From Gammaproteobacteria bacterium (GTDB taxonomy: Bacteria > Pseudomonadota > Gammaproteobacteria > SZUA-229): DNA of 64,000 nucleotides. The position numbers and the translations under genes are program-made. The notes beneath the pieces were generated by a model. The model had not been told where the DNA came from. It made no database searches and was given only the letters and a program-made list of their open reading frames with translations. The stretch covers positions 7,924 through 71,923 of the forward strand of contig JAOUNI010000004.1 of the NCBI GenBank assembly GCA_029881035.1. The letters run 5' to 3'. Shown in pieces: positions 1-64,000 of this stretch. The number at the start of each line of letters is the position of its first letter. Positions within the stretch are counted from its first letter, which is position 1.

Positions 1-789
1 GAAATGGGTACTCATGATGTTTGGCAAAGTTGGCGATAACAGCACCAAGTACCATCGAGGCAATTAAAAAAGATACGTTAAACCAGAGCGCCAGTCCACC
101 ACAGACAAAAACCAGTCCCAGGGCTTCCATTAATATAGGCTGCCCGGGCTTAATTCTTCCTGTTAAATAGGCTGATGGCAGGCCAAGCAATATGCCAAGA
201 AGAATCGCGCCGGTAATTTCTTTGGTCACTGATAGTAGTGGTGATAGATTGTCAGCATGCCCGTTAAATGTAGATACCAGTGCGATGCCGATAGCAAACA
301 ACATCAGGGCCCAGATATCATCAAGTGCAACAATAGAAAGCAGCATATTCTGGAATGGTGTTTTATCGTCAGATTCCATGACAACATCGAGAACAGCAGC
401 AGGCGCTGTGGCTGAGGCAAAGCAGCCTAATAAAATGGCGATTTCTTTTGCTGTGCCTAGCCAGATCAAGCCCAGGGTAACGATGATAGTTGTGATTATG
501 GCGGTGCTAAGGGAGATCCAGAGTACTTTACCTGCTGAGCATCTCAGGGAGTCCATGGTAAGTTTTCCACCTAGTAGAAAGCCGACCATAAGCAATGCCA
601 TATTGGCAAGAGTTTCAAAAAGATCAAAAAATACCGTTGGAATAATATCGAGCATTTCTTTGCCGATAATTATGCCAAATATTAATAGAAGAGTGACACG
701 CGGTAAAAAGGTGATGCGGCCAAGATGAGAAGTTACCAGGCCAAGTAGAAGAATGCCGCCAAGGGTTAAAAGAAACTGGGATGATTGCA
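1..789 (-). CDS. Cation:proton antiporter-like membrane protein, truncated at the window edge. The start codon is at 787-789 and only the N-terminal part lies in the window.
   Basis: I translated the minus strand by hand from ATG (complement of 787-789). The product reads MQSSQFLLTLGGILLLGLVTSHLGRITFLPRVTLLLIFGIIIGKEMLD... and stays open and hydrophobic to position 1. The N-terminus resembles Na+/H+ exchanger (CPA) family proteins. It is absent from the ORF track because it is edge-truncated, and the antisense ORF 192..728 is listed there instead. Confidence 0.5.
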
Positions 790-852
790 TGTTGAATTTT
801 GCCAATCAGTATCGGCGGTTAATTTCTGTGTTAAAAACATGGTAATACCTGC

Positions 853-3309
853 TTATGTTTTAATCGTCTGCAAAATATTGTTGCGCATTTCTTTACTTAA
901 TAACAATCGTGCGCGGCGGTCTACTTTCAGGAAGGCTTCATTGTATTCCAGATGTTCGTCATCAATGGATTTGAGGTAGTCGGAGTGGATCAGCGTTTCT
1001 ATGAAGTTTGAGATCAGGCGACGATCTGAAAAATCAGGTGCATTTAGTTCGTAGATCATAGCGATACGTTGTGCCATCAGGAAGCAGCTGTTTTCAAGTT
1101 CCGATCGAGGTACTTTTTTCTGGCCATCGCGTAATAGTATTGAAACGGTCAGGTAATAAACTTCGAGTACGGGTGAAATGGTTCTGGCCAGCATGTTCAG
1201 ATGCATATAGGTTGGGTTACCGGAGGCTGGCCGAGTATATACATCTAGCTGTTCGTTTTTTATTAGCAGTTCATGATGCGCCATAGCGTCGAGCATGATG
1301 GTGACAATATCAGCGAGCTCGTGTTCTTCCCAGATTAGGAATAGTTCGGCTTTAACATATGGGTAAGCCAGCGAGATGATGTTGATAATTTCTTCTCGGG
1401 TGTGGGTGCGCATGTTCAGGAAGCAACAGGCGATGAGCGAAGGCATCGCCATCAGATGCAAGATGTTGTTTCTGTAATAGGTCATTGAGATGGATTGTTT
1501 TGCATCTAGAAAAATAATATCACCCAGATCATGGTGGCGCCGCTGAATCATTTTGAGCTTTTCTGCATATTTAATTTGTTCTTTGCCATTTAGTTCGGTG
1601 ATGGTTATATCTTTTGAGAAATTCAGCGAACGAATTAATTGTTTGTAGATATCAATAGTTTGAGCTAGCGCTCTTTCATCAATATGTTGTTTGGGCGTTG
1701 AAAGTAAAGCGGTGGCAATGAGATTTGTTGGATTAACAGCAGTGGCACGATTAATGTTTCGACTTATAGTCTGCGCAAGATGTCGAATGCAGTCTCTTAA
1801 CCACTTCGGACGAGTATTGTCGTTATAGGCTTCTTTATCCCAGTTCGGATGTTTTTCATGCAGCAGTTGATCAAGAATAATCGGCTCCCCAAAACTGGTA
1901 TATACCTTGCCGAAGTTGCCACGGATTTTAAAAATAGATGTAATAGTGGTGATGAGAGTTTCAGATTTTTTGTCCTGGCCTAATAGTTCAGCCTGATAGG
2001 CTTTGCTTTCCATGAGTTTTTCGTAACCAATATAAACAGGAATAAATGCAATAGGTAGTTTTCGTTCTTTAAGAAAGGCGCGTACGGTCATGGAGAGCAT
2101 GCCGGGCATGGGTTTTAATAAACGTCCTGTGCGACTGCGCCCGCCTTCAATAAAATACTCAATGGGCATGCCGGTGGCTAACAGGGTTGAAATATATTCG
2201 AACATCAGGGTTGAATAAAGCTCGTTACCACGGAAGCTCCGGCGTATAAAAAAAGCACCCGCGCCCCGAAGTATGGAGCCTATGACAGGCATGTTTAGGT
2301 TTTTACCGGCCGCAATGTAAGGAATGGCCAGTCCCTCACGGTGAATTACGTAGGACAATAACAAATAATCGATATGGCTACGATGACAGGGCACATAGAC
2401 CAGTTCATGAGTGTGTGAGAGTACGCCGAGTTCTTCACTGTTGCTGACTTCAATACCAGAATAAAATTTGTTCCAGAACGTGGTTAGTAGTCGCTGTAAA
2501 ATTGAAATAGTAATGTTAGTGCAGTCAGCGACTATTTCGTAGAGATAACGTTGTGCCTGTAGAGAGGCTTTGTATTCGCTGATGCCATCTTCGCTGCAGC
2601 GTTTATTAATGGCCGTCTTAACGTTGGGTTTGAGTAACAAATCACGAACCAGCGTACGGCGATGTGAGATATCAGGCCCAAGGGTGGCAGTTTTGATTAT
2701 TTTTTGATGATTAGATAACAGTGCTTGCAGTGAATCGATCACTTCGTCGTTAGTTTTATCATTGAAGTCCGAAGCTTTGATGGTAATGGCTTTGGAGAAA
2801 TTGAGCAGAGTATCGCGGCCATGAAAAAGTATGGTTAGTAACTTACGGCTGGGACCCATCGCCCAGGCATCAGCGAATAACATATCCAGCCAGTTTTTTT
2901 GCTTGGCGACGGGGCGACCCCAGAAGACGGAAACAGGGACGAATTGTAATTGGTCTTCGGGGTGATCACGTAATAGTTCGACAATGCCACGAATCATGCG
3001 CGAGCGCTTGGGTTGTTTTTTTAGCCACGCTTTAAAGGGTTGGCGTGGTGCAATGGTGTAAACCGAGTGCCAGCGTTCCAGGTAAGGTGAGGCAATAGGG
3101 TCAAGCGGTGAGGTAAGGCCGAGGCGTGAGCATTCCTGATTAAGTACCAGTAGACTGGACCAGGCACGGTCATCCAGTACATAGACTACAGGCCATTCCG
3201 GGTTAATACCAAGAGCATCAATGATCTCTGGTCTGCTACGTACTTTTATTACTGAGCCTAATACTCGACCAGCAATTGAGTTAAAAAAACGCCTGATACG
3301 CATCATCAC
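853..3309 (-). CDS. plsB: Glycerol-3-phosphate O-acyltransferase PlsB
   Basis: 818 aa, the length of PlsB. It contains the acyltransferase HX4D motif (VPCHRSHIDYLLL) and the downstream FIEGGRSRTGRLL block typical of PlsB. Confidence 0.9.
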   Translation of the reverse strand: MMMRIRRFFNSIAGRVLGSVIKVRSRPEIIDALGINPEWPVVYVLDDRAWSSLLVLNQECSRLGLTSPLDPIASPYLERWHSVYTIAPRQPFKAWLKKQPKRSRMIRGIVELLRDHPEDQLQFVPVSVFWGRPVAKQKNWLDMLFADAWAMGPSRKLLTILFHGRDTLLNFSKAITIKASDFNDKTNDEVIDSLQALLSNHQKIIKTATLGPDISHRRTLVRDLLLKPNVKTAINKRCSEDGISEYKASLQAQRYLYEIVADCTNITISILQRLLTTFWNKFYSGIEVSNSEELGVLSHTHELVYVPCHRSHIDYLLLSYVIHREGLAIPYIAAGKNLNMPVIGSILRGAGAFFIRRSFRGNELYSTLMFEYISTLLATGMPIEYFIEGGRSRTGRLLKPMPGMLSMTVRAFLKERKLPIAFIPVYIGYEKLMESKAYQAELLGQDKKSETLITTITSIFKIRGNFGKVYTSFGEPIILDQLLHEKHPNWDKEAYNDNTRPKWLRDCIRHLAQTISRNINRATAVNPTNLIATALLSTPKQHIDERALAQTIDIYKQLIRSLNFSKDITITELNGKEQIKYAEKLKMIQRRHHDLGDIIFLDAKQSISMTYYRNNILHLMAMPSLIACCFLNMRTHTREEIINIISLAYPYVKAELFLIWEEHELADIVTIMLDAMAHHELLIKNEQLDVYTRPASGNPTYMHLNMLARTISPVLEVYYLTVSILLRDGQKKVPRSELENSCFLMAQRIAMIYELNAPDFSDRRLISNFIETLIHSDYLKSIDDEHLEYNEAFLKVDRRARLLLSKEMRNNILQTIKT

Positions 3310-3405
3310 AAAAAATCCATATATTAATCAATATTTGGGATAACCATAGCACGATGGCATATGGTGTCTAGCCCGAAAAGGGCAATTTTAAAGATTTATA
3401 ATGCA

Positions 3406-4899
3406 TCATAAATGCTGCTGAATGGGTAGTAGTGAATAGATAATTTTGGCGATGCGCTGCCATAGGTTACGAGCTGGTTGTAAGGTAATGATTTCGTCTT
3501 TGCTCTGCCAGATAAGTTTGCCCCGTTCATTGTATTTAACCTGCCAGAATTTACCTCTATCGAGATCTTCAATAAAGGCCTTCTGTACGGCACTTGTAAG
3601 GTCGGCATTGTGAACGAACAGACCAATCTCGGTATTAAGACATTCAGATCTTGGGTCGAGGTTAAGAGAGCCGACATAGACAGAATCATCATCATAGATA
3701 ATCGACTTCGCGTGCAAGCTTAGGTAGTCAATATTAATGGTCGAGGCTGAATAAGTGGAATGGTATTTCGGTTCAGCCCTAAATTCAAATAGCTCTACGC
3801 CCATAATAAGTAATTGATGACGATAACGTTCGTACCCAGTAAAAACAGGGGTGACATCTATGGACGCCAGTGAATTGGTCAGTACGCGAATATGTACACC
3901 ATTGTTGAGCAATGTTTGTAACGATGCGATGAGAGCTTTACTGGGTATGAAGTAGGCGCTGATAATAGTCAGTTGATTTTTTGTTTGAATGTTTTTTTGA
4001 TAAAGATCATGTGCCATATGATTTTTTTCGATGGAACTGGTATTTGGGATATCATAAAAAATCTGTGCTTTAGCAGCGATTAAATTATTTTTTAATTCTG
4101 GATTGTTGAGTAGATCATTTTTGACAGCATCAATGCGACGAATTGACTGTTGTGATAAAACTAAATTGTTGTTAAGGCGTTTCAACATATAACGGTAATT
4201 AATGCGGCGGGGACGGAATGCGATTAGACGTCGAGCAGTTTTTGATTGTGAGCTGTTCCAGAAGAGGTCAAAGCTGTCAGAAAGTTTCTTGACAGCAACG
4301 CCAGAGACAAGTAAATCAAGATCACGAAATACAAAGGATTTGTTAAGGCCAAAAAATTCGTCACCAATGTTACGTCCACCAATAATTGATGATACATTGT
4401 CAGCAATAAGTAACTTATTATGCATGCGATGATTGAGACGATTTAGGTTCCAGAGTAATTCAAAAGTTTGAAAGAACCGGCTTGACCAACGTCTTTTGAA
4501 TGGATTAAAAATACGCACTTCAATATTATTATGGCGATTAAGTGTAGCAATACGGCGATCTGTGCCTAGGGTATGAATATCATCAAGCAATAGCCGTACC
4601 CGTACACCACGGTCTGCAGCTTCAATTAGTTTACTGATTAGCCACTGGCCTGAAACGTCGGTATGCCAGCTATAGTATTGTGCATCGATACTATATTTCG
4701 CCTGTTCAATCAGCGCGATACGCCATGCGAGGGCTTCATCGTTTTTGTGCAGGGCGAGAAATTTAGCAGGGTATTCGGAAAGAGGTGTTTGCTGGTCGAT
4801 ATTGGTTTCTGTAATGCCAAAGAGCTGCGCCAGTGGTGCAGAGTAATCTGGTGGTATGGCATAGCTGGAATTTTGTTTTATAGGTAAGCGCATAGTCAT
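3406..4899 (-). CDS. Phospholipase D family protein (cardiolipin-synthase-like) with two HKD motifs
   Basis: Two HxK(x)4D-type motifs are present (HNKLLIADN and HAKSIIYDDD) in a 497-aa protein. The overlapping 99-aa ORF 3396..3695 is discounted. Confidence 0.7.
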   Translation of the reverse strand: MTMRLPIKQNSSYAIPPDYSAPLAQLFGITETNIDQQTPLSEYPAKFLALHKNDEALAWRIALIEQAKYSIDAQYYSWHTDVSGQWLISKLIEAADRGVRVRLLLDDIHTLGTDRRIATLNRHNNIEVRIFNPFKRRWSSRFFQTFELLWNLNRLNHRMHNKLLIADNVSSIIGGRNIGDEFFGLNKSFVFRDLDLLVSGVAVKKLSDSFDLFWNSSQSKTARRLIAFRPRRINYRYMLKRLNNNLVLSQQSIRRIDAVKNDLLNNPELKNNLIAAKAQIFYDIPNTSSIEKNHMAHDLYQKNIQTKNQLTIISAYFIPSKALIASLQTLLNNGVHIRVLTNSLASIDVTPVFTGYERYRHQLLIMGVELFEFRAEPKYHSTYSASTINIDYLSLHAKSIIYDDDSVYVGSLNLDPRSECLNTEIGLFVHNADLTSAVQKAFIEDLDRGKFWQVKYNERGKLIWQSKDEIITLQPARNLWQRIAKIIYSLLPIQQHL

Positions 4900-5002
4900 A
4901 GATTAGTACAAATAGGCACAGCAGATGTAAGAATAAGATAATCGGAAGAGAGTATATCGACGGGCTTAAGACATAAGCACTGTTTAAATAAAACCAAGTA
5001 TA

Positions 5003-5434
5003 TTAACTGGCAGTAAATACATCCGGCAGCTTTTTAGTCAGCCGCGATTTAATCTCTTCGACATTTTTATTCTGATAAGCCTGTTTGCCATCAGCACCCC
5101 AGACAACCCCAGGCCAGCAATAGTCATCAACATGTCGTCCGACAATATGAATATGCATTTGATTGACGATATTACCGATGGCAGCAATATTAAGTTTGTC
5201 GACAGCAAAGTTTTGTTTCATGTGATTAGAAATAATGTTAATTTCTTCCAGTAACTCAAGTTGCTGATCATGGGGTAGTTCATAAATTTCAGTAGCCACG
5301 GTATCCGGTACCAGAATAAACCAGGGCACCAGAGAATTATTGAGGAGTAATAATTGACTGGTTTTAAGCTGGCCAAGCACGAAGCAATCATTGGCGAGTC
5401 GAGGATCAAGCTTTAAGATTTGTGAAGTGTTCAT
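5003..5434 (-). CDS. HIT-family hydrolase
   Basis: The histidine-triad motif NQMHIHIVGR (HxHxHxx) lies near the C-terminus of a 143-aa protein. Confidence 0.75.
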   Translation of the reverse strand: MNTSQILKLDPRLANDCFVLGQLKTSQLLLLNNSLVPWFILVPDTVATEIYELPHDQQLELLEEINIISNHMKQNFAVDKLNIAAIGNIVNQMHIHIVGRHVDDYCWPGVVWGADGKQAYQNKNVEEIKSRLTKKLPDVFTAS

Positions 5435-5736
5435 TGAAGATCTTTTATAGGTTGAACCAGAACCCAGGGTTTAACCACAACAGCCCAGACAGTGGCATCG
5501 TTGTTATACCATTCTTTAGCTTGTTGATCAGGCACTAGCATTAATAGTTGTTCCTGCATCCATTTTTCAACCATGGCTTTGTTATCGTTTATAAAACAGG
5601 TTGCGACCTCGATCAGATCTAACTCAGCAGAAACGTAAACAGCCATACCGCTGGCAAAAAAGTATTGCAGTTCATGCCAGGCAATTTTAGAAGTTTCTCC
5701 GACAAGCTGTTGTTTGACATGATCTATATCAGTCAT
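5431..5736 (-). CDS. Hypothetical protein (small, conserved-looking)
   Basis: 101-aa ORF. It overlaps the stop of the upstream gene and its own stop overlaps the HIT gene start by 4 nt, which suggests an operon. No recognisable motif. Confidence 0.4.
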   Translation of the reverse strand: MTDIDHVKQQLVGETSKIAWHELQYFFASGMAVYVSAELDLIEVATCFINDNKAMVEKWMQEQLLMLVPDQQAKEWYNNDATVWAVVVKPWVLVQPIKDLQ

Positions 5737-6134
5737 GATTGTTGGCCAAGTTTATAGGCTTCGATTAAAGCTGTTTTAAGTACCGGTTCAGTATCCAGGT
5801 CATCGATGGATAAAATGCTGCGAGCGACACCGGATACGGCCTCAATAACATTTTGTTCGTGTAAGGCCCGTTCAAAAGCATCAATGTTAAATGTGCCTTC
5901 ACTAAGGAAAGATTTTGCCAGTCCTTTAGCGTCGGAGAAAACCAGATTTTCTGCCTGCAATATTTCATATTCATAAGAATAAAGATCAATGTTATTGCTC
6001 CTTGCTAACTGAGGGTAGAGAGACTGCAGGTCATTTTTTGATTGTATGTGGGCATCTAGATCTATGACCATGGAGGGAGAAAGCTTTTGACCTTTAAAAA
6101 AGAATTCTACGCTAATGACAATGCTATTTTTCAT
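5733..6134 (-). CDS. Hypothetical protein
   Basis: 133-aa ORF in a tail-to-head arrangement with the two downstream genes. Coding-like composition. No motif recognised. Confidence 0.4.
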   Translation of the reverse strand: MKNSIVISVEFFFKGQKLSPSMVIDLDAHIQSKNDLQSLYPQLARSNNIDLYSYEYEILQAENLVFSDAKGLAKSFLSEGTFNIDAFERALHEQNVIEAVSGVARSILSIDDLDTEPVLKTALIEAYKLGQQS

Positions 6135-6180
6135 AAGTTTTATTTATATAGTAAAGACAGATTAATTATTATTTTTGAAA

Positions 6181-7638
6181 TTATACATTCAGAATCTTCA
6201 TCACTGGTTCATTTAAATCAGGATTATCACTAAATCCTGAAACCAGTAATACGGTATTACCTGTTTTTGTCAGTTTGCATTGTCTGGCGATAGAGATACT
6301 TAATTGTTTCCAGTCATGCGTATCATCTTCATTGGCATTGATTGGGATAACGCCCCAGTGCAATGCCAGCTTACGACAAATATGGACATAGGGCGAAACG
6401 CCAAGCAGGGGTGAAGTGGGTCGGCTTGCAGCCAGGATTTGTGCAGTCGTGCCAGTCATTGTTGGCACAACGATACCTTGAAGCTGTAAATCATGAGCTA
6501 ATGATGTGACTGCATAAGAAACAGCTTTTCGTATGGAAAGCTTTGCACCTTTATTTTGATTATTGTCGCGACCACCAAAGTTGTTGTTTTGCCATTGGTG
6601 TGCCTCAATTTCGCGCAGCACACAATTCATTGTTTTTACCGCGTCGATGGGATATTTTCCAACGGCGGTTTCGCCCGAAAGCATGACGGCATCGGTGCCT
6701 AAAAGTGCAGCGTTGGCCACATCGCCAACTTCTGCACGTGTAGGTCGTGAGTGCTCGATCATGGATTCGAGCATTTGTGTAGCGACAATAACTGGACGGT
6801 TTAGATGACGTGCTTTGTGAATTAAATCTTTCTGGATAAGTGGTACCTGTTCGGCAGGAAGTTCAATGCCCAGATCACCACGGGCAACCATAATTCCATA
6901 GGACACACTTAGAATATCATCGATATTAGTAATAGCTTCAGGTTTTTCAATTTTTGCAATTATGGGTATTTGGTTGCCGTTTTTTTGCATGTAGGTATCT
7001 AAAACATGAATATCTTTTTTGTTACGGACGAAACTTAAAGCGACAAAATCGGCGCCCAGCTCCATAGCGAGTTTAACGTCTTTTTTATCCTTGGCCGTGA
7101 AACTTGAAACCGATACTTTCGAGTCAGGTAAATTTATCCCCTTATTATCTTTCAGTATGCCGCCGTGAATAACTTTGCAGCTAATATTCTGGCCACTGAC
7201 TTTTTCGACGCGCAATTCAAGGTTGCCGTCATCAAGAAGAATGCGTTCACCTTTTTTTACGTCTTTGTAGAGATTGGTGTATTGTGATGTTATTAATCCT
7301 GCTTCACCCATGGTTGCACTACAGCTAATCGATACGGTAGAGTTTTTCTTTAATGTGATCTCGCCGGTTTTGAATCTACCGGTACGAATTTTCGGGCCGC
7401 ATAAATCCATAAGAATGGCGATATGTTCATTCAGGCGGTTGGCTGTATCTCTAACTAGCTGGAAAGCAGCGCGATGTTCATCGTGGCTACCATGGGACAT
7501 ATTCAACCTGAAAACATTGACGCCTGCTTTAATCAGCTTTTCCAGCATTTTTGTGCTGGTAGAAGCAGGGCCCAATGTGGCGATAATTTTGGTTCGACGC
7601 CAATGTAAGGAAATATTTTTTGATTGCTTATTAGTCAT
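6181..7638 (-). CDS. pyk: Pyruvate kinase
   Basis: 485 aa with the N-terminal KIIATLGPAS motif, the MSHGS block, and an MVARGDLG-type loop typical of pyruvate kinase. Confidence 0.9.
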   Translation of the reverse strand: MTNKQSKNISLHWRRTKIIATLGPASTSTKMLEKLIKAGVNVFRLNMSHGSHDEHRAAFQLVRDTANRLNEHIAILMDLCGPKIRTGRFKTGEITLKKNSTVSISCSATMGEAGLITSQYTNLYKDVKKGERILLDDGNLELRVEKVSGQNISCKVIHGGILKDNKGINLPDSKVSVSSFTAKDKKDVKLAMELGADFVALSFVRNKKDIHVLDTYMQKNGNQIPIIAKIEKPEAITNIDDILSVSYGIMVARGDLGIELPAEQVPLIQKDLIHKARHLNRPVIVATQMLESMIEHSRPTRAEVGDVANAALLGTDAVMLSGETAVGKYPIDAVKTMNCVLREIEAHQWQNNNFGGRDNNQNKGAKLSIRKAVSYAVTSLAHDLQLQGIVVPTMTGTTAQILAASRPTSPLLGVSPYVHICRKLALHWGVIPINANEDDTHDWKQLSISIARQCKLTKTGNTVLLVSGFSDNPDLNEPVMKILNV

Positions 7639-7739
7639 CTCAGTTTCCCTGTGCAGAGAATGTGTTTGGTGAGAGAATATACCATTAACTTAACCATGAT
7701 AAGAGTATAAAGAAATAGGCATTTGTTGTTATGCTGGAC

Positions 7740-9059
7740 TTAATCCAGCTGTTCAAGCTTCCTGTATAAAGTGCGTTCACTTACACCGAGTTTTTTTGCC
7801 AGTTCCGTCTTATTATCAATACGCTGTATAGCCCATTCTAAATAACGTTTTTCCAGTTCTTTTAGGCTAATTAAATCTGAAAAACAGGCTTTATCATTGT
7901 TATCAGTTTCAATGATACATTCATCAGGTAGATGATGGCTTTCTATAATATCGCCATCAGCCATCAAAGTGGCGCGTTGTACAATATTACATAGCTCGCG
8001 AATATTTCCCGGGAAAGGATATTGCTGAAGTTGTTGCAAAGCCGATTCAGACATGCTCATTTCTAAATCAGGGTAAAACCGCTTTAGCATGGATTCAACT
8101 AATAAAGGAATATCTTCTGTTCGTTCTCTTAATGCAGGTAGATGTAGCGGAAAGGCGCTGATGCGGTAATAAAGATCTTTTCTAAATTCACCTTTATCAA
8201 CCATCACACTTAAATTTCTATGCGTAGCAGAGACCAAACGAAAGTTGGCTTTTAAAGATTCTATGCCACCGACCCGTCTGAATGAGCCGGTCTCCATTAA
8301 GCGTAATAACTTTGTTTGTAAATTGAGTGGAATATCGCCGGTTTCGTCTAAAAATAATGTGCCACCACTGGCGGCTTCAACCAGGCCGATTTTACGAGAT
8401 TGTGCGCCAGTGAAAGAACCTTTTTCATGTCCAAACAATTCGCTTTCAAATAATGTTTCAGTCAGGCCTGAACAGTCTACTGCTACGAATGGGCCTTTGG
8501 CCCGACGGCTGGCTTTGTGAATGGCTTCAGCTACCAGCTCTTTGCCTGTGCCTGATTCGCCCTGAAGTAAAACACTGACATCACTACAGGCTACCCTCTG
8601 CACCATTTCAATAACGGTATTAAAAGCAATCGAGCGCCCCACCAGGCCTTCAGCTTGTGGTCTGGTGCTGGCACATTTAACCGAGGCCATGGTTTCCAGA
8701 AAAAACTTGATCTCACCATTTTCATCATGGATGGGGCTGAGTTGGACATCTACGTGTTCTTCGCCAAATTCGGTATGGTGGACGTGTAAGGAACGTTGTG
8801 CGGTGTTGCTTTCAAGACAGAGTTTTAACGGACAGGTCTCGCCTTCCTGGTCACAGGATTTTTTATAATGATGTGATATTTCGTAACAGTGGCTCTTCCC
8901 ATCCACTTTAAAACCATATTGTTTTTGATAGGCCTCATTGGCAGCCACAATGATGTAATCCCTGCCCATTAATATTGCTGGATTACTATAGCTATTGAGC
9001 AGATCATCGATAAATTTGCCATCATCAAGGCACTTTTTCAAAGTTTCTTCTGGGGACAT
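7740..9059 (-). CDS. Sigma-54-dependent transcriptional activator with an N-terminal sensory (PAS-like, Cys-rich) domain. Candidate sulfide-responsive regulator of the divergent sqr gene.
   Basis: AAA+ sigma-54 interaction domain is present (GESGTGKE Walker A, GAFTGA-like FTGA loop, [10 protein letters not shown]) together with a C-terminal HTH. It is divergent from sqr across a sigma-54 promoter. Confidence 0.8.
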
Positions 9060-9095
9060 AAGTTAGTTGATCCTGTTGATGGCTAATTTAGTATT

Positions 9096-9131
9096 GTCAT
9101 TTATGACAAAGAATCTTGTCATAAATGACGT
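9096..9131. promoter_or_regulatory. Two TGTCA-N4-TGACA-type inverted repeats (TGTCATTTATGACA at 9096-9109 and TGTCATAAATGACg at 9118-9131). Candidate upstream activator sites for the adjacent sigma-54 regulator.
   Basis: Read directly from the sequence. They lie ~100-130 bp upstream of the sigma-54 promoter at 9227-9241, the usual position of enhancer sites. Confidence 0.45.
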
Positions 9132-9226
9132 ATTTGTCATAGTGTTTCTGTATATTTCATTTCCGATTTGGTTCCAGTAAAAAATAAATAACCATATCCT
9201 ATTGTTTTCATTGTTGTTTCAAGAGC

Positions 9227-9242
9227 TGGCCTGAGCCTTGCT
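9227..9242 (+). promoter_or_regulatory. Sigma-54 (-24/-12) promoter for sqr
   Basis: TGGCCTG-AGCC-TTGCT matches the consensus TGGCACG-N4-TTGC with exact GG/GC spacing. It sits ~40 nt upstream of the sqr ATG at 9281. Confidence 0.6.
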
Positions 9243-9280
9243 TAAAGGACATGACTAAATAATATTGATGAGGAAAAAGC

Positions 9281-10552
9281 ATGGCACATATCGTAATAAT
9301 AGGAGCAGGGGTAGGCGGCTTACCCTGTGCTTATGAAATGAGGGAAACTCTGGATAAAGAACATCAGATCTCCGTTATTAATGAACGGGACCATTTTCAA
9401 TTTACGCCCTCAAATCCCTGGGTGGCTGTTGGCTGGCGTACCCAGAAAAATATATCTGTTGCCCTATCGCCGGTGCTGGCTAAAAAAGGCATTAACTTTA
9501 TTCAGGATCGTGTAATTAAGATTGATGCTGAAAATAATACGCTGCAATTAAAAGATGGTAATGCAGTTAAGTATGACTATCTGGTGATTACCACAGGCCC
9601 TAGACTGGCTTTTGAAGAAGTGCCGGGTTCTGGTCCTGAAGGCTTCACGACATCCATTTGCACCACCGAACATGCGGTGGATGCCCTCGACGATTTCAAT
9701 AAACTGATTGAGAATCCGGGTCCTGTAATTATTGGTGCTATGCCTTTTGCCAGTTGTTTTGGTCCTGCTTATGAATTTGCCTTTATTCTTGATTGTGTTC
9801 TGCGTAAAAAACGCATGCGCAGTAAAGTACCAATGACATTTGTAACTTCAGAGCCGTATATTGGCCATCTGGGTCTAGGTGGAGTCGGTGACTCCAGAGG
9901 AATGCTGGAAAGTGATTTGCGTAAGCACCATATAAAATTCATCACAAATGCAAAAACGACCAAAGTTGAAGATGGTATGATGTTCGTTGATGAAATGGAT
10001 GATGCTGGTAATATTAAAAAACAACATGAGCTGCCTTTTAATTACTCAATGATGCTACCGGCATTTAAAGGTGTTGATGCTGTTGCTGAGGTTGAAGGAT
10101 TGTGTAACCCGCGTGGCTTTGTTTTGATTGATGAATACCAGCGCAATCCAAAATATCTGAATATTTATTCCGCTGGTGTATGTGTTGCGATTCCTCCAGT
10201 TGAAGCCACACCAGTGCCAACCGGCGCACCTAAAACGGGTTATATGATTGAATCTATGGCAACTGCGATTGTGCATAATATTGCTCATGAACTGGTTGGT
10301 GAAGAACCGGAAAAATGTGGTACCTGGAATGCTATTTGTCTGGCTGACATGGGTGACACCGGTGCTGCATTCGTGGCACTACCACAAATTCCTCCACGTA
10401 ATGTAACCTGGTTCAAAAAAGGAAAATGGGTGCATCAGGCAAAAATTGGTTTTGAAAAATACTTCATACGTAAGATGAAAAAAGGAAGCACAGATCCTAT
10501 GTACGAGCGCTTTATTCTTAAAATGCTGGGAATTAATAAACTGGAAAAGTAA
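9281..10552 (+). CDS. sqr: Sulfide:quinone oxidoreductase (type I SQR, FAD-dependent)
   Basis: 423 aa with an N-terminal IIGAGVGG FAD-binding fingerprint. Long colinear blocks (FQFTPSNPWVAVGW, GPAYEFA, TSEPYIGHLG, MLPAFKGV, EGLCNPRGFVLIDE, APKTGYMIESM, FEKYFIRKMK) match my recollection of characterised bacterial SQRs. Confidence 0.85.
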   Translation: MAHIVIIGAGVGGLPCAYEMRETLDKEHQISVINERDHFQFTPSNPWVAVGWRTQKNISVALSPVLAKKGINFIQDRVIKIDAENNTLQLKDGNAVKYDYLVITTGPRLAFEEVPGSGPEGFTTSICTTEHAVDALDDFNKLIENPGPVIIGAMPFASCFGPAYEFAFILDCVLRKKRMRSKVPMTFVTSEPYIGHLGLGGVGDSRGMLESDLRKHHIKFITNAKTTKVEDGMMFVDEMDDAGNIKKQHELPFNYSMMLPAFKGVDAVAEVEGLCNPRGFVLIDEYQRNPKYLNIYSAGVCVAIPPVEATPVPTGAPKTGYMIESMATAIVHNIAHELVGEEPEKCGTWNAICLADMGDTGAAFVALPQIPPRNVTWFKKGKWVHQAKIGFEKYFIRKMKKGSTDPMYERFILKMLGINKLEK

Positions 10553-10698
10553 AAAACTGGATTTGCCTGGCAATAAAAAGATAAAAAACCTATATAACAG
10601 ACAGGGATGTCAAAAACTGCATTTCAATTTGTAGTCGATTCCCGTAAAGTTACAGGGGGGTACGGTAATCTATAGTCCATTTAGTAATAAACAATTCT

Positions 10699-11088
10699 AT
10701 GAGAAGTATAAAAGCCATTGCTGCAGGTAGTTTATTTATTATTATTATTATTCTGTTAATGCAGCTGGCTTATATTTTTATAGCGGTAGCTTATAATGCC
10801 CTGGCAAAAGACTACCCATTGTTAAATGATATTGCGGGCTCATTTAGATACCTTATTGGCATACCAATATTTATGGTGATTATGTTTTTCGGCGGTTACA
10901 TTACCGCCGATATTGCTAGAGAAAAAGTACTGCTGCATTGTTTTGTTGTGGGTTTAATTACGGTTAGCGGTATGGTTATTCCAACACTGGAAAATGCAAA
11001 TATAACCTTGATGGGCTTCATGGTGTTTGTGCTTTCAATAGTGGCAACGACGTTTGGTGGTTGGTATTGGCAAAGAAGTAATAAATGA
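10699..11088 (+). CDS. Hypothetical small membrane protein (3-4 predicted TM helices)
   Basis: 129-aa ORF that is strongly hydrophobic. No motif recognised. Confidence 0.4.
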   Translation: MRSIKAIAAGSLFIIIIILLMQLAYIFIAVAYNALAKDYPLLNDIAGSFRYLIGIPIFMVIMFFGGYITADIAREKVLLHCFVVGLITVSGMVIPTLENANITLMGFMVFVLSIVATTFGGWYWQRSNK

Positions 11089-11128
11089 AAGGACGGGTAA
11101 TGCCGGGACTAAGGGAGTGTGTGAGAAA

Positions 11129-11440
11129 TCAATAATGAACAGCTAGCCAGATTGTTTCAATATTTGGCGCAGTCCATTCGACTTGGTGTTTTTTGTGCGC
11201 AGAAATATTAATAAAATCACCTGCTTTCAGTTTAATAGAGGGCTCATCTGCAAATGATAGTATCGCTTCGCCCTGTAAAACAATAACCCATTCGTTGTTG
11301 TTCTGATCGTACCAGCCAGAGTCAGTGGAATGATGGCCTTTTGAGATAATGCGCTCAATTCGTACGCCATTACCTTCAGCAAGTCGTTCAAATACTTCCG
11401 CTTCAAGATTTTCGGGAATAGCATCGAATATATTATTCAT
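11129..11440 (-). CDS. Cupin-domain protein
   Basis: 103 aa with a two-His cupin-like block (KGHHSTDSGW ... SAHKKHQVEW). Confidence 0.5.
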   Translation of the reverse strand: MNNIFDAIPENLEAEVFERLAEGNGVRIERIISKGHHSTDSGWYDQNNNEWVIVLQGEAILSFADEPSIKLKAGDFINISAHKKHQVEWTAPNIETIWLAVHY

Positions 11441-11499
11441 AAGATTTCAGCACTTTATGATTCTGGATTATAGAAAAGGCGCGTTTCTATAAATGTGAT

Positions 11500-11976
11500 T
11501 TATTTCTGTACTGCTTCTATACCTTCATCGATTGCTTTAATGACTAAAGTGGTCAGTTCACGTGCTACTGGTTCAGCATCGCTACCAATCGCAATTGAGT
11601 CTGGCCGTACAAAGTTGATAGAGGTCTGGCCATTACGCTGAATTAGTGTGATATGTAACGGGCACAGCGCAGTCATGCGCACATCTTTGTTGCTGATCTC
11701 ATTTGCATACCATGCATTACAGAAGACCATCGATTTAATATGATCAAGTTTGTTACGGTTATAATTGTCGCCCCAGCGTTCTGTAAAATTAGCTAGATTA
11801 GAACCAATGTCTGGTTGAAAGACAACAAACAGTCGGTTGTTTTCTAGCGAATCGTGTACATTTTGGTAAATTGTATCGAAATCGCCTTGAACCGATGCGG
11901 TATATACCGGTGAGTCAGCATAGATCTCAAAGTTAAAAAAGAGCGCAACAATGAAAGCGAATAAAAATTTGTGCAT
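11500..11976 (-). CDS. Hypothetical secreted protein
   Basis: 158 aa with an N-terminal signal-peptide-like segment (MHKFLFAFIVALFFNFEIYA). Confidence 0.4.
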   Translation of the reverse strand: MHKFLFAFIVALFFNFEIYADSPVYTASVQGDFDTIYQNVHDSLENNRLFVVFQPDIGSNLANFTERWGDNYNRNKLDHIKSMVFCNAWYANEISNKDVRMTALCPLHITLIQRNGQTSINFVRPDSIAIGSDAEPVARELTTLVIKAIDEGIEAVQK

Positions 11977-12010
11977 GTGGCCTGCCTGATTTGAATATAG
12001 TCAGTCCAGT

Positions 12011-12592
12011 TTATCGATACTGTTGTAGCGTTGACATGAAATACTGGCGGTAATACATGGCGGCACTGAGGCCGTTGGCGGTGATGTCAATAATTTTCCA
12101 GTTTTTACCCTGTAGCTTCATACGAAAATCCAGTCGATCAGGCATCTGTTTTGTGCCAATAAGCATCATGGAAACATTAGCTTCGTCGCGTCCGCGATAT
12201 TGTGCACGCTTGAGGTTCGCGCGGATTGAGCTGGCATTATAGTTGCCAAGATGTGTACTTAGACTGTTGAGAAAAGTTTTTTTGACAGAGTTTTCCAGTT
12301 CTTTCATGTTTTCGGCGTTCATGCGTCGTGCATAGGGGCCTGCTATCCAGTAAGTCATCTGGTCGAAAGCAAAGTGAGGAATGATCTCGTTTTCAATAAA
12401 TCCGCGTAGTAATTCTGGATTAGTATTTTTTTTGTTGGTACTGAAAGCCTGGAGTTTTTCTAAAGCGCTCTGGATAGTTTGTAGTGGGCTTTCGATGGTC
12501 TGTTTTGGTGGAGCGTAGTAGCCATTAAAGGCCTGTACAGAACTGGTCATGGTTAGTAACAGAACAAATAACAGAGATAAATGACGTTTCAT
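12011..12592 (-). CDS. MlaC/Ttg2D-family periplasmic lipid-binding protein (orphan, not in an mla operon)
   Basis: Signal peptide is present. The C-terminal block LDFRMKLQGKNWKIIDITANGLSAAMYYRQ parallels the MlaC block LDFQWRK..NWQAYDMIAEGVSM. Length is ~190 aa, similar to MlaC. Confidence 0.5.
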   Translation of the reverse strand: MKRHLSLLFVLLLTMTSSVQAFNGYYAPPKQTIESPLQTIQSALEKLQAFSTNKKNTNPELLRGFIENEIIPHFAFDQMTYWIAGPYARRMNAENMKELENSVKKTFLNSLSTHLGNYNASSIRANLKRAQYRGRDEANVSMMLIGTKQMPDRLDFRMKLQGKNWKIIDITANGLSAAMYYRQYFMSTLQQYR

Positions 12593-12787
12593 AAAGATTC
12601 TCCTTGTGTGGTTGTAACGGGATGAATGCAGATGGCCTCTATTTAGTGTGTTTTGAGCCGTGTGCTAATCATAACAGGAAAGAAAGGACCAGCAATAGCA
12701 CTACAGTATGACTAATTGGTATTGTCTAAAGCCAGGCATGCATTGGTTTAGATTATGCATTTGTAGGAAGTAAAAATGAGCGACTTA

Positions 12788-13186
12788 TTAAGTGCTCTTC
12801 TGGAGCCACTGAATGGCTTCATTTTCTTTTGTGAATATACTTATGTGCTTACAGCTATTTTGTGACAGAGATCTGTATACTTTATACATTCTGGCAAGAA
12901 AATAAGCCTTATTTGAGCCAACGACAATGGCTAGTTTGCGGCCGATTTCATTGTGGTCGGTGCTGGACGCTATTTTTCCAATATTTATTAAGCCATTCGT
13001 GGTTAGTTTAATATTGGTTATTTCTTTCAGGTTAACTAATTCGTTGTAGTTAATATAATCAGGATGGTACTGGATATCATCCTGGTATTTTTTTAGGGCT
13101 TCAATAAAATCGATATCCTGAGCTTCGCCTTGCCATGTAGTGATGATCAGTCTGGCATCATTATCTATATGATGTTGAGCAGGCAT
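12788..13186 (-). CDS. Hypothetical protein
   Basis: 132-aa ORF. No motif recognised. Confidence 0.35.
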   Translation of the reverse strand: MPAQHHIDNDARLIITTWQGEAQDIDFIEALKKYQDDIQYHPDYINYNELVNLKEITNIKLTTNGLINIGKIASSTDHNEIGRKLAIVVGSNKAYFLARMYKVYRSLSQNSCKHISIFTKENEAIQWLQKST

Positions 13187-13253
13187 GGCGTGTCTGGAAT
13201 ATATAAAGTTTAATTAATATAGGATAAAAAATGCAGTCCTGATTGCCTTTTAT

Positions 13254-14453
13254 TTATAACGCTTCAGTATCGGGATCAAAAATGTCTTCAACAACCACGA
13301 CCTTAGGTTTTGGGTAATAGTTAAATTCGGTCGCTGATGCAATGGTGTATGCGCCCATTTTTTTGCCAACAAGAATGTCTCCAATCTGTAGATCGGGTAA
13401 CTCTATATCTTCTGCGACTACATCAATGCTGTCACAGGTGGGCCCGGCTAATACACTGGACAAGAATTCACCGGTGGGATCAAAGGGCTTCAATGGTGCT
13501 AGTGGGTAGGTAGCATGATCAAACATCTGGCCACTAAATCCCCCATAAACACCATCATCAAGGTAGTACCAGGTTTTTGCACCACGTTTTGCCTTACCAA
13601 CAATAGAGACAACCTCAATCATTGAGGGGGCAGAGATAAAACGACCGGGCTCAGCAAAAACTTCGATGCCTTCGGGTAATTCAGCTAATGCTTCCAGCAA
13701 TGGCGCGCAAAAGTCGTCAATAGGTAATACTGCTTCCTGATAAGAAACAGGAAAGCTGCCGCCAATATCCAGAAACTTCCATTTGACGCTGTTCATTACT
13801 TTCATCGCAGCAATACTGGCGCGAATTGCATTTGCCTGTGTCATTGGTGATAAAGATTGTGAGCCAACATGGAAGGACAGGCCTATCACTTCAATATTAT
13901 TTTGCTGAGCAAATTCAACCAGTAATGGCAATTCTTCCAGCGCACAACCAAATTTACGTGATAAATCGACAACGGCCTGTTTGCTGCGGAAGCTTACCCT
14001 AATAATAATTTCCGCCTGTCCGGCATAAGGGATAAATTTTTTAAGTTCATCCATGTTATCAACAACCATGCGGTTGCAGCCGAATTCCAGCGCACGCTTA
14101 ATTTCTTTGTCTTTTTTAATGGGATGGGTATGAATGCACTGATCACCGGTAATGCCGAGTGATTCAACCAGTTCTACTTCACCAATCGTCGCCAGATCAA
14201 AATTACTGCCCAGAGATTTTAGGCGTTTGATTAATGATGGATGCGATAATGATTTTAAAGCATAAAACAGTTTTACCCCTGGCAAGGCGGCTTGCAGCAA
14301 CTTATATTGATAATCAACTTCACTTAAATCGAGCACCATGAAAGGTGTTTCGTGTTTTTCCACCAGCTCTTCTAAACTGGCACGGTCAAACTCTTCCAGC
14401 ACATCGGGATGTGACTCTTCGGCAAAACGTTCAACAATAGTTTGCTTGACCAT
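13254..14453 (-). CDS. Fold-type-III PLP-dependent decarboxylase (ornithine/lysine decarboxylase-like). The probable start is 14453; the ORF track extends it to 14522.
   Basis: The architecture is ODC/DapDC-like (alanine-racemase-like barrel), with LFYALKSLSHPSLI containing the PLP-binding Lys, HVGSQ, and the C-terminal GAYT motif. An internal ATG at 14451-14453 is preceded by GGGAGA, whereas the track start at 14522 has no RBS. Confidence 0.75.
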   Translation of the reverse strand: MVKQTIVERFAEESHPDVLEEFDRASLEELVEKHETPFMVLDLSEVDYQYKLLQAALPGVKLFYALKSLSHPSLIKRLKSLGSNFDLATIGEVELVESLGITGDQCIHTHPIKKDKEIKRALEFGCNRMVVDNMDELKKFIPYAGQAEIIIRVSFRSKQAVVDLSRKFGCALEELPLLVEFAQQNNIEVIGLSFHVGSQSLSPMTQANAIRASIAAMKVMNSVKWKFLDIGGSFPVSYQEAVLPIDDFCAPLLEALAELPEGIEVFAEPGRFISAPSMIEVVSIVGKAKRGAKTWYYLDDGVYGGFSGQMFDHATYPLAPLKPFDPTGEFLSSVLAGPTCDSIDVVAEDIELPDLQIGDILVGKKMGAYTIASATEFNYYPKPKVVVVEDIFDPDTEAL

Positions 14454-14704
14454 TATTCTGTGTCTCCCAGAATAGATTGCGGCAGGTGAAAACAGGCCTG
14501 ATGCAGTGGTGTGTAAAAACACGTTTATTATACTGATTAATGTTAAACGTGACTCAAGGTTGTGAGTGGCGCATTATTGCTAATATTCTGGATAATGTCT
14601 AACGGAAATATCAGGGATAAATTGATATTATCAATGGGACAAAACTTAAGGATAAGAGCTAGATAGATGGGCAGAGAGCTAGCCGCTCCCCACCCATAGA
14701 ATCA

Positions 14705-15781
14705 TTATTTAATCTTGATCTCGGTCCACAGCTTGTTCAACAGGCGGCGCTGTTTGGCATCGCTGGCTTCGATGGTTTCCAGGGTAGCCAGCGTGGCGGC
14801 ATCGGGGAAAATGGCCTTCTGCTGTTTGATGGTCGCATCAATAAATTCAGCCGCCGCCGCATTCGGATTACCGGCGCCGATTTCGTTGGTCAGGGCCGCC
14901 GCATTTTTGCCGTCGAGCATGAAGTTGATGAACTGATGTGCCAGCTTTTTGTTTTTGGCATCTTTCGGAATCACCATGTTGTCCAGCGCCAGTACCGCGC
15001 CCTGTTTCGGCAGTACGAAGTTGACATTGAAGTCACGGTCAGCGGCATCGGCATCGGCACGTGCCTGCACCATGTCGCTGGAGTAACCATGCGCGACCCA
15101 GATGTTGCCGACGGTCAGCTCCTTAATATAGCTGGATGAATTGAACGCTGCCCAGTAAGGTTTGGCGGCCATGATCACCTGCTGTGCTTCGCGCAGGTGT
15201 TTTTCATCGCGGTCATTGACCGAGTAGCCGAGGTATTTCAGCGCCGCACCGAACAGTTCTTCGGCATCGTCCATGACCGTGACCTTGCCTTTGAGTTTCT
15301 CCAGCACTTTGGGATCAAAGATCACCGACCAGTCGTCCGGGCTGATGCCCAGCTTCGCCAGTTGCTGTTCGTTATAGCCGACCAGCGTGGTGGTGAAAGC
15401 GTAAGGCACCGAGTAGGTGTTGGCCGGATCATAACTGCGGTTGAGGAAGCCGGGATCGCTGTTTTTGAAGTTAGGCAGCTGGTTCTTATCGAGCGACAGT
15501 AAAAATTTCTGCTTGATCAGTGCCTGTACCGCATTCTGTGTCGGCACGACCACGTCGTAACCACTGGCACCGGCCAGCAACTTGGCCATCATCTCTTCGG
15601 TGCTGGAATAGTAGTCCTGCACCAGCTGGCAGTTGCAGCTTTTTTCGAAAGCGGCGACGGTGTCCTGTGCAATGTAATCGTTCCAGTTGAACAGGTGTAA
15701 CTGCGTAGCAGCCGTCGCCAGCGGTGTTACAGCCATAAACACGATAGAAGCCAGTAGTCTTTTCATCAATAGAGTCCTCAA
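14705..15781 (-). CDS. potF: Putrescine/spermidine ABC transporter periplasmic binding protein
   Basis: 358 aa with a signal peptide. It has PotD/PotF-type motifs and sits in a conserved operon with the permease and ATPase genes downstream. Confidence 0.85.
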   Translation of the reverse strand: MRTLLMKRLLASIVFMAVTPLATAATQLHLFNWNDYIAQDTVAAFEKSCNCQLVQDYYSSTEEMMAKLLAGASGYDVVVPTQNAVQALIKQKFLLSLDKNQLPNFKNSDPGFLNRSYDPANTYSVPYAFTTTLVGYNEQQLAKLGISPDDWSVIFDPKVLEKLKGKVTVMDDAEELFGAALKYLGYSVNDRDEKHLREAQQVIMAAKPYWAAFNSSSYIKELTVGNIWVAHGYSSDMVQARADADAADRDFNVNFVLPKQGAVLALDNMVIPKDAKNKKLAHQFINFMLDGKNAAALTNEIGAGNPNAAAAEFIDATIKQQKAIFPDAATLATLETIEASDAKQRRLLNKLWTEIKIK

Positions 15782-15792
15782 CAGGGCAAAAT

Positions 15793-16563
15793 TTAACTAC
15801 GCAAGGCGCCGGGGGAAAGCCGTGCGACCAGCGTAATCAGTATCAGGGTTAACAACATTAACAGGGTAGATATTGCATTAACCTCCGGGGTGACTGCAAT
15901 CTTCACCATCGAATATATTTGCAGCGGCAGGGTCGAGCTGCCGACGCCGGCGACGAAGAAGGTAATGACGAAATCGTCAATCGACAGGGTGAAGGCCATC
16001 AGCGCGCCGGCGATAATGCCCGGTGCCAGCAGGGGCAGGGTGATTTTTCGGAAACACTGCCACGGCGTCGCGCCCAGATCGCGCGCCGCCTCGGTCAGCG
16101 AGCGGTCGATGCTCGACATGCGTGCCTGCACCGACAGCGCAACGAAGCCGATGCAGAAAGTAATGTGCGCCAGCGTGATTGAAATCAGTCCCAGGCTCAT
16201 ATTAAGCATGATGAAAAACAGCAGCAGGCTCACGCCCATTAGAATGTCGGGCATGGCGATCGGTGCCAGCACCAGACCTGGTAATACCTTTAATCGATAT
16301 TTGTACATAGCCATGCCCGCGAGCGTGCCCAGTACGGTGGCGATCATGGCACTGCTGGTAGCAATGATTAGCGAATTGCCCGCTGCGGTCAGCATCTCAC
16401 GGTTGTGGAACAGCTTGTCGTACCACTTGAAGGTGAAGCCGACCCATTCGGCATTGAGCTTCGAGTCGTTGAACGAGTAAATGACAACAATCAGCAGTGG
16501 CAGATAAAGGAAAGCATAAACGGCCAGCGCGGAAAGTTTGAGCGCGCGATTTTTCTGGCTCAT
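15793..16563 (-). CDS. potI: Polyamine ABC transporter permease
   Basis: 256 aa, 6 TM helices, with the EAA-like loop of an ABC permease. Confidence 0.8.
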   Translation of the reverse strand: MSQKNRALKLSALAVYAFLYLPLLIVVIYSFNDSKLNAEWVGFTFKWYDKLFHNREMLTAAGNSLIIATSSAMIATVLGTLAGMAMYKYRLKVLPGLVLAPIAMPDILMGVSLLLFFIMLNMSLGLISITLAHITFCIGFVALSVQARMSSIDRSLTEAARDLGATPWQCFRKITLPLLAPGIIAGALMAFTLSIDDFVITFFVAGVGSSTLPLQIYSMVKIAVTPEVNAISTLLMLLTLILITLVARLSPGALRS

Positions 16564-17456
16564 CGCGTCTGCCCCGCCTGTTGGCCGAACTTCGCCCCCA
16601 GCAACACCGCCAGTACGGCGGCGACGGTGAGTACCATCGACAGCACACTGCCAAAGGGCCAGTCACGCGATTCGACAAACTGCTGTTTGATGACGTTGGC
16701 GATCATGATGCCGTCGGTGCCACCGAGCAGGTCGGGAATGGCGAACATGCCCAGCACCGGGATAAAGACCAGGATCGAGCCGGCATACACCCCCGGCAGC
16801 GAGATCGGCCAGGTGATCTTCCAGAACCGGCGCCAGCGGGTCGCGCCCAGGTCCTGCGCGGCATCGAGCAGGGCCGGGTCGTGTTTTTCCAGATTGGCAT
16901 AGAGCGGCAGCACCATAAACGGCAGGTGTACATACACCAGGCAGACGATGACCGCGGTGGGGCTGTACATCAGGCTGATCGGTGCCAGGCCGAATATGTC
17001 GAGCAGCGAATTGATCATATGGGTGAGCGCGCCGCTGGGGCTGAAGATAATCATCCAGGCGTAGATGCGCACCAGAAAGTTGCTCCAGAACGGCAGAATC
17101 ACAAGCAACAGCAACAGGTCGCGGTGTTTGCGCGGGCTGCGGGCAATCATCAGCGCCAGCGGATAGCCGAGCAGGATACAGAGCAGGGTGGTGAGCACCG
17201 CATAACCGATGGATTTTGCAAACAGCCGCAGGTAGATATCGGTTTCAAACAGGCGTTGCCAGTTTTCAAGCGTTAGATCGAACGCCAGCTTGCCTTCCTC
17301 GTAGGAATACCACGGCGCCAGGCCGCCATATTCTCCGGCGTAACGAAACGAAGCGAACAGCATGATCACCGTCGGCACCGCGAAGAAGATCAGCAGGTAG
17401 CTCATCGGCGGCAGGGTGAGCAGGCGTTGCTGCCAGTGTTTCGTCTGCATCAGCAA
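16560..17456 (-). CDS. potH: Polyamine ABC transporter permease
   Basis: 298 aa. ABC permease with ALLDAAQDLGATRWRRFWKITWP (EAA motif). Its start overlaps potI by 4 nt. Confidence 0.8.
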   Translation of the reverse strand: MLMQTKHWQQRLLTLPPMSYLLIFFAVPTVIMLFASFRYAGEYGGLAPWYSYEEGKLAFDLTLENWQRLFETDIYLRLFAKSIGYAVLTTLLCILLGYPLALMIARSPRKHRDLLLLLVILPFWSNFLVRIYAWMIIFSPSGALTHMINSLLDIFGLAPISLMYSPTAVIVCLVYVHLPFMVLPLYANLEKHDPALLDAAQDLGATRWRRFWKITWPISLPGVYAGSILVFIPVLGMFAIPDLLGGTDGIMIANVIKQQFVESRDWPFGSVLSMVLTVAAVLAVLLGAKFGQQAGQTR

Positions 17457-18542
17457 CTAGTCCATCACCAGATGGCCGGCCTCAAAGCCCCAGGCTACTT
17501 CGACCTGGTCGCCGACCTCAAAGAAACGCGCCCGGCCGGCAGAGGAGTTGGCCAGCAAAGCTTCCACCAGCATGCCGTTGGCCAGCTCGACTTTGTACAC
17601 CGTGACATCGCCCAGATAGAGCATGTCGTGCACTACACCTTTTAAATGCACCTCGCCCTCGTCCTGAGTGAGCGTGCTGGAAATGCGAATTTTTTCCGGT
17701 CGTAGCGTCAGCGTGCAGGCCATGCCGGCTTCGATCGTGGCATTGGGTGGTATCACGGTTTGTACCGGTCCCAGACCTTTGAGCTCAACCCTTACCCGGT
17801 CATTCTGGATCTGCTCAACGGTGCCCGCCAGCAGATTGCACTGGCCGATAAAGTCAGCGACAAAGCGGCTGTTGGGGTAACTGTACAGGCGCGAAGGCTC
17901 ATCAATCTGGGCGATAGTGCCATGGTTCATCACTGCAATCCGGTGCGACAGCGCGAGCGCCTCGCCCTGATCGTGGGTGACGTAAATGAAGGTAATGCCA
18001 ATTTCCTGCTGTAGCTTGATCAGCTCCAGTTGCATCTGCTCGCGCAGCTTGGCGTCCAGCGCCGACAGCGGTTCATCAAGCAGCAACAGGCGCGGTCGAT
18101 TGACCAGCGCGCGGGCGATAGCGATACGCTGTTTCTGTCCGCCCGACAAAGCCTCTGGATAATGTTTGCCCTTGTCCGGCAGGCTGACATCTTCTAGCGC
18201 CTCGGCAACACGCTGATCGATTTCATCAGGCTTGCAGCCGACCATGCGTAGTGGAAAGGCAATGTTGTCGGCCACCGTCATATGCGGGAACAGCGCGTAG
18301 TTCTGGAAGATGGTGTGCAGCGGCCGCCGCTCCGGCGGTGTGGCGATGATGCTTTTACCGTCGAGAAGAATATCGCCGCCATCGGGCTGATCAAAGCCGG
18401 CAATAAGTCGTAGCAGCGTGGTTTTACCGCAGCCGGAAGGGCCTAACAGGGTGAAGAATTCGCCCGCTTCAATGCTCAGGCTGACCTTGTCCAGCGCCGT
18501 GAAGCTGTCAAAATTACGCGTAATTTCTTTGATTTCTAGCAA
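17457..18542 (-). CDS. potG: Polyamine ABC transporter ATP-binding protein
   Basis: Walker A GPSGCGKTT, ABC signature LSGGQKQR, Walker B LLLLDEP, and a C-terminal TOBE-like domain. Confidence 0.85.
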   Translation of the reverse strand: MLEIKEITRNFDSFTALDKVSLSIEAGEFFTLLGPSGCGKTTLLRLIAGFDQPDGGDILLDGKSIIATPPERRPLHTIFQNYALFPHMTVADNIAFPLRMVGCKPDEIDQRVAEALEDVSLPDKGKHYPEALSGGQKQRIAIARALVNRPRLLLLDEPLSALDAKLREQMQLELIKLQQEIGITFIYVTHDQGEALALSHRIAVMNHGTIAQIDEPSRLYSYPNSRFVADFIGQCNLLAGTVEQIQNDRVRVELKGLGPVQTVIPPNATIEAGMACTLTLRPEKIRISSTLTQDEGEVHLKGVVHDMLYLGDVTVYKVELANGMLVEALLANSSAGRARFFEVGDQVEVAWGFEAGHLVMD

Positions 18543-19437
18543 CTGAAATGCATCTCCAGAGTTGCGGTTGTCGATTGAGTATCTGCCAATTTCAGGCTAA
18601 GTGAAAGTGCCCTGAAAATTTTGCGTATTTTTCATCCTCAGTCGCCTGCGGTCAATGGGAATTTTGTGATAGATAATAAGGATATATATGGTGATCGGGA
18701 AGGATTTATTTTAGAGAAGCTTTATAAATTTCGGCCAGATGAGGCCGGTTGTTCAGTGTTAGTTGGAACAGCTGTTGGTTGATTTTTAACCATCCGAGAA
18801 TCGGCCTTGTGTATCTCGTGAGTCTGTCGGTGTTATGGGTGAATATTTTATAAATCGTCGATGTTGCTTACATAAGTTTGAATATATAAAGCAAACGTTA
18901 TTTTTGTGTAAAAAATATCGACATAAAATAAGGCTATTTACGCTAAATACGCCATTAAATGTCGATAATATTTACATAGGTTTAATTTTAGTAAATAAGA
19001 TTATGATCCAGGTTCTCTATAAGTTGTTGTTTTTGTTGTATTTTGAAGATTATATGGGATGTTGGCATGAAACTGGCATTGTTACTAGGGTCTAAAATAG
19101 TCAATGAGCAATATTCTGTTTTTGAGGTAGTGATTTGGTTTCATAAATTGCTAGTGGATACAAAAAAATTAAAGGAGATTTTAAATGCAACACTCAAAAA
19201 AATCGGTAGATGATAATTTCAGGAAGCTTATGACGGCGGTCATTGTTTTATCATTGCTAGTATTTGCGTTGTTTGGTTTTGCGCCATCAGCTTAAATAGT
19301 TCTATTTCAATGATGAGAACTATGTTTAGTTCCAACTAAATCGGTAAATCAAGGCTTATGACCTTGGATATGCTATAACTAAGTCCAGCTTTATCTGATT
19401 AAGTAATTATCCCGGATGTGGTCGGGAGCCCAAACCA

Positions 19438-20325
19438 ATGCTCGATGTCTACAAAACTTTTTATAATTTCAAAGAACAGCCATTCAGGTTAAGTCCGGAC
19501 TGTCGTTTTTGTTTTAGTCACCCGAGCTATGCAAATGCCAAATCGTATTTGAAATATGCCATTTTAGAAGGTGAAGGTTTTGTTGCAATAACGGGTGAAC
19601 CAGGTACAGGTAAAACTACACTGATAGCTACATTACTGGCAGAGCTTGATAAAGGGCGCGTTCAGGTGGCAACCCTGGCGAATGTGCAGGTTAATTCTGT
19701 TAATCTTTTGAGTATGGTACTAGAGGAATTTGGGCTGCAGCCAGGTGATCATAGCCAAACGAATCCTCTATCAACATTGAAACAGTTTTTGATTCAACAA
19801 TATAAAAATGGTCGACGCTGTATTTTAATTGTTGATGAAGCACAAGGCTTATCAGTCGATTCTTTGGAAGAGCTAAGATTAATCTCCAATCTCCAGCATA
19901 ATAATAGTTTATTGTTACAGGTGTTCCTTGTTGGGCAGGAACCTTTAATGGACATAATTCGCACCCCAGGTCTAGAGCAGCTGCATCAGCGCTTTATAGC
20001 TACGTCGCACCTTGAAGCACTTGGGTTAGCAGAAACAGGGGACTACATAGAGCATAGATTACGTAAGGTGGGCTGGGATAATGACCCTGTTCTCACTGAA
20101 GAAGCGATGAATCTTATTTATAAATTCAGTGGCGGTATACCTCGCCGAATTAATTTAATTTGTCATCGATTGTTTTTGCATGGTGGTTTAAAACAAAAGC
20201 ATAAGTTAGTCGGTGCAGATGTTTTGCATATTGTGGTTGAGTTGCATAAGGAAGGATTGCTGGCACCGAGAATGCGCGAAGAATTCGGTGATTATGTAGG
20301 TAATTTAAAATTCATATCCAGTTAG
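19438..20325 (+). CDS. XrtA/PEP-CTERM system-associated AAA ATPase (GspA/ExeA-like)
   Basis: N-terminal FxxQPF motif (FKEQPFRL) followed by Walker A GEPGTGKTT, in the ExeA-like architecture. It is the first gene of the exosortase locus. Confidence 0.75.
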   Translation: MLDVYKTFYNFKEQPFRLSPDCRFCFSHPSYANAKSYLKYAILEGEGFVAITGEPGTGKTTLIATLLAELDKGRVQVATLANVQVNSVNLLSMVLEEFGLQPGDHSQTNPLSTLKQFLIQQYKNGRRCILIVDEAQGLSVDSLEELRLISNLQHNNSLLLQVFLVGQEPLMDIIRTPGLEQLHQRFIATSHLEALGLAETGDYIEHRLRKVGWDNDPVLTEEAMNLIYKFSGGIPRRINLICHRLFLHGGLKQKHKLVGADVLHIVVELHKEGLLAPRMREEFGDYVGNLKFISS

Positions 20326-20390
20326 TGCAATAACGTCTGTATAGGCTGAGCTCAGCGATAGTTGAATAAGATAGAGCGCCTCGCAGAGTA

Positions 20391-21380
20391 ATGTATAACG
20401 TGTTGTTTAGGCCGAATTTTTGTTATAAAGACTCTGCGCTACTTGTAGCTCTGGTGGTTATTGTTTTTGTGCTGTTGTTTGGAAAGCTACCAGATAGCAA
20501 CCTGTTTTGGCGAGAGCTGCAGAATTCAGGTCACACTCTCCTGTTCATCCCGATAGCAGTATTTATTTTATTGCTGCTGCAAGATGCGAGTAAAGTTTTT
20601 TGGCAAAATCCATTTAAACTCTATATGGCAGCATGTCTTATCAGTTTATTGATAGGCATAATTATTGAGCTAATTCAGTTGATAATGAGCCGTGATGCCA
20701 GTTTAATAGATGTTGTGCGCGATTTGACAGGTATCATTGTAGGGCTTGGATTGCGTGCAAGTGTTGATCCTGAACTTCTAACATATAGAATGAAAGCAGG
20801 AAAAAAAATGGCAACTAGAATTGTTATGTTGTCCTTTTTTGTATTTGCAGTCAGCATGTCTCCACTGGCTTTAATATCAGCATCTTATCTGCAGCGAGAG
20901 ATTGCTTTCCCTGTTATTGTCGATTTGACGGCAAATTGGATGCAGCCTTTTCTCAGGTTAAACAATGCAGTGATAGATTTGCCGGAAAGTAGTGAAGAAA
21001 TTCGAATAGATAAAGAAGGTCAACTAACGCGTGTTGAGTTTAAGCGCGGAATCTATCCAGGTGTTTCAATTATTGAAACATTTCCTGACTGGTCAGCATA
21101 TAGGGTGCTTACAATAATAGTTTATTCGAAACTTATGCAGCCGTTTGAGCTTATTTTGAGAATTCATGATGATCAGCATAATGATGATTATTCTGATCGT
21201 TTCAATTCAGAGCTAGCTATTAATGAAGGCGTAAACTATTTTCATATTCTTTTGGAGGATATAGAGAAGGCGCCTTTAAATAGGGAGATGAATATGACGC
21301 AAATAAAAGGGGTAACATTGTTTTCAGCGCTGCCAGCTGATGGTCTGCAGTTTTATGTAGGTGCTATGCGTCTTGAATGA
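20391..21380 (+). CDS. VanZ-like membrane protein with a ~190-aa C-terminal domain of unknown function
   Basis: N-terminal TM helices carry VanZ-like conserved residues (GHTLLF ... IIELIQLIMSRDASLIDVVRDLTGIIVG). The C-terminal half has no recognisable motif. Confidence 0.45.
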   Translation: MYNVLFRPNFCYKDSALLVALVVIVFVLLFGKLPDSNLFWRELQNSGHTLLFIPIAVFILLLLQDASKVFWQNPFKLYMAACLISLLIGIIIELIQLIMSRDASLIDVVRDLTGIIVGLGLRASVDPELLTYRMKAGKKMATRIVMLSFFVFAVSMSPLALISASYLQREIAFPVIVDLTANWMQPFLRLNNAVIDLPESSEEIRIDKEGQLTRVEFKRGIYPGVSIIETFPDWSAYRVLTIIVYSKLMQPFELILRIHDDQHNDDYSDRFNSELAINEGVNYFHILLEDIEKAPLNREMNMTQIKGVTLFSALPADGLQFYVGAMRLE

Positions 21381-21430
21381 ATACAAAAATACCAATGTAA
21401 TGAACAAACAGTGGTTCACCAATTTAGTCA

Positions 21431-22720
21431 ATGGGATATAACATGTTAAAAATAGAAGATGCAAAAGTAGGGATTATTGGGTTAGGTTATGTCGGGCTTC
21501 CATTGGCCGTTGAGTTTGGCAAATTAATGCCAACGGTTGGTTTTGATATTAATACCGCACGTATTGCCGAGCTGAAATCTGGCAAAGACAGTACACTAGA
21601 GATGGATGCAATAGAGTTATCAGAATCGTTATATTTGAGCTACAGTGATCAGCTTGAGGAACTTAAGACGTGTAATGTTTACATTGTCACTGTGCCGACG
21701 CCTATTGATCGCTATAAGCGTCCAGATTTAACACCACTAGAGTCAGCCAGTAGAATGCTCGGCGAAGTAATAGGTGTGGATGATGTAACTATTTTTGAGT
21801 CAACCGTGTATCCTGGAGCAACCGAAGAAGTGTGTGTGCCTATCATAGAATCGGTATCTGGCCTTATATTCAATAAAGACTTTTATGTGGGTTACAGTCC
21901 AGAACGTATAAATCCGGGAGATAAAGAGCATCGCGTTTCTAACATTCTAAAAATAACATCAGGCTCAACACCGGAAGCTGCTGATTTTGTCGACACGTTG
22001 TATAAAAAAATCATAAAGGCCGGTACCTATAAAACCAGCAGTATTCGTGTGGCAGAAGCCGCTAAGGCCATAGAAAACACACAACGTGATGTAAATATAG
22101 CTCTGGTCAATGAGTTGGCACTGATATTTAACCGTCTGGATATAGATACCGCGGAGGTGCTGGAAGCCGCAGGCACAAAGTGGAATTTTCTGCCTTTCCG
22201 CCCAGGCCTGGTCGGTGGACATTGCATAGGTATTGATCCCTATTACCTCACGCATAAGGCGCAGGAAATTGGATATCATCCCGAAGTTATTCTGGCCGGA
22301 CGAAGGATTAATGACAGTATGGGCATCTACGTTGCTGGGCAAGTGTTAAAGACGATGAATAAAGCGCGGCTTCAGATTTGTGATGCGCGGGTGCTGATAA
22401 TGGGGTTGACGTTCAAAGAAAACTGCCCAGATATACGTAACACTCGCGTCATCGATGTGATTGACGAGCTGAAATTATCTAATACCATCGTTGATGTGTA
22501 TGATCCGTGGGTGGATCCAGCAGAAGTTGATCATGAGTATAATGTTAATCTTGTCGATGAGCCTGAGGCAGGTGTTTATGATGCTATTGTACTGGCGGTA
22601 GCGCATCAGCGGTTTCGAGACCTTGGGGTGGATGGGATACGTGCTTTTGGGAAACCTGAATGTATATTGTACGATGTCAAACATGTGCTGCCCGCGGTTG
22701 ATGTTGATGGTCGATTATAA
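21431..22720 (+). CDS. Nucleotide-sugar dehydrogenase (UDP-N-acetyl-D-glucosamine/mannosamine 6-dehydrogenase type, WbpA/TviB-like). The start may be 21443.
   Basis: N-terminal GxGYVG Rossmann motif ([11 protein letters not shown]) and the catalytic Cys block GGHCIGIDP typical of the UDP-glucose/GDP-mannose dehydrogenase family. Confidence 0.85.
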
Positions 22721-22916
22721 AAATGGCTTCAATTATCTAGTTGATATAATAGCTAGTAATATTACACCTACAAAATATAAGAATATGTTGTGATACTAAA
22801 TTTCTTTCTAATCAGTTAATATCATATATTGTTCACAATAGATTTAACTTAATAAGCTCTCGCCATTGCCAGTGGTGGGCTGCTATCAATAGATAGAAGT
22901 ACTTCAGGGACAGTTC

Positions 22917-24338
22917 ATGGGAACAGTTAGATTTTTCCGCCATTCTACCCGGTTGTTTCGTTATCACGTTCCTACCGAATTCGTGCTGCTTGCATTCATT
23001 GAATTTTTAGCTTTAATGTTGTCGCTCTATCTAGCACTCGAACTACGCTTTTTGGGTGACGATTGGGAGAGATCCATCGGCGCATTTTTGCCCAGAGCCT
23101 TTTTGTATGCTGTGGTAATGCAATTGAGTCTGGTGGCATTTGGGGTATATCAGCGGCAGGCGGGGCGATTTTTTGAAGCCCTGATATTACGTATTGCTAG
23201 CGGATTATTACTGGGATTGATCCCACTAGGCGTTAGTTTTTATTTTGCGCCTACGTTGTTCCTTGGTCGTGGCGTAATAGCGCTTACAGTACTTATTAGT
23301 TTTATCTTCATTTCCCTCATTCGCCTGTACTTTAGAAGAGTCGTTAAAGAACGCAACATGTGGTCACGGGTTCTGGTGCTTGGTTCAGGTGAAAATGCTA
23401 ATTTGGTGAGAAAGGCGCAGAAGGAAGGGGAGTTGAAAGGACTTAATATTGTTGGTTATGTATCGCTGCCAGGAGACAAGCTATGTGAGCTTGAAACAGA
23501 ATGCATTACGTTGGATAAACAACTGGTGCAATATGTTCAGGAGAAAGATATTGATGAAATTGTGCTGGCAATGGATGATCGTCGAACCGCAGAAATCCCG
23601 CCCAGAGACCTGCTTGACTGCAAAATGAGCGGCATAGATATACTCGACATGGTTACCTTTTTTGAAAGAAGAACAGGAAAAATTCGGCTTGATATGATGA
23701 GTCCAAGCTGGTTGTATCTTTCTGATGGCTTTTATGAGAGTACATTCCGAAGTTTAGGTAAGCGTATTTTTGATGTAGCGATCGTGTTGACTTTTCTTCC
23801 TGTGGCGCTGCCTTTGATGCTGCTGGTATCGATAGCTGTTTTTGTTGAAAGTCATGGGAGAGGATCTATAATTTATAGTCAAACACGTGTTAAACAGCAT
23901 GGTGAGCCCTTTCAGATTTACAAGTTTCGTAGCATGGTCAGTGATGCAGAAAAGGATGGTGTTGCACGTTGGGCTTCTAAGAATGATGTACGCATTACTC
24001 GTGTGGGTTCAATACTACGTAAGGGAAGGCTGGATGAATTACCCCAGCTTTTTAATGTACTAAAGGGAGATATGAGCTTTGTAGGGCCTCGACCCGAACG
24101 CCCGGAATTCGTTGAAAAATTAGCTGAAAAAATACCCTATTACGAAGAGCGACACCGAGTGAAGCCAGGGCTAACCGGCTGGGCGCAAATTTCTTACGCT
24201 TACGGCGATACAGAAAAAGATAGCCTTGAGAAGCTGCAATATGATCTTTATTATGTAAAAAATTACAGTATCTTCCTTGATTTGTTGATTTTATTGCAAA
24301 CGGTTGAAGTGGTCATGCTGGGTAAGGGTGCACAATAA
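22917..24338 (+). CDS. Polyprenyl-phosphate glycosyl-1-phosphate transferase (EpsB/WbaP-like priming sugar transferase)
   Basis: N-terminal TM helices and a central CoA-binding-like domain, followed by the bacterial sugar transferase C-terminal domain (KFRSM ... DELPQLFNVLKGDMSFVGPRPE). Confidence 0.8.
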   Translation: MGTVRFFRHSTRLFRYHVPTEFVLLAFIEFLALMLSLYLALELRFLGDDWERSIGAFLPRAFLYAVVMQLSLVAFGVYQRQAGRFFEALILRIASGLLLGLIPLGVSFYFAPTLFLGRGVIALTVLISFIFISLIRLYFRRVVKERNMWSRVLVLGSGENANLVRKAQKEGELKGLNIVGYVSLPGDKLCELETECITLDKQLVQYVQEKDIDEIVLAMDDRRTAEIPPRDLLDCKMSGIDILDMVTFFERRTGKIRLDMMSPSWLYLSDGFYESTFRSLGKRIFDVAIVLTFLPVALPLMLLVSIAVFVESHGRGSIIYSQTRVKQHGEPFQIYKFRSMVSDAEKDGVARWASKNDVRITRVGSILRKGRLDELPQLFNVLKGDMSFVGPRPERPEFVEKLAEKIPYYEERHRVKPGLTGWAQISYAYGDTEKDSLEKLQYDLYYVKNYSIFLDLLILLQTVEVVMLGKGAQ

Positions 24339-24462
24339 CTAGTTATATTTATTATTGATCGGTGTAGAATCAATCAATATAATTTGAGTTGAAAGGCTAT
24401 GTTTTGTATGCAAGTATTTTGATATGAGACAGAAGTTTGATGCATATCAGTAGATAGAGGGG

Positions 24463-24864
24463 TTGCGGATGATGTTTCGGAATTTTGTGAGAACGGGTTA
24501 TACAAAAAGTCTGGTTGTCATATTTGTGGCGCAGCTGTCTGCTTGTGGGGGTGGAGGTGGTGATTCTGCGCCTCCTGCTTCGACCCTACCTGGCCAAGCA
24601 TCTGTGACCTGGGCAAAGCCTGCGTTCAGAGAAGATGGCACTGATTTACCCGTAGGTGAAATTGGAGGCTACCGCGTTTATTATGGCACTACACCAGGAG
24701 ATTACCAAAGGGAAATTGAAATTCCTAGTGACGGTACGGCTAATGGGATGGTTACTGTGAAGAACCTTCCTGTAGGAAATACCTACTATTTTGTTGTTAC
24801 TACTTACGATACAGAAGGACGTGAAAGTTTGTATTCATCACCAGAGGTTGAAATAAAGATTTAA
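24463..24864 (+). CDS. Small lipoprotein with a Gly-rich linker and a beta-rich (fibronectin-III-like) domain
   Basis: The lipobox LSAC is followed by GGGGGD and a beta-strand-rich ~90-aa domain. It is convergent with the PEP-CTERM gene. Confidence 0.5.
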   Translation: MRMMFRNFVRTGYTKSLVVIFVAQLSACGGGGGDSAPPASTLPGQASVTWAKPAFREDGTDLPVGEIGGYRVYYGTTPGDYQREIEIPSDGTANGMVTVKNLPVGNTYYFVVTTYDTEGRESLYSSPEVEIKI

Positions 24865-24894
24865 CAGCAAGCAGAAGAGTTATTTTTGGTAATA

Positions 24895-24923
24895 AAAAAC
24901 CCGCTATTAAGGCGGGTTTTTTA
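24895..24923. terminator. Bidirectional rho-independent terminator
   Basis: Hairpin CCCGC-tattaag-GCGGG is flanked by an A-run on one side and a T-run on the other. It lies between convergent genes. Confidence 0.6.
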
Positions 24924-24942
24924 TTATGTGACTATTTAATTA

Positions 24943-25686
24943 TCAGCTAGTCTTCATGAGTTTACGTAGGCTCAATCCAATAAGGCCTGCACCTAACAAG
25001 GCCAAAATGCCTGGTTCTGGAATAGTCCACTCTGCATCGTGTGAATAAGGTGCCACGCTATTAACAAGAAATTTATTTGTAGTTAAATTTGTCGGATCCC
25101 ACTGGGCGCCAGTAACAGTAAACAGGTCAAAATGGAGTCCTACTACATCTTCAAGTATTGAATTTATGGTTATGTCGAAAGACTCAGTATATCCGGAGCC
25201 TGTGTCTGTATTTCCGGGTTCCGTATTCCCAATAGTGCTGATAGCGCCATCGAACTGGAATTCATAGATTTCAAAATAGGTGTCAAAAATTGAATGTGAA
25301 GCGATGCTATTGGGGTCTTGAACCGGTGGGGTGCCGTATCCAGAGCTTACCAGTGAGGCACCACTAATTGAAATATCGAATCCATCAATATTGCCTATAT
25401 CAGGCATAGTAGCCACTGTCAGGTATGCATAACGACTACTGGCGCCAGCACTGTCCCAGGCAAAAGAGCCTTTAGGGTTAGTGCAGCCTGTTGCACCTGA
25501 TTCACAGTTAGCATATGCAAACAGCTCAAAGGTATTCGTACCTGAAACAACCCATGTGTCAGGTGTGCCACCACTGTAGTTCCAGTTAGCTGAACCGTCG
25601 CCGCCAAGCTGCAGACTCGGCAAAGCGTTAACAGTCACAGCACAAGTTGAAAATATAGATATTAATAATAATTGTAATAACTTCAT
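24943..25686 (-). CDS. PEP-CTERM sorting-domain protein (secreted)
   Basis: Signal peptide is present. The C-terminus IPEPGILALLGAGLIGLSLRKLMKTS matches the PEP motif + TM helix + basic tail of the PEP-CTERM signal. Confidence 0.85.
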   Translation of the reverse strand: MKLLQLLLISIFSTCAVTVNALPSLQLGGDGSANWNYSGGTPDTWVVSGTNTFELFAYANCESGATGCTNPKGSFAWDSAGASSRYAYLTVATMPDIGNIDGFDISISGASLVSSGYGTPPVQDPNSIASHSIFDTYFEIYEFQFDGAISTIGNTEPGNTDTGSGYTESFDITINSILEDVVGLHFDLFTVTGAQWDPTNLTTNKFLVNSVAPYSHDAEWTIPEPGILALLGAGLIGLSLRKLMKTS

Positions 25687-25758
25687 GTCAAATCTCCTAT
25701 ATAAGTCTCAGTTGAAACGTCATTGAAAGCACGTTCAAGTATTCTTACTTAATTGAAA

Positions 25759-25773
25759 GCAATATATATGCCA
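25759..25773 (-). promoter_or_regulatory. Sigma-54 promoter for the PEP-CTERM gene 24943..25686
   Basis: Minus strand reads TGGCATA-TATA-TTGC with correct GG-N10-GC spacing. It is ~73 nt upstream of the ATG. Confidence 0.5.
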
Positions 25774-25889
25774 ATCATAGTTATAAAAAAAGATTACTGA
25801 TAATTATGTTTATTTTCAATAGATTATATTTATTTGTCTTGTAAGAGCAAAATCTTTTTTATCAAGATTAGAGAGGTTTTATTTAAAAT

Positions 25890-25906
25890 TGTAAATATTA
25901 GTGACA
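25890..25906 (+). promoter_or_regulatory. Candidate enhancer or PEP-CTERM-box motif copy A (TGTAAATATTAGTGACA)
   Basis: One of five related 17-mers found only upstream of PEP-CTERM gene promoters in this window. It is 117-133 bp upstream of the -24 element. Confidence 0.4.
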
Positions 25907-26176
25907 GGCTCAGCGGGCTTTATGCAGATAATTAAAAAATGAGAGTTAATAGTTTATGTCTATATTGAAAAATAAATGCGATAAAACAAGTTGTTATGTG
26001 TGTATTGTATGGGACAAATAGGTTTCTAAAGTTAGTCAGTTAGTTGATAGTATTTTATACATTAGATTATGAATTATTTACATAAGATGGATGGATAGAA
26101 GAGCTAATTAGTTCTATATCAATCAATATGTTATTGATGAATATATTGCAAATAGGTTCAAGTTTATTAGTAAAAC

Positions 26177-26193
26177 TGTAAATAATAGTGACA
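26177..26193 (+). promoter_or_regulatory. Candidate enhancer or PEP-CTERM-box motif copy B (TGTAAATAATAGTGACA)
   Basis: 16 of 17 positions are identical to copy A. It lies in the same AT-rich intergenic region between the PEP-CTERM gene and prsK. Confidence 0.35.
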
Positions 26194-26254
26194 CAAGATG
26201 TTAATGCTGCTATACAAGGATACATACTGTTAATTTGGATATAAATAAAAAATC

Positions 26255-28297
26255 ATGAACATGGGTTTGTATAGTTATCTTGGTGCCGCTATCGCCTACG
26301 GTTTTTTTACGCTGTTATTGTTTTTTAGTTGGCGAGGTAGTCTACAGGGTAAGTTGCTTACCATCGTTATCACAATCAGCACAATTTGGGCCGTTTTGGC
26401 AGTTGAAATTGCAATAGAAAATACCGATCAGGTGCAGATCTATCAGGTTTTTGAGGTCATGCGTTATATGGCCTGGTATATTTTTCTGCTTAAGTTATTT
26501 GATGTAGCTGTATCTCATGGAAGCGGTTACCAGAGATTCATAAGGTGGGCCTTGCCACTGAGTGTGTGTTTTGCTGTATTGGTTATGTTGAGTGAAACAT
26601 ATGTGGAACCAGGTCTTTCTGTTCTGAGTATTACTGGCCATGTGATCATGGCTCTTATTGGCCTGGCAATAATTGAGCAATTGTTTCGTAATACGTCGGT
26701 GCGACATCGATGGGCTATTAAATATCTATTTATAGGCGCGGGTTTTATATTTGCGTTTGATTTTTATTTTTATACAGATGCTTTGCTGTTTCGTGGTATT
26801 GATGCTGATCTGTGGGAAGCTCGGGGCATCATCAATGTGGTAGTAGTCCCTCTTTTGGCAATTTCAGCAGTTCGAAATAAAAGCTGGTCACTAAATATTT
26901 TTGTTTCTCGGGACATTGTCCTAAATACTACGGCAATTTTTGTTGGTGGTGTGTATTTACTGGTGATGGCGGGTGCTGGATATTATCTAAGAGAGTTCGG
27001 AGGAAGTTGGAGCAGAATAGGACAAGTATTGATCATATCTTTGTCAGTAGTACTGCTTGCATCAGTACTATCTTCAAGTATGTTGCGCGCAAAAATTAAA
27101 GTTTTTTTAAGCAAACATTTTTATAAAAATAAGTATGATTACCGTATTGAATGGCTGGGTTTGACTGAGAAGCTGAGTAGTAAGGCACAGAGTAAGGAGC
27201 GTTATAAGGTTGTAATTGAGGCTCTCGCTAATATTATTGATGCACGTGCAGGTTTGCTTTGGATAAGTGATGGCAAGGACGGATATAAAAATGTAGCTGC
27301 CTGGCAGACAATTTTAATCGATGAGGTCGAGCCAGTTAACGGTTCACTGGTTAGTTTTTTCCAGAGTAAGGGGTTCATTATTAACATTAGTGAGCTTGAT
27401 TTACACCCGGATGAATATGAAGGCTTAGTGTTACCTGAATGGTTGGCAGGAGTGAGGCAACCATGGCTGGTATTACCGCTACAGGGTCTGGAATCATTAA
27501 TGGGTTTTATTGTGTTGGCTAATCCATTGATAATTAGGCCAATTAACTGGGAAGATCGAGATTTGTTGATGACAGTAGGTAAACAGGTTTCCAGTTACCT
27601 GACGGTGTTAATGACATCCGATGAACTGGCGGAAGCTAAGCAGTTTGAAGTGTTTACCCGTTTATCAGCATACATGGTGCACGATTTAAAAAATGTTGTT
27701 TCTGAACTTGAAATGATATCAAGCAATTCTAAAAAACACATGGGCAATCCGGAGTTTATTGAGGATGCTTTTGATACGGTTGAAAATGCTGCAGGAGATA
27801 TAAAACGATTGCTGGAGCAATTACGAAATAAACAGGCTCAAGTAGAGAAAAAAAGTATTATTAATTTAGCTGTGTTGCTGCAGGAAGTCGTTAATAATAA
27901 ACAGGGTAAGTATCCACAGCCACATCTTAAGATAGCGTGTGAAACATGTGCTGTAGCGGTAGAGAAAAATCGGCTGATAAATGTACTGGCACATTTGATA
28001 GATAATGCACAGCAGGCCACTGAAGATGATGGTTATATTGATGTAACGGTATTGAATAATGAAACAATGTGTATTGTTGAAATAAAAGATAATGGTCATG
28101 GCATGGACGCAGACTTTATCAGAGATCGACTGTTTAAGCCTTTTGATACGACCAAAGGTAATGCAGGAATGGGAATAGGAATGTATGAAAGCAAGGAGTA
28201 CATGCAGCAACTCGGAGGTGATATACGTGTTAAGAGTGAAGCAGGAAAAGGGACTACAATTTCACTATATATTCCTGCAGACACTGAAGGGAAATAG
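26255..28297 (+). CDS. prsK: XrtA/PEP-CTERM system histidine kinase PrsK
   Basis: Multi-TM N-terminus and a central GAF-like domain. It carries a HisKA H-box (MVHDLKN) and HATPase_c N/G1/G2 boxes (DNAQQAT, DNGHGMD, GNAGMGIGMY). prsR lies immediately downstream. Confidence 0.85.
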   Translation: MNMGLYSYLGAAIAYGFFTLLLFFSWRGSLQGKLLTIVITISTIWAVLAVEIAIENTDQVQIYQVFEVMRYMAWYIFLLKLFDVAVSHGSGYQRFIRWALPLSVCFAVLVMLSETYVEPGLSVLSITGHVIMALIGLAIIEQLFRNTSVRHRWAIKYLFIGAGFIFAFDFYFYTDALLFRGIDADLWEARGIINVVVVPLLAISAVRNKSWSLNIFVSRDIVLNTTAIFVGGVYLLVMAGAGYYLREFGGSWSRIGQVLIISLSVVLLASVLSSSMLRAKIKVFLSKHFYKNKYDYRIEWLGLTEKLSSKAQSKERYKVVIEALANIIDARAGLLWISDGKDGYKNVAAWQTILIDEVEPVNGSLVSFFQSKGFIINISELDLHPDEYEGLVLPEWLAGVRQPWLVLPLQGLESLMGFIVLANPLIIRPINWEDRDLLMTVGKQVSSYLTVLMTSDELAEAKQFEVFTRLSAYMVHDLKNVVSELEMISSNSKKHMGNPEFIEDAFDTVENAAGDIKRLLEQLRNKQAQVEKKSIINLAVLLQEVVNNKQGKYPQPHLKIACETCAVAVEKNRLINVLAHLIDNAQQATEDDGYIDVTVLNNETMCIVEIKDNGHGMDADFIRDRLFKPFDTTKGNAGMGIGMYESKEYMQQLGGDIRVKSEAGKGTTISLYIPADTEGK

Positions 28298-28357
28298 ATG
28301 GTTGCAGGCATTTAATCTCAACTTAATTTGATAGTTTTAAGGATTTAAATTTCAGTT

Positions 28358-29722
28358 ATGACGGACAAAAAATTAAAGCCACTGATAGTGGTTGAAGATA
28401 ATCCAGGTATACAGAAGCAGCTTAAGTGGGCTTTTGAAGGCTATCAGGTATATATCGCGGGTGACAGGGCTTCAGCTGTGAAGTTGCTAAAGCAGCACAA
28501 GTCACCAGTGGTAACGTTAGATTTAGGATTGCCACCCGATCCGGCGAATGCCAGTGAGGGCCTGACTGCACTTGATGAAATTCTCAACATTGCACCACAT
28601 ACAAAAGTGATTGTAGTAACAGGCAATGATGATAGACAGAATGCTTTGAGGGCAATTGCACTGGGTGCGTATGATTTTTATCAAAAGCCTGTTGATCCTG
28701 AAATGCTTAGTTTGATAGTGGACCGGGCTTATAGATTGTATGAACTAGAAGAAGAAAACCGACAATTAGTTACGCAAGGTTCAGTTTCTGCATTGGATGG
28801 AATTATTGGTGCAAGTCAAAAAATGCTTGCTGCCTGTCGTATGGTAGAAAAAGTGGGGCCTTCAGAGGCTACTGCACTAGTGATCGGTGAAAGTGGCACA
28901 GGTAAAGAGTTGATTGCGAGAGCGCTACATCAGTTGAGTCCACGTGCCAAGGGCACATTTGTTGCTCTGAATTGTGCGGCCATTCCAGATAATCTACTCG
29001 AAAGTGAACTATTTGGTTACGAAAAAGGTGCTTTTACAGGCGCAGTGAAACAGACGCCTGGCAGGATTGAAGTGGCAAATGGAGGCACGATTTTTCTTGA
29101 TGAGATTGGTGATATGCCTATGCCGCTACAGGCTAAGATGCTGCGTTTTTTGCAGGAGCGTGTTATTGAACGTATTGGTGGTCGCGACACAATAGCAGTC
29201 GATGTGCGGATAATTTGTGCAACACATCGCAATTTAGGACAGTCAATAGAAGAGGGGTTATTTCGGGAAGATTTGTATTACCGCATTAGTGAAATTACAA
29301 TTGAAGCGCCACCATTGAGAGAACGTGAAAGCGATAAACTTTTGCTGGCACAAACTTTTCTGGACAAATTTAGCCAGAGTAGTGGCCGAAGTTTTCGCGG
29401 TTTTACGGATGGCGCAAGAGAGCAGATAGAAGCCTATGCGTGGCCCGGTAATGTGCGTGAACTGGAGAATAAAATAAAAAGAGCTGTAGTGTTGGCCGAG
29501 GGTAAAAGAATCTCTTCAGAGGATCTAGGTTTTGTTGAAAGAATTAAACCTTTGTCACTTGATCTTCGTGAGGCCAGAGAAGATGCTGAGCGTCAGGTTA
29601 TACAGCGTGCATTGGAGATACACGGAAATAATGTAACACACGCATCAGAATCCATGGGCATCAGTCGCCCATCTTTATATAAACTGGTTAAAAAATTAGG
29701 GATGCCGGAGCCGGGAAAATAG
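28358..29722 (+). CDS. prsR: PEP-CTERM-box response regulator PrsR (sigma-54-dependent, NtrC family)
   Basis: Receiver domain (phospho-accepting Asp in VVTLDLG), AAA+ sigma-54 domain ([24 protein letters not shown]), and a C-terminal Fis-type HTH. Confidence 0.85.
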   Translation: MTDKKLKPLIVVEDNPGIQKQLKWAFEGYQVYIAGDRASAVKLLKQHKSPVVTLDLGLPPDPANASEGLTALDEILNIAPHTKVIVVTGNDDRQNALRAIALGAYDFYQKPVDPEMLSLIVDRAYRLYELEEENRQLVTQGSVSALDGIIGASQKMLAACRMVEKVGPSEATALVIGESGTGKELIARALHQLSPRAKGTFVALNCAAIPDNLLESELFGYEKGAFTGAVKQTPGRIEVANGGTIFLDEIGDMPMPLQAKMLRFLQERVIERIGGRDTIAVDVRIICATHRNLGQSIEEGLFREDLYYRISEITIEAPPLRERESDKLLLAQTFLDKFSQSSGRSFRGFTDGAREQIEAYAWPGNVRELENKIKRAVVLAEGKRISSEDLGFVERIKPLSLDLREAREDAERQVIQRALEIHGNNVTHASESMGISRPSLYKLVKKLGMPEPGK

Positions 29723-31263
29723 TGATAAAAGAGCAAACAAAAAATACATGGAGGTTTGCTGGTCCGTTGATGCTAGTGATGTTAATGATAACGCTGGTGC
29801 TTTATCAACATACCGCCTTATATCTCATCAGTTTATGGAATCAACTTGATGCCGGAGAATACGCGCATGGATATCTGGTATTAGCAATCAGCATTTATTT
29901 AATATTTAACCATAAACAAGAATTATCTACGTTAACACCTCATCCCGAATATCGAGCTTTATTGGTGGTGTTTGGTGCAAGTATGTTGTGGATGGTGGCT
30001 GCATTGGTTAATGTGGAAATGTTGCAGGCGGTGGCATTTCTTATTCTGGTGTTGGCCATTGTTTGGTCAGTGTTAGGAAATCAAGTAATCCGGTTGTTAG
30101 CATTCCCAATTTTATTTATCGCATTTGCAATTCCTATATGGTTTCCATTGTCACCGACTCTGCAAAATATAACTGCCGATGTTGTGTTTGGTGCTATACG
30201 AGTGCTTAGTGTTCCGGCATTTCGTCAGGATAATATGATTATACTGCCAGCCGGAACATTATCGATCGAAGAGGCATGTAGCGGTTTACGTTACCTGCTG
30301 GCAGCACTGACGTTAGGCACACTTTATGCCTACATGAATTATTTCAGTTTACGTGCACGATTGGTTGTTGTGTTAGTGGCGGCGGGTTCAGCGGTGTTAG
30401 CCAATATGCTGCGAGTGTTTATCGTCGTTTATTTGGGTTATACGACAGAAATGCAACACCCACTGGTTGCTGACCACTTAAGTCTGGGCTGGTATTTGTT
30501 TGCTGGTCTTGTGACTATTTTATTATTTGTTGATTCACAGTTACATAAAAAATATTTGTTTATGGAATCAGATGAGCTGGTGATGCCTAATGACATAAAA
30601 AAAAATATAGATCGGAAAATATATCCATATTACATAGCGTATGCCGTTTTAACAGGTATGTTGATATGTGTTGCTCCTCTAGTTGTGTATCAGGCCAGTA
30701 CACCGTCTGTGAGCGAGGAAGAGAAATATGGACCAGTATTACCACAAGAGGCAGGGGTTTGGCTGTCAACATTAGATAATAGTGATAACTGGAGCCCTGT
30801 TTATCACGGCGCTATAAACCAGAAACAGATATATGAAATGAGTAATAACAAAGTCATATTGTATATGGGTTATTATCCAGTACAAAAACAAGGTGAAGAA
30901 CTGATCAACGATCTTAATCACATTAGCACTAAAGATGGGTGGCGTTCCGTTTATCCGAGGCCACTAATACAGCAAATAGAGGATAAATTGATACTTGAGC
31001 AGGTGCTGGATAATGGCGAGAAAGAACAGCGTTTAGTATGGTTTTGGTATAACGTTGCAGGAACAGTCACAACGAATAAGTATGAAGCGAAATTTTTACA
31101 GGTACTTGGTTTGTTGACTGGTAAAACCTGGGCTTACATAGCAGCTGTTGCTGTAGATAAGAATGATGATGTTGATATAAGCAGGCGGATCTTAAAAGAT
31201 TTTATAGGATCAATAGAAGAACCAATAAAAAGTGAGATTGAACGAATCACCGTCCATCACTAA
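29722..31263 (+). CDS. xrtA: Exosortase A (XrtA) fused to an EpsI-family C-terminal domain
   Basis: 8-TM N-terminal region carries the exosortase catalytic Cys (SIEEACSG), conserved Arg (ANMLRVF) and His. A ~200-aa soluble C-terminal extension (EpsI-like) follows. The GTG start overlaps the prsR TAG by 1 nt. Confidence 0.85.
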   Translation: MIKEQTKNTWRFAGPLMLVMLMITLVLYQHTALYLISLWNQLDAGEYAHGYLVLAISIYLIFNHKQELSTLTPHPEYRALLVVFGASMLWMVAALVNVEMLQAVAFLILVLAIVWSVLGNQVIRLLAFPILFIAFAIPIWFPLSPTLQNITADVVFGAIRVLSVPAFRQDNMIILPAGTLSIEEACSGLRYLLAALTLGTLYAYMNYFSLRARLVVVLVAAGSAVLANMLRVFIVVYLGYTTEMQHPLVADHLSLGWYLFAGLVTILLFVDSQLHKKYLFMESDELVMPNDIKKNIDRKIYPYYIAYAVLTGMLICVAPLVVYQASTPSVSEEEKYGPVLPQEAGVWLSTLDNSDNWSPVYHGAINQKQIYEMSNNKVILYMGYYPVQKQGEELINDLNHISTKDGWRSVYPRPLIQQIEDKLILEQVLDNGEKEQRLVWFWYNVAGTVTTNKYEAKFLQVLGLLTGKTWAYIAAVAVDKNDDVDISRRILKDFIGSIEEPIKSEIERITVHH

Positions 31264-31330
31264 ATGTATTGTTTTGATTTTTTAAGTAAATGTATAAATA
31301 CGATAATGAGAAAGATAATAAGGAGAAGTT

Positions 31331-34144
31331 ATGAATATCAAGATAAAAACACTGATCCGAATAAATAGAGTTCTTCTGATCGCAGTCACAATAGCACTTT
31401 TAGGTTGTTCCCCCGAGGTTAGCGATGAGCAGATGGTCCAGACGGCTAGAACATATATCGATAAAAATCAATTGCGTGAAGCAGCGTTGGAACTGAAAAA
31501 TGTGCTACAAAGGAATTCTGATAATGCAGAGGCGCGTTATCTTCTAGGTATTATTAATCTTGATATAGGCGATGCAGCCTCAGCGGAAAAAGAGTTTAGG
31601 CGTGCTGCTAGTGCTGGCTGGCAAGAAGGGCTTGCTCGTGTTGGTCAGGCCAGAGCGATGATTAATAGCAAGGCGTTTCAGAAACTGATCGATGAAATTG
31701 AAATCAAGAATGATTATCCCGCTAATATACGTGCTGACCTCTATGCTTTGCATGCACTGGCACAGGCAGGTCTTGGTAATATAGTTGAGTCCATAGAAAC
31801 ACTAAATAAAGCTTCTGAAATTGATGCAAATGCATTTCATGTTTTGAAGTCATCTATTCAAATATACCTGGCAAACAATGATATGGTGAGGGCTAAGGAT
31901 AGCTTAAAAATGGCATTAATAACATACGGAGAAAATCTGGAAATTTTGTTGCTGAGTGCGGCTATAGCTATAGAGGATAAGGATTATGTGGGAGCATCGG
32001 AAACCTACAAAAAGATCATTGAACAAGAGCCCGATAAATTGGTCACTATTTATGGAAGACGTGCCCGTTTGGCATTGGCGCGTTTTGAAATACTGAATAA
32101 AGAATTTGATAAAGCGAAACTGACATTACAACCGCTATTTAAGCAGAGTGAGGGTGATCCGGAAACCAATTTTGTTGGTGGCTTACTTGCGTTTGAGCAA
32201 GGGGATCTGAGTCTTGCTGAAGAGCGACTTCTTTCTGTTCTTAAAGTAGCTCCAAACCACGCACCAACGCAGTTGTTATTTGGTACGGTCAGTTATGCTC
32301 AGCAAGATTATGAACAAGCAGTTTATTATATTGCTAAATATGTCAGTGTTGCACCAGAAAATCTGGGTGCTCGTAAACTGTTGGGGCGTGCTTATATACA
32401 AATGGGCCAAAATAATGAAGCGCAGGCTGCATTACAGCCGGGCTTAAAAAATAGTAGTGAAGATGCAGAGTTATTGGCACTGGTTAGCTTTTCACAATTA
32501 CAGGGAGGTGATATAGCATCAGGAATTGCTGGTTTGGAGAAAGCCGTTAAAGTCGAACCAGAGAGCATTGTTTTAAGAAACGAGTTAGCCAGAGCTTATA
32601 TTTCTGCCGGTGAGACTGAAAATGCTATCAGGGAATTAAACACTATTCTTGTCAAAGATGGTGATAAACAACAGGCTGAAATTTTATTAATATCTGCACA
32701 TATAAAAGCAGAACATTATGACAAGGCCATTGATGTTGTGCTGGATATGCTTAAAAAAAGCCCTGATAACCCGGCAGTGCTTGCTCTGGCAGGTAATGTA
32801 TTTGTGGTGAGCAATGACAGGCCAGAGGCACGTAAATATTTTAATAAAGCATTGGAGATCAAACCGGACTATATGCCTGCGTCCATGTTGCTGGCAAGGC
32901 TGGAAGAAATTGAGGAGCATCCTGCTGAAGCTGAGTCGTTATATAAAAAACTAGCGGATAAGAATTTAGAAGATATCTCTCCTATGATGGCGCTTGCGCG
33001 TCTGGCAGAGACACAAAAGCAACCACAAAAAATGGTTGAGTGGTTGGAAAAGGCTCGTAAAACGGCACCTAATGAAATCAAACCACGTAAAATTTTGGCT
33101 GAATATTATTTACGAGAAAATCAATTGGACAAGGTCGCTCAGTTGATCACTGAAGCAATAAAGATTGCACCTCGTGATAATGCGCTGCTGCTTTTAGAAG
33201 CAAGATTGCAGATAGCCCAAGGCCAGAATAATAAAGCGTTGCCGATACTTAATGAGCTTGTTACCAAGGTCCCTGATTCAGTGTTAGCGCGTACCATGTT
33301 AGGTGAAACCTATCTCAAACTTGGCCAACTATCAGATGCCCGCAGACAAGTAAGCATTGTTTTAGAAAAACAGGCTTATTATGCACCAGCCCTGTTATTA
33401 ATGGCCGGAATTGAACTGCGAGCGGGCAACTATGATCAAGTGCTGAATTATGCGATGCAAGTTCAGAAAGTTTGGGTTGACTCATACATGGGTGCTGATG
33501 CATACATGGGGTATGAACTTGCTGGAGATGCTTATATACAAAAGAAAAACTATGCCAATGCCAAAGTTAATTATGAACAGGCATGGCAACGTAAACAGTC
33601 ATCCGAGTTAGCAATCAAACTTTCTGACGTATTAGTTCGTTCTGGCGAGTTTGACACGGCAACAAAACCCTTGCTTGCCTGGTTAAGCAGTCATCCTGAT
33701 GAGGTTCGCGTGCTCCAATTTTTGGGCTCAACGTATCAAAACATGAAACAGAATAAGGAAGCCATTAAAGCCTATGAGAAAGTGTTAACAATTCAGGTAG
33801 ACAACTTAGTCGCACTCAACAACCTCGCCTGGTTATATTCACTGGCAAATAATCCTAAATCACTTGAGTTGGCGGAAAGAGCGTACAACGCAAACTCCAG
33901 CGATGCCAGTATACAGGATACCTATGGTTGGGTATTAGTGCAGCAAGGCCAGACAGATAAGGGGCTTGGCTTATTAGAGCAGGTCATGAAATCTTTGCCG
34001 GGAGTGCCAGAAGTTCAGTATCACTACGCGGTCGCTTTGATGAAATCCGGGGAGGAAATCAAGGGCCGTCAAATACTCGGCAAGTTACTTAGCAGTGGCA
34101 AGTCATTTGAAGGCCGCGACTCAGCTGAGAAGATTATGAATTAG
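31331..34144 (+). CDS. prsT: PEP-CTERM system TPR-repeat lipoprotein PrsT
   Basis: 937 aa with lipobox LLGC. The whole length is composed of TPR repeats. Its position downstream of xrtA is typical. Confidence 0.85.
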   Translation: MNIKIKTLIRINRVLLIAVTIALLGCSPEVSDEQMVQTARTYIDKNQLREAALELKNVLQRNSDNAEARYLLGIINLDIGDAASAEKEFRRAASAGWQEGLARVGQARAMINSKAFQKLIDEIEIKNDYPANIRADLYALHALAQAGLGNIVESIETLNKASEIDANAFHVLKSSIQIYLANNDMVRAKDSLKMALITYGENLEILLLSAAIAIEDKDYVGASETYKKIIEQEPDKLVTIYGRRARLALARFEILNKEFDKAKLTLQPLFKQSEGDPETNFVGGLLAFEQGDLSLAEERLLSVLKVAPNHAPTQLLFGTVSYAQQDYEQAVYYIAKYVSVAPENLGARKLLGRAYIQMGQNNEAQAALQPGLKNSSEDAELLALVSFSQLQGGDIASGIAGLEKAVKVEPESIVLRNELARAYISAGETENAIRELNTILVKDGDKQQAEILLISAHIKAEHYDKAIDVVLDMLKKSPDNPAVLALAGNVFVVSNDRPEARKYFNKALEIKPDYMPASMLLARLEEIEEHPAEAESLYKKLADKNLEDISPMMALARLAETQKQPQKMVEWLEKARKTAPNEIKPRKILAEYYLRENQLDKVAQLITEAIKIAPRDNALLLLEARLQIAQGQNNKALPILNELVTKVPDSVLARTMLGETYLKLGQLSDARRQVSIVLEKQAYYAPALLLMAGIELRAGNYDQVLNYAMQVQKVWVDSYMGADAYMGYELAGDAYIQKKNYANAKVNYEQAWQRKQSSELAIKLSDVLVRSGEFDTATKPLLAWLSSHPDEVRVLQFLGSTYQNMKQNKEAIKAYEKVLTIQVDNLVALNNLAWLYSLANNPKSLELAERAYNANSSDASIQDTYGWVLVQQGQTDKGLGLLEQVMKSLPGVPEVQYHYAVALMKSGEEIKGRQILGKLLSSGKSFEGRDSAEKIMN

Positions 34145-34174
34145 TGGTCAGGCTCTACTTAAAAAATGCAAAAA

Positions 34175-34201
34175 AAAACCGCGCATTGCGCGGTTTTTTT
34201 A
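34175..34201. terminator. Bidirectional rho-independent terminator
   Basis: A8-CCGCGC-att-GCGCGG-T7, between the convergent prsT and PEP-CTERM genes. Confidence 0.65.
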
Positions 34202-34219
34202 TATGGCTTTTAGTTAGAC

Positions 34220-34801
34220 TTAAGCTGTTTTACGCAATTTACGTGACACACCAAAACCGATAAGGCCAACACCTAGCAATAAAGCTAGGCCTGGCTCTGG
34301 AACGGCAGAAGAAGAAAAAGAGAACCTATTTCCAGAGAAGTCCCAATTTCCGTAAGTATCTGCATATCCATCAATAGACATAAAACCATTTCCTTCTAAT
34401 AAAATTGTGCTTGTACCTTTTACCAAGGTAGTAACAGAGTTCATAGTGAAAGAATAAGTTAACCCTGAATAGTTAAATGACCACAATGGTGTTCCTGAAG
34501 CAAGTGGAGAAAACTGAAAATCGAAGAAATCAACACCTGTGTTTTCAGTGCCTGCAAAGCTACCAGTACCCTCTACAACATTTTGATCAAAACCATTATC
34601 ACCAGCGGTAAATGAGATACCAGTAGAGGCTGCTAGAGTAGTGCTATTCCACAGGCTATCAACACTTGTCCAATATGCATTAGTTTCACTACTAAAAGCG
34701 ATCCCCCCAACTATTGGGGTAGTAGGCATAACTATCGCAGAAGCAACGCTTGATATAGCGAATATGCTTGCAGTTAATAATAATTGTCTTAATGTTTTCA
34801 T
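34220..34801 (-). CDS. PEP-CTERM sorting-domain protein
   Basis: Signal peptide is present. C-terminus VPEPGLALLLGVGLIGFGVSRKLRKTA. Confidence 0.85.
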   Translation of the reverse strand: MKTLRQLLLTASIFAISSVASAIVMPTTPIVGGIAFSSETNAYWTSVDSLWNSTTLAASTGISFTAGDNGFDQNVVEGTGSFAGTENTGVDFFDFQFSPLASGTPLWSFNYSGLTYSFTMNSVTTLVKGTSTILLEGNGFMSIDGYADTYGNWDFSGNRFSFSSSAVPEPGLALLLGVGLIGFGVSRKLRKTA

Positions 34802-34885
34802 TTTAATTTCCCTGATTAGTTAAAAGTTAATATTGTCTCAAGCCGATTATTCAAATCATCAACATGATCCTTTGATGTATGTAAT

Positions 34886-34900
34886 GCAATTGACATGCCA
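34886..34900 (-). promoter_or_regulatory. Sigma-54 promoter for the PEP-CTERM gene 34220..34801
   Basis: Minus strand reads TGGCATG-TCAA-TTGC, a near-perfect match to TGGCACG-N4-TTGC. It is ~85 nt upstream of the ATG. Confidence 0.55.
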
Positions 34901-34963
34901 ACTCACCAAGTTATTGATATTACGAGATAAAGTATTATCTGGGGTTGCTTATTGATAGAGAAT

Positions 34964-34980
34964 TGTAATCTATAGTGACA
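34964..34980 (+). promoter_or_regulatory. Candidate enhancer or PEP-CTERM-box motif copy C (TGTAATCTATAGTGACA)
   Basis: Related 17-mer, 64-80 bp upstream of the -24 element at 34900. Confidence 0.4.
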
Positions 34981-35072
34981 CTAAAACACCTGAAATAACA
35001 AAACATGGGTTCTGATTTTGATCTATAGTCCATTAAGTCAATACAAAACAAAGAGTTATATTTTTTTTAAAA

Positions 35073-35089
35073 TGTAAAAAAAAGTGACG
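35073..35089 (+). promoter_or_regulatory. Candidate motif copy D (TGTAAAAAAAAGTGACG)
   Basis: 13/17 match to copy A with the same TGTAA..GTGAC ends. It is the second copy in the same divergent intergenic region. Confidence 0.3.
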
Positions 35090-35280
35090 TCTAATAAATT
35101 AATGTAGTTATTAAAAACACAGGATAAACACATTAGCGTCAACTATAATGTGCGGTAACAAGGAGTAAAGGATCGTTTTTTTAGGATCAGAAAAACAACA
35201 GGATAGTGTTTTTAGCGGGATTAGTTATGCTTTCCACCATCAATACACCACAATGATGTCATCAATAATTAGCTACTTTA

Positions 35281-36813
35281 ATGAATGAACAATTAACGGA
35301 AATCTATAGTTACTTACATGGCATGTGGCGTTACCGCTGGGCGGCGCTCGTGGTAGCGTGGGTTGTTGCATTGGCCGGATGGCTGTATGTGATTGCTATG
35401 CCAAACCAGTACAATGCACAGGCGGTGGTTTACATCGACACTTCATCAGTAATGAAGCCATTGTTAAAGGGGTTGGCACCTGAAACAGATTCTTATGATG
35501 AGATTAAAGTGATGTCTCGAGTGCTTTTGAGTCGGGATAACTTGCTATCAGTGATACGTGAAACTGATATGGACCTGAAGATTGACAGTCCAGAGTCCAG
35601 AGAAAACCTTGTTGAAGAATTGGCGAGGACAATTGTGCTAAAAGGTGGTGGCAGTGAAAAAAAATGGGAAGCCAAAAGTAACATTTATGAAATCAGCTAT
35701 CAGGCTACATCAGCAGAACGTGCTTACCAGGTTGTCTCGAAGTTATTGAATACGATGATCGAAGGTACACTGAACTCAACTCGTACTGATACGATAACAG
35801 TGCAAAAATTTCTTGATACCCAGATATCAGAGCATGAGCAACGTCTTACACTGGCAGAGCAACAATTGGCAGACTTTAAGAAGGCAAATGTTGGTTTTAT
35901 GCCTGATGAAAAAGGTGGTTACTATATGCGTCTGCAACGTGCGCAGGATGCAGTAGAGAGTACGCGTTCTGCATTGAGACTGGCAGAGAGAAGGCATATA
36001 GAATTGAATAAGCAGCTTAAAGGTGAAAAGCCTATGTTAGGTCGTGATAGCTATGGATCAGCGACTGCAAATAAAATTCATCAATACCAGGAGCAGCTAA
36101 ATATTCTGTTGAATCAATTTACCGAACAACATCCCGATGTACAGGCGCTTCGTTCGGCAATAGCTGATCTGGAGTCTAATCACAATACGCCGGCCAGTGT
36201 TGAAGCTGCTGGTGGTAGTAGTGAAGCGACGGAATTTAACCCTGTCTATCAGGATATGAGAGTTGAGTTAAGCAAAGCTGCGGTTGAGGTTGAAACGTTA
36301 AAGGCTCAGTTGGTCGATTATGAGCGGCAGGTGCAAAAACTAACAGACTCGATTGATGTAATTCCAGAAGTGGAAGCTAAACTTTCTAAGCTGAACCGTG
36401 ATTACGAAGTGACCCGTGAGCGTTATCTGGATCTTGTCGAGCGCAGGGAGGCTGCAAAGCTTGCCCAAAGTGCTGACCAGAGTGCCAATGATGTTACTTT
36501 CCGTATTATTGAGCCCCCAATTGTGCCTATCCGAGCATCTGGGCCAGAGCGTTTGTTGCTGATGACAGGTGTATTATTTGCCGCATTAGCAGCAGGTCTG
36601 GGTTGGAGTTTTCTGCAATACCAATTGCAACCAACCTATATTAATTTGCAGCAAGTCAGGCTTGGAACAGGATTGCCTGTTCTGGGCTCTGTTAGTTTAT
36701 ATTTGACGCCCGAGCACAGGAAAAAACGACGATTGCAACTGGCCTCTTTTTTATCTGCCACGGTTCTTCTTATCTGTGCCTATGGCGGCACCATCTATAG
36801 TGTATTGTCATGA
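35281..36813 (+). CDS. epsF: PEP-CTERM-locus polysaccharide chain-length determinant (Wzz/PCP-like, EpsF type)
   Basis: N-terminal TM helix, a long periplasmic coiled-coil region, and a C-terminal TM helix. The stop overlaps the start of the downstream kinase gene (ATGA). Confidence 0.8.
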   Translation: MNEQLTEIYSYLHGMWRYRWAALVVAWVVALAGWLYVIAMPNQYNAQAVVYIDTSSVMKPLLKGLAPETDSYDEIKVMSRVLLSRDNLLSVIRETDMDLKIDSPESRENLVEELARTIVLKGGGSEKKWEAKSNIYEISYQATSAERAYQVVSKLLNTMIEGTLNSTRTDTITVQKFLDTQISEHEQRLTLAEQQLADFKKANVGFMPDEKGGYYMRLQRAQDAVESTRSALRLAERRHIELNKQLKGEKPMLGRDSYGSATANKIHQYQEQLNILLNQFTEQHPDVQALRSAIADLESNHNTPASVEAAGGSSEATEFNPVYQDMRVELSKAAVEVETLKAQLVDYERQVQKLTDSIDVIPEVEAKLSKLNRDYEVTRERYLDLVERREAAKLAQSADQSANDVTFRIIEPPIVPIRASGPERLLLMTGVLFAALAAGLGWSFLQYQLQPTYINLQQVRLGTGLPVLGSVSLYLTPEHRKKRRLQLASFLSATVLLICAYGGTIYSVLS

Positions 36814-37685
36814 GTAAAAAAGAGAAAGAGAGTGAACCAGCAACAATAGCGAGTCTAATGGCATCAAGAGCTGTTACTAATAGTGGTGATAGTGACTTTT
36901 TTTTACCTAAGAATGTGTCACATGGAAATTTAAAATCAGCATCGAAAGCACCATTGAGTGTTGCTGTAGAGAGTCGTTTGAGGGACGCGAATATGCTGGT
37001 TTCGGGAAGTCAGCTGGGAGAGCGTTTTTCAGATGAATATCGTAGAATTAAGCGTCCATTACTGGCAAATGCATTTGGTAAAACGGCTTCGCTAGTTGAG
37101 CAGGGAAACCTTATTTTGGTCACCAGCTCGATTCCTGGTGAAGGAAAAACGCATACTGCCGCCAATCTTGCCCTGTCAATGGCGCAGGAGAAAGATCATA
37201 CGGTGTTGTTGGTTGATTGTGATGTCAATAAACATGGCATTACTCGACTATTTGGCCTTACTGATAAGCCAGGTCTGGTTGATGTGCTTGAAAGTGATAG
37301 TTTATCTATAGGTGATGTAATGTTACGTACGGATATTCCGGAGTTAAGCATAATCAGCGCGGGTAAAGGTAATGAATATGTAACTGAAATGCTGGCTAGT
37401 CAGAAAATGTTTGATTTTGTGTCTGAACTTGCTTCTCGGTATGATGACCGCGTCATTATTTTTGACGGACCACCGCTTTTACCAACGCCACAAACTCAGG
37501 TTTTAGCAGGTTTGGTAGGGCAAATAGTTTTTGTTATTGAGGCGGGAAAAACCCCTCAAATGCTGGTTAGGGAGGCGTTGGAAATGATCCCCAGAGAAAA
37601 AGCCACCAACCTGGTGGTGAACAAAAGTGAGGGCATGTCTGATCGCGGTGGTTATTATTATGGTTACTACGGCTCAGAGAGCTAA
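36810..37685 (+). CDS. epsG: Exopolysaccharide-associated BY-kinase (tyrosine autokinase, EpsG type)
   Basis: Walker A GEGKT, Walker A' and Walker B (VLLVDCD, IIFDGPP), and a C-terminal Tyr-rich tail (GGYYYGYYGSES). Confidence 0.8.
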   Translation: MSKKEKESEPATIASLMASRAVTNSGDSDFFLPKNVSHGNLKSASKAPLSVAVESRLRDANMLVSGSQLGERFSDEYRRIKRPLLANAFGKTASLVEQGNLILVTSSIPGEGKTHTAANLALSMAQEKDHTVLLVDCDVNKHGITRLFGLTDKPGLVDVLESDSLSIGDVMLRTDIPELSIISAGKGNEYVTEMLASQKMFDFVSELASRYDDRVIIFDGPPLLPTPQTQVLAGLVGQIVFVIEAGKTPQMLVREALEMIPREKATNLVVNKSEGMSDRGGYYYGYYGSES

Positions 37686-37711
37686 AATACTTCCTGTAGG
37701 GCAACCCTAAG

Positions 37712-38572
37712 ATGGTAATTCAGAATGCTTTGACCGTCGATGTTGAAGACTATTTTCACGTTTCTGCTTTTGCAAAAAGTATTAATCAGCAGGATTGGGA
37801 TAAATATCCTCTGCGAGTAGGAAATAATACACGCCGATTGCTGGATCTGTTTGACGAATACGAGGTAAAAGCTACCTTTTTTGTATTGGGCTGGGTCGCG
37901 GAACGCGCGCGTGATCTTGTTAAGGAGATCGCCAATAGAGGGCACGAGGTTGCTTGCCACGGTTACAGTCATCAGTTGGTCTACAATCAGAGCCCGGAAG
38001 TATTTCGCGAAGAAACATTTCGTTCAAAACATCTGCTCGAAGATATAGCTCAAACGCCGATACGTGGTTACCGTGCGGCGAGTTATTCAATTACCAGTCG
38101 TTCGCTTTGGGCATTGGATATTCTTGCTGAAGCCGGCTTTGACTACGATTCCAGTATTTTTCCAGTTAGACATGATCGATATGGTATTCCAGATGCACCA
38201 GAGTTTCCTTATCGCATGAAAACGCAAGATGGTCATTTGCTGGTAGAATTTCCACTCTCGACTGCAAAGTTGTTCCAGTACCGATTGCCTGTAGCAGGTG
38301 GCGGTTATTTTCGACTTTATCCTTATGCGATAACAAAGGCAGGTTTGTCGCAAATTAATCGAAGGCAGCAACCCTTTATATTTTATTTGCACCCCTGGGA
38401 GATTGATCCTGATCAGCCAAGAATATCAGCAAAATGGTTTTCCCGTTTTCGGCATTATAATAATCTTGGTAAATGCGAAGCGCGGTTACATCATCTTTTG
38501 TCAGATTTTAAATTTGGAACAAGTGAAAGTGTTTTAACATCACTTGGGCTGATAAATCGTATCGAACAATAA
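37712..38572 (+). CDS. XrtA-locus polysaccharide deacetylase (NodB homology domain)
   Basis: TVDVEDYFH ... HGYSH ... PWE motifs of the carbohydrate esterase family 4 / PEP-CTERM deacetylase subfamily. Confidence 0.85.
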   Translation: MVIQNALTVDVEDYFHVSAFAKSINQQDWDKYPLRVGNNTRRLLDLFDEYEVKATFFVLGWVAERARDLVKEIANRGHEVACHGYSHQLVYNQSPEVFREETFRSKHLLEDIAQTPIRGYRAASYSITSRSLWALDILAEAGFDYDSSIFPVRHDRYGIPDAPEFPYRMKTQDGHLLVEFPLSTAKLFQYRLPVAGGGYFRLYPYAITKAGLSQINRRQQPFIFYLHPWEIDPDQPRISAKWFSRFRHYNNLGKCEARLHHLLSDFKFGTSESVLTSLGLINRIEQ

Positions 38573-38592
38573 AGCCTAAACAGGAGAACCCT

Positions 38593-39723
38593 TTGCCCGA
38601 TTACCGTGCTGAATCCTGTACAATAAAAAACATAAGCGATTTAAAACAGGAATGGATCAATCTTCAGGAACGTGCGGATTGTTCTTACTTTCAGTCATGG
38701 GGCTGGGTAGGTACGTGGCTAGAGCACGTAGTAGATGATTTTGAGCCTACATTAATAAAAATATGGCACAACGACTTACTTGTGGGCATGGGCGTATTTG
38801 TGACCAAACAAGTGACACGCCGCGGCGTCATCCATTCTAACACCATGTTTCTCAATGAATATCCTTTTGATGGTCGAAATATGGCTATTGAATACAATGG
38901 TTTGTTGGTTGATAAAATGCACAGGCAAGCTGTTTACCAGCAGGCCATAGAGCATTTGCTTAGTACAAAGTACGATGTTGATGAGTTCTTTTTTAGTGGT
39001 TTATGTGAAGGCGAGGACGTAAAACTACTTAAGGATAGTCATGTTGATGACAAAATCTCTTTAAATGTTTTGGAGATATCATCCGCATGGTCAGTAGATC
39101 TGGACACTTTTGAGCCAGAGATCAGTGCCTTTCTGGAGACATTAAGTAAAAACAGAAGAGCTCAGATCCGGCGTTCAATGCAGCTTTATGAAAACCAGGG
39201 TGGCTTGCAGATTAATGAAGCACAAACAATGGATGATGCTTTGGTCTGGTTCGATGAATTAAAAAAGTTACATACAAATCACTGGGTGAACAAAGGTCAG
39301 CCGGGCTCATTTGCGAATCCGAGGTGGGAAGCCTTTCATAGGGCTTTGATACAAAATCGTTTTCATACTGGCGAAATACAGTTGTTGAAAGCGAGTAATG
39401 AAACGTTGGCAATTGGGTATCTGTATAATTTTGTCTGGCGAAAACGTGTCTATGTGTTACAGACGGGGTTTAGTGATTCATTAGACAAAAAATTAATGCC
39501 AGGCTATGTGACGCACGTGCTAGCTATTGTGTATAACAAAGTAAAAGGCATGTCTGTGTATGATTTGATGCACGGAGATTCGCTTTATAAAAGGTTGTTG
39601 TGTAACCAGAGCCACACACTTATCTGGATGGTATTACAAAGGCGGCAGCTAAGATTTGAGGTAGAAAAAGTGGCTGTTGATGTGATAAGAGGCTTCAGAA
39701 AAATGATCCGTTTCGGGCATTGA
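38593..39723 (+). CDS. FemAB-family (GNAT fold) protein, PEP-CTERM-system-associated
   Basis: 376 aa. The sequence resembles the FemAB-related family found in XrtA loci and is colinear with the C-terminal ~340 aa of ORF 45071..46504. Confidence 0.7.
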   Translation: MPDYRAESCTIKNISDLKQEWINLQERADCSYFQSWGWVGTWLEHVVDDFEPTLIKIWHNDLLVGMGVFVTKQVTRRGVIHSNTMFLNEYPFDGRNMAIEYNGLLVDKMHRQAVYQQAIEHLLSTKYDVDEFFFSGLCEGEDVKLLKDSHVDDKISLNVLEISSAWSVDLDTFEPEISAFLETLSKNRRAQIRRSMQLYENQGGLQINEAQTMDDALVWFDELKKLHTNHWVNKGQPGSFANPRWEAFHRALIQNRFHTGEIQLLKASNETLAIGYLYNFVWRKRVYVLQTGFSDSLDKKLMPGYVTHVLAIVYNKVKGMSVYDLMHGDSLYKRLLCNQSHTLIWMVLQRRQLRFEVEKVAVDVIRGFRKMIRFGH

Positions 39724-39953
39724 TAGTAGCGGAAAACATAATGTAAATGGGCATACTTTGGATGTGCCCAGTGAATATGAGTTGTATTTGCAGCACCAAT
39801 AATGAGCCAATATTTTACCTGTCATGATATTTAACAGTTTCAGTGCATGTGCGATGTGTTTTATAACCTTATGTTTTTACGAGAAATAATCTATGCATAT
39901 ATATAGATCAGCTTGTTTGAGTATGATCAACTGAAATTTAGGCTCAATTAGGC

Positions 39954-39970
39954 GTCACAAACTTTTACAG
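39954..39970 (-). promoter_or_regulatory. Candidate motif copy E (minus-strand TGTAAAAGTTTGTGACG)
   Basis: 13/17 match. Its orientation relative to the downstream gene is the same as for copies A and C. It is 65-81 bp upstream of the -24 element at 40035. Confidence 0.35.
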
Positions 39971-40034
39971 CAAGGACCGTGTCAACATTAGCAGCAAAAC
40001 TGTAACATATTGATTAATAGCGGATAATGCTAAA

Positions 40035-40049
40035 TGGCATGTAATTTGC
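40035..40049 (+). promoter_or_regulatory. Sigma-54 promoter for the PEP-CTERM-like gene 40110..40730
   Basis: TGGCATG-TAAT-TTGC with exact spacing, ~60 nt upstream of the ATG. AAGGAG RBS at 40098-40103. Confidence 0.55.
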
Positions 40050-40109
40050 TTGTTATATGGTAATCCCAGTATATGGGCTAATTTCGGAAATAAATGAAGG
40101 AGAAAGAAA

Positions 40110-40730
40110 ATGATAAAAAAATTAATCGGGGCTACGGTCCTGGGATTGATGGCGTTAGGAACCTCAATGACAGCAAATGCGATAGCAGTAACAGATGTTC
40201 AGGATTATTCGAACAATGTTGCGGGTGAATATTTCGTAGATGTTGATGCTAATAAATACAACAGCCCATATTATCGTTGGTTTAATCAAGACTGGGGCTG
40301 GACTCATAATGCCATCGCTGGAACATTTACATCGATATCGCTTGATATTTCAGCATTTGATGTAGATTGGCCTTCTGAGCTAGACATGATTTCAGTCTGG
40401 GATGGCGCCACATGGGCGACCCTAGGTGATTTATCTGGCGGAAGCGATATTTGGTCTTTCACTAGTTTTGATTTAAGTGGATTTGCATGGGCTGAAGCTC
40501 AAGTTAATGCTGGTCTTCAGGTTAGAGTAGATATTGATTCTGGAAATACCTCCGGTTTTAACAATTGGGCGCTCACACTTGCTAAAGCCACATTATCCGT
40601 TGATGGCGGAAGTCAGACTTGTGTTCCTCAACCAGGTGTACCTTGTGTTTCTGCTGCAGAACCTGCAAGTCTTGCTTTAATTGGTTTAGGTTTGGTTGGT
40701 TTTGGTGTAGCACGTCGACGTAAAGCCTAG
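40110..40730 (+). CDS. PEP-CTERM-type sorting-domain protein with a variant AEP motif
   Basis: Signal peptide is present. The C-terminus SAAEPASLALIGLGLVGFGVARRRKA has the Gly-rich TM helix and Arg-rich tail of the PEP-CTERM signal, but with A-E-P in place of P-E-P. Confidence 0.75.
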   Translation: MIKKLIGATVLGLMALGTSMTANAIAVTDVQDYSNNVAGEYFVDVDANKYNSPYYRWFNQDWGWTHNAIAGTFTSISLDISAFDVDWPSELDMISVWDGATWATLGDLSGGSDIWSFTSFDLSGFAWAEAQVNAGLQVRVDIDSGNTSGFNNWALTLAKATLSVDGGSQTCVPQPGVPCVSAAEPASLALIGLGLVGFGVARRRKA

Positions 40731-40761
40731 TAATAGTTAGTATTTGCACTATCTAGTCGAA

Positions 40762-40790
40762 AAAGCCCCTCTTTTGAGGGGCTTTTTTTA
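40762..40790. terminator. Bidirectional rho-independent terminator
   Basis: AAAAA-GCCCCTC-tttt-GAGGGGC-TTTTTTT, between convergent genes. Confidence 0.7.
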
Positions 40791-40966
40791 TCTAATAAGA
40801 CTTCTGATTCGTTACTCTTAAATAGCCCGTGGCAAAAAGGGATGTATTCCCATCATTCGCCACGCTACCCAGAGAGCTGCAAGTTAACTCAAGAACGAGT
40901 TATTCATCCTGGCTAGCGTAGATGCTGCATTAGGTTCCCGACTTGAGAGTGGGAATATACTAATCA

Positions 40967-43765
40967 CTATAGCTGTATCAGTAATTTATTGGCCTCTTCT
41001 CTGCCTTGAAAAGGCACATTGTTCTCAAGAATTTTTTCCAGTATTTGCTTCGCTTTGTTTTTCTGGCCGGTTTCGACAAGCGCAACTGCAAAGTGATAGT
41101 TAACTTCGCGATTAGAAGATAACTTTGATGCTGCGGATTCCAGTACTACCAGAGCCGACTCTGCACGGCCAGCTTTTACCAGCAACCAGCCATAGGTATC
41201 CTGTATAGCCGGGTTATCAGGTGCAAGCTTATTGGCCTTGACCGCCATATCTAATGCTTCTGGTTTGCCTTTTAGGTAATACAGCCAGGCCAGATCATTG
41301 AGCACGACAGGATGGTCTGGCTGTTTTTTCAGTATTCTTTCGTATTCGGTCATGGCTTCATCTTGCAGGCCGTCTGCCAGTTGTGAGGACGCTAGGACAA
41401 AACGGGTCGAATGGTCATTAGGATTTTTCTCCAGCCAGTTGTGAAGAGCACTGTAGCCAGCGGCAGGCTGTTTTAGCGCCCTGTGCGCCCTGTTGATACG
41501 AACTACGATCTCGCTATTGTCAGAATCCTGCTCCGATGCCAAGAGATAAGCCGTAATCGCTTTGCTGGCATTATTTTGCGACATCAGTACATCGCCTTCG
41601 AGCAGATAGCCCGCGGCCTTTCCTGCTTGCGTTGTTTTTAGTTTTCGCACGATCAACATGGCTGCATCAAGATCACCGGTGGCTAGTTCTAGATTCCCCA
41701 AGGCCTGTCTAGCTTTGAGATGGTCAGGTTCCAGCTCGAGCGTTTTGTGAAGTGATTTTCGGGCGCCTGTAGCATCGCGGACTTTGGCTCTGACAAGAGC
41801 AAGGTAATAATGAGCATCAGGCAACGAAGGTGCAACATCAATAAGTTTTTTGATCGTTGCTTCGGCATCTGGGCTGCTAGAAGCGAACTGTGCTTTGATG
41901 AGTGCTATCAAGCCTCTGGGTAATTTTGGCGAGATTTTTTCGACTTCTTTTGCATAAGTCAGGGCTTCTTTTATTTTACCGATCCTAAGATAGTAATCTG
42001 ATAATGCTAGACGTGGATAGATCGCAGAAGCATCCGATTTTCTCGCTTTTTCTAGTAGCTCAATGGCCTCATTAACTTTACCTTCTTTATCCAGCAGGTA
42101 AGCTAGGGAGGTCAGCGCATCGGCTTGGTCAGGTTGCAATTTCAATACCTTCTCGTAGTGCTGGCGAGCTGAGACAGTATCGCCATCAACAACATCAAGA
42201 CTAGCGAGAGACAGTATTGATAATATGAAGTCAGGTTTGATATCCAGGGCATTTCGGAAACTGTTTCTTGCAGCACTGCGATTATTTTTACCTTTATAGG
42301 CCAGGCCTTCCATATGTGGTGGTAAAGGGCTGTCTGGTACTTGTACGGCAAGTTGTTTTGCCATTTCAATTGCTTTGTCAAATTCCGATGCGCGCAGATG
42401 AATCATAATAAGGTCAGTCGCCGCTTGGCCAGACTTGTCGCCCTTTTTTAGCGCGAGCTCAAGTAATTCGATGGCCTTGTCGGACTCGCCCATTGTTACA
42501 TAAGCCTTGACGAGCTCACTGCGAATACCGGCATTATCTGGGGAAGTATTAGCCGCATCTTTAAGATTTTTCAGTCCTGATACTTCGTCGCCACCTTTAA
42601 TCTTCGCTATGCCAAGCAATGTAAGCAATTCTGAGCTGTCATCTGTTCTGGATGCAGCAAACTCAAATCGTTCTTGCGCTTCATTATACTGTCCCATTGA
42701 CAGATAAATTTTACCCAGTGCCTGTTGAGCATCGAGGTTTCCGGGCCTGGCGGCAGTCGCCTTTTCCAGATAGTAGGCGGCCTGATTGTTGTTTTGCAGT
42801 AGGTAGTACAGGTTTGCTGATAATAGAAGGCCCCCATAGTGATTGGGTTCTTCTTTGAAGACTTTCAATAAATAATCTTTCGCAACATCATATTCTCCTT
42901 GTTTGAAAGCTATTATGCTCCTGTAATAATTAAGTTCTGGATCGAAACTAAAATGAATAAGTGCAGGGTTAAGTGCTTCCAAAGCTTTCTCTGTTTGATT
43001 TTGCATTAGGCGCACTTTACTTTGGCCCAGTCGTGCCAAACGTTCCCATCCGCTGACAATTTTTGGTGGATCGAGATCAATCACTTTCTGAAAGCAGTCG
43101 TCAGTGGTTGCAAAGTCCTTTTTGGTCAATGAGCGTTCGGCTTTCAATAGCCACAGATCCTGATTATCGGGATATAGCTCAATTGCATGATCGAGAATAT
43201 TATCGGCAGATTCTTCTTTGTCATGTTTTAGCTGTAGCCTGGTTCGGCTCTGCAACACCCACAGCGCATCTTTGTCGAAAGTTTCAGCTGTGATAGTGGT
43301 GCCCTCGGAGTCTTTCCATTTGCCTAGCGCCTGTTCTGCAGATGACCACAGCCCCAGTAGATTGGCCTTAACGCCGTTTGGGTAGTTGTCCTTGATAGGG
43401 ATATCATCAAGAACAGACCTGAATTCGCCTTGCCTGAATAATACTTCTGCAAGCATTAACTGGGTAGCCGCCTCGTCCCAGCCTGCTTCCAGCGCACGGC
43501 GGAAATTCTTTTCAGCGCCAGCAGCATCACCCATTTCAAGACTAATCTTGCCCAGAAGGAAGCGGGCCTCCGCATTCTGTGCATTTTTTACGAGCACATT
43601 TTTAAGTTCTATGCCGGCAGCATTCAGGTCACGTGACTGGTAATACTCCATGGCCTTGTCGATACCTTCCTGTTCACTCATGCCACCACAGGCAGCCAGA
43701 TGAGCTACAAACCAGGCAAGTAGCATATTTCTAGTAAGAATTGTGACTGTGTTTATAATTGACAT
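40967..43765 (-). CDS. Second PrsT-like TPR-repeat lipoprotein (paralog). The probable start is 43765; the ORF track's TTG start is at 43813.
   Basis: ~930 aa of TPR repeats. Lipobox LAACG follows the internal Met. GGAG lies 8 nt upstream of the ATG at 43763-43765. Confidence 0.75.
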   Translation of the reverse strand: MSIINTVTILTRNMLLAWFVAHLAACGGMSEQEGIDKAMEYYQSRDLNAAGIELKNVLVKNAQNAEARFLLGKISLEMGDAAGAEKNFRRALEAGWDEAATQLMLAEVLFRQGEFRSVLDDIPIKDNYPNGVKANLLGLWSSAEQALGKWKDSEGTTITAETFDKDALWVLQSRTRLQLKHDKEESADNILDHAIELYPDNQDLWLLKAERSLTKKDFATTDDCFQKVIDLDPPKIVSGWERLARLGQSKVRLMQNQTEKALEALNPALIHFSFDPELNYYRSIIAFKQGEYDVAKDYLLKVFKEEPNHYGGLLLSANLYYLLQNNNQAAYYLEKATAARPGNLDAQQALGKIYLSMGQYNEAQERFEFAASRTDDSSELLTLLGIAKIKGGDEVSGLKNLKDAANTSPDNAGIRSELVKAYVTMGESDKAIELLELALKKGDKSGQAATDLIMIHLRASEFDKAIEMAKQLAVQVPDSPLPPHMEGLAYKGKNNRSAARNSFRNALDIKPDFILSILSLASLDVVDGDTVSARQHYEKVLKLQPDQADALTSLAYLLDKEGKVNEAIELLEKARKSDASAIYPRLALSDYYLRIGKIKEALTYAKEVEKISPKLPRGLIALIKAQFASSSPDAEATIKKLIDVAPSLPDAHYYLALVRAKVRDATGARKSLHKTLELEPDHLKARQALGNLELATGDLDAAMLIVRKLKTTQAGKAAGYLLEGDVLMSQNNASKAITAYLLASEQDSDNSEIVVRINRAHRALKQPAAGYSALHNWLEKNPNDHSTRFVLASSQLADGLQDEAMTEYERILKKQPDHPVVLNDLAWLYYLKGKPEALDMAVKANKLAPDNPAIQDTYGWLLVKAGRAESALVVLESAASKLSSNREVNYHFAVALVETGQKNKAKQILEKILENNVPFQGREEANKLLIQL

Positions 43766-44005
43766 ATTTAACTCCATAAAAAATGCGTCTTGAATCATTT
43801 CTAAAAAATTCAATGTTAAAAAGTGGTGCTGATTTATCTAACGATTATTTGTAAGGGAACCCTGTATAGTCTTTAAAATGCCATCTCCCAAAGATATCCT
43901 AATCGATTAGATGAACTCCTATAACCCTGCAACATACCATAACTTATAGCAGCAGGCCCTATTTTATCGTGAGTTTAACTACCTAATGTTCAGTGCGCAC
44001 TTGTC

Positions 44006-45037
44006 TTAAATCTGACTGTGACTAAATAAATAATTGTGATTGGCTCGTTCAATCCAACTGCAATACTGAATAAAGTCAGTCATATTATCAGGTAGTTCAA
44101 AACGTGGTAGACAGTAAAGCAATGCTGCAGAATTATTATCTACAGAACCGGGGAGTGTAGCTACCGCGCCAATAAAGCTTTCTTTTTTAAGAATATTTAT
44201 TTCCCTTGGACCAAAATCCAGAACCCTGCCAGTAGGATAACAAAATACCTTAAGTGGGTTTGATAGTTCGCTTTCTAGAATCTTCCATGAGCCGATGATT
44301 TCTTCTTCTGCTGATTTTTTGTTTAGCTTTGAGAGGATGCGATGCGTCATTGAATGTGGCGCGAACCTGATTCCCTTGCTTTCAAGTTCACGCGCCATTT
44401 CCCAATTCAAAGATTTATAAGGGTTGGGTGCGGTTATAGGAAGTTGGACGTCAGCGGCATCAGCAAGGTTATTTATTATCTCTGGAATAGATTCTGAGTT
44501 CATTTCTTTAATGACATTTCGGATTTCTTCTCGAGCATTACGGCGGTTATTTTTATTTCCGAGTATCATGTTTAGTATTTCATCTTCAAACTTTAAAACA
44601 ACATGATTTTTATTTGTATTGTCGATAATCCATGATACTTGAGCATCCCAGGGCCATAGAATCTGATCAAGTAGACCTGTAATGATAAAAAAAGTTAAAG
44701 GACAGTTAAATTCAAGGAAGATAGGTGCGGCTATCTCTGCTTGTTCTAAAAAACCATCATCCATGGTGAATGACACCGATTTTTTTGGTAGAGTTATCTG
44801 ATTGTTTAGTGATCCGATAATGTCTTCAAGCGATACAAATGTGTAGTCTTTATCTTTTAAATATCTCAGGCAGCGACGAAGGTGATCTGGTGAAATGCCA
44901 CTATTAGACTGGCCTTCCACTTTTATGCGGTGGATCATAAATATAGGAATACCGTGACCGAGAAATGAAGTTGCAATCGCAGAAACAGGAGCGCTTGCTA
45001 ATAGGGGAACGAATAGTTTTTTTAGAAGTTTTTTCAT
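44006..45037 (-). CDS. Polysaccharide deacetylase family protein (NodB domain)
   Basis: Signal peptide is present, with the FTMDDG catalytic motif 1 and H-containing motifs downstream. Confidence 0.7.
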   Translation of the reverse strand: MKKLLKKLFVPLLASAPVSAIATSFLGHGIPIFMIHRIKVEGQSNSGISPDHLRRCLRYLKDKDYTFVSLEDIIGSLNNQITLPKKSVSFTMDDGFLEQAEIAAPIFLEFNCPLTFFIITGLLDQILWPWDAQVSWIIDNTNKNHVVLKFEDEILNMILGNKNNRRNAREEIRNVIKEMNSESIPEIINNLADAADVQLPITAPNPYKSLNWEMARELESKGIRFAPHSMTHRILSKLNKKSAEEEIIGSWKILESELSNPLKVFCYPTGRVLDFGPREINILKKESFIGAVATLPGSVDNNSAALLYCLPRFELPDNMTDFIQYCSWIERANHNYLFSHSQI

Positions 45038-45070
45038 CGGCTTATTTGAGTGTGTATAGTTGGGTTACAT

Positions 45071-46504
45071 TCAAGGAATATTTTTTACTATGAATGGCCC
45101 TAACCATTGAGCAAGTTTTACAGGTAATCTTTTCCATATATTAACAATGAGCGCATATTTAGGGTTTGATGGATTGAGCGATGGGAGTTGGTTTGTATTG
45201 CCAAGCCAATAGTGCCAATATAGTTGCTTTGGTTGAGCGCCCCATTGTCTTTTAAATAGATAAGTGCCTGTATTTTTACTTGAGCGGCCAAAATCAAAAT
45301 GATTGTAGCCTTGGTTAACGGTAAATTTCAAAACTTCCCAGTATAGTAGCATATTCATACTGTGCTGATTATAGTCGCGAATAGTAGATGCGAGCGGGAT
45401 TTCCATTCCGTTGCCATGACAAAGTAACAAGCCAGCTGATACAGGTTTGTTGTTGAGGCGTATAACTATAATGTGGCTGTTATCTGGAAAACTAGTAAGA
45501 ATATTTTCAATGAGTTGTTTGCTGTGTGCAGGAGAACCAAGGTCGCGCATATTACGGGAATAAACTTTGTAAAAGTCATCCAGGTATTTTTTTCCGCCAA
45601 TAAGTACTTTCGGTGTTAGTTGTTGCGGCCGTTTTATCTGCGCACGTAGTTTTGCAGTGAAGCTGGCCCAGAGCGCCTCTTCAGAATTGGGTAACGCTAG
45701 GATCATATTAACTTTGTGAGATTGTACTGGGAGGCCATCCCGTGGAATATCGTCGCGGTACTCGGTATGATCGATACCTAGACGAGCCGCTTCTTCATTG
45801 GCGGCTTTCATAAGCTTATGTTCAATCAGCGGGTGGTCTGCAATGGCACCGCCACGTTGAAAGAAAGGCATAGAAACTAATATGTCACCAAATAGTCGGC
45901 TCTTGAGTCGAACCATTGGCAGAACACCCACGATTTCCTTATTTTTGTCACAGGCGAATAAATAATGACTGTCAATGGAGTACGTTTTGCGAAGTATATC
46001 TCGCCAATGAGTTAGGTGATGAATGCTGGCTGCGGGCTGTTTTGAAACGTAATCATTCCACGCGTTTTCTTCATTATCAAGCAGGCAGATGGTGATCGTG
46101 TCTAGATCAACTTCAGAAATAGTATGCCTGCTGCTTGATGATGTTATCACTGGTTTCGTTATAGACTGGTCTTTGTTATTACCAATAATAAAAAAATCTA
46201 GAATTTGATTTTCAATAATCCCTATTTTTACTTCCAGTTGCTTACGCTCAGAACTTTGCTGTTTCATGGCGTGCATCAGTTCATTTGTTGGGAGGTTGAT
46301 TTTTTTGGCCTCACCAATTTTCCGAGATATGATTTTCGTTTGAATTTGTATCTCTAGAGTTTGTTTTTTTAATAACTGCAGCTGATTCCATAGTTCGCCG
46401 AGTTTTAATCTTTCATCTGATCCAGTATCTGGATATTGTGAAGAAAATAATGCAACAGGGTTTAATAAAATCTGGTTCTTTAGTTTGGCCTGATTTTGAC
46501 TCAT
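45071..46504 (-). CDS. FemAB-family protein with an N-terminal coiled-coil extension resembling the seryl-tRNA synthetase tRNA-binding arm
   Basis: The C-terminal ~340 aa are colinear with the FemAB-related ORF 38593..39723. In the N-terminal ~130 aa, KLGELWNQLQLLKKQTLEIQIQTKIISRKIGEAK lines up residue-for-residue (same 34-aa spacing) with E. coli SerRS [34 protein letters not shown]. Confidence 0.7.
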   Translation of the reverse strand: MSQNQAKLKNQILLNPVALFSSQYPDTGSDERLKLGELWNQLQLLKKQTLEIQIQTKIISRKIGEAKKINLPTNELMHAMKQQSSERKQLEVKIGIIENQILDFFIIGNNKDQSITKPVITSSSSRHTISEVDLDTITICLLDNEENAWNDYVSKQPAASIHHLTHWRDILRKTYSIDSHYLFACDKNKEIVGVLPMVRLKSRLFGDILVSMPFFQRGGAIADHPLIEHKLMKAANEEAARLGIDHTEYRDDIPRDGLPVQSHKVNMILALPNSEEALWASFTAKLRAQIKRPQQLTPKVLIGGKKYLDDFYKVYSRNMRDLGSPAHSKQLIENILTSFPDNSHIIVIRLNNKPVSAGLLLCHGNGMEIPLASTIRDYNQHSMNMLLYWEVLKFTVNQGYNHFDFGRSSKNTGTYLFKRQWGAQPKQLYWHYWLGNTNQLPSLNPSNPKYALIVNIWKRLPVKLAQWLGPFIVKNIP

Positions 46505-46512
46505 GCGTTAAC

Positions 46513-47550
46513 CTACATCCATCCTGAAATACGTGCGAGAAAAGATATTCTGTCATTAGCGATGTCTTCATGAATTCCAATACGGCGCAATAGGTTGGTA
46601 TTAGTTGTTATAGAATTCCAACCGGTTTCAGTTGAAACGCTACCTTCATACTGTTGTTGTACTAGCTCTAATGCTTTGGAAGAGTAATCTCCATTTGGGA
46701 AGCAAAAAGTTTTTACAGAAAATCCTGTTTTATTTTCAATATGTTGTTTGCTGGCGATAATTTCATATTCAAGCACATTGTTATTAGTCTCATTATTGAG
46801 ACGGATATGGTTGCAGGTGTGGCTGCCAGCTTCAACCAGCCCGGAATCATTCATTTCAGAGAGTTGTTGCCAATTAAGCAATGAAGGCTCGTTATTGTAT
46901 TTATGTAATTTTAATGCGTCTTCGATTTTATCAAGGCGCATGTGAATCTCGTGGTCGGGTAATGTTTTTGTGTTGGCAATTAGTTCGCTAAGCTCTTCCT
47001 GAGTCGGTGCTACAGTAGTGAACTGATAGCTTACAGAAGGGCTTTTTATCCATTCTAGTGATGGGTGCGACCAGTGGCCTGGATGATCTATTGCGATGGA
47101 TGTAATTATAAGTGCAAGGCGTTCTGGCCAGAAACGTTTGTTGGTGTCGATCATGTCAGAGACCAGAAAGATCGTAGCGGGCACCTCAAGCTCGCGTAAT
47201 ATCGGAAAAGCAAATTCATAGTTGTCTGCCCAGCCATCGTCGAAGGTAATTGCACAAGCAAGGGAGGGAAGTTTGTCGCCGTTGTTTTTTTTAGTTATCC
47301 AGTCAGAGAGCTTAACAATTTCAAAATATTCTTTAAGTATATTGAGATGTAATCTGAAAGACTCAGGTGAAACAATCATGCCTGGTTCTTCAGAAAGTGC
47401 ACGCTGGTCGTCGATGGGCAGAATCCGATGATACATCAGTATTAGAAATTGAGGTTCATCAGTCGTTCTTGTGTGTCTGCCAAACGAGGCTGCAAGGTGC
47501 TGCAGAGTGCGCTTGATGATGTATTTAACAGGGTTGGAACGGAGTGTCAT
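46513..47550 (-). CDS. Polysaccharide deacetylase family protein (NodB domain)
   Basis: ITFDDGW motif 1, followed by typical downstream His motifs. Confidence 0.7.
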
Positions 47551-47628
47551 ATTGATTAGCTGTTATGGGCTGGTTTGCGACTGTCATCTATTGTAATGTG
47601 TTCGCCTTCAGAACGAAAATATGAATTA

Positions 47629-48732
47629 ATGAAAACTATTCTGCATACCATTGATACTACCGGCCCTGGTGGGGCTGAAACTGTATTTATAGATCTCGCA
47701 AGCAATTTGCCTCAGGAGAAATACCGAGCTGTGATTGTAATTCGTGGCAAAGGCTGGGTCTATGATGAGCTCTGTCGGCGTGGCATGCGCCCCATCCTTC
47801 TGGATGCTAAAGGGTCATTCAACTGGCGATATTTGAAGGCATTAGTCTCCCTAGTTCGCCGTGAAAAAATTGATTTGATTCAGTCGCACTTGCTGGGTTC
47901 GAATGTTTATTGTGCACTGGCGGGTCTAATTACCCGAAAACCCGTCGTGGCCACTTTTCATGGTGCCGTGGATATAGGTAGTAAAGAGAGGCTGATGTGG
48001 TTGAAGTTTGGCGCTATCAATATGGGAGCCAGTTCAATTGTGGCGGTTTCAGATAGTCTTAGAGAGAATATTATTAAGCGAACGCCACTACGGAACAGTA
48101 AAACAAGTGTGATATACAACGGTATCAATACTGCTGATTTCATGCGCCCAACTTCAGATGCTCTACGCAAGCAAATGGGCTGGAATAAAAAAGATATTAT
48201 CATTGGTAGCCTGGGTAATATTCGTCCAGCCAAGGCTTATGATGTTTTATTACGATCTGCAGCATTGCTGAAAGATCATATGCTCAACTTCCGTTTTGTT
48301 ATCGCTGGCCAGGGCAAAGGACGTTTGTTTGAGGATTTACTCAAACTGAAAGACGATCTGTGTCTTGGTGATAGAGTTCTTTTCCTCGGCTTCAATGATG
48401 ATCCAGCCGATTTTTTGTCTAATCTTGATTTGTTCCTGTTATCTTCTACTTCCGAAGGATTTTCCATCGCAACCATACAGGCGATGGCGGCTGGATTGCC
48501 CGTGGTAGCGACCCGCAGTGGAGGACCACAGGAAATTATCACGCATGAAAAGAATGGATGGCTGGTTGACCCAGATAATCCACAGCTAATCGCTGAGGCA
48601 TTGGACAGGCTGACGGCAGATCAGGAGCTAAGTGAATGCCTGGCAAAAGCGGGGCAAAAGCACGCATTTAGTGCTTTTGATGTGAAAAATATGGTTGGTG
48701 CTTATGAAGCGATCTATGAAGCATATACGTAG
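47629..48732 (+). CDS. Glycosyltransferase family 4. The start is probably the ATG at 47629; the ORF track gives 47575.
   Basis: The N-terminal GPGGAE and C-terminal E-x7-E region (SSTSEGFSIATIQAMAAGLPVVAT) are typical of GT4. Confidence 0.8.
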   Translation: MKTILHTIDTTGPGGAETVFIDLASNLPQEKYRAVIVIRGKGWVYDELCRRGMRPILLDAKGSFNWRYLKALVSLVRREKIDLIQSHLLGSNVYCALAGLITRKPVVATFHGAVDIGSKERLMWLKFGAINMGASSIVAVSDSLRENIIKRTPLRNSKTSVIYNGINTADFMRPTSDALRKQMGWNKKDIIIGSLGNIRPAKAYDVLLRSAALLKDHMLNFRFVIAGQGKGRLFEDLLKLKDDLCLGDRVLFLGFNDDPADFLSNLDLFLLSSTSEGFSIATIQAMAAGLPVVATRSGGPQEIITHEKNGWLVDPDNPQLIAEALDRLTADQELSECLAKAGQKHAFSAFDVKNMVGAYEAIYEAYT

Positions 48733-48769
48733 ATATGTAATCCATCGGCAATAACTACTTTTTTAGTCG

Positions 48770-49942
48770 TCACTTTTTTAGGTCTTTTAGATATTGTTTC
48801 AGTTCCCACCAGAAAGGCCCTAGATCACCCAAACGATTGACTTCATGCCTTGTTTTAAATGGCCTTGGTAATAGAAAATGTAGTACCGCCCGAGACTTAT
48901 CCATAAAAGAAAATTCTTTATCTCGAAGCGTCAGGTATAAACAATCCAAATCGCCCAAAATCCATCGTAGGCGCTTGCCTCTTTTATAAGATTTGAGAGG
49001 TGTTATTTTTTCACCGCAGGATATCTGATATAACAACCAGGGAAAATCGACGCCAGCATCAATAGCCAGCTGTAATGACCCCCAGAAACGTGTATTGATC
49101 TCCATTAGGTAAGGAGTACCAACGTTCGATACTTTAAACTCCACCATAGCTATACCATGCCAGCCAACATGACCAAGCAAGGCCTGAGTATAAGATAGTA
49201 ACTTTGAATTCACCGCGGTACTTTCAGAAAGGACACTGACACCCCCTCTGGGTGGTTTCTCTCGTAAACGTTTATGAGCGAAAAACGCCAAAGGCTTTCC
49301 TTTATCGTAAAGTGCGAATATACCTTCACCCTTGCCCGGAACACATTCTTGCAGCATAAATGGATGTGAACGAAATGCAGGATCGTTTTTAAGTATATCA
49401 GTAGCTGCATCAACAGTGCCTGCAAAACTGACAGTGGTATGCAACCATTCTCCCTGATATTCAAGCCAAGATTTGCCGGGTTTGAGAACCAGAGGATAAT
49501 TTAGCATGTGTAGCTCAACAGGCAGATTTTCAGGAGAGGCCGCATACCAGGTATTGGGTATGGGTATGTCGAGAGAGTCTGCCAGGTGCATAAGAGCATA
49601 CTTATTAGCAAGTGCATCAACGGTATTGATATCTGGAAAAGGTAGAGTAACGCCGGGTAATGCGTGCTGATGGTTAAGTAACAAGTTAGTTGTTAGCTCG
49701 GTCATCGGGAAAACGATATTAATATTTTCCTTTTTGCATAATTCGGCAATAGCAAAAATAAATTGTTCAGGGTGTAGGCGTGGTGAAGGGTATGAAAAAT
49801 ATTGCTTCGAGTAGCGCGAACAGCCCGACAGAGTTGTCTGTGAATCATCAGCAGTTATTATCGAAACACCACGACTACCTAGTGAGCGCGTTACCGCCAA
49901 AGCGGAGCGCTGGTTAGCATCTAGAATAAGTACGGTTTTCAT
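48770..49942 (-). CDS. ATP-grasp domain enzyme (carboxylate-amine ligase type)
   Basis: Pre-ATP-grasp N-terminus. Central LVLKPGKSW ... LQECVPG ... and the catalytic loop EINTRFWGS (E-x-N) are typical of the ATP-grasp fold. Confidence 0.7.
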   Translation of the reverse strand: MKTVLILDANQRSALAVTRSLGSRGVSIITADDSQTTLSGCSRYSKQYFSYPSPRLHPEQFIFAIAELCKKENINIVFPMTELTTNLLLNHQHALPGVTLPFPDINTVDALANKYALMHLADSLDIPIPNTWYAASPENLPVELHMLNYPLVLKPGKSWLEYQGEWLHTTVSFAGTVDAATDILKNDPAFRSHPFMLQECVPGKGEGIFALYDKGKPLAFFAHKRLREKPPRGGVSVLSESTAVNSKLLSYTQALLGHVGWHGIAMVEFKVSNVGTPYLMEINTRFWGSLQLAIDAGVDFPWLLYQISCGEKITPLKSYKRGKRLRWILGDLDCLYLTLRDKEFSFMDKSRAVLHFLLPRPFKTRHEVNRLGDLGPFWWELKQYLKDLKK

Positions 49943-50042
49943 GTAGAATGTATTCGTTCATAGTTATTTAGCAAGAAATTCATAGGATTATATCCGTTTC
50001 CAATGCGTTGCCAGAAACAAATTTGCCATAAAAAGGATTATC

Positions 50043-50609
50043 GTGAATAAAAATCGATGGCTAGCCAATCATTACGGATCACGCCGAGGCTTTGTGTTCA
50101 CCTTCTGGTATCGGTTTCTTTATCTATTAGGTAACTATCACGCTTATCGTCAGGTTGAATGGCGCTCAATTGAAAGGCTGGTGTTCATTTGTAAAGGAAA
50201 TATCTGTAGAAGCGCTTATGCCGAAGCGGTAGCTCGTTCATTGGGTATTAATGCAATATCCTGTGGACTTGATACTATCGAGGACGCACCTGCAAATGAG
50301 GCTGCGATTAGTGCGGGAAAGCAACTGGGCGTTAATCTTGAAAGCCATTCGACAAGTCCAATAATGTACCAGGTACTTAAGAAAACAGACTTGTTAATTG
50401 CCATGGAACCTTGGCAAGTTGAGTTTTTGGAAAAGAATTTGTCTAGAAAGCATTCATGTACATTATTAGGACTGTGGTCACAACCAGTATTACCGCACAT
50501 TCAAGATCCATATGGGTCATCCCCGGAATATTTTGAGAAATGTTTCATATACATACAAAACTCAGTTAATGAACTTGCCAGGAAGATAAATGAAAAATCA
50601 GGCAATTGA
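50043..50609 (+). CDS. Low-molecular-weight protein-tyrosine phosphatase
   Basis: P-loop ICKGNICRS (CX4CR(S/T)) and the DPY general-acid motif (IQDPYGS). Confidence 0.8.
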   Translation: MNKNRWLANHYGSRRGFVFTFWYRFLYLLGNYHAYRQVEWRSIERLVFICKGNICRSAYAEAVARSLGINAISCGLDTIEDAPANEAAISAGKQLGVNLESHSTSPIMYQVLKKTDLLIAMEPWQVEFLEKNLSRKHSCTLLGLWSQPVLPHIQDPYGSSPEYFEKCFIYIQNSVNELARKINEKSGN

Positions 50610-51918
50610 ATTGGCGGATTTATACGCATTTAAACTGGGATGTCTGTGGCGTGCGCTTAAAGCAGAGCACCTTTCTTTGTGGATGTTGTGTATATACTTT
50701 TTCCTCGAATATGTGCGCCCGCAAGATTTATACCCTGTGCTAGACATATTGCCATGGACGCAGGTTTTTTTAATTGCCACGATAGTGACTGCATTTTTTG
50801 ATCATTCTGTGCGTTGGGTGAGTAATGCAGAGAATAAACTTCTCATACTGTTTTTGATAATTGCAACTTTATCGGGTATTTTTGCGTTTATGCCAGGTCG
50901 ATCGCTTAAATATTGGGATGTTCTTGGTGGATGGGCAATTGCATATTTTCTTGTTATCAATATTGTAAATACTGAAAAAAGACTGATATTGTTTTTATTG
51001 GCTTACAGTCTGTTTAATTTTAATATGGCGCAACATGGATCGCTAACATGGATTATGCGTGGATTTTCTTTTGCTGATTTTGGGCTGTTAGGATCTCCCG
51101 GCTATTTTAGGAACTCAGGTGAATATGCTGTTCAAATGCTAATTTTTGGATCATTGGCAATCTCTATTGTTGTTTCATTAAAAGGTTATTGGGGGCAGTA
51201 TAAAAAATGGTTTTTTTATTTATGTGCGGCTACTGGTTATATGGCAGTGATGGGTGCTAGTTCTCGTGGTTCACAAATCGGCCTGGCAGTAATAAGCGTA
51301 TGGTTTTTACTTAAACAGGAGGGCGGGTTTAAAGGCTTGTTTGTTTTGCTTGTTGCGGTGGCTTTTTTGTATTATTTATTGCCTGACAAGCAGTTGTTAC
51401 GTTTTCAGGAAATAGGAGAGGATGAAAATTCATTGCAGCGTTTAACATACTACATCCATGGGATAAATGAAGTTATACCTAAACACCCCATTTTAGGGGT
51501 TGGATATCAGAACTGGCTACCGTATCTAAATTTTACTGTTCCAGAAGGGATGGGGCCAATGCAAAAAAATCAGGATCCTCATAATATTTATATTCAGGCA
51601 GCTGCAGAACTAGGGTTATTTGGTTTTTTAGTTTTTATTCTGCTAATAGTCTTTGCATTCAAAAATAATGCGCAAACAAGGCTGTTAGCAAAAAAAATAG
51701 ATAATAATTTTTATTTTAATCTCAGTTATGGCTTAGATGCTGGGTTAATCGGCTATCTGATAGCAGGAAGTTTTGTCACAATATTATATTACCCCTTTTT
51801 CTGGGTGCAAATATCAATGATTGTTATGCTTAATAATGTAATGAAAAGGGTATATATTTCCAACGATAGTACTATGTACAAAAAAAGGCTAGAAACAGGT
51901 GTGAAAAGGAACTTTTAA
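50590..51918 (+). CDS. O-antigen ligase-like (Wzy_C) membrane protein. Putative polysaccharide polymerase/ligase of the exosortase locus.
   Basis: Ten or more TM helices with a large periplasmic loop, matching a Wzy_C-type architecture. Its start overlaps the upstream gene by 20 nt. Confidence 0.65.
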   Translation: MKNQAIELADLYAFKLGCLWRALKAEHLSLWMLCIYFFLEYVRPQDLYPVLDILPWTQVFLIATIVTAFFDHSVRWVSNAENKLLILFLIIATLSGIFAFMPGRSLKYWDVLGGWAIAYFLVINIVNTEKRLILFLLAYSLFNFNMAQHGSLTWIMRGFSFADFGLLGSPGYFRNSGEYAVQMLIFGSLAISIVVSLKGYWGQYKKWFFYLCAATGYMAVMGASSRGSQIGLAVISVWFLLKQEGGFKGLFVLLVAVAFLYYLLPDKQLLRFQEIGEDENSLQRLTYYIHGINEVIPKHPILGVGYQNWLPYLNFTVPEGMGPMQKNQDPHNIYIQAAAELGLFGFLVFILLIVFAFKNNAQTRLLAKKIDNNFYFNLSYGLDAGLIGYLIAGSFVTILYYPFFWVQISMIVMLNNVMKRVYISNDSTMYKKRLETGVKRNF

Positions 51919-51953
51919 TGCTGATAACGACGAATTAAGAAAGGAATAGATAT

Positions 51954-53540
51954 ATGTTGTTTAATTCCTATAGTTTCATTTTTCTTTTTTTACCTATAAC
52001 ATTGTCCGTTTTTTTTCTTACGGCCAGAATAGGTCGGGAGGCGGCGATAACCTGGTTGGTACTGGCCTCGTTATTTTTTTATGGCTGGTGGAATTCGATA
52101 TATCTAATATTGATCATGATATCAATGTTCGTTAATTTTTACATTGGCAATGTAATAAGTTCGAATTACAAAGAAAATAAAATCAAAAAATCAAAAATAT
52201 ATTTATTGTTGGGGTTATTTTTTAATCTTGGTATATTGGCCTATTATAAATATGCAGGATTTATTGTTTATAACATAAATGCCTTTTCGGCGGATCAGAT
52301 TAGTATAACTGAAATAGTATTGCCCCTGGCTATCTCATTTTTTACTTTTCAGCAGGTTGCATATCTAGTTGATGCTTCACGGGGAATTGCGCAAGAATAC
52401 CGATTTTCACATTATGCTTTATTTGTGACTTTTTTCCCGCAGTTGATCGCTGGGCCGATCGTTCATCATAAAGAAATGTTGCCGCAATTCATGCAGAGTG
52501 AAACCCTAAAACCACAGTTCGAAAATATAGCTATTGGATTGACGATATTTTTTATTGGTTTGTGTAAAAAAGTTGTTTTTGCAGATGGTGCTGCTCAGTA
52601 TTCGAGCCCGATATTTGAAGCTGCGAGTACAGGGTCGACGCTAACATTTTTAGAAGCCTGGGGTGGTGTTTTAGCATATACCATGCAATTATATTTTGAT
52701 TTTTCTGGTTATTCTGATATGGCCATAGGGGCGGCTAGACTATTTGGTATCCGTTTACCTCTTAATTTTTTCTCACCCTATAAGTCTACTAGTATTATTG
52801 AGTTTTGGAGACGCTGGCATATAACATTGTCACGGTTTTTGCGAGATTATTTATACTTCTCCATGGGAGGAAATCGTCGAGGTAAATTGCGTCGGTATGT
52901 TAATTTATTTACTACCATGTTGCTAGGTGGCTTGTGGCACGGAGCTGGTTGGACGTTTGTAGTATGGGGTGCATTACATGGTTTCTATTTAGTTGTTAAC
53001 CATGCATGGCATCGTTTTCGTGATGTATCGGGTGTGAGTGGAAGCCGGTGCCCTAAAATAAGTAAGTTTGTAGCATGGTTGGTAACGTTTTTATCAGTAG
53101 TGATTGGCTGGGTGTTTTTCCGTGCCAGTGATTTTGATAGTGCTATTGCTATTTTAAAGGGCATGGCAGGCATTAATGGACTTGCAATACCAAACGGAAT
53201 TTTGGCGAGACTGGGTGAGGCTGGAGTGTGGTTGCAAGGAATTGGTGTGGGTACAAGTCTTGGTGGGGGTTCAACTCTGATATTGACCTATCTTTGGATC
53301 ATGGTACTTTTGTTTGTGACATTAGTGCTACCTAATACTCAACAGATTATGTCAAAGTTTTCTCCTGTGTTATCTGAATATAAGTCTGACCCTATTTATT
53401 CAATTAGCATAGGAAGAAACTTTGAAATGATACTATTATGGCGACCAACCGTTATGTGGTCAATGATAATTGCGATGATAGCAACATTAGGTGTTCTTGC
53501 ACTTACCAGCGTATCTGAATTTTTATATTTTCAATTCTAA
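51954..53540 (+). CDS. MBOAT-family membrane-bound O-acyltransferase (AlgI/DltB-like)
   Basis: Multi-TM protein. The conserved His lies in the WHGAGW..VWGALHG region characteristic of MBOAT. Confidence 0.8.
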   Translation: MLFNSYSFIFLFLPITLSVFFLTARIGREAAITWLVLASLFFYGWWNSIYLILIMISMFVNFYIGNVISSNYKENKIKKSKIYLLLGLFFNLGILAYYKYAGFIVYNINAFSADQISITEIVLPLAISFFTFQQVAYLVDASRGIAQEYRFSHYALFVTFFPQLIAGPIVHHKEMLPQFMQSETLKPQFENIAIGLTIFFIGLCKKVVFADGAAQYSSPIFEAASTGSTLTFLEAWGGVLAYTMQLYFDFSGYSDMAIGAARLFGIRLPLNFFSPYKSTSIIEFWRRWHITLSRFLRDYLYFSMGGNRRGKLRRYVNLFTTMLLGGLWHGAGWTFVVWGALHGFYLVVNHAWHRFRDVSGVSGSRCPKISKFVAWLVTFLSVVIGWVFFRASDFDSAIAILKGMAGINGLAIPNGILARLGEAGVWLQGIGVGTSLGGGSTLILTYLWIMVLLFVTLVLPNTQQIMSKFSPVLSEYKSDPIYSISIGRNFEMILLWRPTVMWSMIIAMIATLGVLALTSVSEFLYFQF

Positions 53541-54806
53541 ATGACAACAAAAAAAAATAATTTTAGGAAGTATGTTGTTGTAATGGCATTTATATTTTTG
53601 ATATTTCTTGGTATTTCGGTGGTTATTAATTATTTAGTTGACCCATATGGATTGTTTGATTCAAAAAGAGTTAATGGCTTTAATCAGCTTAAGCCAAAAG
53701 CAACACGACACGTTCGTGTAACTAAACCATATCTTGTAGATGTATTTAATCCACGATCAATAATTGCTGGCAATTCGCGTCCTGAAATAGGCCTAGATCC
53801 AGAAAATAGTTGCTGGCCAGAAAGTTATCGGCCAGTTTTTAATTTGAGCGTGCCAGGTTCAAGTGTGTATATGGCTGCTCGTTATATTCAACATGCTATT
53901 GCTGGAAATGAAATAAAACAAGTTTTTTGGGGGTTAGATTTTAATGATTTTTTAAATGATGTGGCAAGAAATGAAAGCGTGGTGACCTGGCCGCCTGTTG
54001 AAGAAACATTTGAGGAACGGTTAAGGGTTAGGGCCGATGGTAGTAATAATGATATATATTACTGGAGTAAAATTAAAGATCAGTTAACTTTTTTATTTTC
54101 ACTTGATGCACTTGCGGATAGTTTTAATACAATAGTCCGACAATCAAACGAGCGCACACCAACAATCCGGCGTGATGGTTATAATCCAGCTAAAGACTTT
54201 CTGGATATTATTGCATTGGAAGGTCAAGGTTTGATTTTTAGGCAGACCAATATAAATACATCAGCAATGTTCAATAAGCCCGAGCGTACATTATTCACAA
54301 ATAATAATACTTCGCTGCAGTTTGAAAGTGTACGACAACTATTAAAATTTTCTCAAAAAAATAATGTAAATGTAGTGTTATTTATTAATCCATATCATTC
54401 AGATTATTTGGAGACTATTGAAATAGCGGGACTTTGGGAACATTTTTTATTATGGAAGAAACAGCTAACGTATTTGGCAGCGGAATTTGCTGTGCCCTTA
54501 TGGGATTTTAGTAGCTATAATGAACTAACTAATATTCAGCCACCTGTGATTGGTGATAATAAAAGCATATTGCGCTGGTTTTGGGAGCCGGCCCATTACC
54601 GTAAGGAGTATGGTGATTTGATATTGAGCCAGATGCTGAATGGTGCATGTGACAATAGCGATGTAATGCTCTCGGGGCAATTGCTTAAACCGGAAAAACT
54701 GGATGACTATATTATTAAATTAAATGAAGGTTTAAATTACTATAAGGATATACACGCAGAAGCAATAGAGCGTCTTCTCAACATAGTCCAGTTAAGAAAT
54801 AATTAA
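53541..54806 (+). CDS. Periplasmic partner of the MBOAT (AlgJ/AlgX/DltD-like, N-terminally anchored)
   Basis: It starts immediately after the MBOAT stop and has a single N-terminal TM anchor and a large periplasmic domain. The call rests on gene context and architecture, since no strong motif was recognised. Confidence 0.45.
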   Translation: MTTKKNNFRKYVVVMAFIFLIFLGISVVINYLVDPYGLFDSKRVNGFNQLKPKATRHVRVTKPYLVDVFNPRSIIAGNSRPEIGLDPENSCWPESYRPVFNLSVPGSSVYMAARYIQHAIAGNEIKQVFWGLDFNDFLNDVARNESVVTWPPVEETFEERLRVRADGSNNDIYYWSKIKDQLTFLFSLDALADSFNTIVRQSNERTPTIRRDGYNPAKDFLDIIALEGQGLIFRQTNINTSAMFNKPERTLFTNNNTSLQFESVRQLLKFSQKNNVNVVLFINPYHSDYLETIEIAGLWEHFLLWKKQLTYLAAEFAVPLWDFSSYNELTNIQPPVIGDNKSILRWFWEPAHYRKEYGDLILSQMLNGACDNSDVMLSGQLLKPEKLDDYIIKLNEGLNYYKDIHAEAIERLLNIVQLRNN

Positions 54807-54827
54807 TTTGCTCTTTATTCCACCAAA

Positions 54828-56117
54828 TCAGTTGGTGGTGAGCGGTGGTATTGGTGGATATACATTAGCGTGATCAGAGATTTTTGCACCGATTTTATTG
54901 TCGGAGGCGATTTCAAAATCATCAATATAGATTTGACCGATTGTATGGCTTACATGTTGGAAATTTCCCCAGAATGAAGCGCGTTCAACAACTGGCAATT
55001 TCATTTTAATAATTTCTACAATGGGTGTAGCGCCATCGGTATCCTCTTTGCCGGATTCAGAAATCCAGAGACGGTATTCACCATCATTATTGTATGTTTT
55101 ACCTGATGTGTCGGCTTGATCTAAAGTCGCGGCTAAGAATTCTTCCTCAATGTAATACCATTTGCCGCGTTCAAAATTTAACCCTTCGGGCATATCAGAA
55201 GGATTCGGTCCGGGTTGATAAACTGTAGTTTTTCCATCAGGTTTAATGTTAGTAGTAATTGTTTCGACATTGAAAGTGATAACCAATGGGACTACAGGGT
55301 ATTTGTCACCAAACCCTGTTGCATCGAAGTACATCTGAGTTAAGTTTGCATAATCATTAATGTTTGACGACCAGTAACGAAGTTTCATATTTGCTGGCTT
55401 TGCCATATCCATTCTCATGTAGAAACGCCGGTATATAGATTGTCCTGGAGCTTGTGTTCCAACAACATTCTCAAGGGAGTTGATTAATATGTTGCAGTCA
55501 TCTCGCTGGTTTACGTTGCTTGTGAAATTGCCATCAACCCCGCACTGCCTTGCTATGTAGATGTTATCGTTGGCATTAAAAATAGCGGGATCTTTGTTAA
55601 TTCCAGGGTTGAGCAGCTTAACTATTAATTTGTCATTGGTGGCGTTTTCATCTTCTACGGAAATAATTTCCCATTTGGAAAAGCCTTTCGTCTCATTGTA
55701 TAGTAATCTACCTTTTTTGGCTGCAGGACCTTTGTTTGCTGAAAGAGTTAAGTCCTCTTGTGTGTCGGTAACGAAATATTTGTCACCACCAGGAGCAGCA
55801 TTGGAGTTGTGTAGTAACAGCTTTCCTCCACAGGTATTGCATCTGCCGTTACGTCCATTAGGGTTAAGCTTTAAACTAGATGTTCCGCTGTGAGCAATAG
55901 TGTTTGTGAGTTCATATAAATTCCCAGGAGAAGTTGCGGTAGCCATTCGTGCAGGTAGAGCCCACACAGGTAAAGGGGTATCGATAGGGTCAGGTAAACC
56001 TGACTCAAAATCTAACTTAAATAAAGGTGCAGAGTAAGTATTAGTGGCTGAGACGGCTATTATGATACCTAAAAGACTAAATCGAGTCCAAAAGATGGGA
56101 GATGTGTTTATGGTCAT
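54828..56117 (-). CDS. Secreted hypothetical protein (candidate polysaccharide-active enzyme)
   Basis: 429 aa with an N-terminal signal peptide. The protein is beta-rich and Asn/Gly-rich. No motif recognised. Confidence 0.4.
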   Translation of the reverse strand: MTINTSPIFWTRFSLLGIIIAVSATNTYSAPLFKLDFESGLPDPIDTPLPVWALPARMATATSPGNLYELTNTIAHSGTSSLKLNPNGRNGRCNTCGGKLLLHNSNAAPGGDKYFVTDTQEDLTLSANKGPAAKKGRLLYNETKGFSKWEIISVEDENATNDKLIVKLLNPGINKDPAIFNANDNIYIARQCGVDGNFTSNVNQRDDCNILINSLENVVGTQAPGQSIYRRFYMRMDMAKPANMKLRYWSSNINDYANLTQMYFDATGFGDKYPVVPLVITFNVETITTNIKPDGKTTVYQPGPNPSDMPEGLNFERGKWYYIEEEFLAATLDQADTSGKTYNNDGEYRLWISESGKEDTDGATPIVEIIKMKLPVVERASFWGNFQHVSHTIGQIYIDDFEIASDNKIGAKISDHANVYPPIPPLTTN

Positions 56118-56270
56118 ATAGTTAACTCTTGAGTGGCATCACCAAAGTGTGAATATTTAAGACTAGGGCTTTGACTGAATTATACGTACTGATTATATAT
56201 CCAATTTTGAAATTGCGCATGTATAAATAAAAAACATATTGAGCATCGTGTAACTAGTTGAAATTACATA

Positions 56271-57374
56271 CTATTTAGTACCAGATGATTTGAAAGGATT
56301 TAGAGGATGTTTTTTGAGGCTGAGGCTTCTTTTCTCAATAACAAGCCATGAAGTCACAGCAAGTAGTGTGGTGATAATCAATGCATAAATAGCATAATCA
56401 AGACTCTCAGTATAACCAAGATAAATCATAAAATTTACAATTGGCATATGATATATGTATGTGCCATAGGAAATATCATTGCCTTTTAATAGTGTTTTAC
56501 TTAGTCCTGCAAATGAATACGAAAAAGAAAAAGCTGTGGACACTAATATAAGAAAAACAATAGGATTGATATTGTTGCCTAGTGCGATTTTATATGTTTG
56601 GCTTAAGTACCCTACTATGCAATATATAATGAACAGATGTATAAATTTATTGGCTAATAGCTTGTAAAAAAATGTAAAATTTTTCTGTGCTAATACACCA
56701 AATAGAAACATATAAAACCAGGGTAAAAAAGATACCCGAAACAATTTGTACAGAACATTATTATGATATTCATCAGGGATGTACGCGTATATTCGGTTTA
56801 TAAACAAAAAGAAGATGATAAGCAATATTAGCTTTAGATTATGTTTTTCAGTATCTAATAATTTAAAAAAAGAGTAAATAACAGGTACTAGAATATAAAA
56901 TTGAATCTCTACAGTAATCGTCCAAAGGCTGCCATTTAAAACTCCGTCACCATATGCTCTCATGAAGTCAGGGTTGTAAAATTGCAAAATTGAAGTCTTA
57001 GCAAAATACAGTGCCAGCCAGTCAATTGCACTGGCATTTGTTGTTACTAAGTAACCGCTTACATAAATAAGTATAAAAGAAAATGATACGCAGATAATTA
57101 GACCAGGATAGAGGCGCAGTATTCGATTTTGAAAATATTCAACAAGTTTGTGGTTACTTTCGTAAGATTTGCTAATTAAGAATCCACTAATGAAGAAAAA
57201 GATAGGCACGCCTGGAAACATCTGGGAGAAGTGTAGAAAATTTTTTAATACCATAGGCGGGTGAACGTGTAACATTTCCACACTATGGTTGACTGCCACC
57301 TGAAGGGCAGCAATTAATCGCAGTAAATCGAAGTTATTGATTTTATAGGTTTTGTTATTGATACCGTTCATCAT
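56271..57374 (-). CDS. Acyltransferase family 3 (OafA/YrhL-like) integral membrane O-acyltransferase
   Basis: The N-terminus FDLLRLIAALQVAVNH matches the acyltransferase-3 signature. ~10 TM helices. Confidence 0.75.
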   Translation of the reverse strand: MMNGINNKTYKINNFDLLRLIAALQVAVNHSVEMLHVHPPMVLKNFLHFSQMFPGVPIFFFISGFLISKSYESNHKLVEYFQNRILRLYPGLIICVSFSFILIYVSGYLVTTNASAIDWLALYFAKTSILQFYNPDFMRAYGDGVLNGSLWTITVEIQFYILVPVIYSFFKLLDTEKHNLKLILLIIFFLFINRIYAYIPDEYHNNVLYKLFRVSFLPWFYMFLFGVLAQKNFTFFYKLLANKFIHLFIIYCIVGYLSQTYKIALGNNINPIVFLILVSTAFSFSYSFAGLSKTLLKGNDISYGTYIYHMPIVNFMIYLGYTESLDYAIYALIITTLLAVTSWLVIEKRSLSLKKHPLNPFKSSGTK

Positions 57375-57585
57375 AGAAACAGGTGCCTGTTTGGTTACTT
57401 GGATAGTGAGGTCAAATCACTGTATTATTATAGATCTTTATATAAGTTTATTGGCAAGTAATGGTATGTCACTCATATCTTTATAGTTAATTGAGCTGCA
57501 ATGTGTTATAAATCGCAGTAGTTATACTACTGTATCAACTTAACTTGTATCGGTAGTTAGTATCTGTGATGAATTAAGAAGTCGT

Positions 57586-58341
57586 ATGTCAATTATTCAA
57601 CTTTTACCGCATGATGTGCGACGAGCGTTGTTCGCTATTGTAAGAAGATCAGAATTTTCCCGTATGCAAGATATGAGGAAAAATTCAAGGGGTGAGTATT
57701 CTTTTAAGCCTTTTGATGATACCAAAACAATATTTGTGCATATTCCTAAAGCTGCGGGAGTCTCAGTTTGCAAAAGCCTTTATGGTAATCTTGCAGGCGA
57801 GCATTCTTCGATTAATTATTATCAATATGTATTTTCAAAAAATGATTTTAGTCGTTATTTTAAATTTACTTTCGTTCGTAATCCTTGGGACCGGCTTTAC
57901 TCTGCATATACCTTTTTAAAAAAAGGGGGCTTTAATAAGCAAGATGAAAAATGGGCGATTGAAAACCTATCCCGATTTACTAGTTTTGAGCAGTTTGTAA
58001 TGGAGTGGGTTGTTGCGGAAAATATACATAAATATATACATTTCGTGCCACAAACAGAACTATTGATTTTTCCCGGCACCAATACAGTCGCAGTTGATTT
58101 TGTAGGATTTTTTGAAAATTTAGAGAATGATTTTGATTACGTTGCAAAAAAGATCAATAAGAATATTTCACTTCCCCATTTAAATAAAACGGATAATAAG
58201 CTTTTAGGGTATGTGCAAAAATATAACAGTATCATGATTGATGTCGTAGAGAAAGTGTACAAGGCTGACATTGATACATTTGGTTACTCTTTTGATAACT
58301 CAACGCTTGTGCAGCAACTAGCAAGGCGCTCGAGAGAGTAG
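57586..58341 (+). CDS. Sulfotransferase-family protein
   Basis: 5'-PSB-like loop HIPKAAGVS and 3'-PB-like motif FVRNPWDRLYSAY (RNPxxRxxS), as in carbohydrate sulfotransferases. Confidence 0.6.
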   Translation: MSIIQLLPHDVRRALFAIVRRSEFSRMQDMRKNSRGEYSFKPFDDTKTIFVHIPKAAGVSVCKSLYGNLAGEHSSINYYQYVFSKNDFSRYFKFTFVRNPWDRLYSAYTFLKKGGFNKQDEKWAIENLSRFTSFEQFVMEWVVAENIHKYIHFVPQTELLIFPGTNTVAVDFVGFFENLENDFDYVAKKINKNISLPHLNKTDNKLLGYVQKYNSIMIDVVEKVYKADIDTFGYSFDNSTLVQQLARRSRE

Positions 58342-58489
58342 TTTGATGCTGCGTTTAAACCTAGTGTTGAATTTGTACTTTCATATGCGCTTAATAAAAA
58401 TAAAATCTTCTGTTTTTGACACCTAGCAATCGCAATTGAGAGACAGTATTAAATAGCATGAAAACAGTTAAGCGAATTGAAAAGCGAGG

Positions 58490-59113
58490 ATGACGTTAGT
58501 GAAAAAATCTAAACCCCTCCCCAAAGTATTTGGAATTGGATTGAATAAAACAGGCACAACCACGTTAGGCGAGTGTGGAAAAATACTTGGGTATCGATGC
58601 ACAAGCTGTGATAGAGCGTTACTTAAAGAAGTTGTTTTGAAAAATGACTTTACTCTTATAAAAAACACGGTGGATCAGTTTGATTTATTTGAAGATTGGC
58701 CCTGGCCTTTGATTTATAGAGAGCTTGATCAAATGTACCCGGGTAGTAAATTTATCCTGACAACACGAAAATCTGAAGATGTATGGATTGATAGCATCAA
58801 AAGTTATTCTATGAAGACATCCCCGATAAAACATTGCCGAAAGCTTGCGTACGGGTTTAGCTTCCCGCATAAGCATGAGCAGCAATATCTGGATTTTTAT
58901 AGGAAACACAACGATAATGTTCGTGATTACTTTAGTGGTCGAAGTAGTGATTTTATTGAATTATGCTGGGAAAATGGCGATGATTTTGAGAAGCTGAGTA
59001 ACTTCCTAGAATGCAATAATCCTGAAGTCCCCCTGCCTCATGCTAATAAGGGTATAGATAATCAAGTTAGCAAGAGTCGACTATTTATGAATAGGCTATT
59101 AAGTTTTTTCTAA
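58490..59113 (+). CDS. Sulfotransferase-family protein (second)
   Basis: PAPS-binding P-loop-like GLNKTGTTT and a downstream TTRKSEDVWIDS block. GAGG RBS immediately upstream of the ATG. Confidence 0.6.
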   Translation: MTLVKKSKPLPKVFGIGLNKTGTTTLGECGKILGYRCTSCDRALLKEVVLKNDFTLIKNTVDQFDLFEDWPWPLIYRELDQMYPGSKFILTTRKSEDVWIDSIKSYSMKTSPIKHCRKLAYGFSFPHKHEQQYLDFYRKHNDNVRDYFSGRSSDFIELCWENGDDFEKLSNFLECNNPEVPLPHANKGIDNQVSKSRLFMNRLLSFF

Positions 59114-59328
59114 CTTAGAATATATATTATCTGCCATGTAGATGACTATGCTTGCGGACTGATTAAACAATTTAATCAATAATCTACGTATTTGACGTAT
59201 GATGGTGTTGCATCTAAAAAACTTAAAAGTCATGGTGAGTAGGCATGTTATGGATGAATTTTAACGAATATATGGGATTTGTAGTATATGCATTACGTTC
59301 TAGTGTTATTTCAATAAAGCAATAAACT

Positions 59329-60480
59329 ATGAAAAGTTTTCACAATATATTATTAGTTGCTAACTACGTATCAGATGTAGGCTATTCATGGCATTTAATG
59401 GAAGGTTTCTGGGCAGCCATTGCGAATAGATTTTCTACAGATAATAGAAAAGTTTATCTTGTATTCCCTGAAATTAACGAAATTTCACCAATTCTAAAGG
59501 ATGCTCCATTAGAAATTTGTGAGTTAGATTTTTCGTTGACGCTAGGTGCAAATAACAGCCTTGTAAAAAGATTTATTGAATCAAACAAGATAGGGTATAT
59601 CTATATCACAGCATACCCATATTATCACTTAAAATATATGGCGCTGAAGCGTTGGGGAGTTAAGAAAATAGTTCATCACGACCACTCGCCTGGCGAACGT
59701 GCCAAAATAAAAGGAGTAAAGCGATTAGCAAAAAAAGTTATCTTAAGTGCCCCCGGGGTTACTTGTGACTTATATATAGGCGTTTCTAAATTTGTTAGAG
59801 ACAGATTAATATCAAATGGTTGTCTCCCCCCATCTAAATGTAAATATATATTAAATGGCATATACCCTAGCAATGTTCCTACTGGTAGGTCAGACTATTC
59901 ACGCAAAGAATTTAATATCCCCATAGATGATATAGTAATCGTAACTACAGGGAGAGCAAGTTATTATAAAGGTATAGACTTTATAATTAACTGTGCAAAC
60001 TATTTAATTAACACGGAATGTTTTAATAATGTGAGCTTTTTATTTTGTGGTGACGGTCCAGATAAAAGTAAATTTATTGAACTAGTAAATGAACTAGGAA
60101 TAAGTAAAAAGTTTATTTTTGCTGGATACCGAAGAGATATCCCTAATATTTTAAAATCTTGTGATATTGCGTTTCATGCTTCAGAGGGAGAGGCGTTTTC
60201 ACTCTCTATACTAGAATATATGGATTCTGGTTGTGTTACGGTTGTTCCTGATAATTGCGGGAATAATGAAGCTGTCGTTCATAATAAAAATGGATTTCTA
60301 TATCCAACTAAAGATCTTCAAGTGGCAGTTAATATTCTTAAGAAATTAATAAACGACGCTGCGTTACGAGAAGAAATTGCCAGCACAGCTCAGAAAGATG
60401 TTAAATTATTTTTTGATATAAATCGTACCGAAAAAGAACTTGTTGAAATGCTGGTACCAGTCTTCAATGCTACTGATTAG
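59329..60480 (+). CDS. Glycosyltransferase family 4
   Basis: C-terminal GT4 E-x7-E region (ASEGEAFSLSILEYMDSGCVTVV). Confidence 0.8.
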   Translation: MKSFHNILLVANYVSDVGYSWHLMEGFWAAIANRFSTDNRKVYLVFPEINEISPILKDAPLEICELDFSLTLGANNSLVKRFIESNKIGYIYITAYPYYHLKYMALKRWGVKKIVHHDHSPGERAKIKGVKRLAKKVILSAPGVTCDLYIGVSKFVRDRLISNGCLPPSKCKYILNGIYPSNVPTGRSDYSRKEFNIPIDDIVIVTTGRASYYKGIDFIINCANYLINTECFNNVSFLFCGDGPDKSKFIELVNELGISKKFIFAGYRRDIPNILKSCDIAFHASEGEAFSLSILEYMDSGCVTVVPDNCGNNEAVVHNKNGFLYPTKDLQVAVNILKKLINDAALREEIASTAQKDVKLFFDINRTEKELVEMLVPVFNATD

Positions 60481-60540
60481 CAACACACGTAAGATATTTA
60501 GATGTATCTATAAGAGGAATTTTTATGACGGCGGATAATA

Positions 60541-61296
60541 ATGAGAAAAGAATTAGAAGAATATTTTCGTGAGATTCTTAAGAGCGACGCAACGGAAGAC
60601 AAAGAGGGAGCTCTTTCCTGGAGAATGTCTTGCTATGATTCCGGACAAGATATTGTCAACTATGTTGAAAATAATCACTTTCCACTTAAGCATAAAACGG
60701 TACTTGATTCTGCTTGCGCCTGGGGGAGTCATATTCTTTCATTTGGAGCAGCAGGAGCAGAAGTGTTTTGTGCAGACTTGAATGACCACTGTTATGATAA
60801 ATTACAGGATTTCGCTAAACAACAAAAAATAAGTCTCAAGATAAAACAGGCGAACTGTGAAACACTGCCATTTGATGATTGTTCGTTTGACCTGATACTT
60901 GGACTAGAGCTAATAGAGCATATTGAATCACCACAGAAATATGCATTTGAAGTCTCAAGATTGCTGCGTAAAGGAGGGATTTGCATTGTTACAACCCCCT
61001 CGAGATGGAAGTCAGTGTACTGGGGTGAGCCGCATTATAATATAAAGGGGCTTACACTTCTGCCATTCGTGACACAAAGATTTGTGGCAACTCATATATT
61101 TAGAAAAAAGTATCCTTTTCCAATTACACGTCAATATAACACCGCCAGCGCAGTTATGCAGCCATTTCTAAATGCTGGGCTTAGTGGCACGTCAAAAATT
61201 AACGGTATAATTGCAAAAAAGACCAAAAATATTCCATTATTAAACAATATAGCTAAAGAGTTACTCTGGGATTTCATAGTATTTGAAAAAAAATGA
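60541..61296 (+). CDS. Class I SAM-dependent methyltransferase
   Basis: Motif I (VLDSACAWG) and an acidic motif II (DLILGLE), with the LLRKGGICIV motif III. Confidence 0.7.
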   Translation: MRKELEEYFREILKSDATEDKEGALSWRMSCYDSGQDIVNYVENNHFPLKHKTVLDSACAWGSHILSFGAAGAEVFCADLNDHCYDKLQDFAKQQKISLKIKQANCETLPFDDCSFDLILGLELIEHIESPQKYAFEVSRLLRKGGICIVTTPSRWKSVYWGEPHYNIKGLTLLPFVTQRFVATHIFRKKYPFPITRQYNTASAVMQPFLNAGLSGTSKINGIIAKKTKNIPLLNNIAKELLWDFIVFEKK

Positions 61297-61677
61297 AATT
61301 GATCAATTTTCTGCATCTAGTGACCCTTGTGGCTCTAAAGTATAGATATAATTGAGACGTGTGCGTAAAGAGGTTTTTGACTAATGCTTAGTATATAATC
61401 TTTGAGAATGCTATTTCTCCCATACACTAAAATGATTTGATTATTAGGAATTCTAGATGTTGTTCATAGCATGGATTGTTCCAGATATACTGCCTGTTAG
61501 CCGTGCTATTACACATGATGATACTAGTTTCATTTATCAGAAAGATGATGTGGCGATAGTTGAGAAGTAAATATAGACACTTAAAAACTGACGCAGAATG
61601 ACAGAGTGGAAGCGAGTAAATATTCGAAATTATTGGCGGTTGTAATCTATAGACTGGACGAATGCGCATAGGGCTAT

Positions 61678-62667
61678 ATGGCAGAACCTATTAATGCTTA
61701 TAATTTGTATGATAGCGACATGAATAAACTCAAAATTAGCTTTATTATCCCTGCCTATAATGAAGAAGCACGTATTAAAACAACAATAGAAGAAATATTG
61801 AAATCGATTCCCGAAGGTTTTGATGCAGAAATTATTGTGGTGGATCATGGTTCGCAAGATAAGACGCGGGAGATTGTTAGTGAAATGTCCGTTCCAGTTA
61901 TGTTACATCCTGGTGGGACGATAGCAAGCTTACGAAATTTTGGCGTTAAACATGCTGTTGGCGATATTTTAGTTTTTGTTGATGCGGATGTGTTGTTGAC
62001 GGAGAGCTGGATGCATAGGTTTCAAGAGATTGCCCCATCATTGGCTTCAGGTAAGCAAATATTAACGGGATCTTGGGTAAGTGTGCCGGTGAATCCAAAC
62101 TGGATTGAAAAGAATTGGTTTAAACCTCTTCAAAAAGGTTCAAATACTCACATTAACAGTGGTCATATGATTATTTCAAAAAAATTATTTGATAAGATCG
62201 GCGGTTTTAATGAAGAGCTTGAAACAGGTGAGGATTTTGAAATATCTATGCGTGCCAAGTCGTTTGGACTTGATATTGTCGATGATGTACAACTGGTGGC
62301 GGTGCATGAAGGTTATCCACAGAATATTAAAGAATTTTTTCTTCGTGAGTTGTGGCATGGTAAAGGAGATGCATATACATTGTATTCACTTGTAACATCA
62401 AAGGTGGCTGTAGTAAGTTTGTTTTTTTTATGTTTGCATTTAATGTTTCTACATACATTTCTTTTCTCTGAAAAGATAATCTTACAGGCGTTTATCGCAG
62501 CAGCAATTTTTTTGATTGTTATGTTAGTGACAATTGCAAAATATAGATGTGCGACATTAAAAGAAATAATATGCAATATGTTTTTATATTATATCTATTT
62601 TTGGGCGAGGTCATTTTCATTAATGACATTATTTAGTAGAAAGAAACCAGTGAAACGAGAACGATAA
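61678..62667 (+). CDS. Glycosyltransferase family 2 with C-terminal TM helices. A likelier start is the ATG at 61720 (MNKLKISFIIPAYNEE).
   Basis: The N-terminal ISFIIPAYNEE and DAD (VFVDADV) motifs are typical of GT2. A hydrophobic C-terminal tail is present. Confidence 0.75.
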   Translation: MAEPINAYNLYDSDMNKLKISFIIPAYNEEARIKTTIEEILKSIPEGFDAEIIVVDHGSQDKTREIVSEMSVPVMLHPGGTIASLRNFGVKHAVGDILVFVDADVLLTESWMHRFQEIAPSLASGKQILTGSWVSVPVNPNWIEKNWFKPLQKGSNTHINSGHMIISKKLFDKIGGFNEELETGEDFEISMRAKSFGLDIVDDVQLVAVHEGYPQNIKEFFLRELWHGKGDAYTLYSLVTSKVAVVSLFFLCLHLMFLHTFLFSEKIILQAFIAAAIFLIVMLVTIAKYRCATLKEIICNMFLYYIYFWARSFSLMTLFSRKKPVKRER

Positions 62668-62713
62668 TGCATAGTTATTTGTTTATTTGTTGTGGAAATA
62701 GAAATTAACTTCT

Positions 62714-64000
62714 ATGTGTGGTATCGCAGGATTAATTGATCGTCATTCCAATATTGAAATACTAGCGAAAAAAGGAAGAGCGATGATGAAGATGCTTTAT
62801 CATCGTGGCCCTGACGGTGGGGATATATGGCTTGATGCTGCGAAAGGTATCGTCTTAAGCCATAGACGACTTGCGATACAAGATCTTTCTGATTACGGCA
62901 AACAACCTATGTTGTCTGCATCAAAGAGATATTGCGTGGTGTTTAATGGTGAGATATATAATTTTAAGGAGATTGCCTCTGATTTAAGCAAGCGTGGCCA
63001 TCAGTTTTCAGGCCAATCGGACACAGAAGTTCTGTTGTCCGCGATCGAAGAGTGGGGTCTTGTGGAAGCCGTTAAAAAATTTAACGGCATGTTTGCCTTT
63101 GCGCTTTGGGATCTAAAGAATAATAGTCTTCATTTATGCCGGGATCGGTTGGGTGAAAAGCCGCTGTATTATGGTTGGTTGGGCGAGATATTTTATTTTG
63201 CATCAGAATTAAAGGCAATTAATGCGGTTGTTGAAAAGAGTCAACTGGAGATTGATCTCACGGGGCTGTCTGATTTTTTTAAGTATGGGTATATAACAGC
63301 GCCAAATTCGATCTATAAACATCTCTATAAATTAGTACCGGGAACTATATTAACCATTCCTGCATTTACTTCAGAAGCAAAAAACCAGTTTTCATCATAC
63401 CCTGATACAGCGGCAATCAGCCCTATTACTTATTGGAGTGTTCATGGTTCTGCAAATAGCGGGCTTTCAAATTTAATCCAAAGTAAAGATGAAGCCATAG
63501 AGCAACTTGATGATGTTTTGCATCGTTCGGTTCGCCGACAAATGATTTCTGACGTGAAGATCGGTACATTTCTATCAGGCGGTATCGATTCAACAGTCGT
63601 GTCTGCGATCGCGCAGCATGAGAGTAATGAGAGAGTACGAACATATACCATTGGCTTTAGTGAAAAAGAATATGATGAATCTGCTTATGCAGAAAAAATA
63701 GCAAAACATCTTGGTACTGATCATCTGACGATGAGAGTACTGCCTGAAGATGTCCTCAATGTTGTGCCAGATCTGGCCACAATATACGATGAACCCTTTG
63801 CTGATTCTTCTCAGATACCATCTTATCTGGTCTCGAAGCTGGCGCGGGAACATGTAACAGTCTGCCTATCTGGTGATGGTGGTGATGAGCTTTTTGCAGG
63901 ATACAATCGTTATTATTGGACACAATCCTTGTGGAAGAAAATGTCGATACTTCCTTACCCGGTGAGACGGGTGGTAGGAGCAATATTGTCGACGCCTACC
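62714..64000 (+). CDS. Asparagine synthetase (glutamine-hydrolysing)-like amidotransferase, exosortase-locus-associated. It runs off the 3' edge.
   Basis: Translation from the ATG at 62714 gives MCGIAG... with the class-II glutamine amidotransferase N-terminal Cys, then the asparagine-synthase PP-loop SGGIDS. It is absent from the ORF track because it is edge-truncated. Confidence 0.85.
   Translation, partial: MCGIAGLIDRHSNIEILAKKGRAMMKMLYHRGPDGGDIWLDAAKGIVLSHRRLAIQDLSDYGKQPMLSASKRYCVVFNGEIYNFKEIASDLSKRGHQFSGQSDTEVLLSAIEEWGLVEAVKKFNGMFAFALWDLKNNSLHLCRDRLGEKPLYYGWLGEIFYFASELKAINAVVEKSQLEIDLTGLSDFFKYGYITAPNSIYKHLYKLVPGTILTIPAFTSEAKNQFSSYPDTAAISPITYWSVHGSANSGLSNLIQSKDEAIEQLDDVLHRSVRRQMISDVKIGTFLSGGIDSTVVSAIAQHESNERVRTYTIGFSEKEYDESAYAEKIAKHLGTDHLTMRVLPEDVLNVVPDLATIYDEPFADSSQIPSYLVSKLAREHVTVCLSGDGGDELFAGYNRYYWTQSLWKKMSILPYPVRRVVGAILSTPT

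What the first reader, a model, noticed from the sequence alone, without database searches (positions are those of the whole stretch)
46115..46504. A SerRS-like tRNA-binding arm is fused to a FemAB-family enzyme inside the exosortase/EPS locus
The first ~130 aa of ORF 45071..46504 form a predicted coiled-coil. Its core (KLGEL..L..T...Q.......SRKIGEAK) lines up residue-for-residue, with identical 34-residue spacing, with the N-terminal tRNA-binding arm of E. coli seryl-tRNA synthetase (KLGAL..L..T...Q.......SKSIGQAK). The rest of the protein is a FemAB-family domain. FemABX enzymes are the classic aminoacyl-tRNA-dependent peptidyl transferases, and FemA is known structurally to carry a SerRS-like helical arm. 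A sequence-level SerRS arm on an EPS-locus Fem protein therefore suggests that an aminoacyl-tRNA, possibly Ser-tRNA or another tRNA with a long variable arm, donates an amino acid to a sugar amine of the exopolysaccharide or to a PEP-CTERM substrate. That reaction would be undescribed biochemistry for XrtA systems. The paralog at 38593..39723 lacks the arm.
Basis: partly seen in the sequence, partly recalled or inferred. Interest (0 to 1): 0.85.

Follow-up and report, generated by a model that had tools for sequence, protein, structure and literature searches.

The report
tRNA-binding arm on exopolysaccharide Fem enzyme
A Fem-type enzyme in a slime (exopolysaccharide) gene cluster has picked up the tRNA-gripping arm of seryl-tRNA synthetase, which suggests that it takes an amino acid from a charged tRNA and adds it to a sugar building block, a reaction nobody has yet tested.

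Summary
ORF 45071..46504(-) encodes a 477-aa protein. Residues 148-477 are a full-length TIGR03019 "FemAB family XrtA/PEP-CTERM system-associated protein". Residues ~8-107 are a true homologue of the N-terminal tRNA-binding domain of seryl-tRNA synthetase (SerRS).

The window sequence alone is weak (Pfam 21 bits, cut-off 28.2). The family evidence is decisive:
- 58 of 59 orthologous arms hit Pfam Seryl_tRNA_N.
- The arm profile finds real SerRS proteins in 1.8 billion sequences, from E=6e-10.
- hhalign of arm against SerRS gives 98.9%, E=2.5e-17, over 103 ungapped columns.
- AlphaFold2 predicts a helical hairpin joined to the enzyme by a disordered linker.

The catalytic Phe-Lys pair of FemX is invariant. 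The arm marks one large, mainly marine gammaproteobacterial clade of TIGR03019, which includes cultured Marinobacter. Other members lack it.

The most likely function is aminoacyl-tRNA-dependent N-aminoacylation, in the cytoplasm, of a de-N-acetylated amino sugar on an EPS precursor. Serine specificity is not supported: the SerRS residues that read the long variable arm are replaced. A PEP-CTERM protein acceptor is unlikely. The "paralog" is not a close relative.

Verdict: a new variant of a known kind, moderately to highly interesting and untested.

The parts
45071..46504 (-). Whole gene: 477-aa arm-Fem fusion protein (SerRS-type N-domain + linker + TIGR03019 Fem domain)
   Evidence: ORF. 100% identical to P0001, which a source names 'FemAB family PEP-CTERM system-associated protein' of a Gammaproteobacteria MAG. 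The start codon lies 8 nt after the upstream stop.
46184..46504 (-). SerRS-type N-terminal tRNA-binding domain (residues 1-107): two short helices and a long antiparallel helical hairpin
   Evidence: Pfam Seryl_tRNA_N matches residues 35-104 to model positions 31-100. The family profile hits SerRS in PDB at E 6.9e-8. hhalign gives 98.9%, E 2.5e-17. AlphaFold2 predicts helices 29-68 and 74-106 with pLDDT >90. Translation checked.
46304..46327 (-). SRKIGEAK motif (residues 60-67) at the end of helix 1 near the hairpin tip; the most conserved part of the arm and shared with SerRS (S-K-x-I-G-x-x-K)
   Evidence: I63 and G64 are invariant; S60, R61, A66 and K67 are >=85-90% conserved among orthologues. 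The SerRS equivalents are S55 (95%), I58 (92%), G59 (75%) and K62 (100%). Translation checked.
46100..46183 (-). Flexible linker (residues 108-135): low complexity, poorly conserved, variable in length
   Evidence: pLDDT 27-54 in both models. No consensus in A1/A2. Translation checked.
45074..46063 (-). Fem-type double-GNAT catalytic domain (residues 148-477)
   Evidence: TIGR03019 scores 345 bits over residues 148-477, covering model positions 2-330 of 330. Pfam Acetyltransf_6 and FemAB also hit. Foldseek top hits are FemX, Sba18/Sbb17, FemA and MprF.
45251..45256 (-). F417-K418, equivalent to the essential F304-K305 of Weissella FemX
   Evidence: The profile alignment places FemX 'YVFKH' 302-306 against family 'YRFKQ' 415-419. 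F417 and K418 are invariant in 112 orthologues. The role of K305/F304 is described in PMC4964394 and PMC12945691. Translation checked.
46513..47550 (-). Upstream gene of the same operon: PgaB/NodB-type polysaccharide deacetylase with no obvious signal peptide
   Evidence: NCBIfam deacetyl_PgaB N-domain E 4e-25. Pfam Polysacc_deac_1. The order DAcUp>Fem-arm>DAcDown is conserved in the window clade.
44006..45037 (-). Downstream gene of the same operon: second polysaccharide-deacetylase-family protein (N-terminus looks like a signal or anchor sequence)
   Evidence: NCBIfam PgaB-like E 2e-11. Pfam Polysacc_deac_1. Conserved neighbour.
37712..38572 (+). Canonical XrtA-system polysaccharide deacetylase (TIGR03006), the usual upstream partner of TIGR03019 Fem genes
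   Evidence: 411 bits. In most other loci the order is ChnLen>TyrKin>TIGR03006>Fem, for example M. algicola L028.
29722..31263 (+). Exosortase A (XrtA) with a fused EpsI domain; defines the locus type
   Evidence: TIGR03109 scores 238.7 bits (cut-off 208); EpsI domain E 6e-17.
22917..24338 (+). Priming polyprenyl glycosylphosphotransferase of the XrtA system; implies lipid-linked repeat units on the cytoplasmic face
   Evidence: TIGR03013 scores 543.7 bits.
21431..22720 (+). TviB-type UDP-GlcNAc C-6 dehydrogenase; supplies a 2-acetamido hexuronic acid, a candidate amino-sugar acceptor after de-N-acetylation
   Evidence: NF011729 scores 623 bits (cut-off 592).

Best explanation
The gene encodes a cytoplasmic Fem-family (double-GNAT) aminoacyl transferase of the XrtA/PEP-CTERM exopolysaccharide system. 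Its ancestor captured the whole N-terminal tRNA-binding domain of a proteobacterial seryl-tRNA synthetase.

Proposed mechanism:
1. NodB/PgaB-type deacetylases encoded next to it remove the N-acetyl group from an amino sugar of a nucleotide- or undecaprenyl-diphosphate-linked repeat unit.
2. The helical arm, tethered by a ~28-residue flexible linker, clamps the elbow region of an aminoacyl-tRNA. It uses the same face of helix 1 that SerRS uses.
3. The aminoacylated CCA end enters the C-terminal GNAT domain, where the invariant F417-K418 pair (FemX F304-K305) supports attack by the sugar amine. The product is an N-aminoacyl amino sugar.
4. The modified unit is then polymerised and exported.

Shown: the domain homologies, the predicted fold, conservation of the catalytic pair, and the gene context. 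Inferred: tRNA binding by the arm, tRNA dependence of the enzyme, and the acceptor. Open: which amino acid and which tRNA.
For: Arm homology:
- 58 of 59 orthologous arms hit Pfam Seryl_tRNA_N (best E 3e-13); no other coiled-coil family is hit by more than 5.
- The arm profile hits SerRS chains in PDB at E 6.9e-8 to 1e-4, in one register. The only non-SerRS chain within that series is a 72-residue coiled-coil protein at 8.7e-4, and other coiled coils are at 0.04 or worse.
- In 1.84e9 representatives, genuine SerRS N-termini follow the Fem arms from E 5.9e-10. All 64 that were aligned are Pfam Seryl_tRNA_N.
- hhalign gives 98.9%, E 2.5e-17, over 103 ungapped columns.
- The register test on the window sequence itself gives z=6.7.

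Fold: AlphaFold2 predicts a hairpin 29-68/74-106 with pLDDT >90 and a disordered linker. Foldseek's top hits for the arm are SerRS.

Catalytic domain:
- TIGR03019 scores 345 bits.
- The 26 best structural matches are all aminoacyl-tRNA-dependent transferases: FemX, FemA, MprF/aaPGS, and Sba18/Sbb17, which acylate an amino sugar.
- FemX F304-K305 aligns to the invariant F417-K418.

Same surface under selection: the b/e stripe of helix 1, which in human SerRS carries the tRNA contacts R47, D51, N54, N58 and S61, is the conserved polar and basic stripe K46-K50-Q53-K57-S60-G64-K67 in the arms.

Context:
- The operon is deacetylase>arm-Fem>deacetylase.
- In other genomes TIGR03006 deacetylase>Fem is the conserved pair.
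- The locus has XrtA, PrsK/R/T, a priming polyprenyl-phosphate transferase and a UDP-GlcNAc 6-dehydrogenase.

Precedent: the FemA helical arm has been proposed as its tRNA site by comparison with SerRS. The SerRS N-domain binds the variable arm and the D and T loops.
Against: - No biochemical data exist for any TIGR03019 member.
- Roughly half of the closest family members work without an arm, as does Weissella FemX, so the arm is an accessory and not required for catalysis.
- SerRS residues essential for tRNA recognition (equivalents of human D51, N58, R44 and R9) are replaced in the arm, and position 50 is Leu in the window protein. The binding mode cannot be simply inherited.
- The window sequence is below Pfam's gathering score.
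- No dedicated tRNA gene accompanies the window or any of 37 arm-bearing loci.
- The best Pfam hit of the catalytic part is the generic Acetyltransf_6 GNAT model.
Confidence: 0.6

Rival explanations
1. [quoted passage not shown] On this reading the enzyme is specifically a seryl transferase that makes N-seryl amino sugars.
For: Homology covers the whole SerRS N-domain, whose known job is to recognise the long variable arm. S60, the equivalent of human S61 that contacts U20, is 98% conserved. The helix-1 stripe stays polar and basic. One source names some orthologues 'serine/alanine adding enzyme', but that is an automatic label only.
Against: The equivalents of D51 (D51A is inactive in human SerRS), the invariant N58, R44 and R9 are replaced by K/L, K, Q and L. 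FemA has a comparable arm, proposed by comparison with SerRS to be the binding site for its glycyl-tRNA substrate. In Fem enzymes amino-acid choice depends largely on the catalytic pocket and the acceptor stem (general knowledge; FemX data in PMC2175331).
Confidence: 0.25
2. The arm is a SerRS-derived hairpin reused for something other than tRNA. Possibilities are dimerisation, or docking to another EPS-machinery protein or to SerRS itself. The Fem domain would bind aa-tRNA unaided, as Weissella FemX does.
Against: The best-conserved residues are solvent-facing polar and basic ones on the face that binds RNA in SerRS (K46, K50, Q53, K57, S60, R61, K67), rather than a new hydrophobic interface. 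A fusion of a tRNA-binding domain to a tRNA-dependent enzyme fold is unlikely to be coincidence. A flexible tether suits substrate capture.
Confidence: 0.12
3. The enzyme is an acyl-CoA-dependent GNAT. It would re-acylate the deacetylated sugar with an acyl group other than acetyl, with no tRNA involved.
For: The top Pfam hit is Acetyltransf_6. CoA-dependent tandem GNATs also appear among structural matches at E 1e-9 to 1e-8. Adjacent deacetylases would fit an acyl-swap pathway.
Against: All 26 best structural matches are aa-tRNA-dependent enzymes. The Fem-specific F-K pair is invariant. The profile hits FemX in PDB at E 3e-8. A homologous tRNA-binding domain has been fused on.
Confidence: 0.05

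Closest known systems
TIGR03019 'FemAB family XrtA/PEP-CTERM system-associated protein' (armless form, ~343-360 aa; e.g. Geobacter, Nitrospira, Woeseiaceae loci)
   Same: The catalytic domain is the same over its full length (345 bits, model positions 2-330 of 330). The locus type is the same, and a polysaccharide deacetylase is the usual neighbour.
   Different: The window protein and its clade carry an extra ~135 N-terminal residues: a SerRS-type domain plus a linker. The family model does not cover these. In the window clade the gene has moved out of the TIGR03006 slot into a deacetylase-Fem-deacetylase operon.
Seryl-tRNA synthetase N-terminal tRNA-binding domain (Pfam PF02403)
   Same: The two are homologous over the whole domain: arm 8-110 aligns to SerRS 3-105 without gaps. 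They share the helical hairpin, the hydrophobic core, the tip motif S-x-x-I-G-x-x-K, and K88/K83, M80/M75 and E98/E93.
   Different: The arm is attached to a transferase through a disordered linker, not to a class II synthetase core. The SerRS-specific residues D3, R8, R21, R37/R38, E45, R51 and N52 are not conserved. In SerRS the arm works across the dimer; here the oligomeric state is unknown.
Staphylococcus aureus FemA (PDB 1LRZ)
   Same: FemA is a double-GNAT Fem enzyme with an antiparallel two-helix arm, which has been proposed to be its tRNA-binding site by comparison with SerRS. It is a structural match of the catalytic domain at E 1.3e-12.
   Different: The FemA arm is an insertion (residues 246-307) inside GNAT domain 2, and the review quoted here relates it to SerRS only by structural comparison. 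Here the arm is N-terminal and tethered, and shows sequence homology to SerRS. The window model has no insertion at the FemA site. The acceptor is a peptidoglycan precursor in FemA but probably an EPS precursor here.
Weissella viridescens FemX (PDB 1NE9/4II9)
   Same: It is the best structural and sequence match of the catalytic domain (Foldseek E 2e-16; profile E 3e-8). The F304-K305 catalytic pair is conserved.
   Different: FemX has no helical arm. Its acceptor is UDP-MurNAc-pentapeptide and its donor is Ala-tRNA.
Orf11/Sba18/Sbb17 aminoacyl-tRNA-dependent amide synthases of streptothricin-type antibiotics (PDB 9WQY/9WQX)
   Same: These are Fem-like GNAT enzymes. The characterised member, Orf11, converts streptothrisamine to glycylthricin using Gly-tRNA; from my own knowledge the acceptor is the amino group of its amino sugar, and the solved Sba18/Sbb17 structures are bound to streptothrisamine. 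This is the nearest precedent for the proposed chemistry.
   Different: They act on a small-molecule natural product, are ~285 aa with no arm, come from actinomycetes, and are unrelated to polysaccharide or exosortase loci.

Membership tests
TIGR03019 / FemABX aminoacyl transferases | Sequence score above the curated family cut-off over the full model | tested here: met
   TIGR03019 scores 345.2 bits against a cut-off of 260.35, matching residues 148-477 to model positions 2-330 of 330. Pfam FemAB scores 37.5 bits against a cut-off of 24.
TIGR03019 / FemABX aminoacyl transferases | Two tandem GNAT domains with the Fem fold | tested here: met
   The AlphaFold2 model has pLDDT 89. Foldseek top hits are FemX at E 2e-16 (TM to target 0.70-0.73), S. 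aureus FemX, FemA and MprF.
TIGR03019 / FemABX aminoacyl transferases | Catalytic Phe-Lys pair (FemX_Wv F304-K305) | tested here: met
   It aligns to F417-K418, which is invariant in 112 orthologues. Its role is described.
TIGR03019 / FemABX aminoacyl transferases | Location in an XrtA/PEP-CTERM EPS locus | tested here: met
   XrtA, PrsK, PrsR, two PrsT genes, the TIGR03007 chain-length determinant, the TIGR03018 kinase, the TIGR03006 deacetylase and PEP-CTERM proteins are all in the window.
TIGR03019 / FemABX aminoacyl transferases | Aminoacyl-tRNA-dependent transfer activity | not testable with these tools
   This needs an enzyme assay. I found no experimental report for any TIGR03019 member.
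SerRS N-terminal tRNA-binding domain (PF02403) | Pfam gathering score reached | tested here: inconclusive
   The window protein scores 17.8 bits as a whole and 21.1 bits for the arm alone, below 28.2. However, 58 of 59 orthologous arms match at E<=0.01, the best at 3e-13. The Verrucomicrobiaceae orthologue scores 31.1 bits, above the cut-off.
SerRS N-terminal tRNA-binding domain (PF02403) | Profile-level homology to bona fide SerRS N-domains | tested here: met
   hhalign gives 98.9%, E 2.5e-17, over 103 ungapped columns. hmmsearch hits PDB SerRS at E 6.9e-8. SerRS hits in 1.84e9 proteins start at E 5.9e-10.
SerRS N-terminal tRNA-binding domain (PF02403) | Long antiparallel two-helix hairpin | tested here: met
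SerRS N-terminal tRNA-binding domain (PF02403) | Conservation of the residues that contact tRNASer/Sec | tested here: not met
   Of the helix-1 contacts in human SerRS (R9, R44, R47, D51, N54, N58, S61), only the S61 equivalent (S60) is kept. The D51, N58, R44 and R9 equivalents are K(L), K, Q and L. The human-to-arm mapping rests on the shared N-x-x-S-x-x-I-G spacing and on my own recall of the human sequence.
SerRS N-terminal tRNA-binding domain (PF02403) | Attachment to a class II synthetase core | tested here: not met
   The arm is followed by a linker and a Fem domain. There is no tRNA-synt_2b hit.
FemA-type internal helical arm | Coiled-coil inserted between strands of GNAT domain 2 (FemA residues 246-307) | tested here: not met
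   The model shows only short helices (275-281, 284-294, 305-321, 329-338) in the corresponding region. The arm is N-terminal (FemA description).

The most novel reading that the evidence does not exclude
The amino acid that the arm-Fem enzyme puts on a de-N-acetylated EPS sugar may supply the free alpha-amine that exosortase XrtA uses as its nucleophile to attach cleaved PEP-CTERM proteins covalently to the polysaccharide. That would make deacetylase + Fem + XrtA the Gram-negative counterpart of the FemXAB/sortase pair, in which Fem enzymes build the Gly5 bridge that sortase A attacks. It would also explain why a Fem gene is a signature component of XrtA loci.
Probability: 0.1. Interest if true: 0.9.

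Novelty: new variant of a known kind. Interest (0 to 1): 0.62.

Why it matters
Fem-type transferases are known from Gram-positive cell walls and a few antibiotic pathways. Their role in the widespread XrtA/PEP-CTERM exopolysaccharide systems of environmental Gram-negative bacteria is only an annotation guess.

A Fem enzyme that has captured, by descent, the tRNA-binding domain of an aminoacyl-tRNA synthetase is strong sequence-based evidence that these EPS enzymes really use charged tRNA. In the papers I could search, the FemA arm is related to SerRS only by structural comparison, so this may be the first Fem arm shown to be homologous to SerRS at the sequence level.

If confirmed, it adds polysaccharide decoration to the non-ribosomal uses of aminoacyl-tRNA and gives a rationale for the conserved deacetylase-Fem gene pair. 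It also opens a testable route to the unknown attachment chemistry of exosortases.

Cultured carriers exist (Marinobacter algicola DG893, M. lipolyticus, M. maroccanus, Allohahella marinimesophila), so the prediction can be tested directly.

Tried and rejected
- Single-sequence search of the window arm against PDB (phmmer): no hit at E<=10. The homology shows only with profiles.
- Dedicated tRNA gene nearby: none in the 64-kb window or in 37 arm-bearing loci.
- The idea that 38593..39723 is an armless paralog: rejected. BLASTP gives E 0.26 and there is no NCBIfam hit.
- The idea that the arm is universal in XrtA-locus Fem proteins: rejected. Some long N-terminal extensions in my ORF calls (L027, L042, L045, L059) are not arms and probably reflect over-extended start codons.
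- Generic coiled-coil artefact: rejected by the register test and by the specificity of the Pfam and PDB hits.
- Literature: searches combining FemAB/PEP-CTERM, exosortase/aminoacyl-tRNA, FemXAB/exopolysaccharide and XrtA/covalent found nothing on this fusion or on tRNA-dependent EPS modification. Haft 2006 never mentions tRNA, and none of the passages shown dealt with Fem proteins. A 2026 review of aa-tRNA-dependent enzymes has no polysaccharide case.
Full report
**1. The gene**

ORF 45071..46504 on the minus strand encodes 477 residues. Its ATG lies 8 nt after the stop of a polysaccharide-deacetylase gene (46513..47550). A second deacetylase-family gene (44006..45037) follows after 33 nt, so the three form one operon. 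The protein is identical to a database entry that a source names "FemAB family PEP-CTERM system-associated protein" from a Gammaproteobacteria MAG.

**2. The Fem part**

- NCBIfam TIGR03019 (FemAB family XrtA/PEP-CTERM system-associated protein) scores 345 bits against a cut-off of 260. It covers only residues 148-477, which is the entire 330-position model. The first ~147 residues are therefore an addition to the family's usual architecture.
- Pfam finds Acetyltransf_6 and FemAB.
- An AlphaFold2 model built on 112 orthologues has a mean pLDDT of 89.
- Its 26 best PDB matches are all aminoacyl-tRNA-dependent transferases. They include Weissella FemX (E 2e-16), S. aureus FemX and FemA, MprF/aaPGS, and the streptothrisamine-acylating Sba18/Sbb17. 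CoA-dependent tandem GNATs rank below them.
- The family profile aligns FemX 'YVFKH' 302-306 with 'YRFKQ' 415-419. F417 and K418 are invariant among 112 orthologues.
- In FemX, F304 and K305 are essential, and K305 is the only reactive residue at the transfer site (PMC4964394; PMC12945691).

**3. The arm: observation confirmed**

The window sequence on its own gives only a sub-threshold Pfam Seryl_tRNA_N match. It scores 17.8 bits as part of the whole protein and 21.1 bits alone, against a gathering score of 28.2. The match is in register, residues 35-104 to model positions 31-100. phmmer against PDB finds nothing.

The family settles the matter:
- Most of the 120 best homologues are ~477 aa and many already carry a precomputed PF02403 hit.
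- Of 59 diverse orthologous arms, 58 match Seryl_tRNA_N at E<=0.01 (best 3e-13). No other coiled-coil family is matched by more than five.
- A profile of the arms hits seven SerRS chains in PDB at E 6.9e-8 to 8.4e-5, all in the same register. One 72-residue coiled-coil protein scores 8.7e-4, an eighth SerRS 1.8e-3, and the other coiled coils 0.04 or worse.
- Against 1.84 billion representative proteins, the hits after the Fem arms are genuine SerRS N-termini (MLDxK...PNxP), starting at E 5.9e-10. All 64 that I aligned are Pfam Seryl_tRNA_N.
- Profile-profile comparison gives 98.9% probability, E 2.5e-17, with 103 ungapped columns. Arm 8-110 aligns to SerRS 3-105, which is the whole SerRS N-domain and not just the hairpin.
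- For the window sequence itself, the ungapped register scores +30.7 (BLOSUM62, mean over 64 SerRS). None of 5000 shuffles reaches this (z 6.7). Heptad-shifted registers are negative.

One caveat: the SerRS set was chosen from hits to the arm profile. The Pfam and PDB results are independent of that choice.

**4. Arm structure**

**5. What is and is not conserved between arm and SerRS**

Shared:
- the hydrophobic core;
- the tip motif S60-x-x-I63-G64-x-x-K67 (SerRS S55, I58, G59, K62);
- M80/M75, K88/K83 and E98/E93.

Not shared: the SerRS-specific D3, R8, R21, R37/R38, E45, R51 and N52.

In the human SerRS-tRNASec complex, the tRNA contacts on helix 1 are R44, R47, D51 (D51A is inactive), N54, the invariant N58 and S61, plus R9 (PMC4666401). 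Using the shared N-x-x-S-x-x-I-G spacing, these map to arm positions 43, 46, 50, 53, 57, 60 and 13. This mapping uses my recollection of the human sequence, which reproduces every residue number quoted in the paper.

In the arm family those positions read Q, K, K (Leu in the window), Q, K, S and L. So the same face of helix 1 remains the conserved polar and basic stripe (K46, K50, Q53, K57, S60, G64, K67). This argues that RNA binding is retained. But the residues that read the long variable arm are replaced, so homology to SerRS does not imply Ser-tRNA.

**6. Distribution**

A scan of one genome per species returned at least 600 loci, of which I analysed the best 80.
- About 38 carry the arm according to an arm HMM. 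Pfam adds L040 and confirms arms in Marinobacter algicola DG893, a Hydrogenophaga MAG, Allohahella marinimesophila and a Verrucomicrobiaceae MAG, where the score of 31.1 bits is above the cut-off.
- Armless proteins of 343-360 aa come from Nitrospirota, Desulfobacterota/Geobacter, Woeseiaceae, Steroidobacteraceae, Pleionea and others.
- In a rough neighbour-joining tree of the catalytic domains (no support values), arm-bearing sequences fall in essentially one large clade. It comprises the window group, Thiotrichaceae, Granulosicoccaceae, Marinobacter, Oleiphilus, Spongiibacteraceae and two Burkholderiales MAGs. A small armless subclade is nested beside it. This fits a single capture with occasional loss.

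**7. Context**

- The window holds a complete XrtA system: PrsK, PrsR, XrtA fused to EpsI, two PrsT genes, PEP-CTERM proteins, the chain-length determinant, the tyrosine kinase and the TIGR03006 deacetylase.
- It also holds a priming polyprenyl glycosylphosphotransferase and a TviB-type UDP-GlcNAc 6-dehydrogenase, plus GT4 glycosyltransferases, an ATP-grasp enzyme, an O-antigen-ligase-like protein and a DltB-like MBOAT.
- Across genomes the canonical order is chain-length determinant > kinase > TIGR03006 deacetylase > Fem, with or without the arm.
- In the window clade the arm-Fem gene sits between two other deacetylase genes, and a PF13480 protein (38593..39723) takes the slot after TIGR03006.
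- Marinobacter and Granulosicoccus loci are also XrtA-type.
- No tRNA gene lies near any arm-bearing locus.

**8. Mechanism (inferred)**

Aminoacyl-tRNA exists only in the cytoplasm, and the protein has no signal sequence. The acceptor must therefore be a cytoplasmic intermediate. The conserved pairing with NodB/PgaB-type deacetylases, at least two of which lack signal peptides by inspection, points to an amino sugar freed of its N-acetyl group. The priming transferase and the hexosaminuronic-acid gene point to a nucleotide- or undecaprenyl-linked precursor.

The arm would hold the tRNA body while the linker lets the CCA end reach K418, about one tRNA arm-length away. FemA offers an analogous arm that is inserted internally. 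Orf11/Sba18 offers the chemical precedent of tRNA-dependent acylation of an amino sugar.

**9. Rivals**

- Seryl-specific transferase: possible, but not implied by the evidence.
- Arm reused for protein-protein contacts: disfavoured by the conservation pattern.
- CoA-dependent GNAT: disfavoured by the Fem-specific features and by the arm.

**10. Novelty and score**

The Fem family's association with XrtA loci is already known as an annotation. The precomputed Pfam hits show that the architecture is visible in databases. I found no paper describing the fusion or any tRNA-dependent EPS modification.

It is best classed as a new variant of a known kind: a Fem transferase with a homologously captured aaRS tRNA-binding domain. 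I score interest at about 0.6. It is surprising to specialists in aa-tRNA transferases and exosortases, and it can be tested directly in cultured Marinobacter. But it is an accessory domain on an already suspected tRNA-dependent enzyme, and both the amino acid and the acceptor remain unknown.

Noticed in passing
window 38593..39723 (+): A 376-aa PF13480 (Acetyltransf_6) protein with no NCBIfam family sits directly after the TIGR03006 deacetylase, in the slot normally held by the TIGR03019 Fem gene. Homologues co-occur with arm-Fem genes in L001-L003, L005, L007, L010, L017, L019, L021, L051 and L058. It could be a second acyl or aminoacyl transferase acting on the same sugar.
   Followed up: partly
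window 48770..49942 (-): An ATP-grasp enzyme (carbamoyl-phosphate-synthase-like/PRK06849) is conserved near the GT4-deacetylase-Fem block in many loci, both armed and armless. Amide-forming ligases of this type could add or extend an amino-acid decoration.
   Followed up: partly
window 21431..22720 (+): A TviB-type UDP-GlcNAc C-6 dehydrogenase scores above its equivalog cut-off (623 bits against 592). This suggests the EPS contains a 2-acetamido hexuronic acid, a candidate substrate for deacetylation and aminoacylation.
   Followed up: no
window 31331..34144 (+) and 40967..43813 (-): There are two full-length copies of the XrtA-system TPR protein PrsT (625 and 667 bits). The second ends the deacetylase-Fem-deacetylase operon.
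   Followed up: no
window 29722..31263 (+): The exosortase is a 513-aa XrtA-EpsI fusion. It also scores 210 bits to the XrtW model over its full length, which is below that model's cut-off.
   Followed up: no
window 44006..45037 (-): The downstream deacetylase-family protein has an N-terminus that looks like a signal peptide or membrane anchor (MKKLLKKLFVPLLASAPVSAIA...). The upstream one (46513..47550) and TIGR03006 have none. This suggests deacetylation on both sides of the membrane. It was read by eye only.
   Followed up: no
window 51954..53540 (+) and 53541..54806 (+): A DltB-like MBOAT (179 bits to the DltB model, below its cut-off) is followed by a 421-aa ORF with no family hit. This is possibly an O-acylation module of the EPS.
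   Followed up: no
L009 7851..8378 / 8308..9285 and L046 7923..8441 / 8457..9236: In two genomes the arm and the Fem domain lie on separate adjacent or overlapping ORFs. This could be a frameshift, an assembly error, or a genuinely split gene with the arm acting in trans.
   Followed up: no
L013 7485..9392: The Verrucomicrobiaceae MAG orthologue has the best individual Pfam Seryl_tRNA_N score (31.1 bits, residues 171-268). Its ORF extends ~165 residues further upstream, which may be an extra domain or an over-called start. It is the only arm-bearing locus outside Proteobacteria, which suggests lateral transfer.
   Followed up: no
P0163 (896 aa): An unrelated 896-aa protein matches the arm profile in six stretches (E 2e-9). 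Its N-terminus looks like an NTPase of the STAND/NACHT type. The match is probably a repetitive coiled coil and not a SerRS-type domain.
   Followed up: no
window 7740..9059 (-): A second sigma-54-dependent activator lies ~20 kb from PrsR. It lacks a receiver-domain match and resembles PrsR only in its ATPase and DNA-binding part (302 bits, below the cut-off).
   Followed up: no

What the first reader, a model, noticed from the sequence alone, without database searches (positions are those of the whole stretch)
51954..61296. Dense block of tailoring enzymes implies a sulfated, O-acylated and methylated exopolysaccharide
Within ~9 kb the locus encodes an MBOAT and its periplasmic partner, an acyltransferase-3, two sulfotransferase-like proteins with PAPS-binding-type motifs (HIPKAAGVS / RNPWDRLYS and GLNKTGTT), and a SAM methyltransferase, alongside GT4 and GT2 transferases and a Wzy_C protein. 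Sulfotransferases are uncommon in exosortase loci. Their presence suggests the polymer is sulfated, with consequences for cation binding and biofilm or phage interactions.
Basis: partly seen in the sequence, partly recalled or inferred. Interest (0 to 1): 0.55.

Follow-up and report, generated by a model that had tools for sequence, protein, structure and literature searches.

The report
Sulfotransferases in an exosortase polysaccharide locus
The variable end of an otherwise typical exosortase-type (XrtA/PEP-CTERM) exopolysaccharide gene cluster carries two genuine sulfotransferase genes plus acyl- and methyl-transferases, so a sulfated, acylated slime polymer is a sound prediction, but these are known enzyme families in a common genomic setting, not a new kind of system.

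Summary
These are MBOAT, Acyl_transf_3, Sulfotransfer_2 (57586-58341), Sulfotransfer_4 (58490-59113), GT4 and a SAM methyltransferase, with Wzy_C and GT2 just outside the stated range. Both sulfotransferases pass Pfam's cut-offs and keep invariant PAPS-binding residues. Their confident AlphaFold models match solved sulfotransferases.

The block is the low-GC, variable part of one Wzx/Wzy pathway. That pathway sits in a bona fide XrtA/PrsK/PrsR/PrsT locus which runs past the window end.

Relatives of the first sulfotransferase occur in at least 567 species, mostly beside glycosyltransferases. In 9 of 80 loci sampled one sits directly upstream of a homologue of the same GT4. Five of the 80 have an exosortase within 10 kb. 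Among 23 metagenomic loci that share the conserved core, 4 carry a sulfotransferase, so "uncommon" is about right.

Most likely the two soluble enzymes sulfate the lipid-linked repeat unit in the cytoplasm. The MBOAT/DltD-like pair and the AT3 protein would then acylate it outside the membrane. The acceptor, the PAPS supply and the chemistry are untested.

Verdict: a new member of a known kind, of modest interest.

The parts
50590..51918 (+). Wzy_C-type polymerase/ligase with about 10 hydrophobic segments. It is the last gene of the conserved core.
   Evidence: Pfam Wzy_C, E 6e-19. TIGR03097 scores 105.9 bits, below its cut-off of 188. Hydropathy. Conserved next to the LMW-PTP and ATP-grasp genes in more than 20 metagenomic loci.
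51954..53540 (+). MBOAT membrane O-acyltransferase, AlgI/DltB-like, carrying the WHITLS histidine motif.
   Evidence: Pfam MBOAT, E 3.7e-36. Best NCBIfam model is DltB at 178.6 bits, below its cut-off of 375. The motif is visible in the translation. Hydrophobic segments.
53541..54806 (+). Membrane-anchored partner of the MBOAT, probably DltD/SGNH-like. It belongs to a family with no Pfam model.
   Evidence: 316 homologues, none with a Pfam domain. Directly downstream of an MBOAT in L086, L087 and L088. Of 30 family members, 5 weakly hit DUF1574 and 3 weakly hit DltD. Invariant G77 N78 S79 R80, D133, H286, H352. A single N-terminal hydrophobic segment at residues 7-38. No PDB match by sequence or profile.
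54828..56117 (-). Orphan 429-aa protein of unknown function whose N-terminal leader looks like a signal peptide. It recurs beside Wzy_C.
   Evidence: No Pfam or PDB hit. Only 66 cluster representatives among 1.84 billion proteins. Homologues lie next to Wzy_C in L052, L059, L065, L091, L092 and L151. Export is my reading of the leader in the translation; the hydropathy scan found no segment at KD19 >= 1.6.
56271..57374 (-). Acyl_transf_3 (AT3) integral-membrane O-acyltransferase.
   Evidence: Pfam E 9.6e-27. Seven hydrophobic segments. Lowest GC of the block, 0.323.
57586..58341 (+). ST1: soluble Sulfotransfer_2-family, PAPS-type sulfotransferase.
58490..59113 (+). ST2: soluble Sulfotransfer_4-family sulfotransferase. 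Gene callers start it at 58499.
   Evidence: Pfam 92.2 bits against a cut-off of 22.8. Invariant GIGLNKTGTT and R90/S99. AF2 model pLDDT 86.9. Foldseek hits: Cpz8 E 7.8e-9, SgdX2, the schistosome sulfotransferase, and heparan sulfate 3-OST 1.5e-4. phmmer to SgdX2 E 6.3e-6. NCBI calls it a hypothetical protein.
59329..60480 (+). GT4 glycosyltransferase. Its homologues directly follow ST1 homologues in 9 of 80 loci.
   Evidence: Pfam Glycos_transf_1, E 3.9e-31. ST1 followed by a GT4b homologue with a gap of 53-68 bp on the same strand in L050, L052, L058, L059, L061, L065, L066, L072 and L074.
60541..61296 (+). Soluble class I SAM-dependent methyltransferase; acceptor unknown.
   Evidence: Pfam Methyltransf_11 E 7.7e-16 and Methyltransf_25 E 1.2e-13. 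No NCBIfam model reaches its cut-off.
61678..62667 (+). GT2 glycosyltransferase with a C-terminal membrane anchor.
   Evidence: Pfam Glycos_transf_2, E 4.3e-22. Hydrophobic segments at residues 234-294.
19438..50609 (.). Conserved XrtA/PEP-CTERM core locus. It holds an AAA_22 protein, a UDP-sugar dehydrogenase, a priming transferase, PrsK, PrsR, an XrtA-EpsI fusion, PrsT, three PEP-CTERM proteins, Wzz, a tyrosine-kinase-like ATPase, a DUF3473 deacetylase, FemAB-like proteins, deacetylases, a GT4, an ATP-grasp protein and an LMW-PTP.
   Evidence: Pfam. NCBIfam scores against their cut-offs: XrtA 238.7 (208), PrsK 717.9 (300), PrsR 692.7 (502.6), PrsT 624.9 (312.2). The gene order is conserved in metagenomic relatives.

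Best explanation
The 50.6-62.7 kb stretch is the variable, repeat-unit-specifying part of one Wzx/Wzy-type exopolysaccharide pathway. That pathway belongs to an XrtA/PEP-CTERM (exosortase A) locus.

Proposed order of events. All steps are inferred from gene content and predicted topology, except where marked as shown.
1. The priming transferase (22917-24338) and the GT4/GT2 enzymes build a repeat unit on undecaprenyl phosphate at the cytoplasmic face.
2. The two sulfotransferases ST1 and ST2 add ester sulfate from PAPS to one or two positions of that lipid-linked oligosaccharide. Both are shown to lack hydrophobic segments, and PAPS is cytoplasmic. The soluble SAM methyltransferase methylates it in the same compartment.
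3. Wzx flips the unit and the Wzy_C protein polymerises it. Wzx lies just beyond the window end.
4. The MBOAT, with its membrane-anchored DltD-like partner, and the AT3 protein carry acyl groups (probably acetyl) across the membrane and put them on the polymer on the periplasmic side.
5. The polymer leaves through the Wzz/tyrosine-kinase-like/Wza machinery.

ST1 probably acts on the sugar handled by the adjacent GT4, because the ST1-GT4 pair is kept together in other genomes.
For: Families and fold:
- Both sulfotransferases pass Pfam gathering scores.
- Their PAPS-binding residues are invariant across 30 homologues each.

One pathway:
- In about 65 kb there is a single priming transferase, Wzz, kinase-like ATPase, Wzy_C, Wzx and Wza-type exporter.
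- XrtA, PrsK, PrsR and PrsT all pass their NCBIfam cut-offs.

Context of homologues:
- Among 138 ORFs immediately flanking ST1 relatives in 80 species, the commonest families are GT4 (18), GT2 (15), further sulfotransferases (7+6+3) and Wzx (4).
- 38 of the 49 loci of at least 18 kb contain homologues of this locus's glycan genes.
- The ST1-GT4b adjacency recurs in 9 of 80 loci.
- ST2-type and ST1-type genes co-occur in L052, L059, L065 and in a Ca. Electrothrix glycan cluster.

Topology:
- ST1, ST2, GT4b and the methyltransferase have no hydrophobic segment.
- The MBOAT, AT3 and Wzy_C proteins are polytopic.
- The partner protein has one N-terminal anchor.

Precedents:
- The synechan xss cluster of Synechocystis is a Wzx/Wzy cluster with two sulfotransferase genes, and the polymer was shown to be sulfated (PMC8205485).
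- The Alteromonas infernus GY785 EPS is natively sulfated (PMC6804119).
Against: - No biochemical data exist for any member of these two bacterial subfamilies in the material I could search.
- The window, plus about 10 kb beyond it, holds no cysC/cysN/cysD or cysQ, so PAPS supply is unverified. Related loci do carry an APS kinase or CysQ-like genes.
- The closest solved relatives of ST2 (Cpz8, SgdX2, the schistosome enzyme) are not annotated as polysaccharide enzymes.
- Two of the three ST2 homologues examined lie outside an obvious glycan cluster.
- The methyltransferase is a generic class I enzyme with no subfamily assignment.
- The DltD/SGNH nature of the MBOAT partner rests on weak hits only.
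Confidence: 0.72

Rival explanations
1. One or both sulfotransferases act on an acceptor other than the exported polysaccharide. Candidates are a glycolipid, glycans on the PEP-CTERM proteins sorted by XrtA, or a small molecule. On this reading the genes merely ride in the variable region.
For: The nearest solved relatives of ST2 are Cpz8 (caprazamycin pathway), SgdX2 and the schistosome sulfotransferase, none annotated as polysaccharide enzymes. The ST2 homologues in Desulfoprunum and Melioribacteraceae are not inside clear glycan clusters. Three PEP-CTERM proteins are encoded in the locus. The Wzy_C protein's best NCBIfam model is a 'putative O-glycosylation ligase' (TIGR03097), although below its cut-off.
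Against: ST1 homologues are overwhelmingly flanked by glycosyltransferases and Wzx, and are tightly coupled to a GT4. Both genes sit between glycosyltransferases of a single Wzx/Wzy pathway. ST1's best structural matches are carbohydrate (heparan sulfate) sulfotransferases.
Confidence: 0.15
2. The sulfotransferase genes are present but not effective in this organism. Either it makes no PAPS, as with assimilation through APS reductase without an APS kinase, or the recently acquired low-GC cassette is not expressed. The EPS would then not be sulfated.
For: No PAPS-pathway gene lies in the 64 kb window or the next 10 kb or so. The block has GC 0.32-0.38 against 0.41 for the window, and it differs from the closest related loci, which fits recent acquisition. 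Some related loci carry their own APS kinase, hinting that the supply is not always guaranteed.
Against: Both ORFs are intact, and every invariant family residue is retained. PAPS genes are normally unlinked to their consumers, so their absence from about 74 kb of a genome says little.
Confidence: 0.1
3. The block belongs to a second, separate surface polysaccharide (O-antigen or capsule) that merely abuts the XrtA locus, so it does not modify the exosortase-associated EPS.
For: The block has lower GC and variable content compared with the conserved core, as O-antigen regions do.
Against: Across 19-72 kb I found only one priming transferase, one Wzz/kinase pair, one Wzy_C, one Wzx and one Wza-type exporter. 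XrtA-associated genes flank the block on both sides: ATP-grasp/LMW-PTP/Wzy_C upstream, and an asparagine synthase, Wzx and Poly_export beyond it. In metagenomic relatives the variable part always starts right after the same core.
Confidence: 0.03

Closest known systems
Synechan (xss) cluster of Synechocystis sp. PCC 6803 (PMC8205485)
   Same: A Wzx/Wzy-type EPS cluster containing two sulfotransferase genes of different subfamilies alongside many glycosyltransferases. The sulfotransferases are thought to act on the repeat unit before export.
   Different: The xss cluster is cyanobacterial and plasmid-borne. It is regulated by XssQ/R/S and has no exosortase system, MBOAT or AT3. I did not compare the Pfam families of XssA and XssE with ST1 and ST2. 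Synechan's sulfate content is measured, whereas here nothing is.
XrtA/PEP-CTERM (exosortase A) EPS loci with PrsK/PrsR/PrsT
   Same: XrtA (fused to EpsI), PrsK, PrsR and PrsT all pass their NCBIfam cut-offs. The DUF3473 deacetylase, FemAB-like proteins, asparagine synthase, Wzz/kinase-like ATPase and PEP-CTERM proteins are present.
   Different: The variable region here adds two sulfotransferases, an MBOAT pair, an AT3 and a methyltransferase. Only 4 of 23 related loci showed any sulfotransferase.
Carbohydrate sulfotransferases of the Sulfotransfer_2 family and the heparan sulfate 6-O/3-O/2-O-sulfotransferases
   Different: Sequence identity is only 15-18%. ST1 is a soluble bacterial protein without the type II membrane anchor of the Golgi enzymes. 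Its acceptor is unknown.
Sulfotransfer_4 enzymes with solved structures: Cpz8, SgdX2 and the Schistosoma sulfotransferase
   Same: ST2 shares the fold and the GxxKTGTT loop. Foldseek E-values run from 7.8e-9 to 1e-7, and phmmer to SgdX2 gives E 6.3e-6.
   Different: By their entry titles, Cpz8 works in caprazamycin synthesis, SgdX2 is an 'activating sulfotransferase', and the schistosome enzyme is solved in complex with drugs. That these acceptors are small molecules is my own knowledge, not something tested here. ST2 sits between a sulfotransferase and a GT4 inside a polysaccharide locus, and is 60-70% identical to homologues across several phyla.
AlgI/AlgJ/AlgX, PatA/PatB and DltB/DltD two-component O-acylation systems
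   Same: An MBOAT is followed, with no intergenic gap, by a gene for a membrane-anchored extracytoplasmic protein. That protein has a GNSR motif, conserved His residues and weak DltD/DUF1574 similarity.
   Different: The partner family has no Pfam model and no PDB match by sequence. No DltA/DltC-type ligase or carrier gene is in the window. The acyl donor is unknown.

Membership tests
Sulfotransfer_2 (PF03567), for ST1 | Profile match above Pfam's gathering score | tested here: met
   57.2 bits against a cut-off of 22, E 3.7e-15.
Sulfotransfer_2 (PF03567), for ST1 | 5'-phosphosulfate-binding loop (PKxxG/S) and 3'-phosphate motif (R...S) conserved | tested here: met
   HIPKAAGVS and RNPWDRLYS are present. 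H52, K55, G58, S60, R98, N99, P100, W101, R103 and S106 are invariant in 30 homologues.
Sulfotransfer_2 (PF03567), for ST1 | Sulfotransferase fold | tested here: met
Sulfotransfer_2 (PF03567), for ST1 | PAPS-dependent sulfuryl transfer to a carbohydrate | not testable with these tools
   This needs an enzyme assay.
Sulfotransfer_4 (PF17784), for ST2 | Profile match above Pfam's gathering score | tested here: met
   92.2 bits against a cut-off of 22.8, E 5.4e-26.
Sulfotransfer_4 (PF17784), for ST2 | P-loop-like GxxKTGTT motif and R...S motif conserved, plus sulfotransferase fold | tested here: met
   G12-T22, R90 and S99 are invariant. pLDDT 86.9. Foldseek to Cpz8 with bound PAP gives E 7.8e-9, TM 0.67.
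XrtA/PEP-CTERM system | Exosortase A together with PrsK, PrsR and PrsT, and PEP-CTERM substrates | tested here: met
   All four pass their NCBIfam cut-offs. Three proteins carry the PF07589 PEP-CTERM motif.
MBOAT (PF03062) | Profile match and the conserved histidine motif | tested here: met
   E 3.7e-36. WHITLS is in the translation. The DltB equivalog cut-off is not met (178.6 against 375), so the protein should not be called DltB.
DltD / SGNH-type acyltransferase partner, for 53541-54806 | Profile match, or an SGNH fold with a Ser-His-Asp triad | tested here: inconclusive
   No Pfam hit above cut-off. DUF1574 scores E 0.057 for this protein. Of 30 relatives, 5 hit DUF1574 and 3 hit DltD, with best E-values of 6e-4 and 1.2e-3. 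GNSR, D133, H286 and H352 are invariant.
Acyl_transf_3 (PF01757) | Profile match and a polytopic membrane protein | tested here: met
   94.3 bits against a cut-off of 31. Seven hydrophobic segments.
Sulfated-EPS biosynthetic cluster (synechan-like) | PAPS supply (APS kinase) available in the genome | not testable with these tools
   None in the window or in L001. The rest of the MAG could not be retrieved.
Sulfated-EPS biosynthetic cluster (synechan-like) | The polymer contains ester sulfate | not testable with these tools
   This needs chemical analysis.

The most novel reading that the evidence does not exclude
ST1-type (PF03567) and ST2-type (PF17784) sulfotransferases, often coupled to a specific GT4, could mark a widespread and so far uncharacterised route to sulfated exopolysaccharides in non-cyanobacterial bacteria. 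That range would include XrtA/PEP-CTERM floc and biofilm formers. If so, this would contradict the published statement that sulfated EPS is exclusive to cyanobacteria (PMC8205485). It would also supply candidate genes for the chemically detected but genetically unexplained sulfated glycoconjugates of granular sludge and microbial mats (PMC10483923, PMC9723792), where the gene surveys used two reference sulfotransferase proteins and PF13469 respectively.
Probability: 0.45. Interest if true: 0.5.

Novelty: new member of a known kind. Interest (0 to 1): 0.3.

Why it matters
Sulfate esters give a polysaccharide a strong, pH-independent negative charge. That changes cation binding, hydration, flocculation and recognition by phages or grazers.

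Sulfated glycoconjugates are detected chemically in sludge granules and microbial mats. The papers on them say the bacterial pathways are 'not well known' (PMC10483923).

This locus, and the recurring ST1-GT4 module found around it in Alteromonadaceae, Cellvibrio, Nitrosomonas and other lineages, give concrete gene candidates and a testable prediction. The enzymes and the architecture are all of known types, and NCBI already labels one of the two genes a sulfotransferase. The value is therefore as a lead for EPS chemistry, not as a new mechanism.

Tried and rejected
- **The MBOAT partner and the 429-aa orphan protein:** sequence and profile searches against the PDB gave nothing. Pfam scans of their families gave only weak hints: DltD/DUF1574 for the partner, and Polysacc_lyase-like at E 0.043 in 2 of 32 members for the orphan.
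- **Metagenome scan with an exosortase alignment:** I used the ATP-grasp core gene as the anchor instead.
- **First neighbour scan:** it exceeded the residue limit and was repeated without ORFs longer than 700 aa.
- **Organism identity:** this could not be refined beyond NCBI's label 'Gammaproteobacteria bacterium'. The MAG itself is not among the species representatives; the best ST1 match there is 64%, in Paraglaciecola.
- **Separate O-antigen locus:** considered and rejected, because there is only one set of Wzx/Wzy/priming genes.
- **Pseudogenes:** considered and rejected, because the ORFs are intact and all invariant residues are kept.
- **RNA features:** none in the window.

Full report
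**1. Checking the observation**

- 51954-53540 is an MBOAT (E 3.7e-36).
- 56271-57374 on the minus strand is an Acyl_transf_3 protein (E 9.6e-27).
- 57586-58341 (ST1) is Sulfotransfer_2, at 57.2 bits against a gathering score of 22.
- 58490-59113 (ST2) is Sulfotransfer_4, at 92.2 bits against 22.8.
- 59329-60480 is a GT4.
- 60541-61296 is a Methyltransf_11-type SAM methyltransferase.
- A Wzy_C protein (50590-51918) and a GT2 (61678-62667) lie just outside the quoted range.

These E-values are far beyond chance.

Two details need correcting. The 'periplasmic partner' (53541-54806) has no significant Pfam hit.

**2. Are the two proteins really sulfotransferases?**

ST1 has at least 1789 relatives and ST2 at least 751 in the large protein collection. 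In 30-sequence alignments the PAPS-binding residues are invariant:
- ST1: H52, K55, G58, S60 and R98, N99, P100, W101, R103, S106.
- ST2: G12 to T22 of GIGLNKTGTT, and R90, W96, S99.

AlphaFold models are confident, with pLDDT 91.7 and 86.9.

For ST2, Foldseek finds Cpz8 with bound PAP (E 7.8e-9), SgdX2 and the schistosome sulfotransferase, and more distantly heparan sulfate 3-OST. phmmer finds SgdX2 at E 6.3e-6.

Both proteins therefore have profile and fold support.

NCBI already names ST1 'sulfotransferase family protein' on a 91,492-bp MAG contig labelled Gammaproteobacteria bacterium. ST2 is deposited as a hypothetical protein.

**3. The surroundings**

The window from about 19.4 kb onward is a bona fide exosortase A locus. 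XrtA (fused to an EpsI domain), PrsK, PrsR and PrsT all exceed their NCBIfam cut-offs.

Other genes present are:
- three PEP-CTERM proteins;
- a priming Bac_transf enzyme;
- a UDP-sugar dehydrogenase;
- Wzz and a tyrosine-kinase-like ATPase;
- a DUF3473 deacetylase;
- FemAB-like proteins and further deacetylases;
- a GT4, an ATP-grasp protein and an LMW phosphotyrosine phosphatase.

The same contig was found in two other assemblies. It continues past the window end with an asparagine synthase, a Wzx flippase, a GT4, a second AT3, a second methyltransferase, a GT2, a DegT aminotransferase and a Wza-type exporter.

There is a single set of priming, flippase, polymerase and export genes. I therefore read the whole stretch as one Wzx/Wzy pathway.

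No cysC, cysN, cysD or cysQ is present in the window or the next 10 kb or so.

**4. The tailoring block is the variable part of the locus**

Its genes have GC 0.32-0.38 against 0.41 for the window.

I scanned metagenome contigs with the ATP-grasp core gene, which returned 80 loci. In more than 20 of them the gene order is conserved from Wzz through the kinase-like ATPase, DUF3473, FemAB, deacetylase, GT4a, ATP-grasp and LMW-PTP genes to Wzy_C, at 45-80% identity. The content beyond Wzy_C differs from locus to locus.

Of the 23 loci with at least 8 kb on that side, 4 had a detectable sulfotransferase: L091, L105 and L106 (probably one organism) and L141. One more, L096, had an APS kinase.

The closest relative, L091, has ST1 and the GT4 but no MBOAT pair, AT3 or ST2.

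Detection was by tblastn with a few seed proteins, so these counts are lower bounds.

**5. Context of homologues elsewhere**

A scan of one genome per species found ST1 relatives in at least 567 species across many phyla.

Among the 138 ORFs directly flanking them in 80 loci, the commonest Pfam families were:
- GT4 (18);
- GT2 (15);
- other sulfotransferases (7, 6 and 3);
- Wzx (4);
- a CysQ-like Inositol_P family (3).

In 9 of the 80 loci, ST1 is followed on the same strand, after 53-68 bp, by a homologue of the very GT4 that lies downstream here. In this window ST2 sits between the two.

Five of the 80 loci have an exosortase within 10 kb. The Glaciecola siphonariae protein passes the XrtA cut-off. 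The Alteromonas, Salinimonas, Oleiphilus and Pseudomonadales proteins pass only the general exosortase model.

ST2 homologues gave a mixed picture. In Ca. Electrothrix aestuarii one lies in a cluster with four other sulfotransferase genes, glycosyltransferases, methyltransferases and a Wzy_C. In Desulfoprunum and a Melioribacteraceae MAG the setting is not clearly a glycan cluster.

**6. The acylation genes**

The MBOAT carries the WHITLS histidine motif. Its best NCBIfam model is DltB, but far below the equivalog cut-off.

The next gene starts at the base after the MBOAT stop codon. Its product has one N-terminal hydrophobic segment. It has 316 homologues, none with a Pfam domain.

In all three unrelated long contigs I examined, its homologue lies directly downstream of an MBOAT. 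In one of them a sulfotransferase, a GT4 and an APS kinase follow.

A few family members weakly hit DUF1574 and DltD. GNSR, D133, H286 and H352 are invariant. The 'partner' call is therefore supported by conserved adjacency and hinted at by remote homology. Its fold was not tested.

**7. Mechanism**

ST1, ST2, the GT4 and the methyltransferase have no hydrophobic segment, and PAPS and SAM are cytoplasmic. Sulfation and methylation most likely happen on the undecaprenyl-diphosphate-linked repeat unit, before Wzx flips it.

The MBOAT/partner pair and the AT3 protein would acylate the glycan on the outer face. This is by analogy with the AlgI/AlgJ/AlgX, PatA/PatB and DltB/DltD systems, which is established knowledge and not tested here.

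All of these steps are inferred. What is shown is the family membership, the predicted topology and the conserved gene context.

**8. Comparison with what is known**

The closest described system is the synechan xss cluster, a Wzx/Wzy cluster with two sulfotransferases (PMC8205485). That paper states that such genes were not known in other bacterial EPS clusters and that sulfated EPS is exclusive to cyanobacteria.

Other work shows that statement is too strong:
- The Alteromonas infernus GY785 EPS is natively sulfated (PMC6804119).
- Pontiella has a putative sulfated-glycosaminoglycan cluster (PMC7356697).
- A MAG survey of mats used only PF13469 (PMC9723792).

In the held library no paper discussed a sulfotransferase within an exosortase or PEP-CTERM locus: the only co-mentions are a single Acetobacteraceae genomics paper and a reference-list entry in the synechan paper.

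**9. Verdict**

It is built from known enzyme families in a common kind of setting, and one of the two genes is already annotated, so this is a new member of a known kind.

What my analysis adds is fourfold:
- The block is the variable end of a conserved XrtA core.
- An ST1-GT4 module recurs across lineages.
- Sulfotransferases appear in a minority of related exosortase loci.
- Two neighbouring genes belong to families with no description.

Noticed in passing
window 14705-18542 (- strand): There is a sharply bounded high-GC island, with GC 0.53-0.62 against 0.31-0.46 on both sides. It coincides exactly with a four-gene ABC transporter operon: a solute-binding protein, two permeases, and an ATPase with a TOBE domain. 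It lies just upstream of the EPS locus. Either it is a recent horizontal acquisition or the assembly is chimeric. The long ORFs on the opposite strand there (15890-16480, 16405-16902, 16581-17276) are probably side effects of the high GC.
   Followed up: partly
window 54828-56117 (- strand): This 429-aa protein has a leader that looks like a signal peptide and no Pfam or PDB match. It belongs to a very small family, with 66 cluster representatives among 1.84 billion proteins. Its homologues recur beside Wzy_C in related loci (L052, L059, L065, L091, L092, L151). Two of 32 members weakly hit a polysaccharide-lyase-like Pfam at E 0.043. It may be a glycanase or a chain-processing enzyme.
   Followed up: partly
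window 53541-54806: The MBOAT partner belongs to a family of at least 316 proteins with no Pfam model. It has invariant GNSR, D133, H286 and H352, and it always lies directly after an MBOAT gene. It would be a candidate for a new family definition related to DltD/DUF1574.
   Followed up: partly
L087 4421-10193 (NCBI GCA_015657895.1): In an unrelated MAG the MBOAT-partner pair is preceded by an AMP-dependent ligase and a PLP decarboxylase. It is followed by a Sulfotransfer_1/3 gene, a GT4 and an APS kinase. PAPS supply is thus built into that locus, and the arrangement of ligase plus MBOAT plus partner resembles the Dlt pathway.
   Followed up: no
L084 1-16678 (Ca. Electrothrix aestuarii, CP159373.1): A cable-bacterium glycan cluster has five sulfotransferase genes from three Pfam families within 16 kb. 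They are interleaved with GT2/GT4 genes, three or four methyltransferases and a Wzy_C. This suggests a heavily sulfated and methylated surface glycan.
   Followed up: no
window 31331-34144 (+) and 40967-43813 (-): There are two TPR proteins of about 940 aa in the same locus. The first passes the PrsT equivalog cut-off. The second, on the opposite strand, looks like a paralogue and was not scored against NCBIfam.
   Followed up: no
window 58490-59113: ST2 is deposited in NCBI as 'hypothetical protein OEY66_02260' (MDH5611266.1), although it scores 92 bits on PF17784. NCBIfam has no model that names it.
   Followed up: yes
L031, L035, L037 (Nitrosomonas supralitoralis, N. ureae, Nitrosomonas sp.): ST1 relatives at 42-43% identity occur in ammonia-oxidising Nitrosomonas genomes. 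I did not check whether they lie in the EPS loci of those organisms.
   Followed up: no
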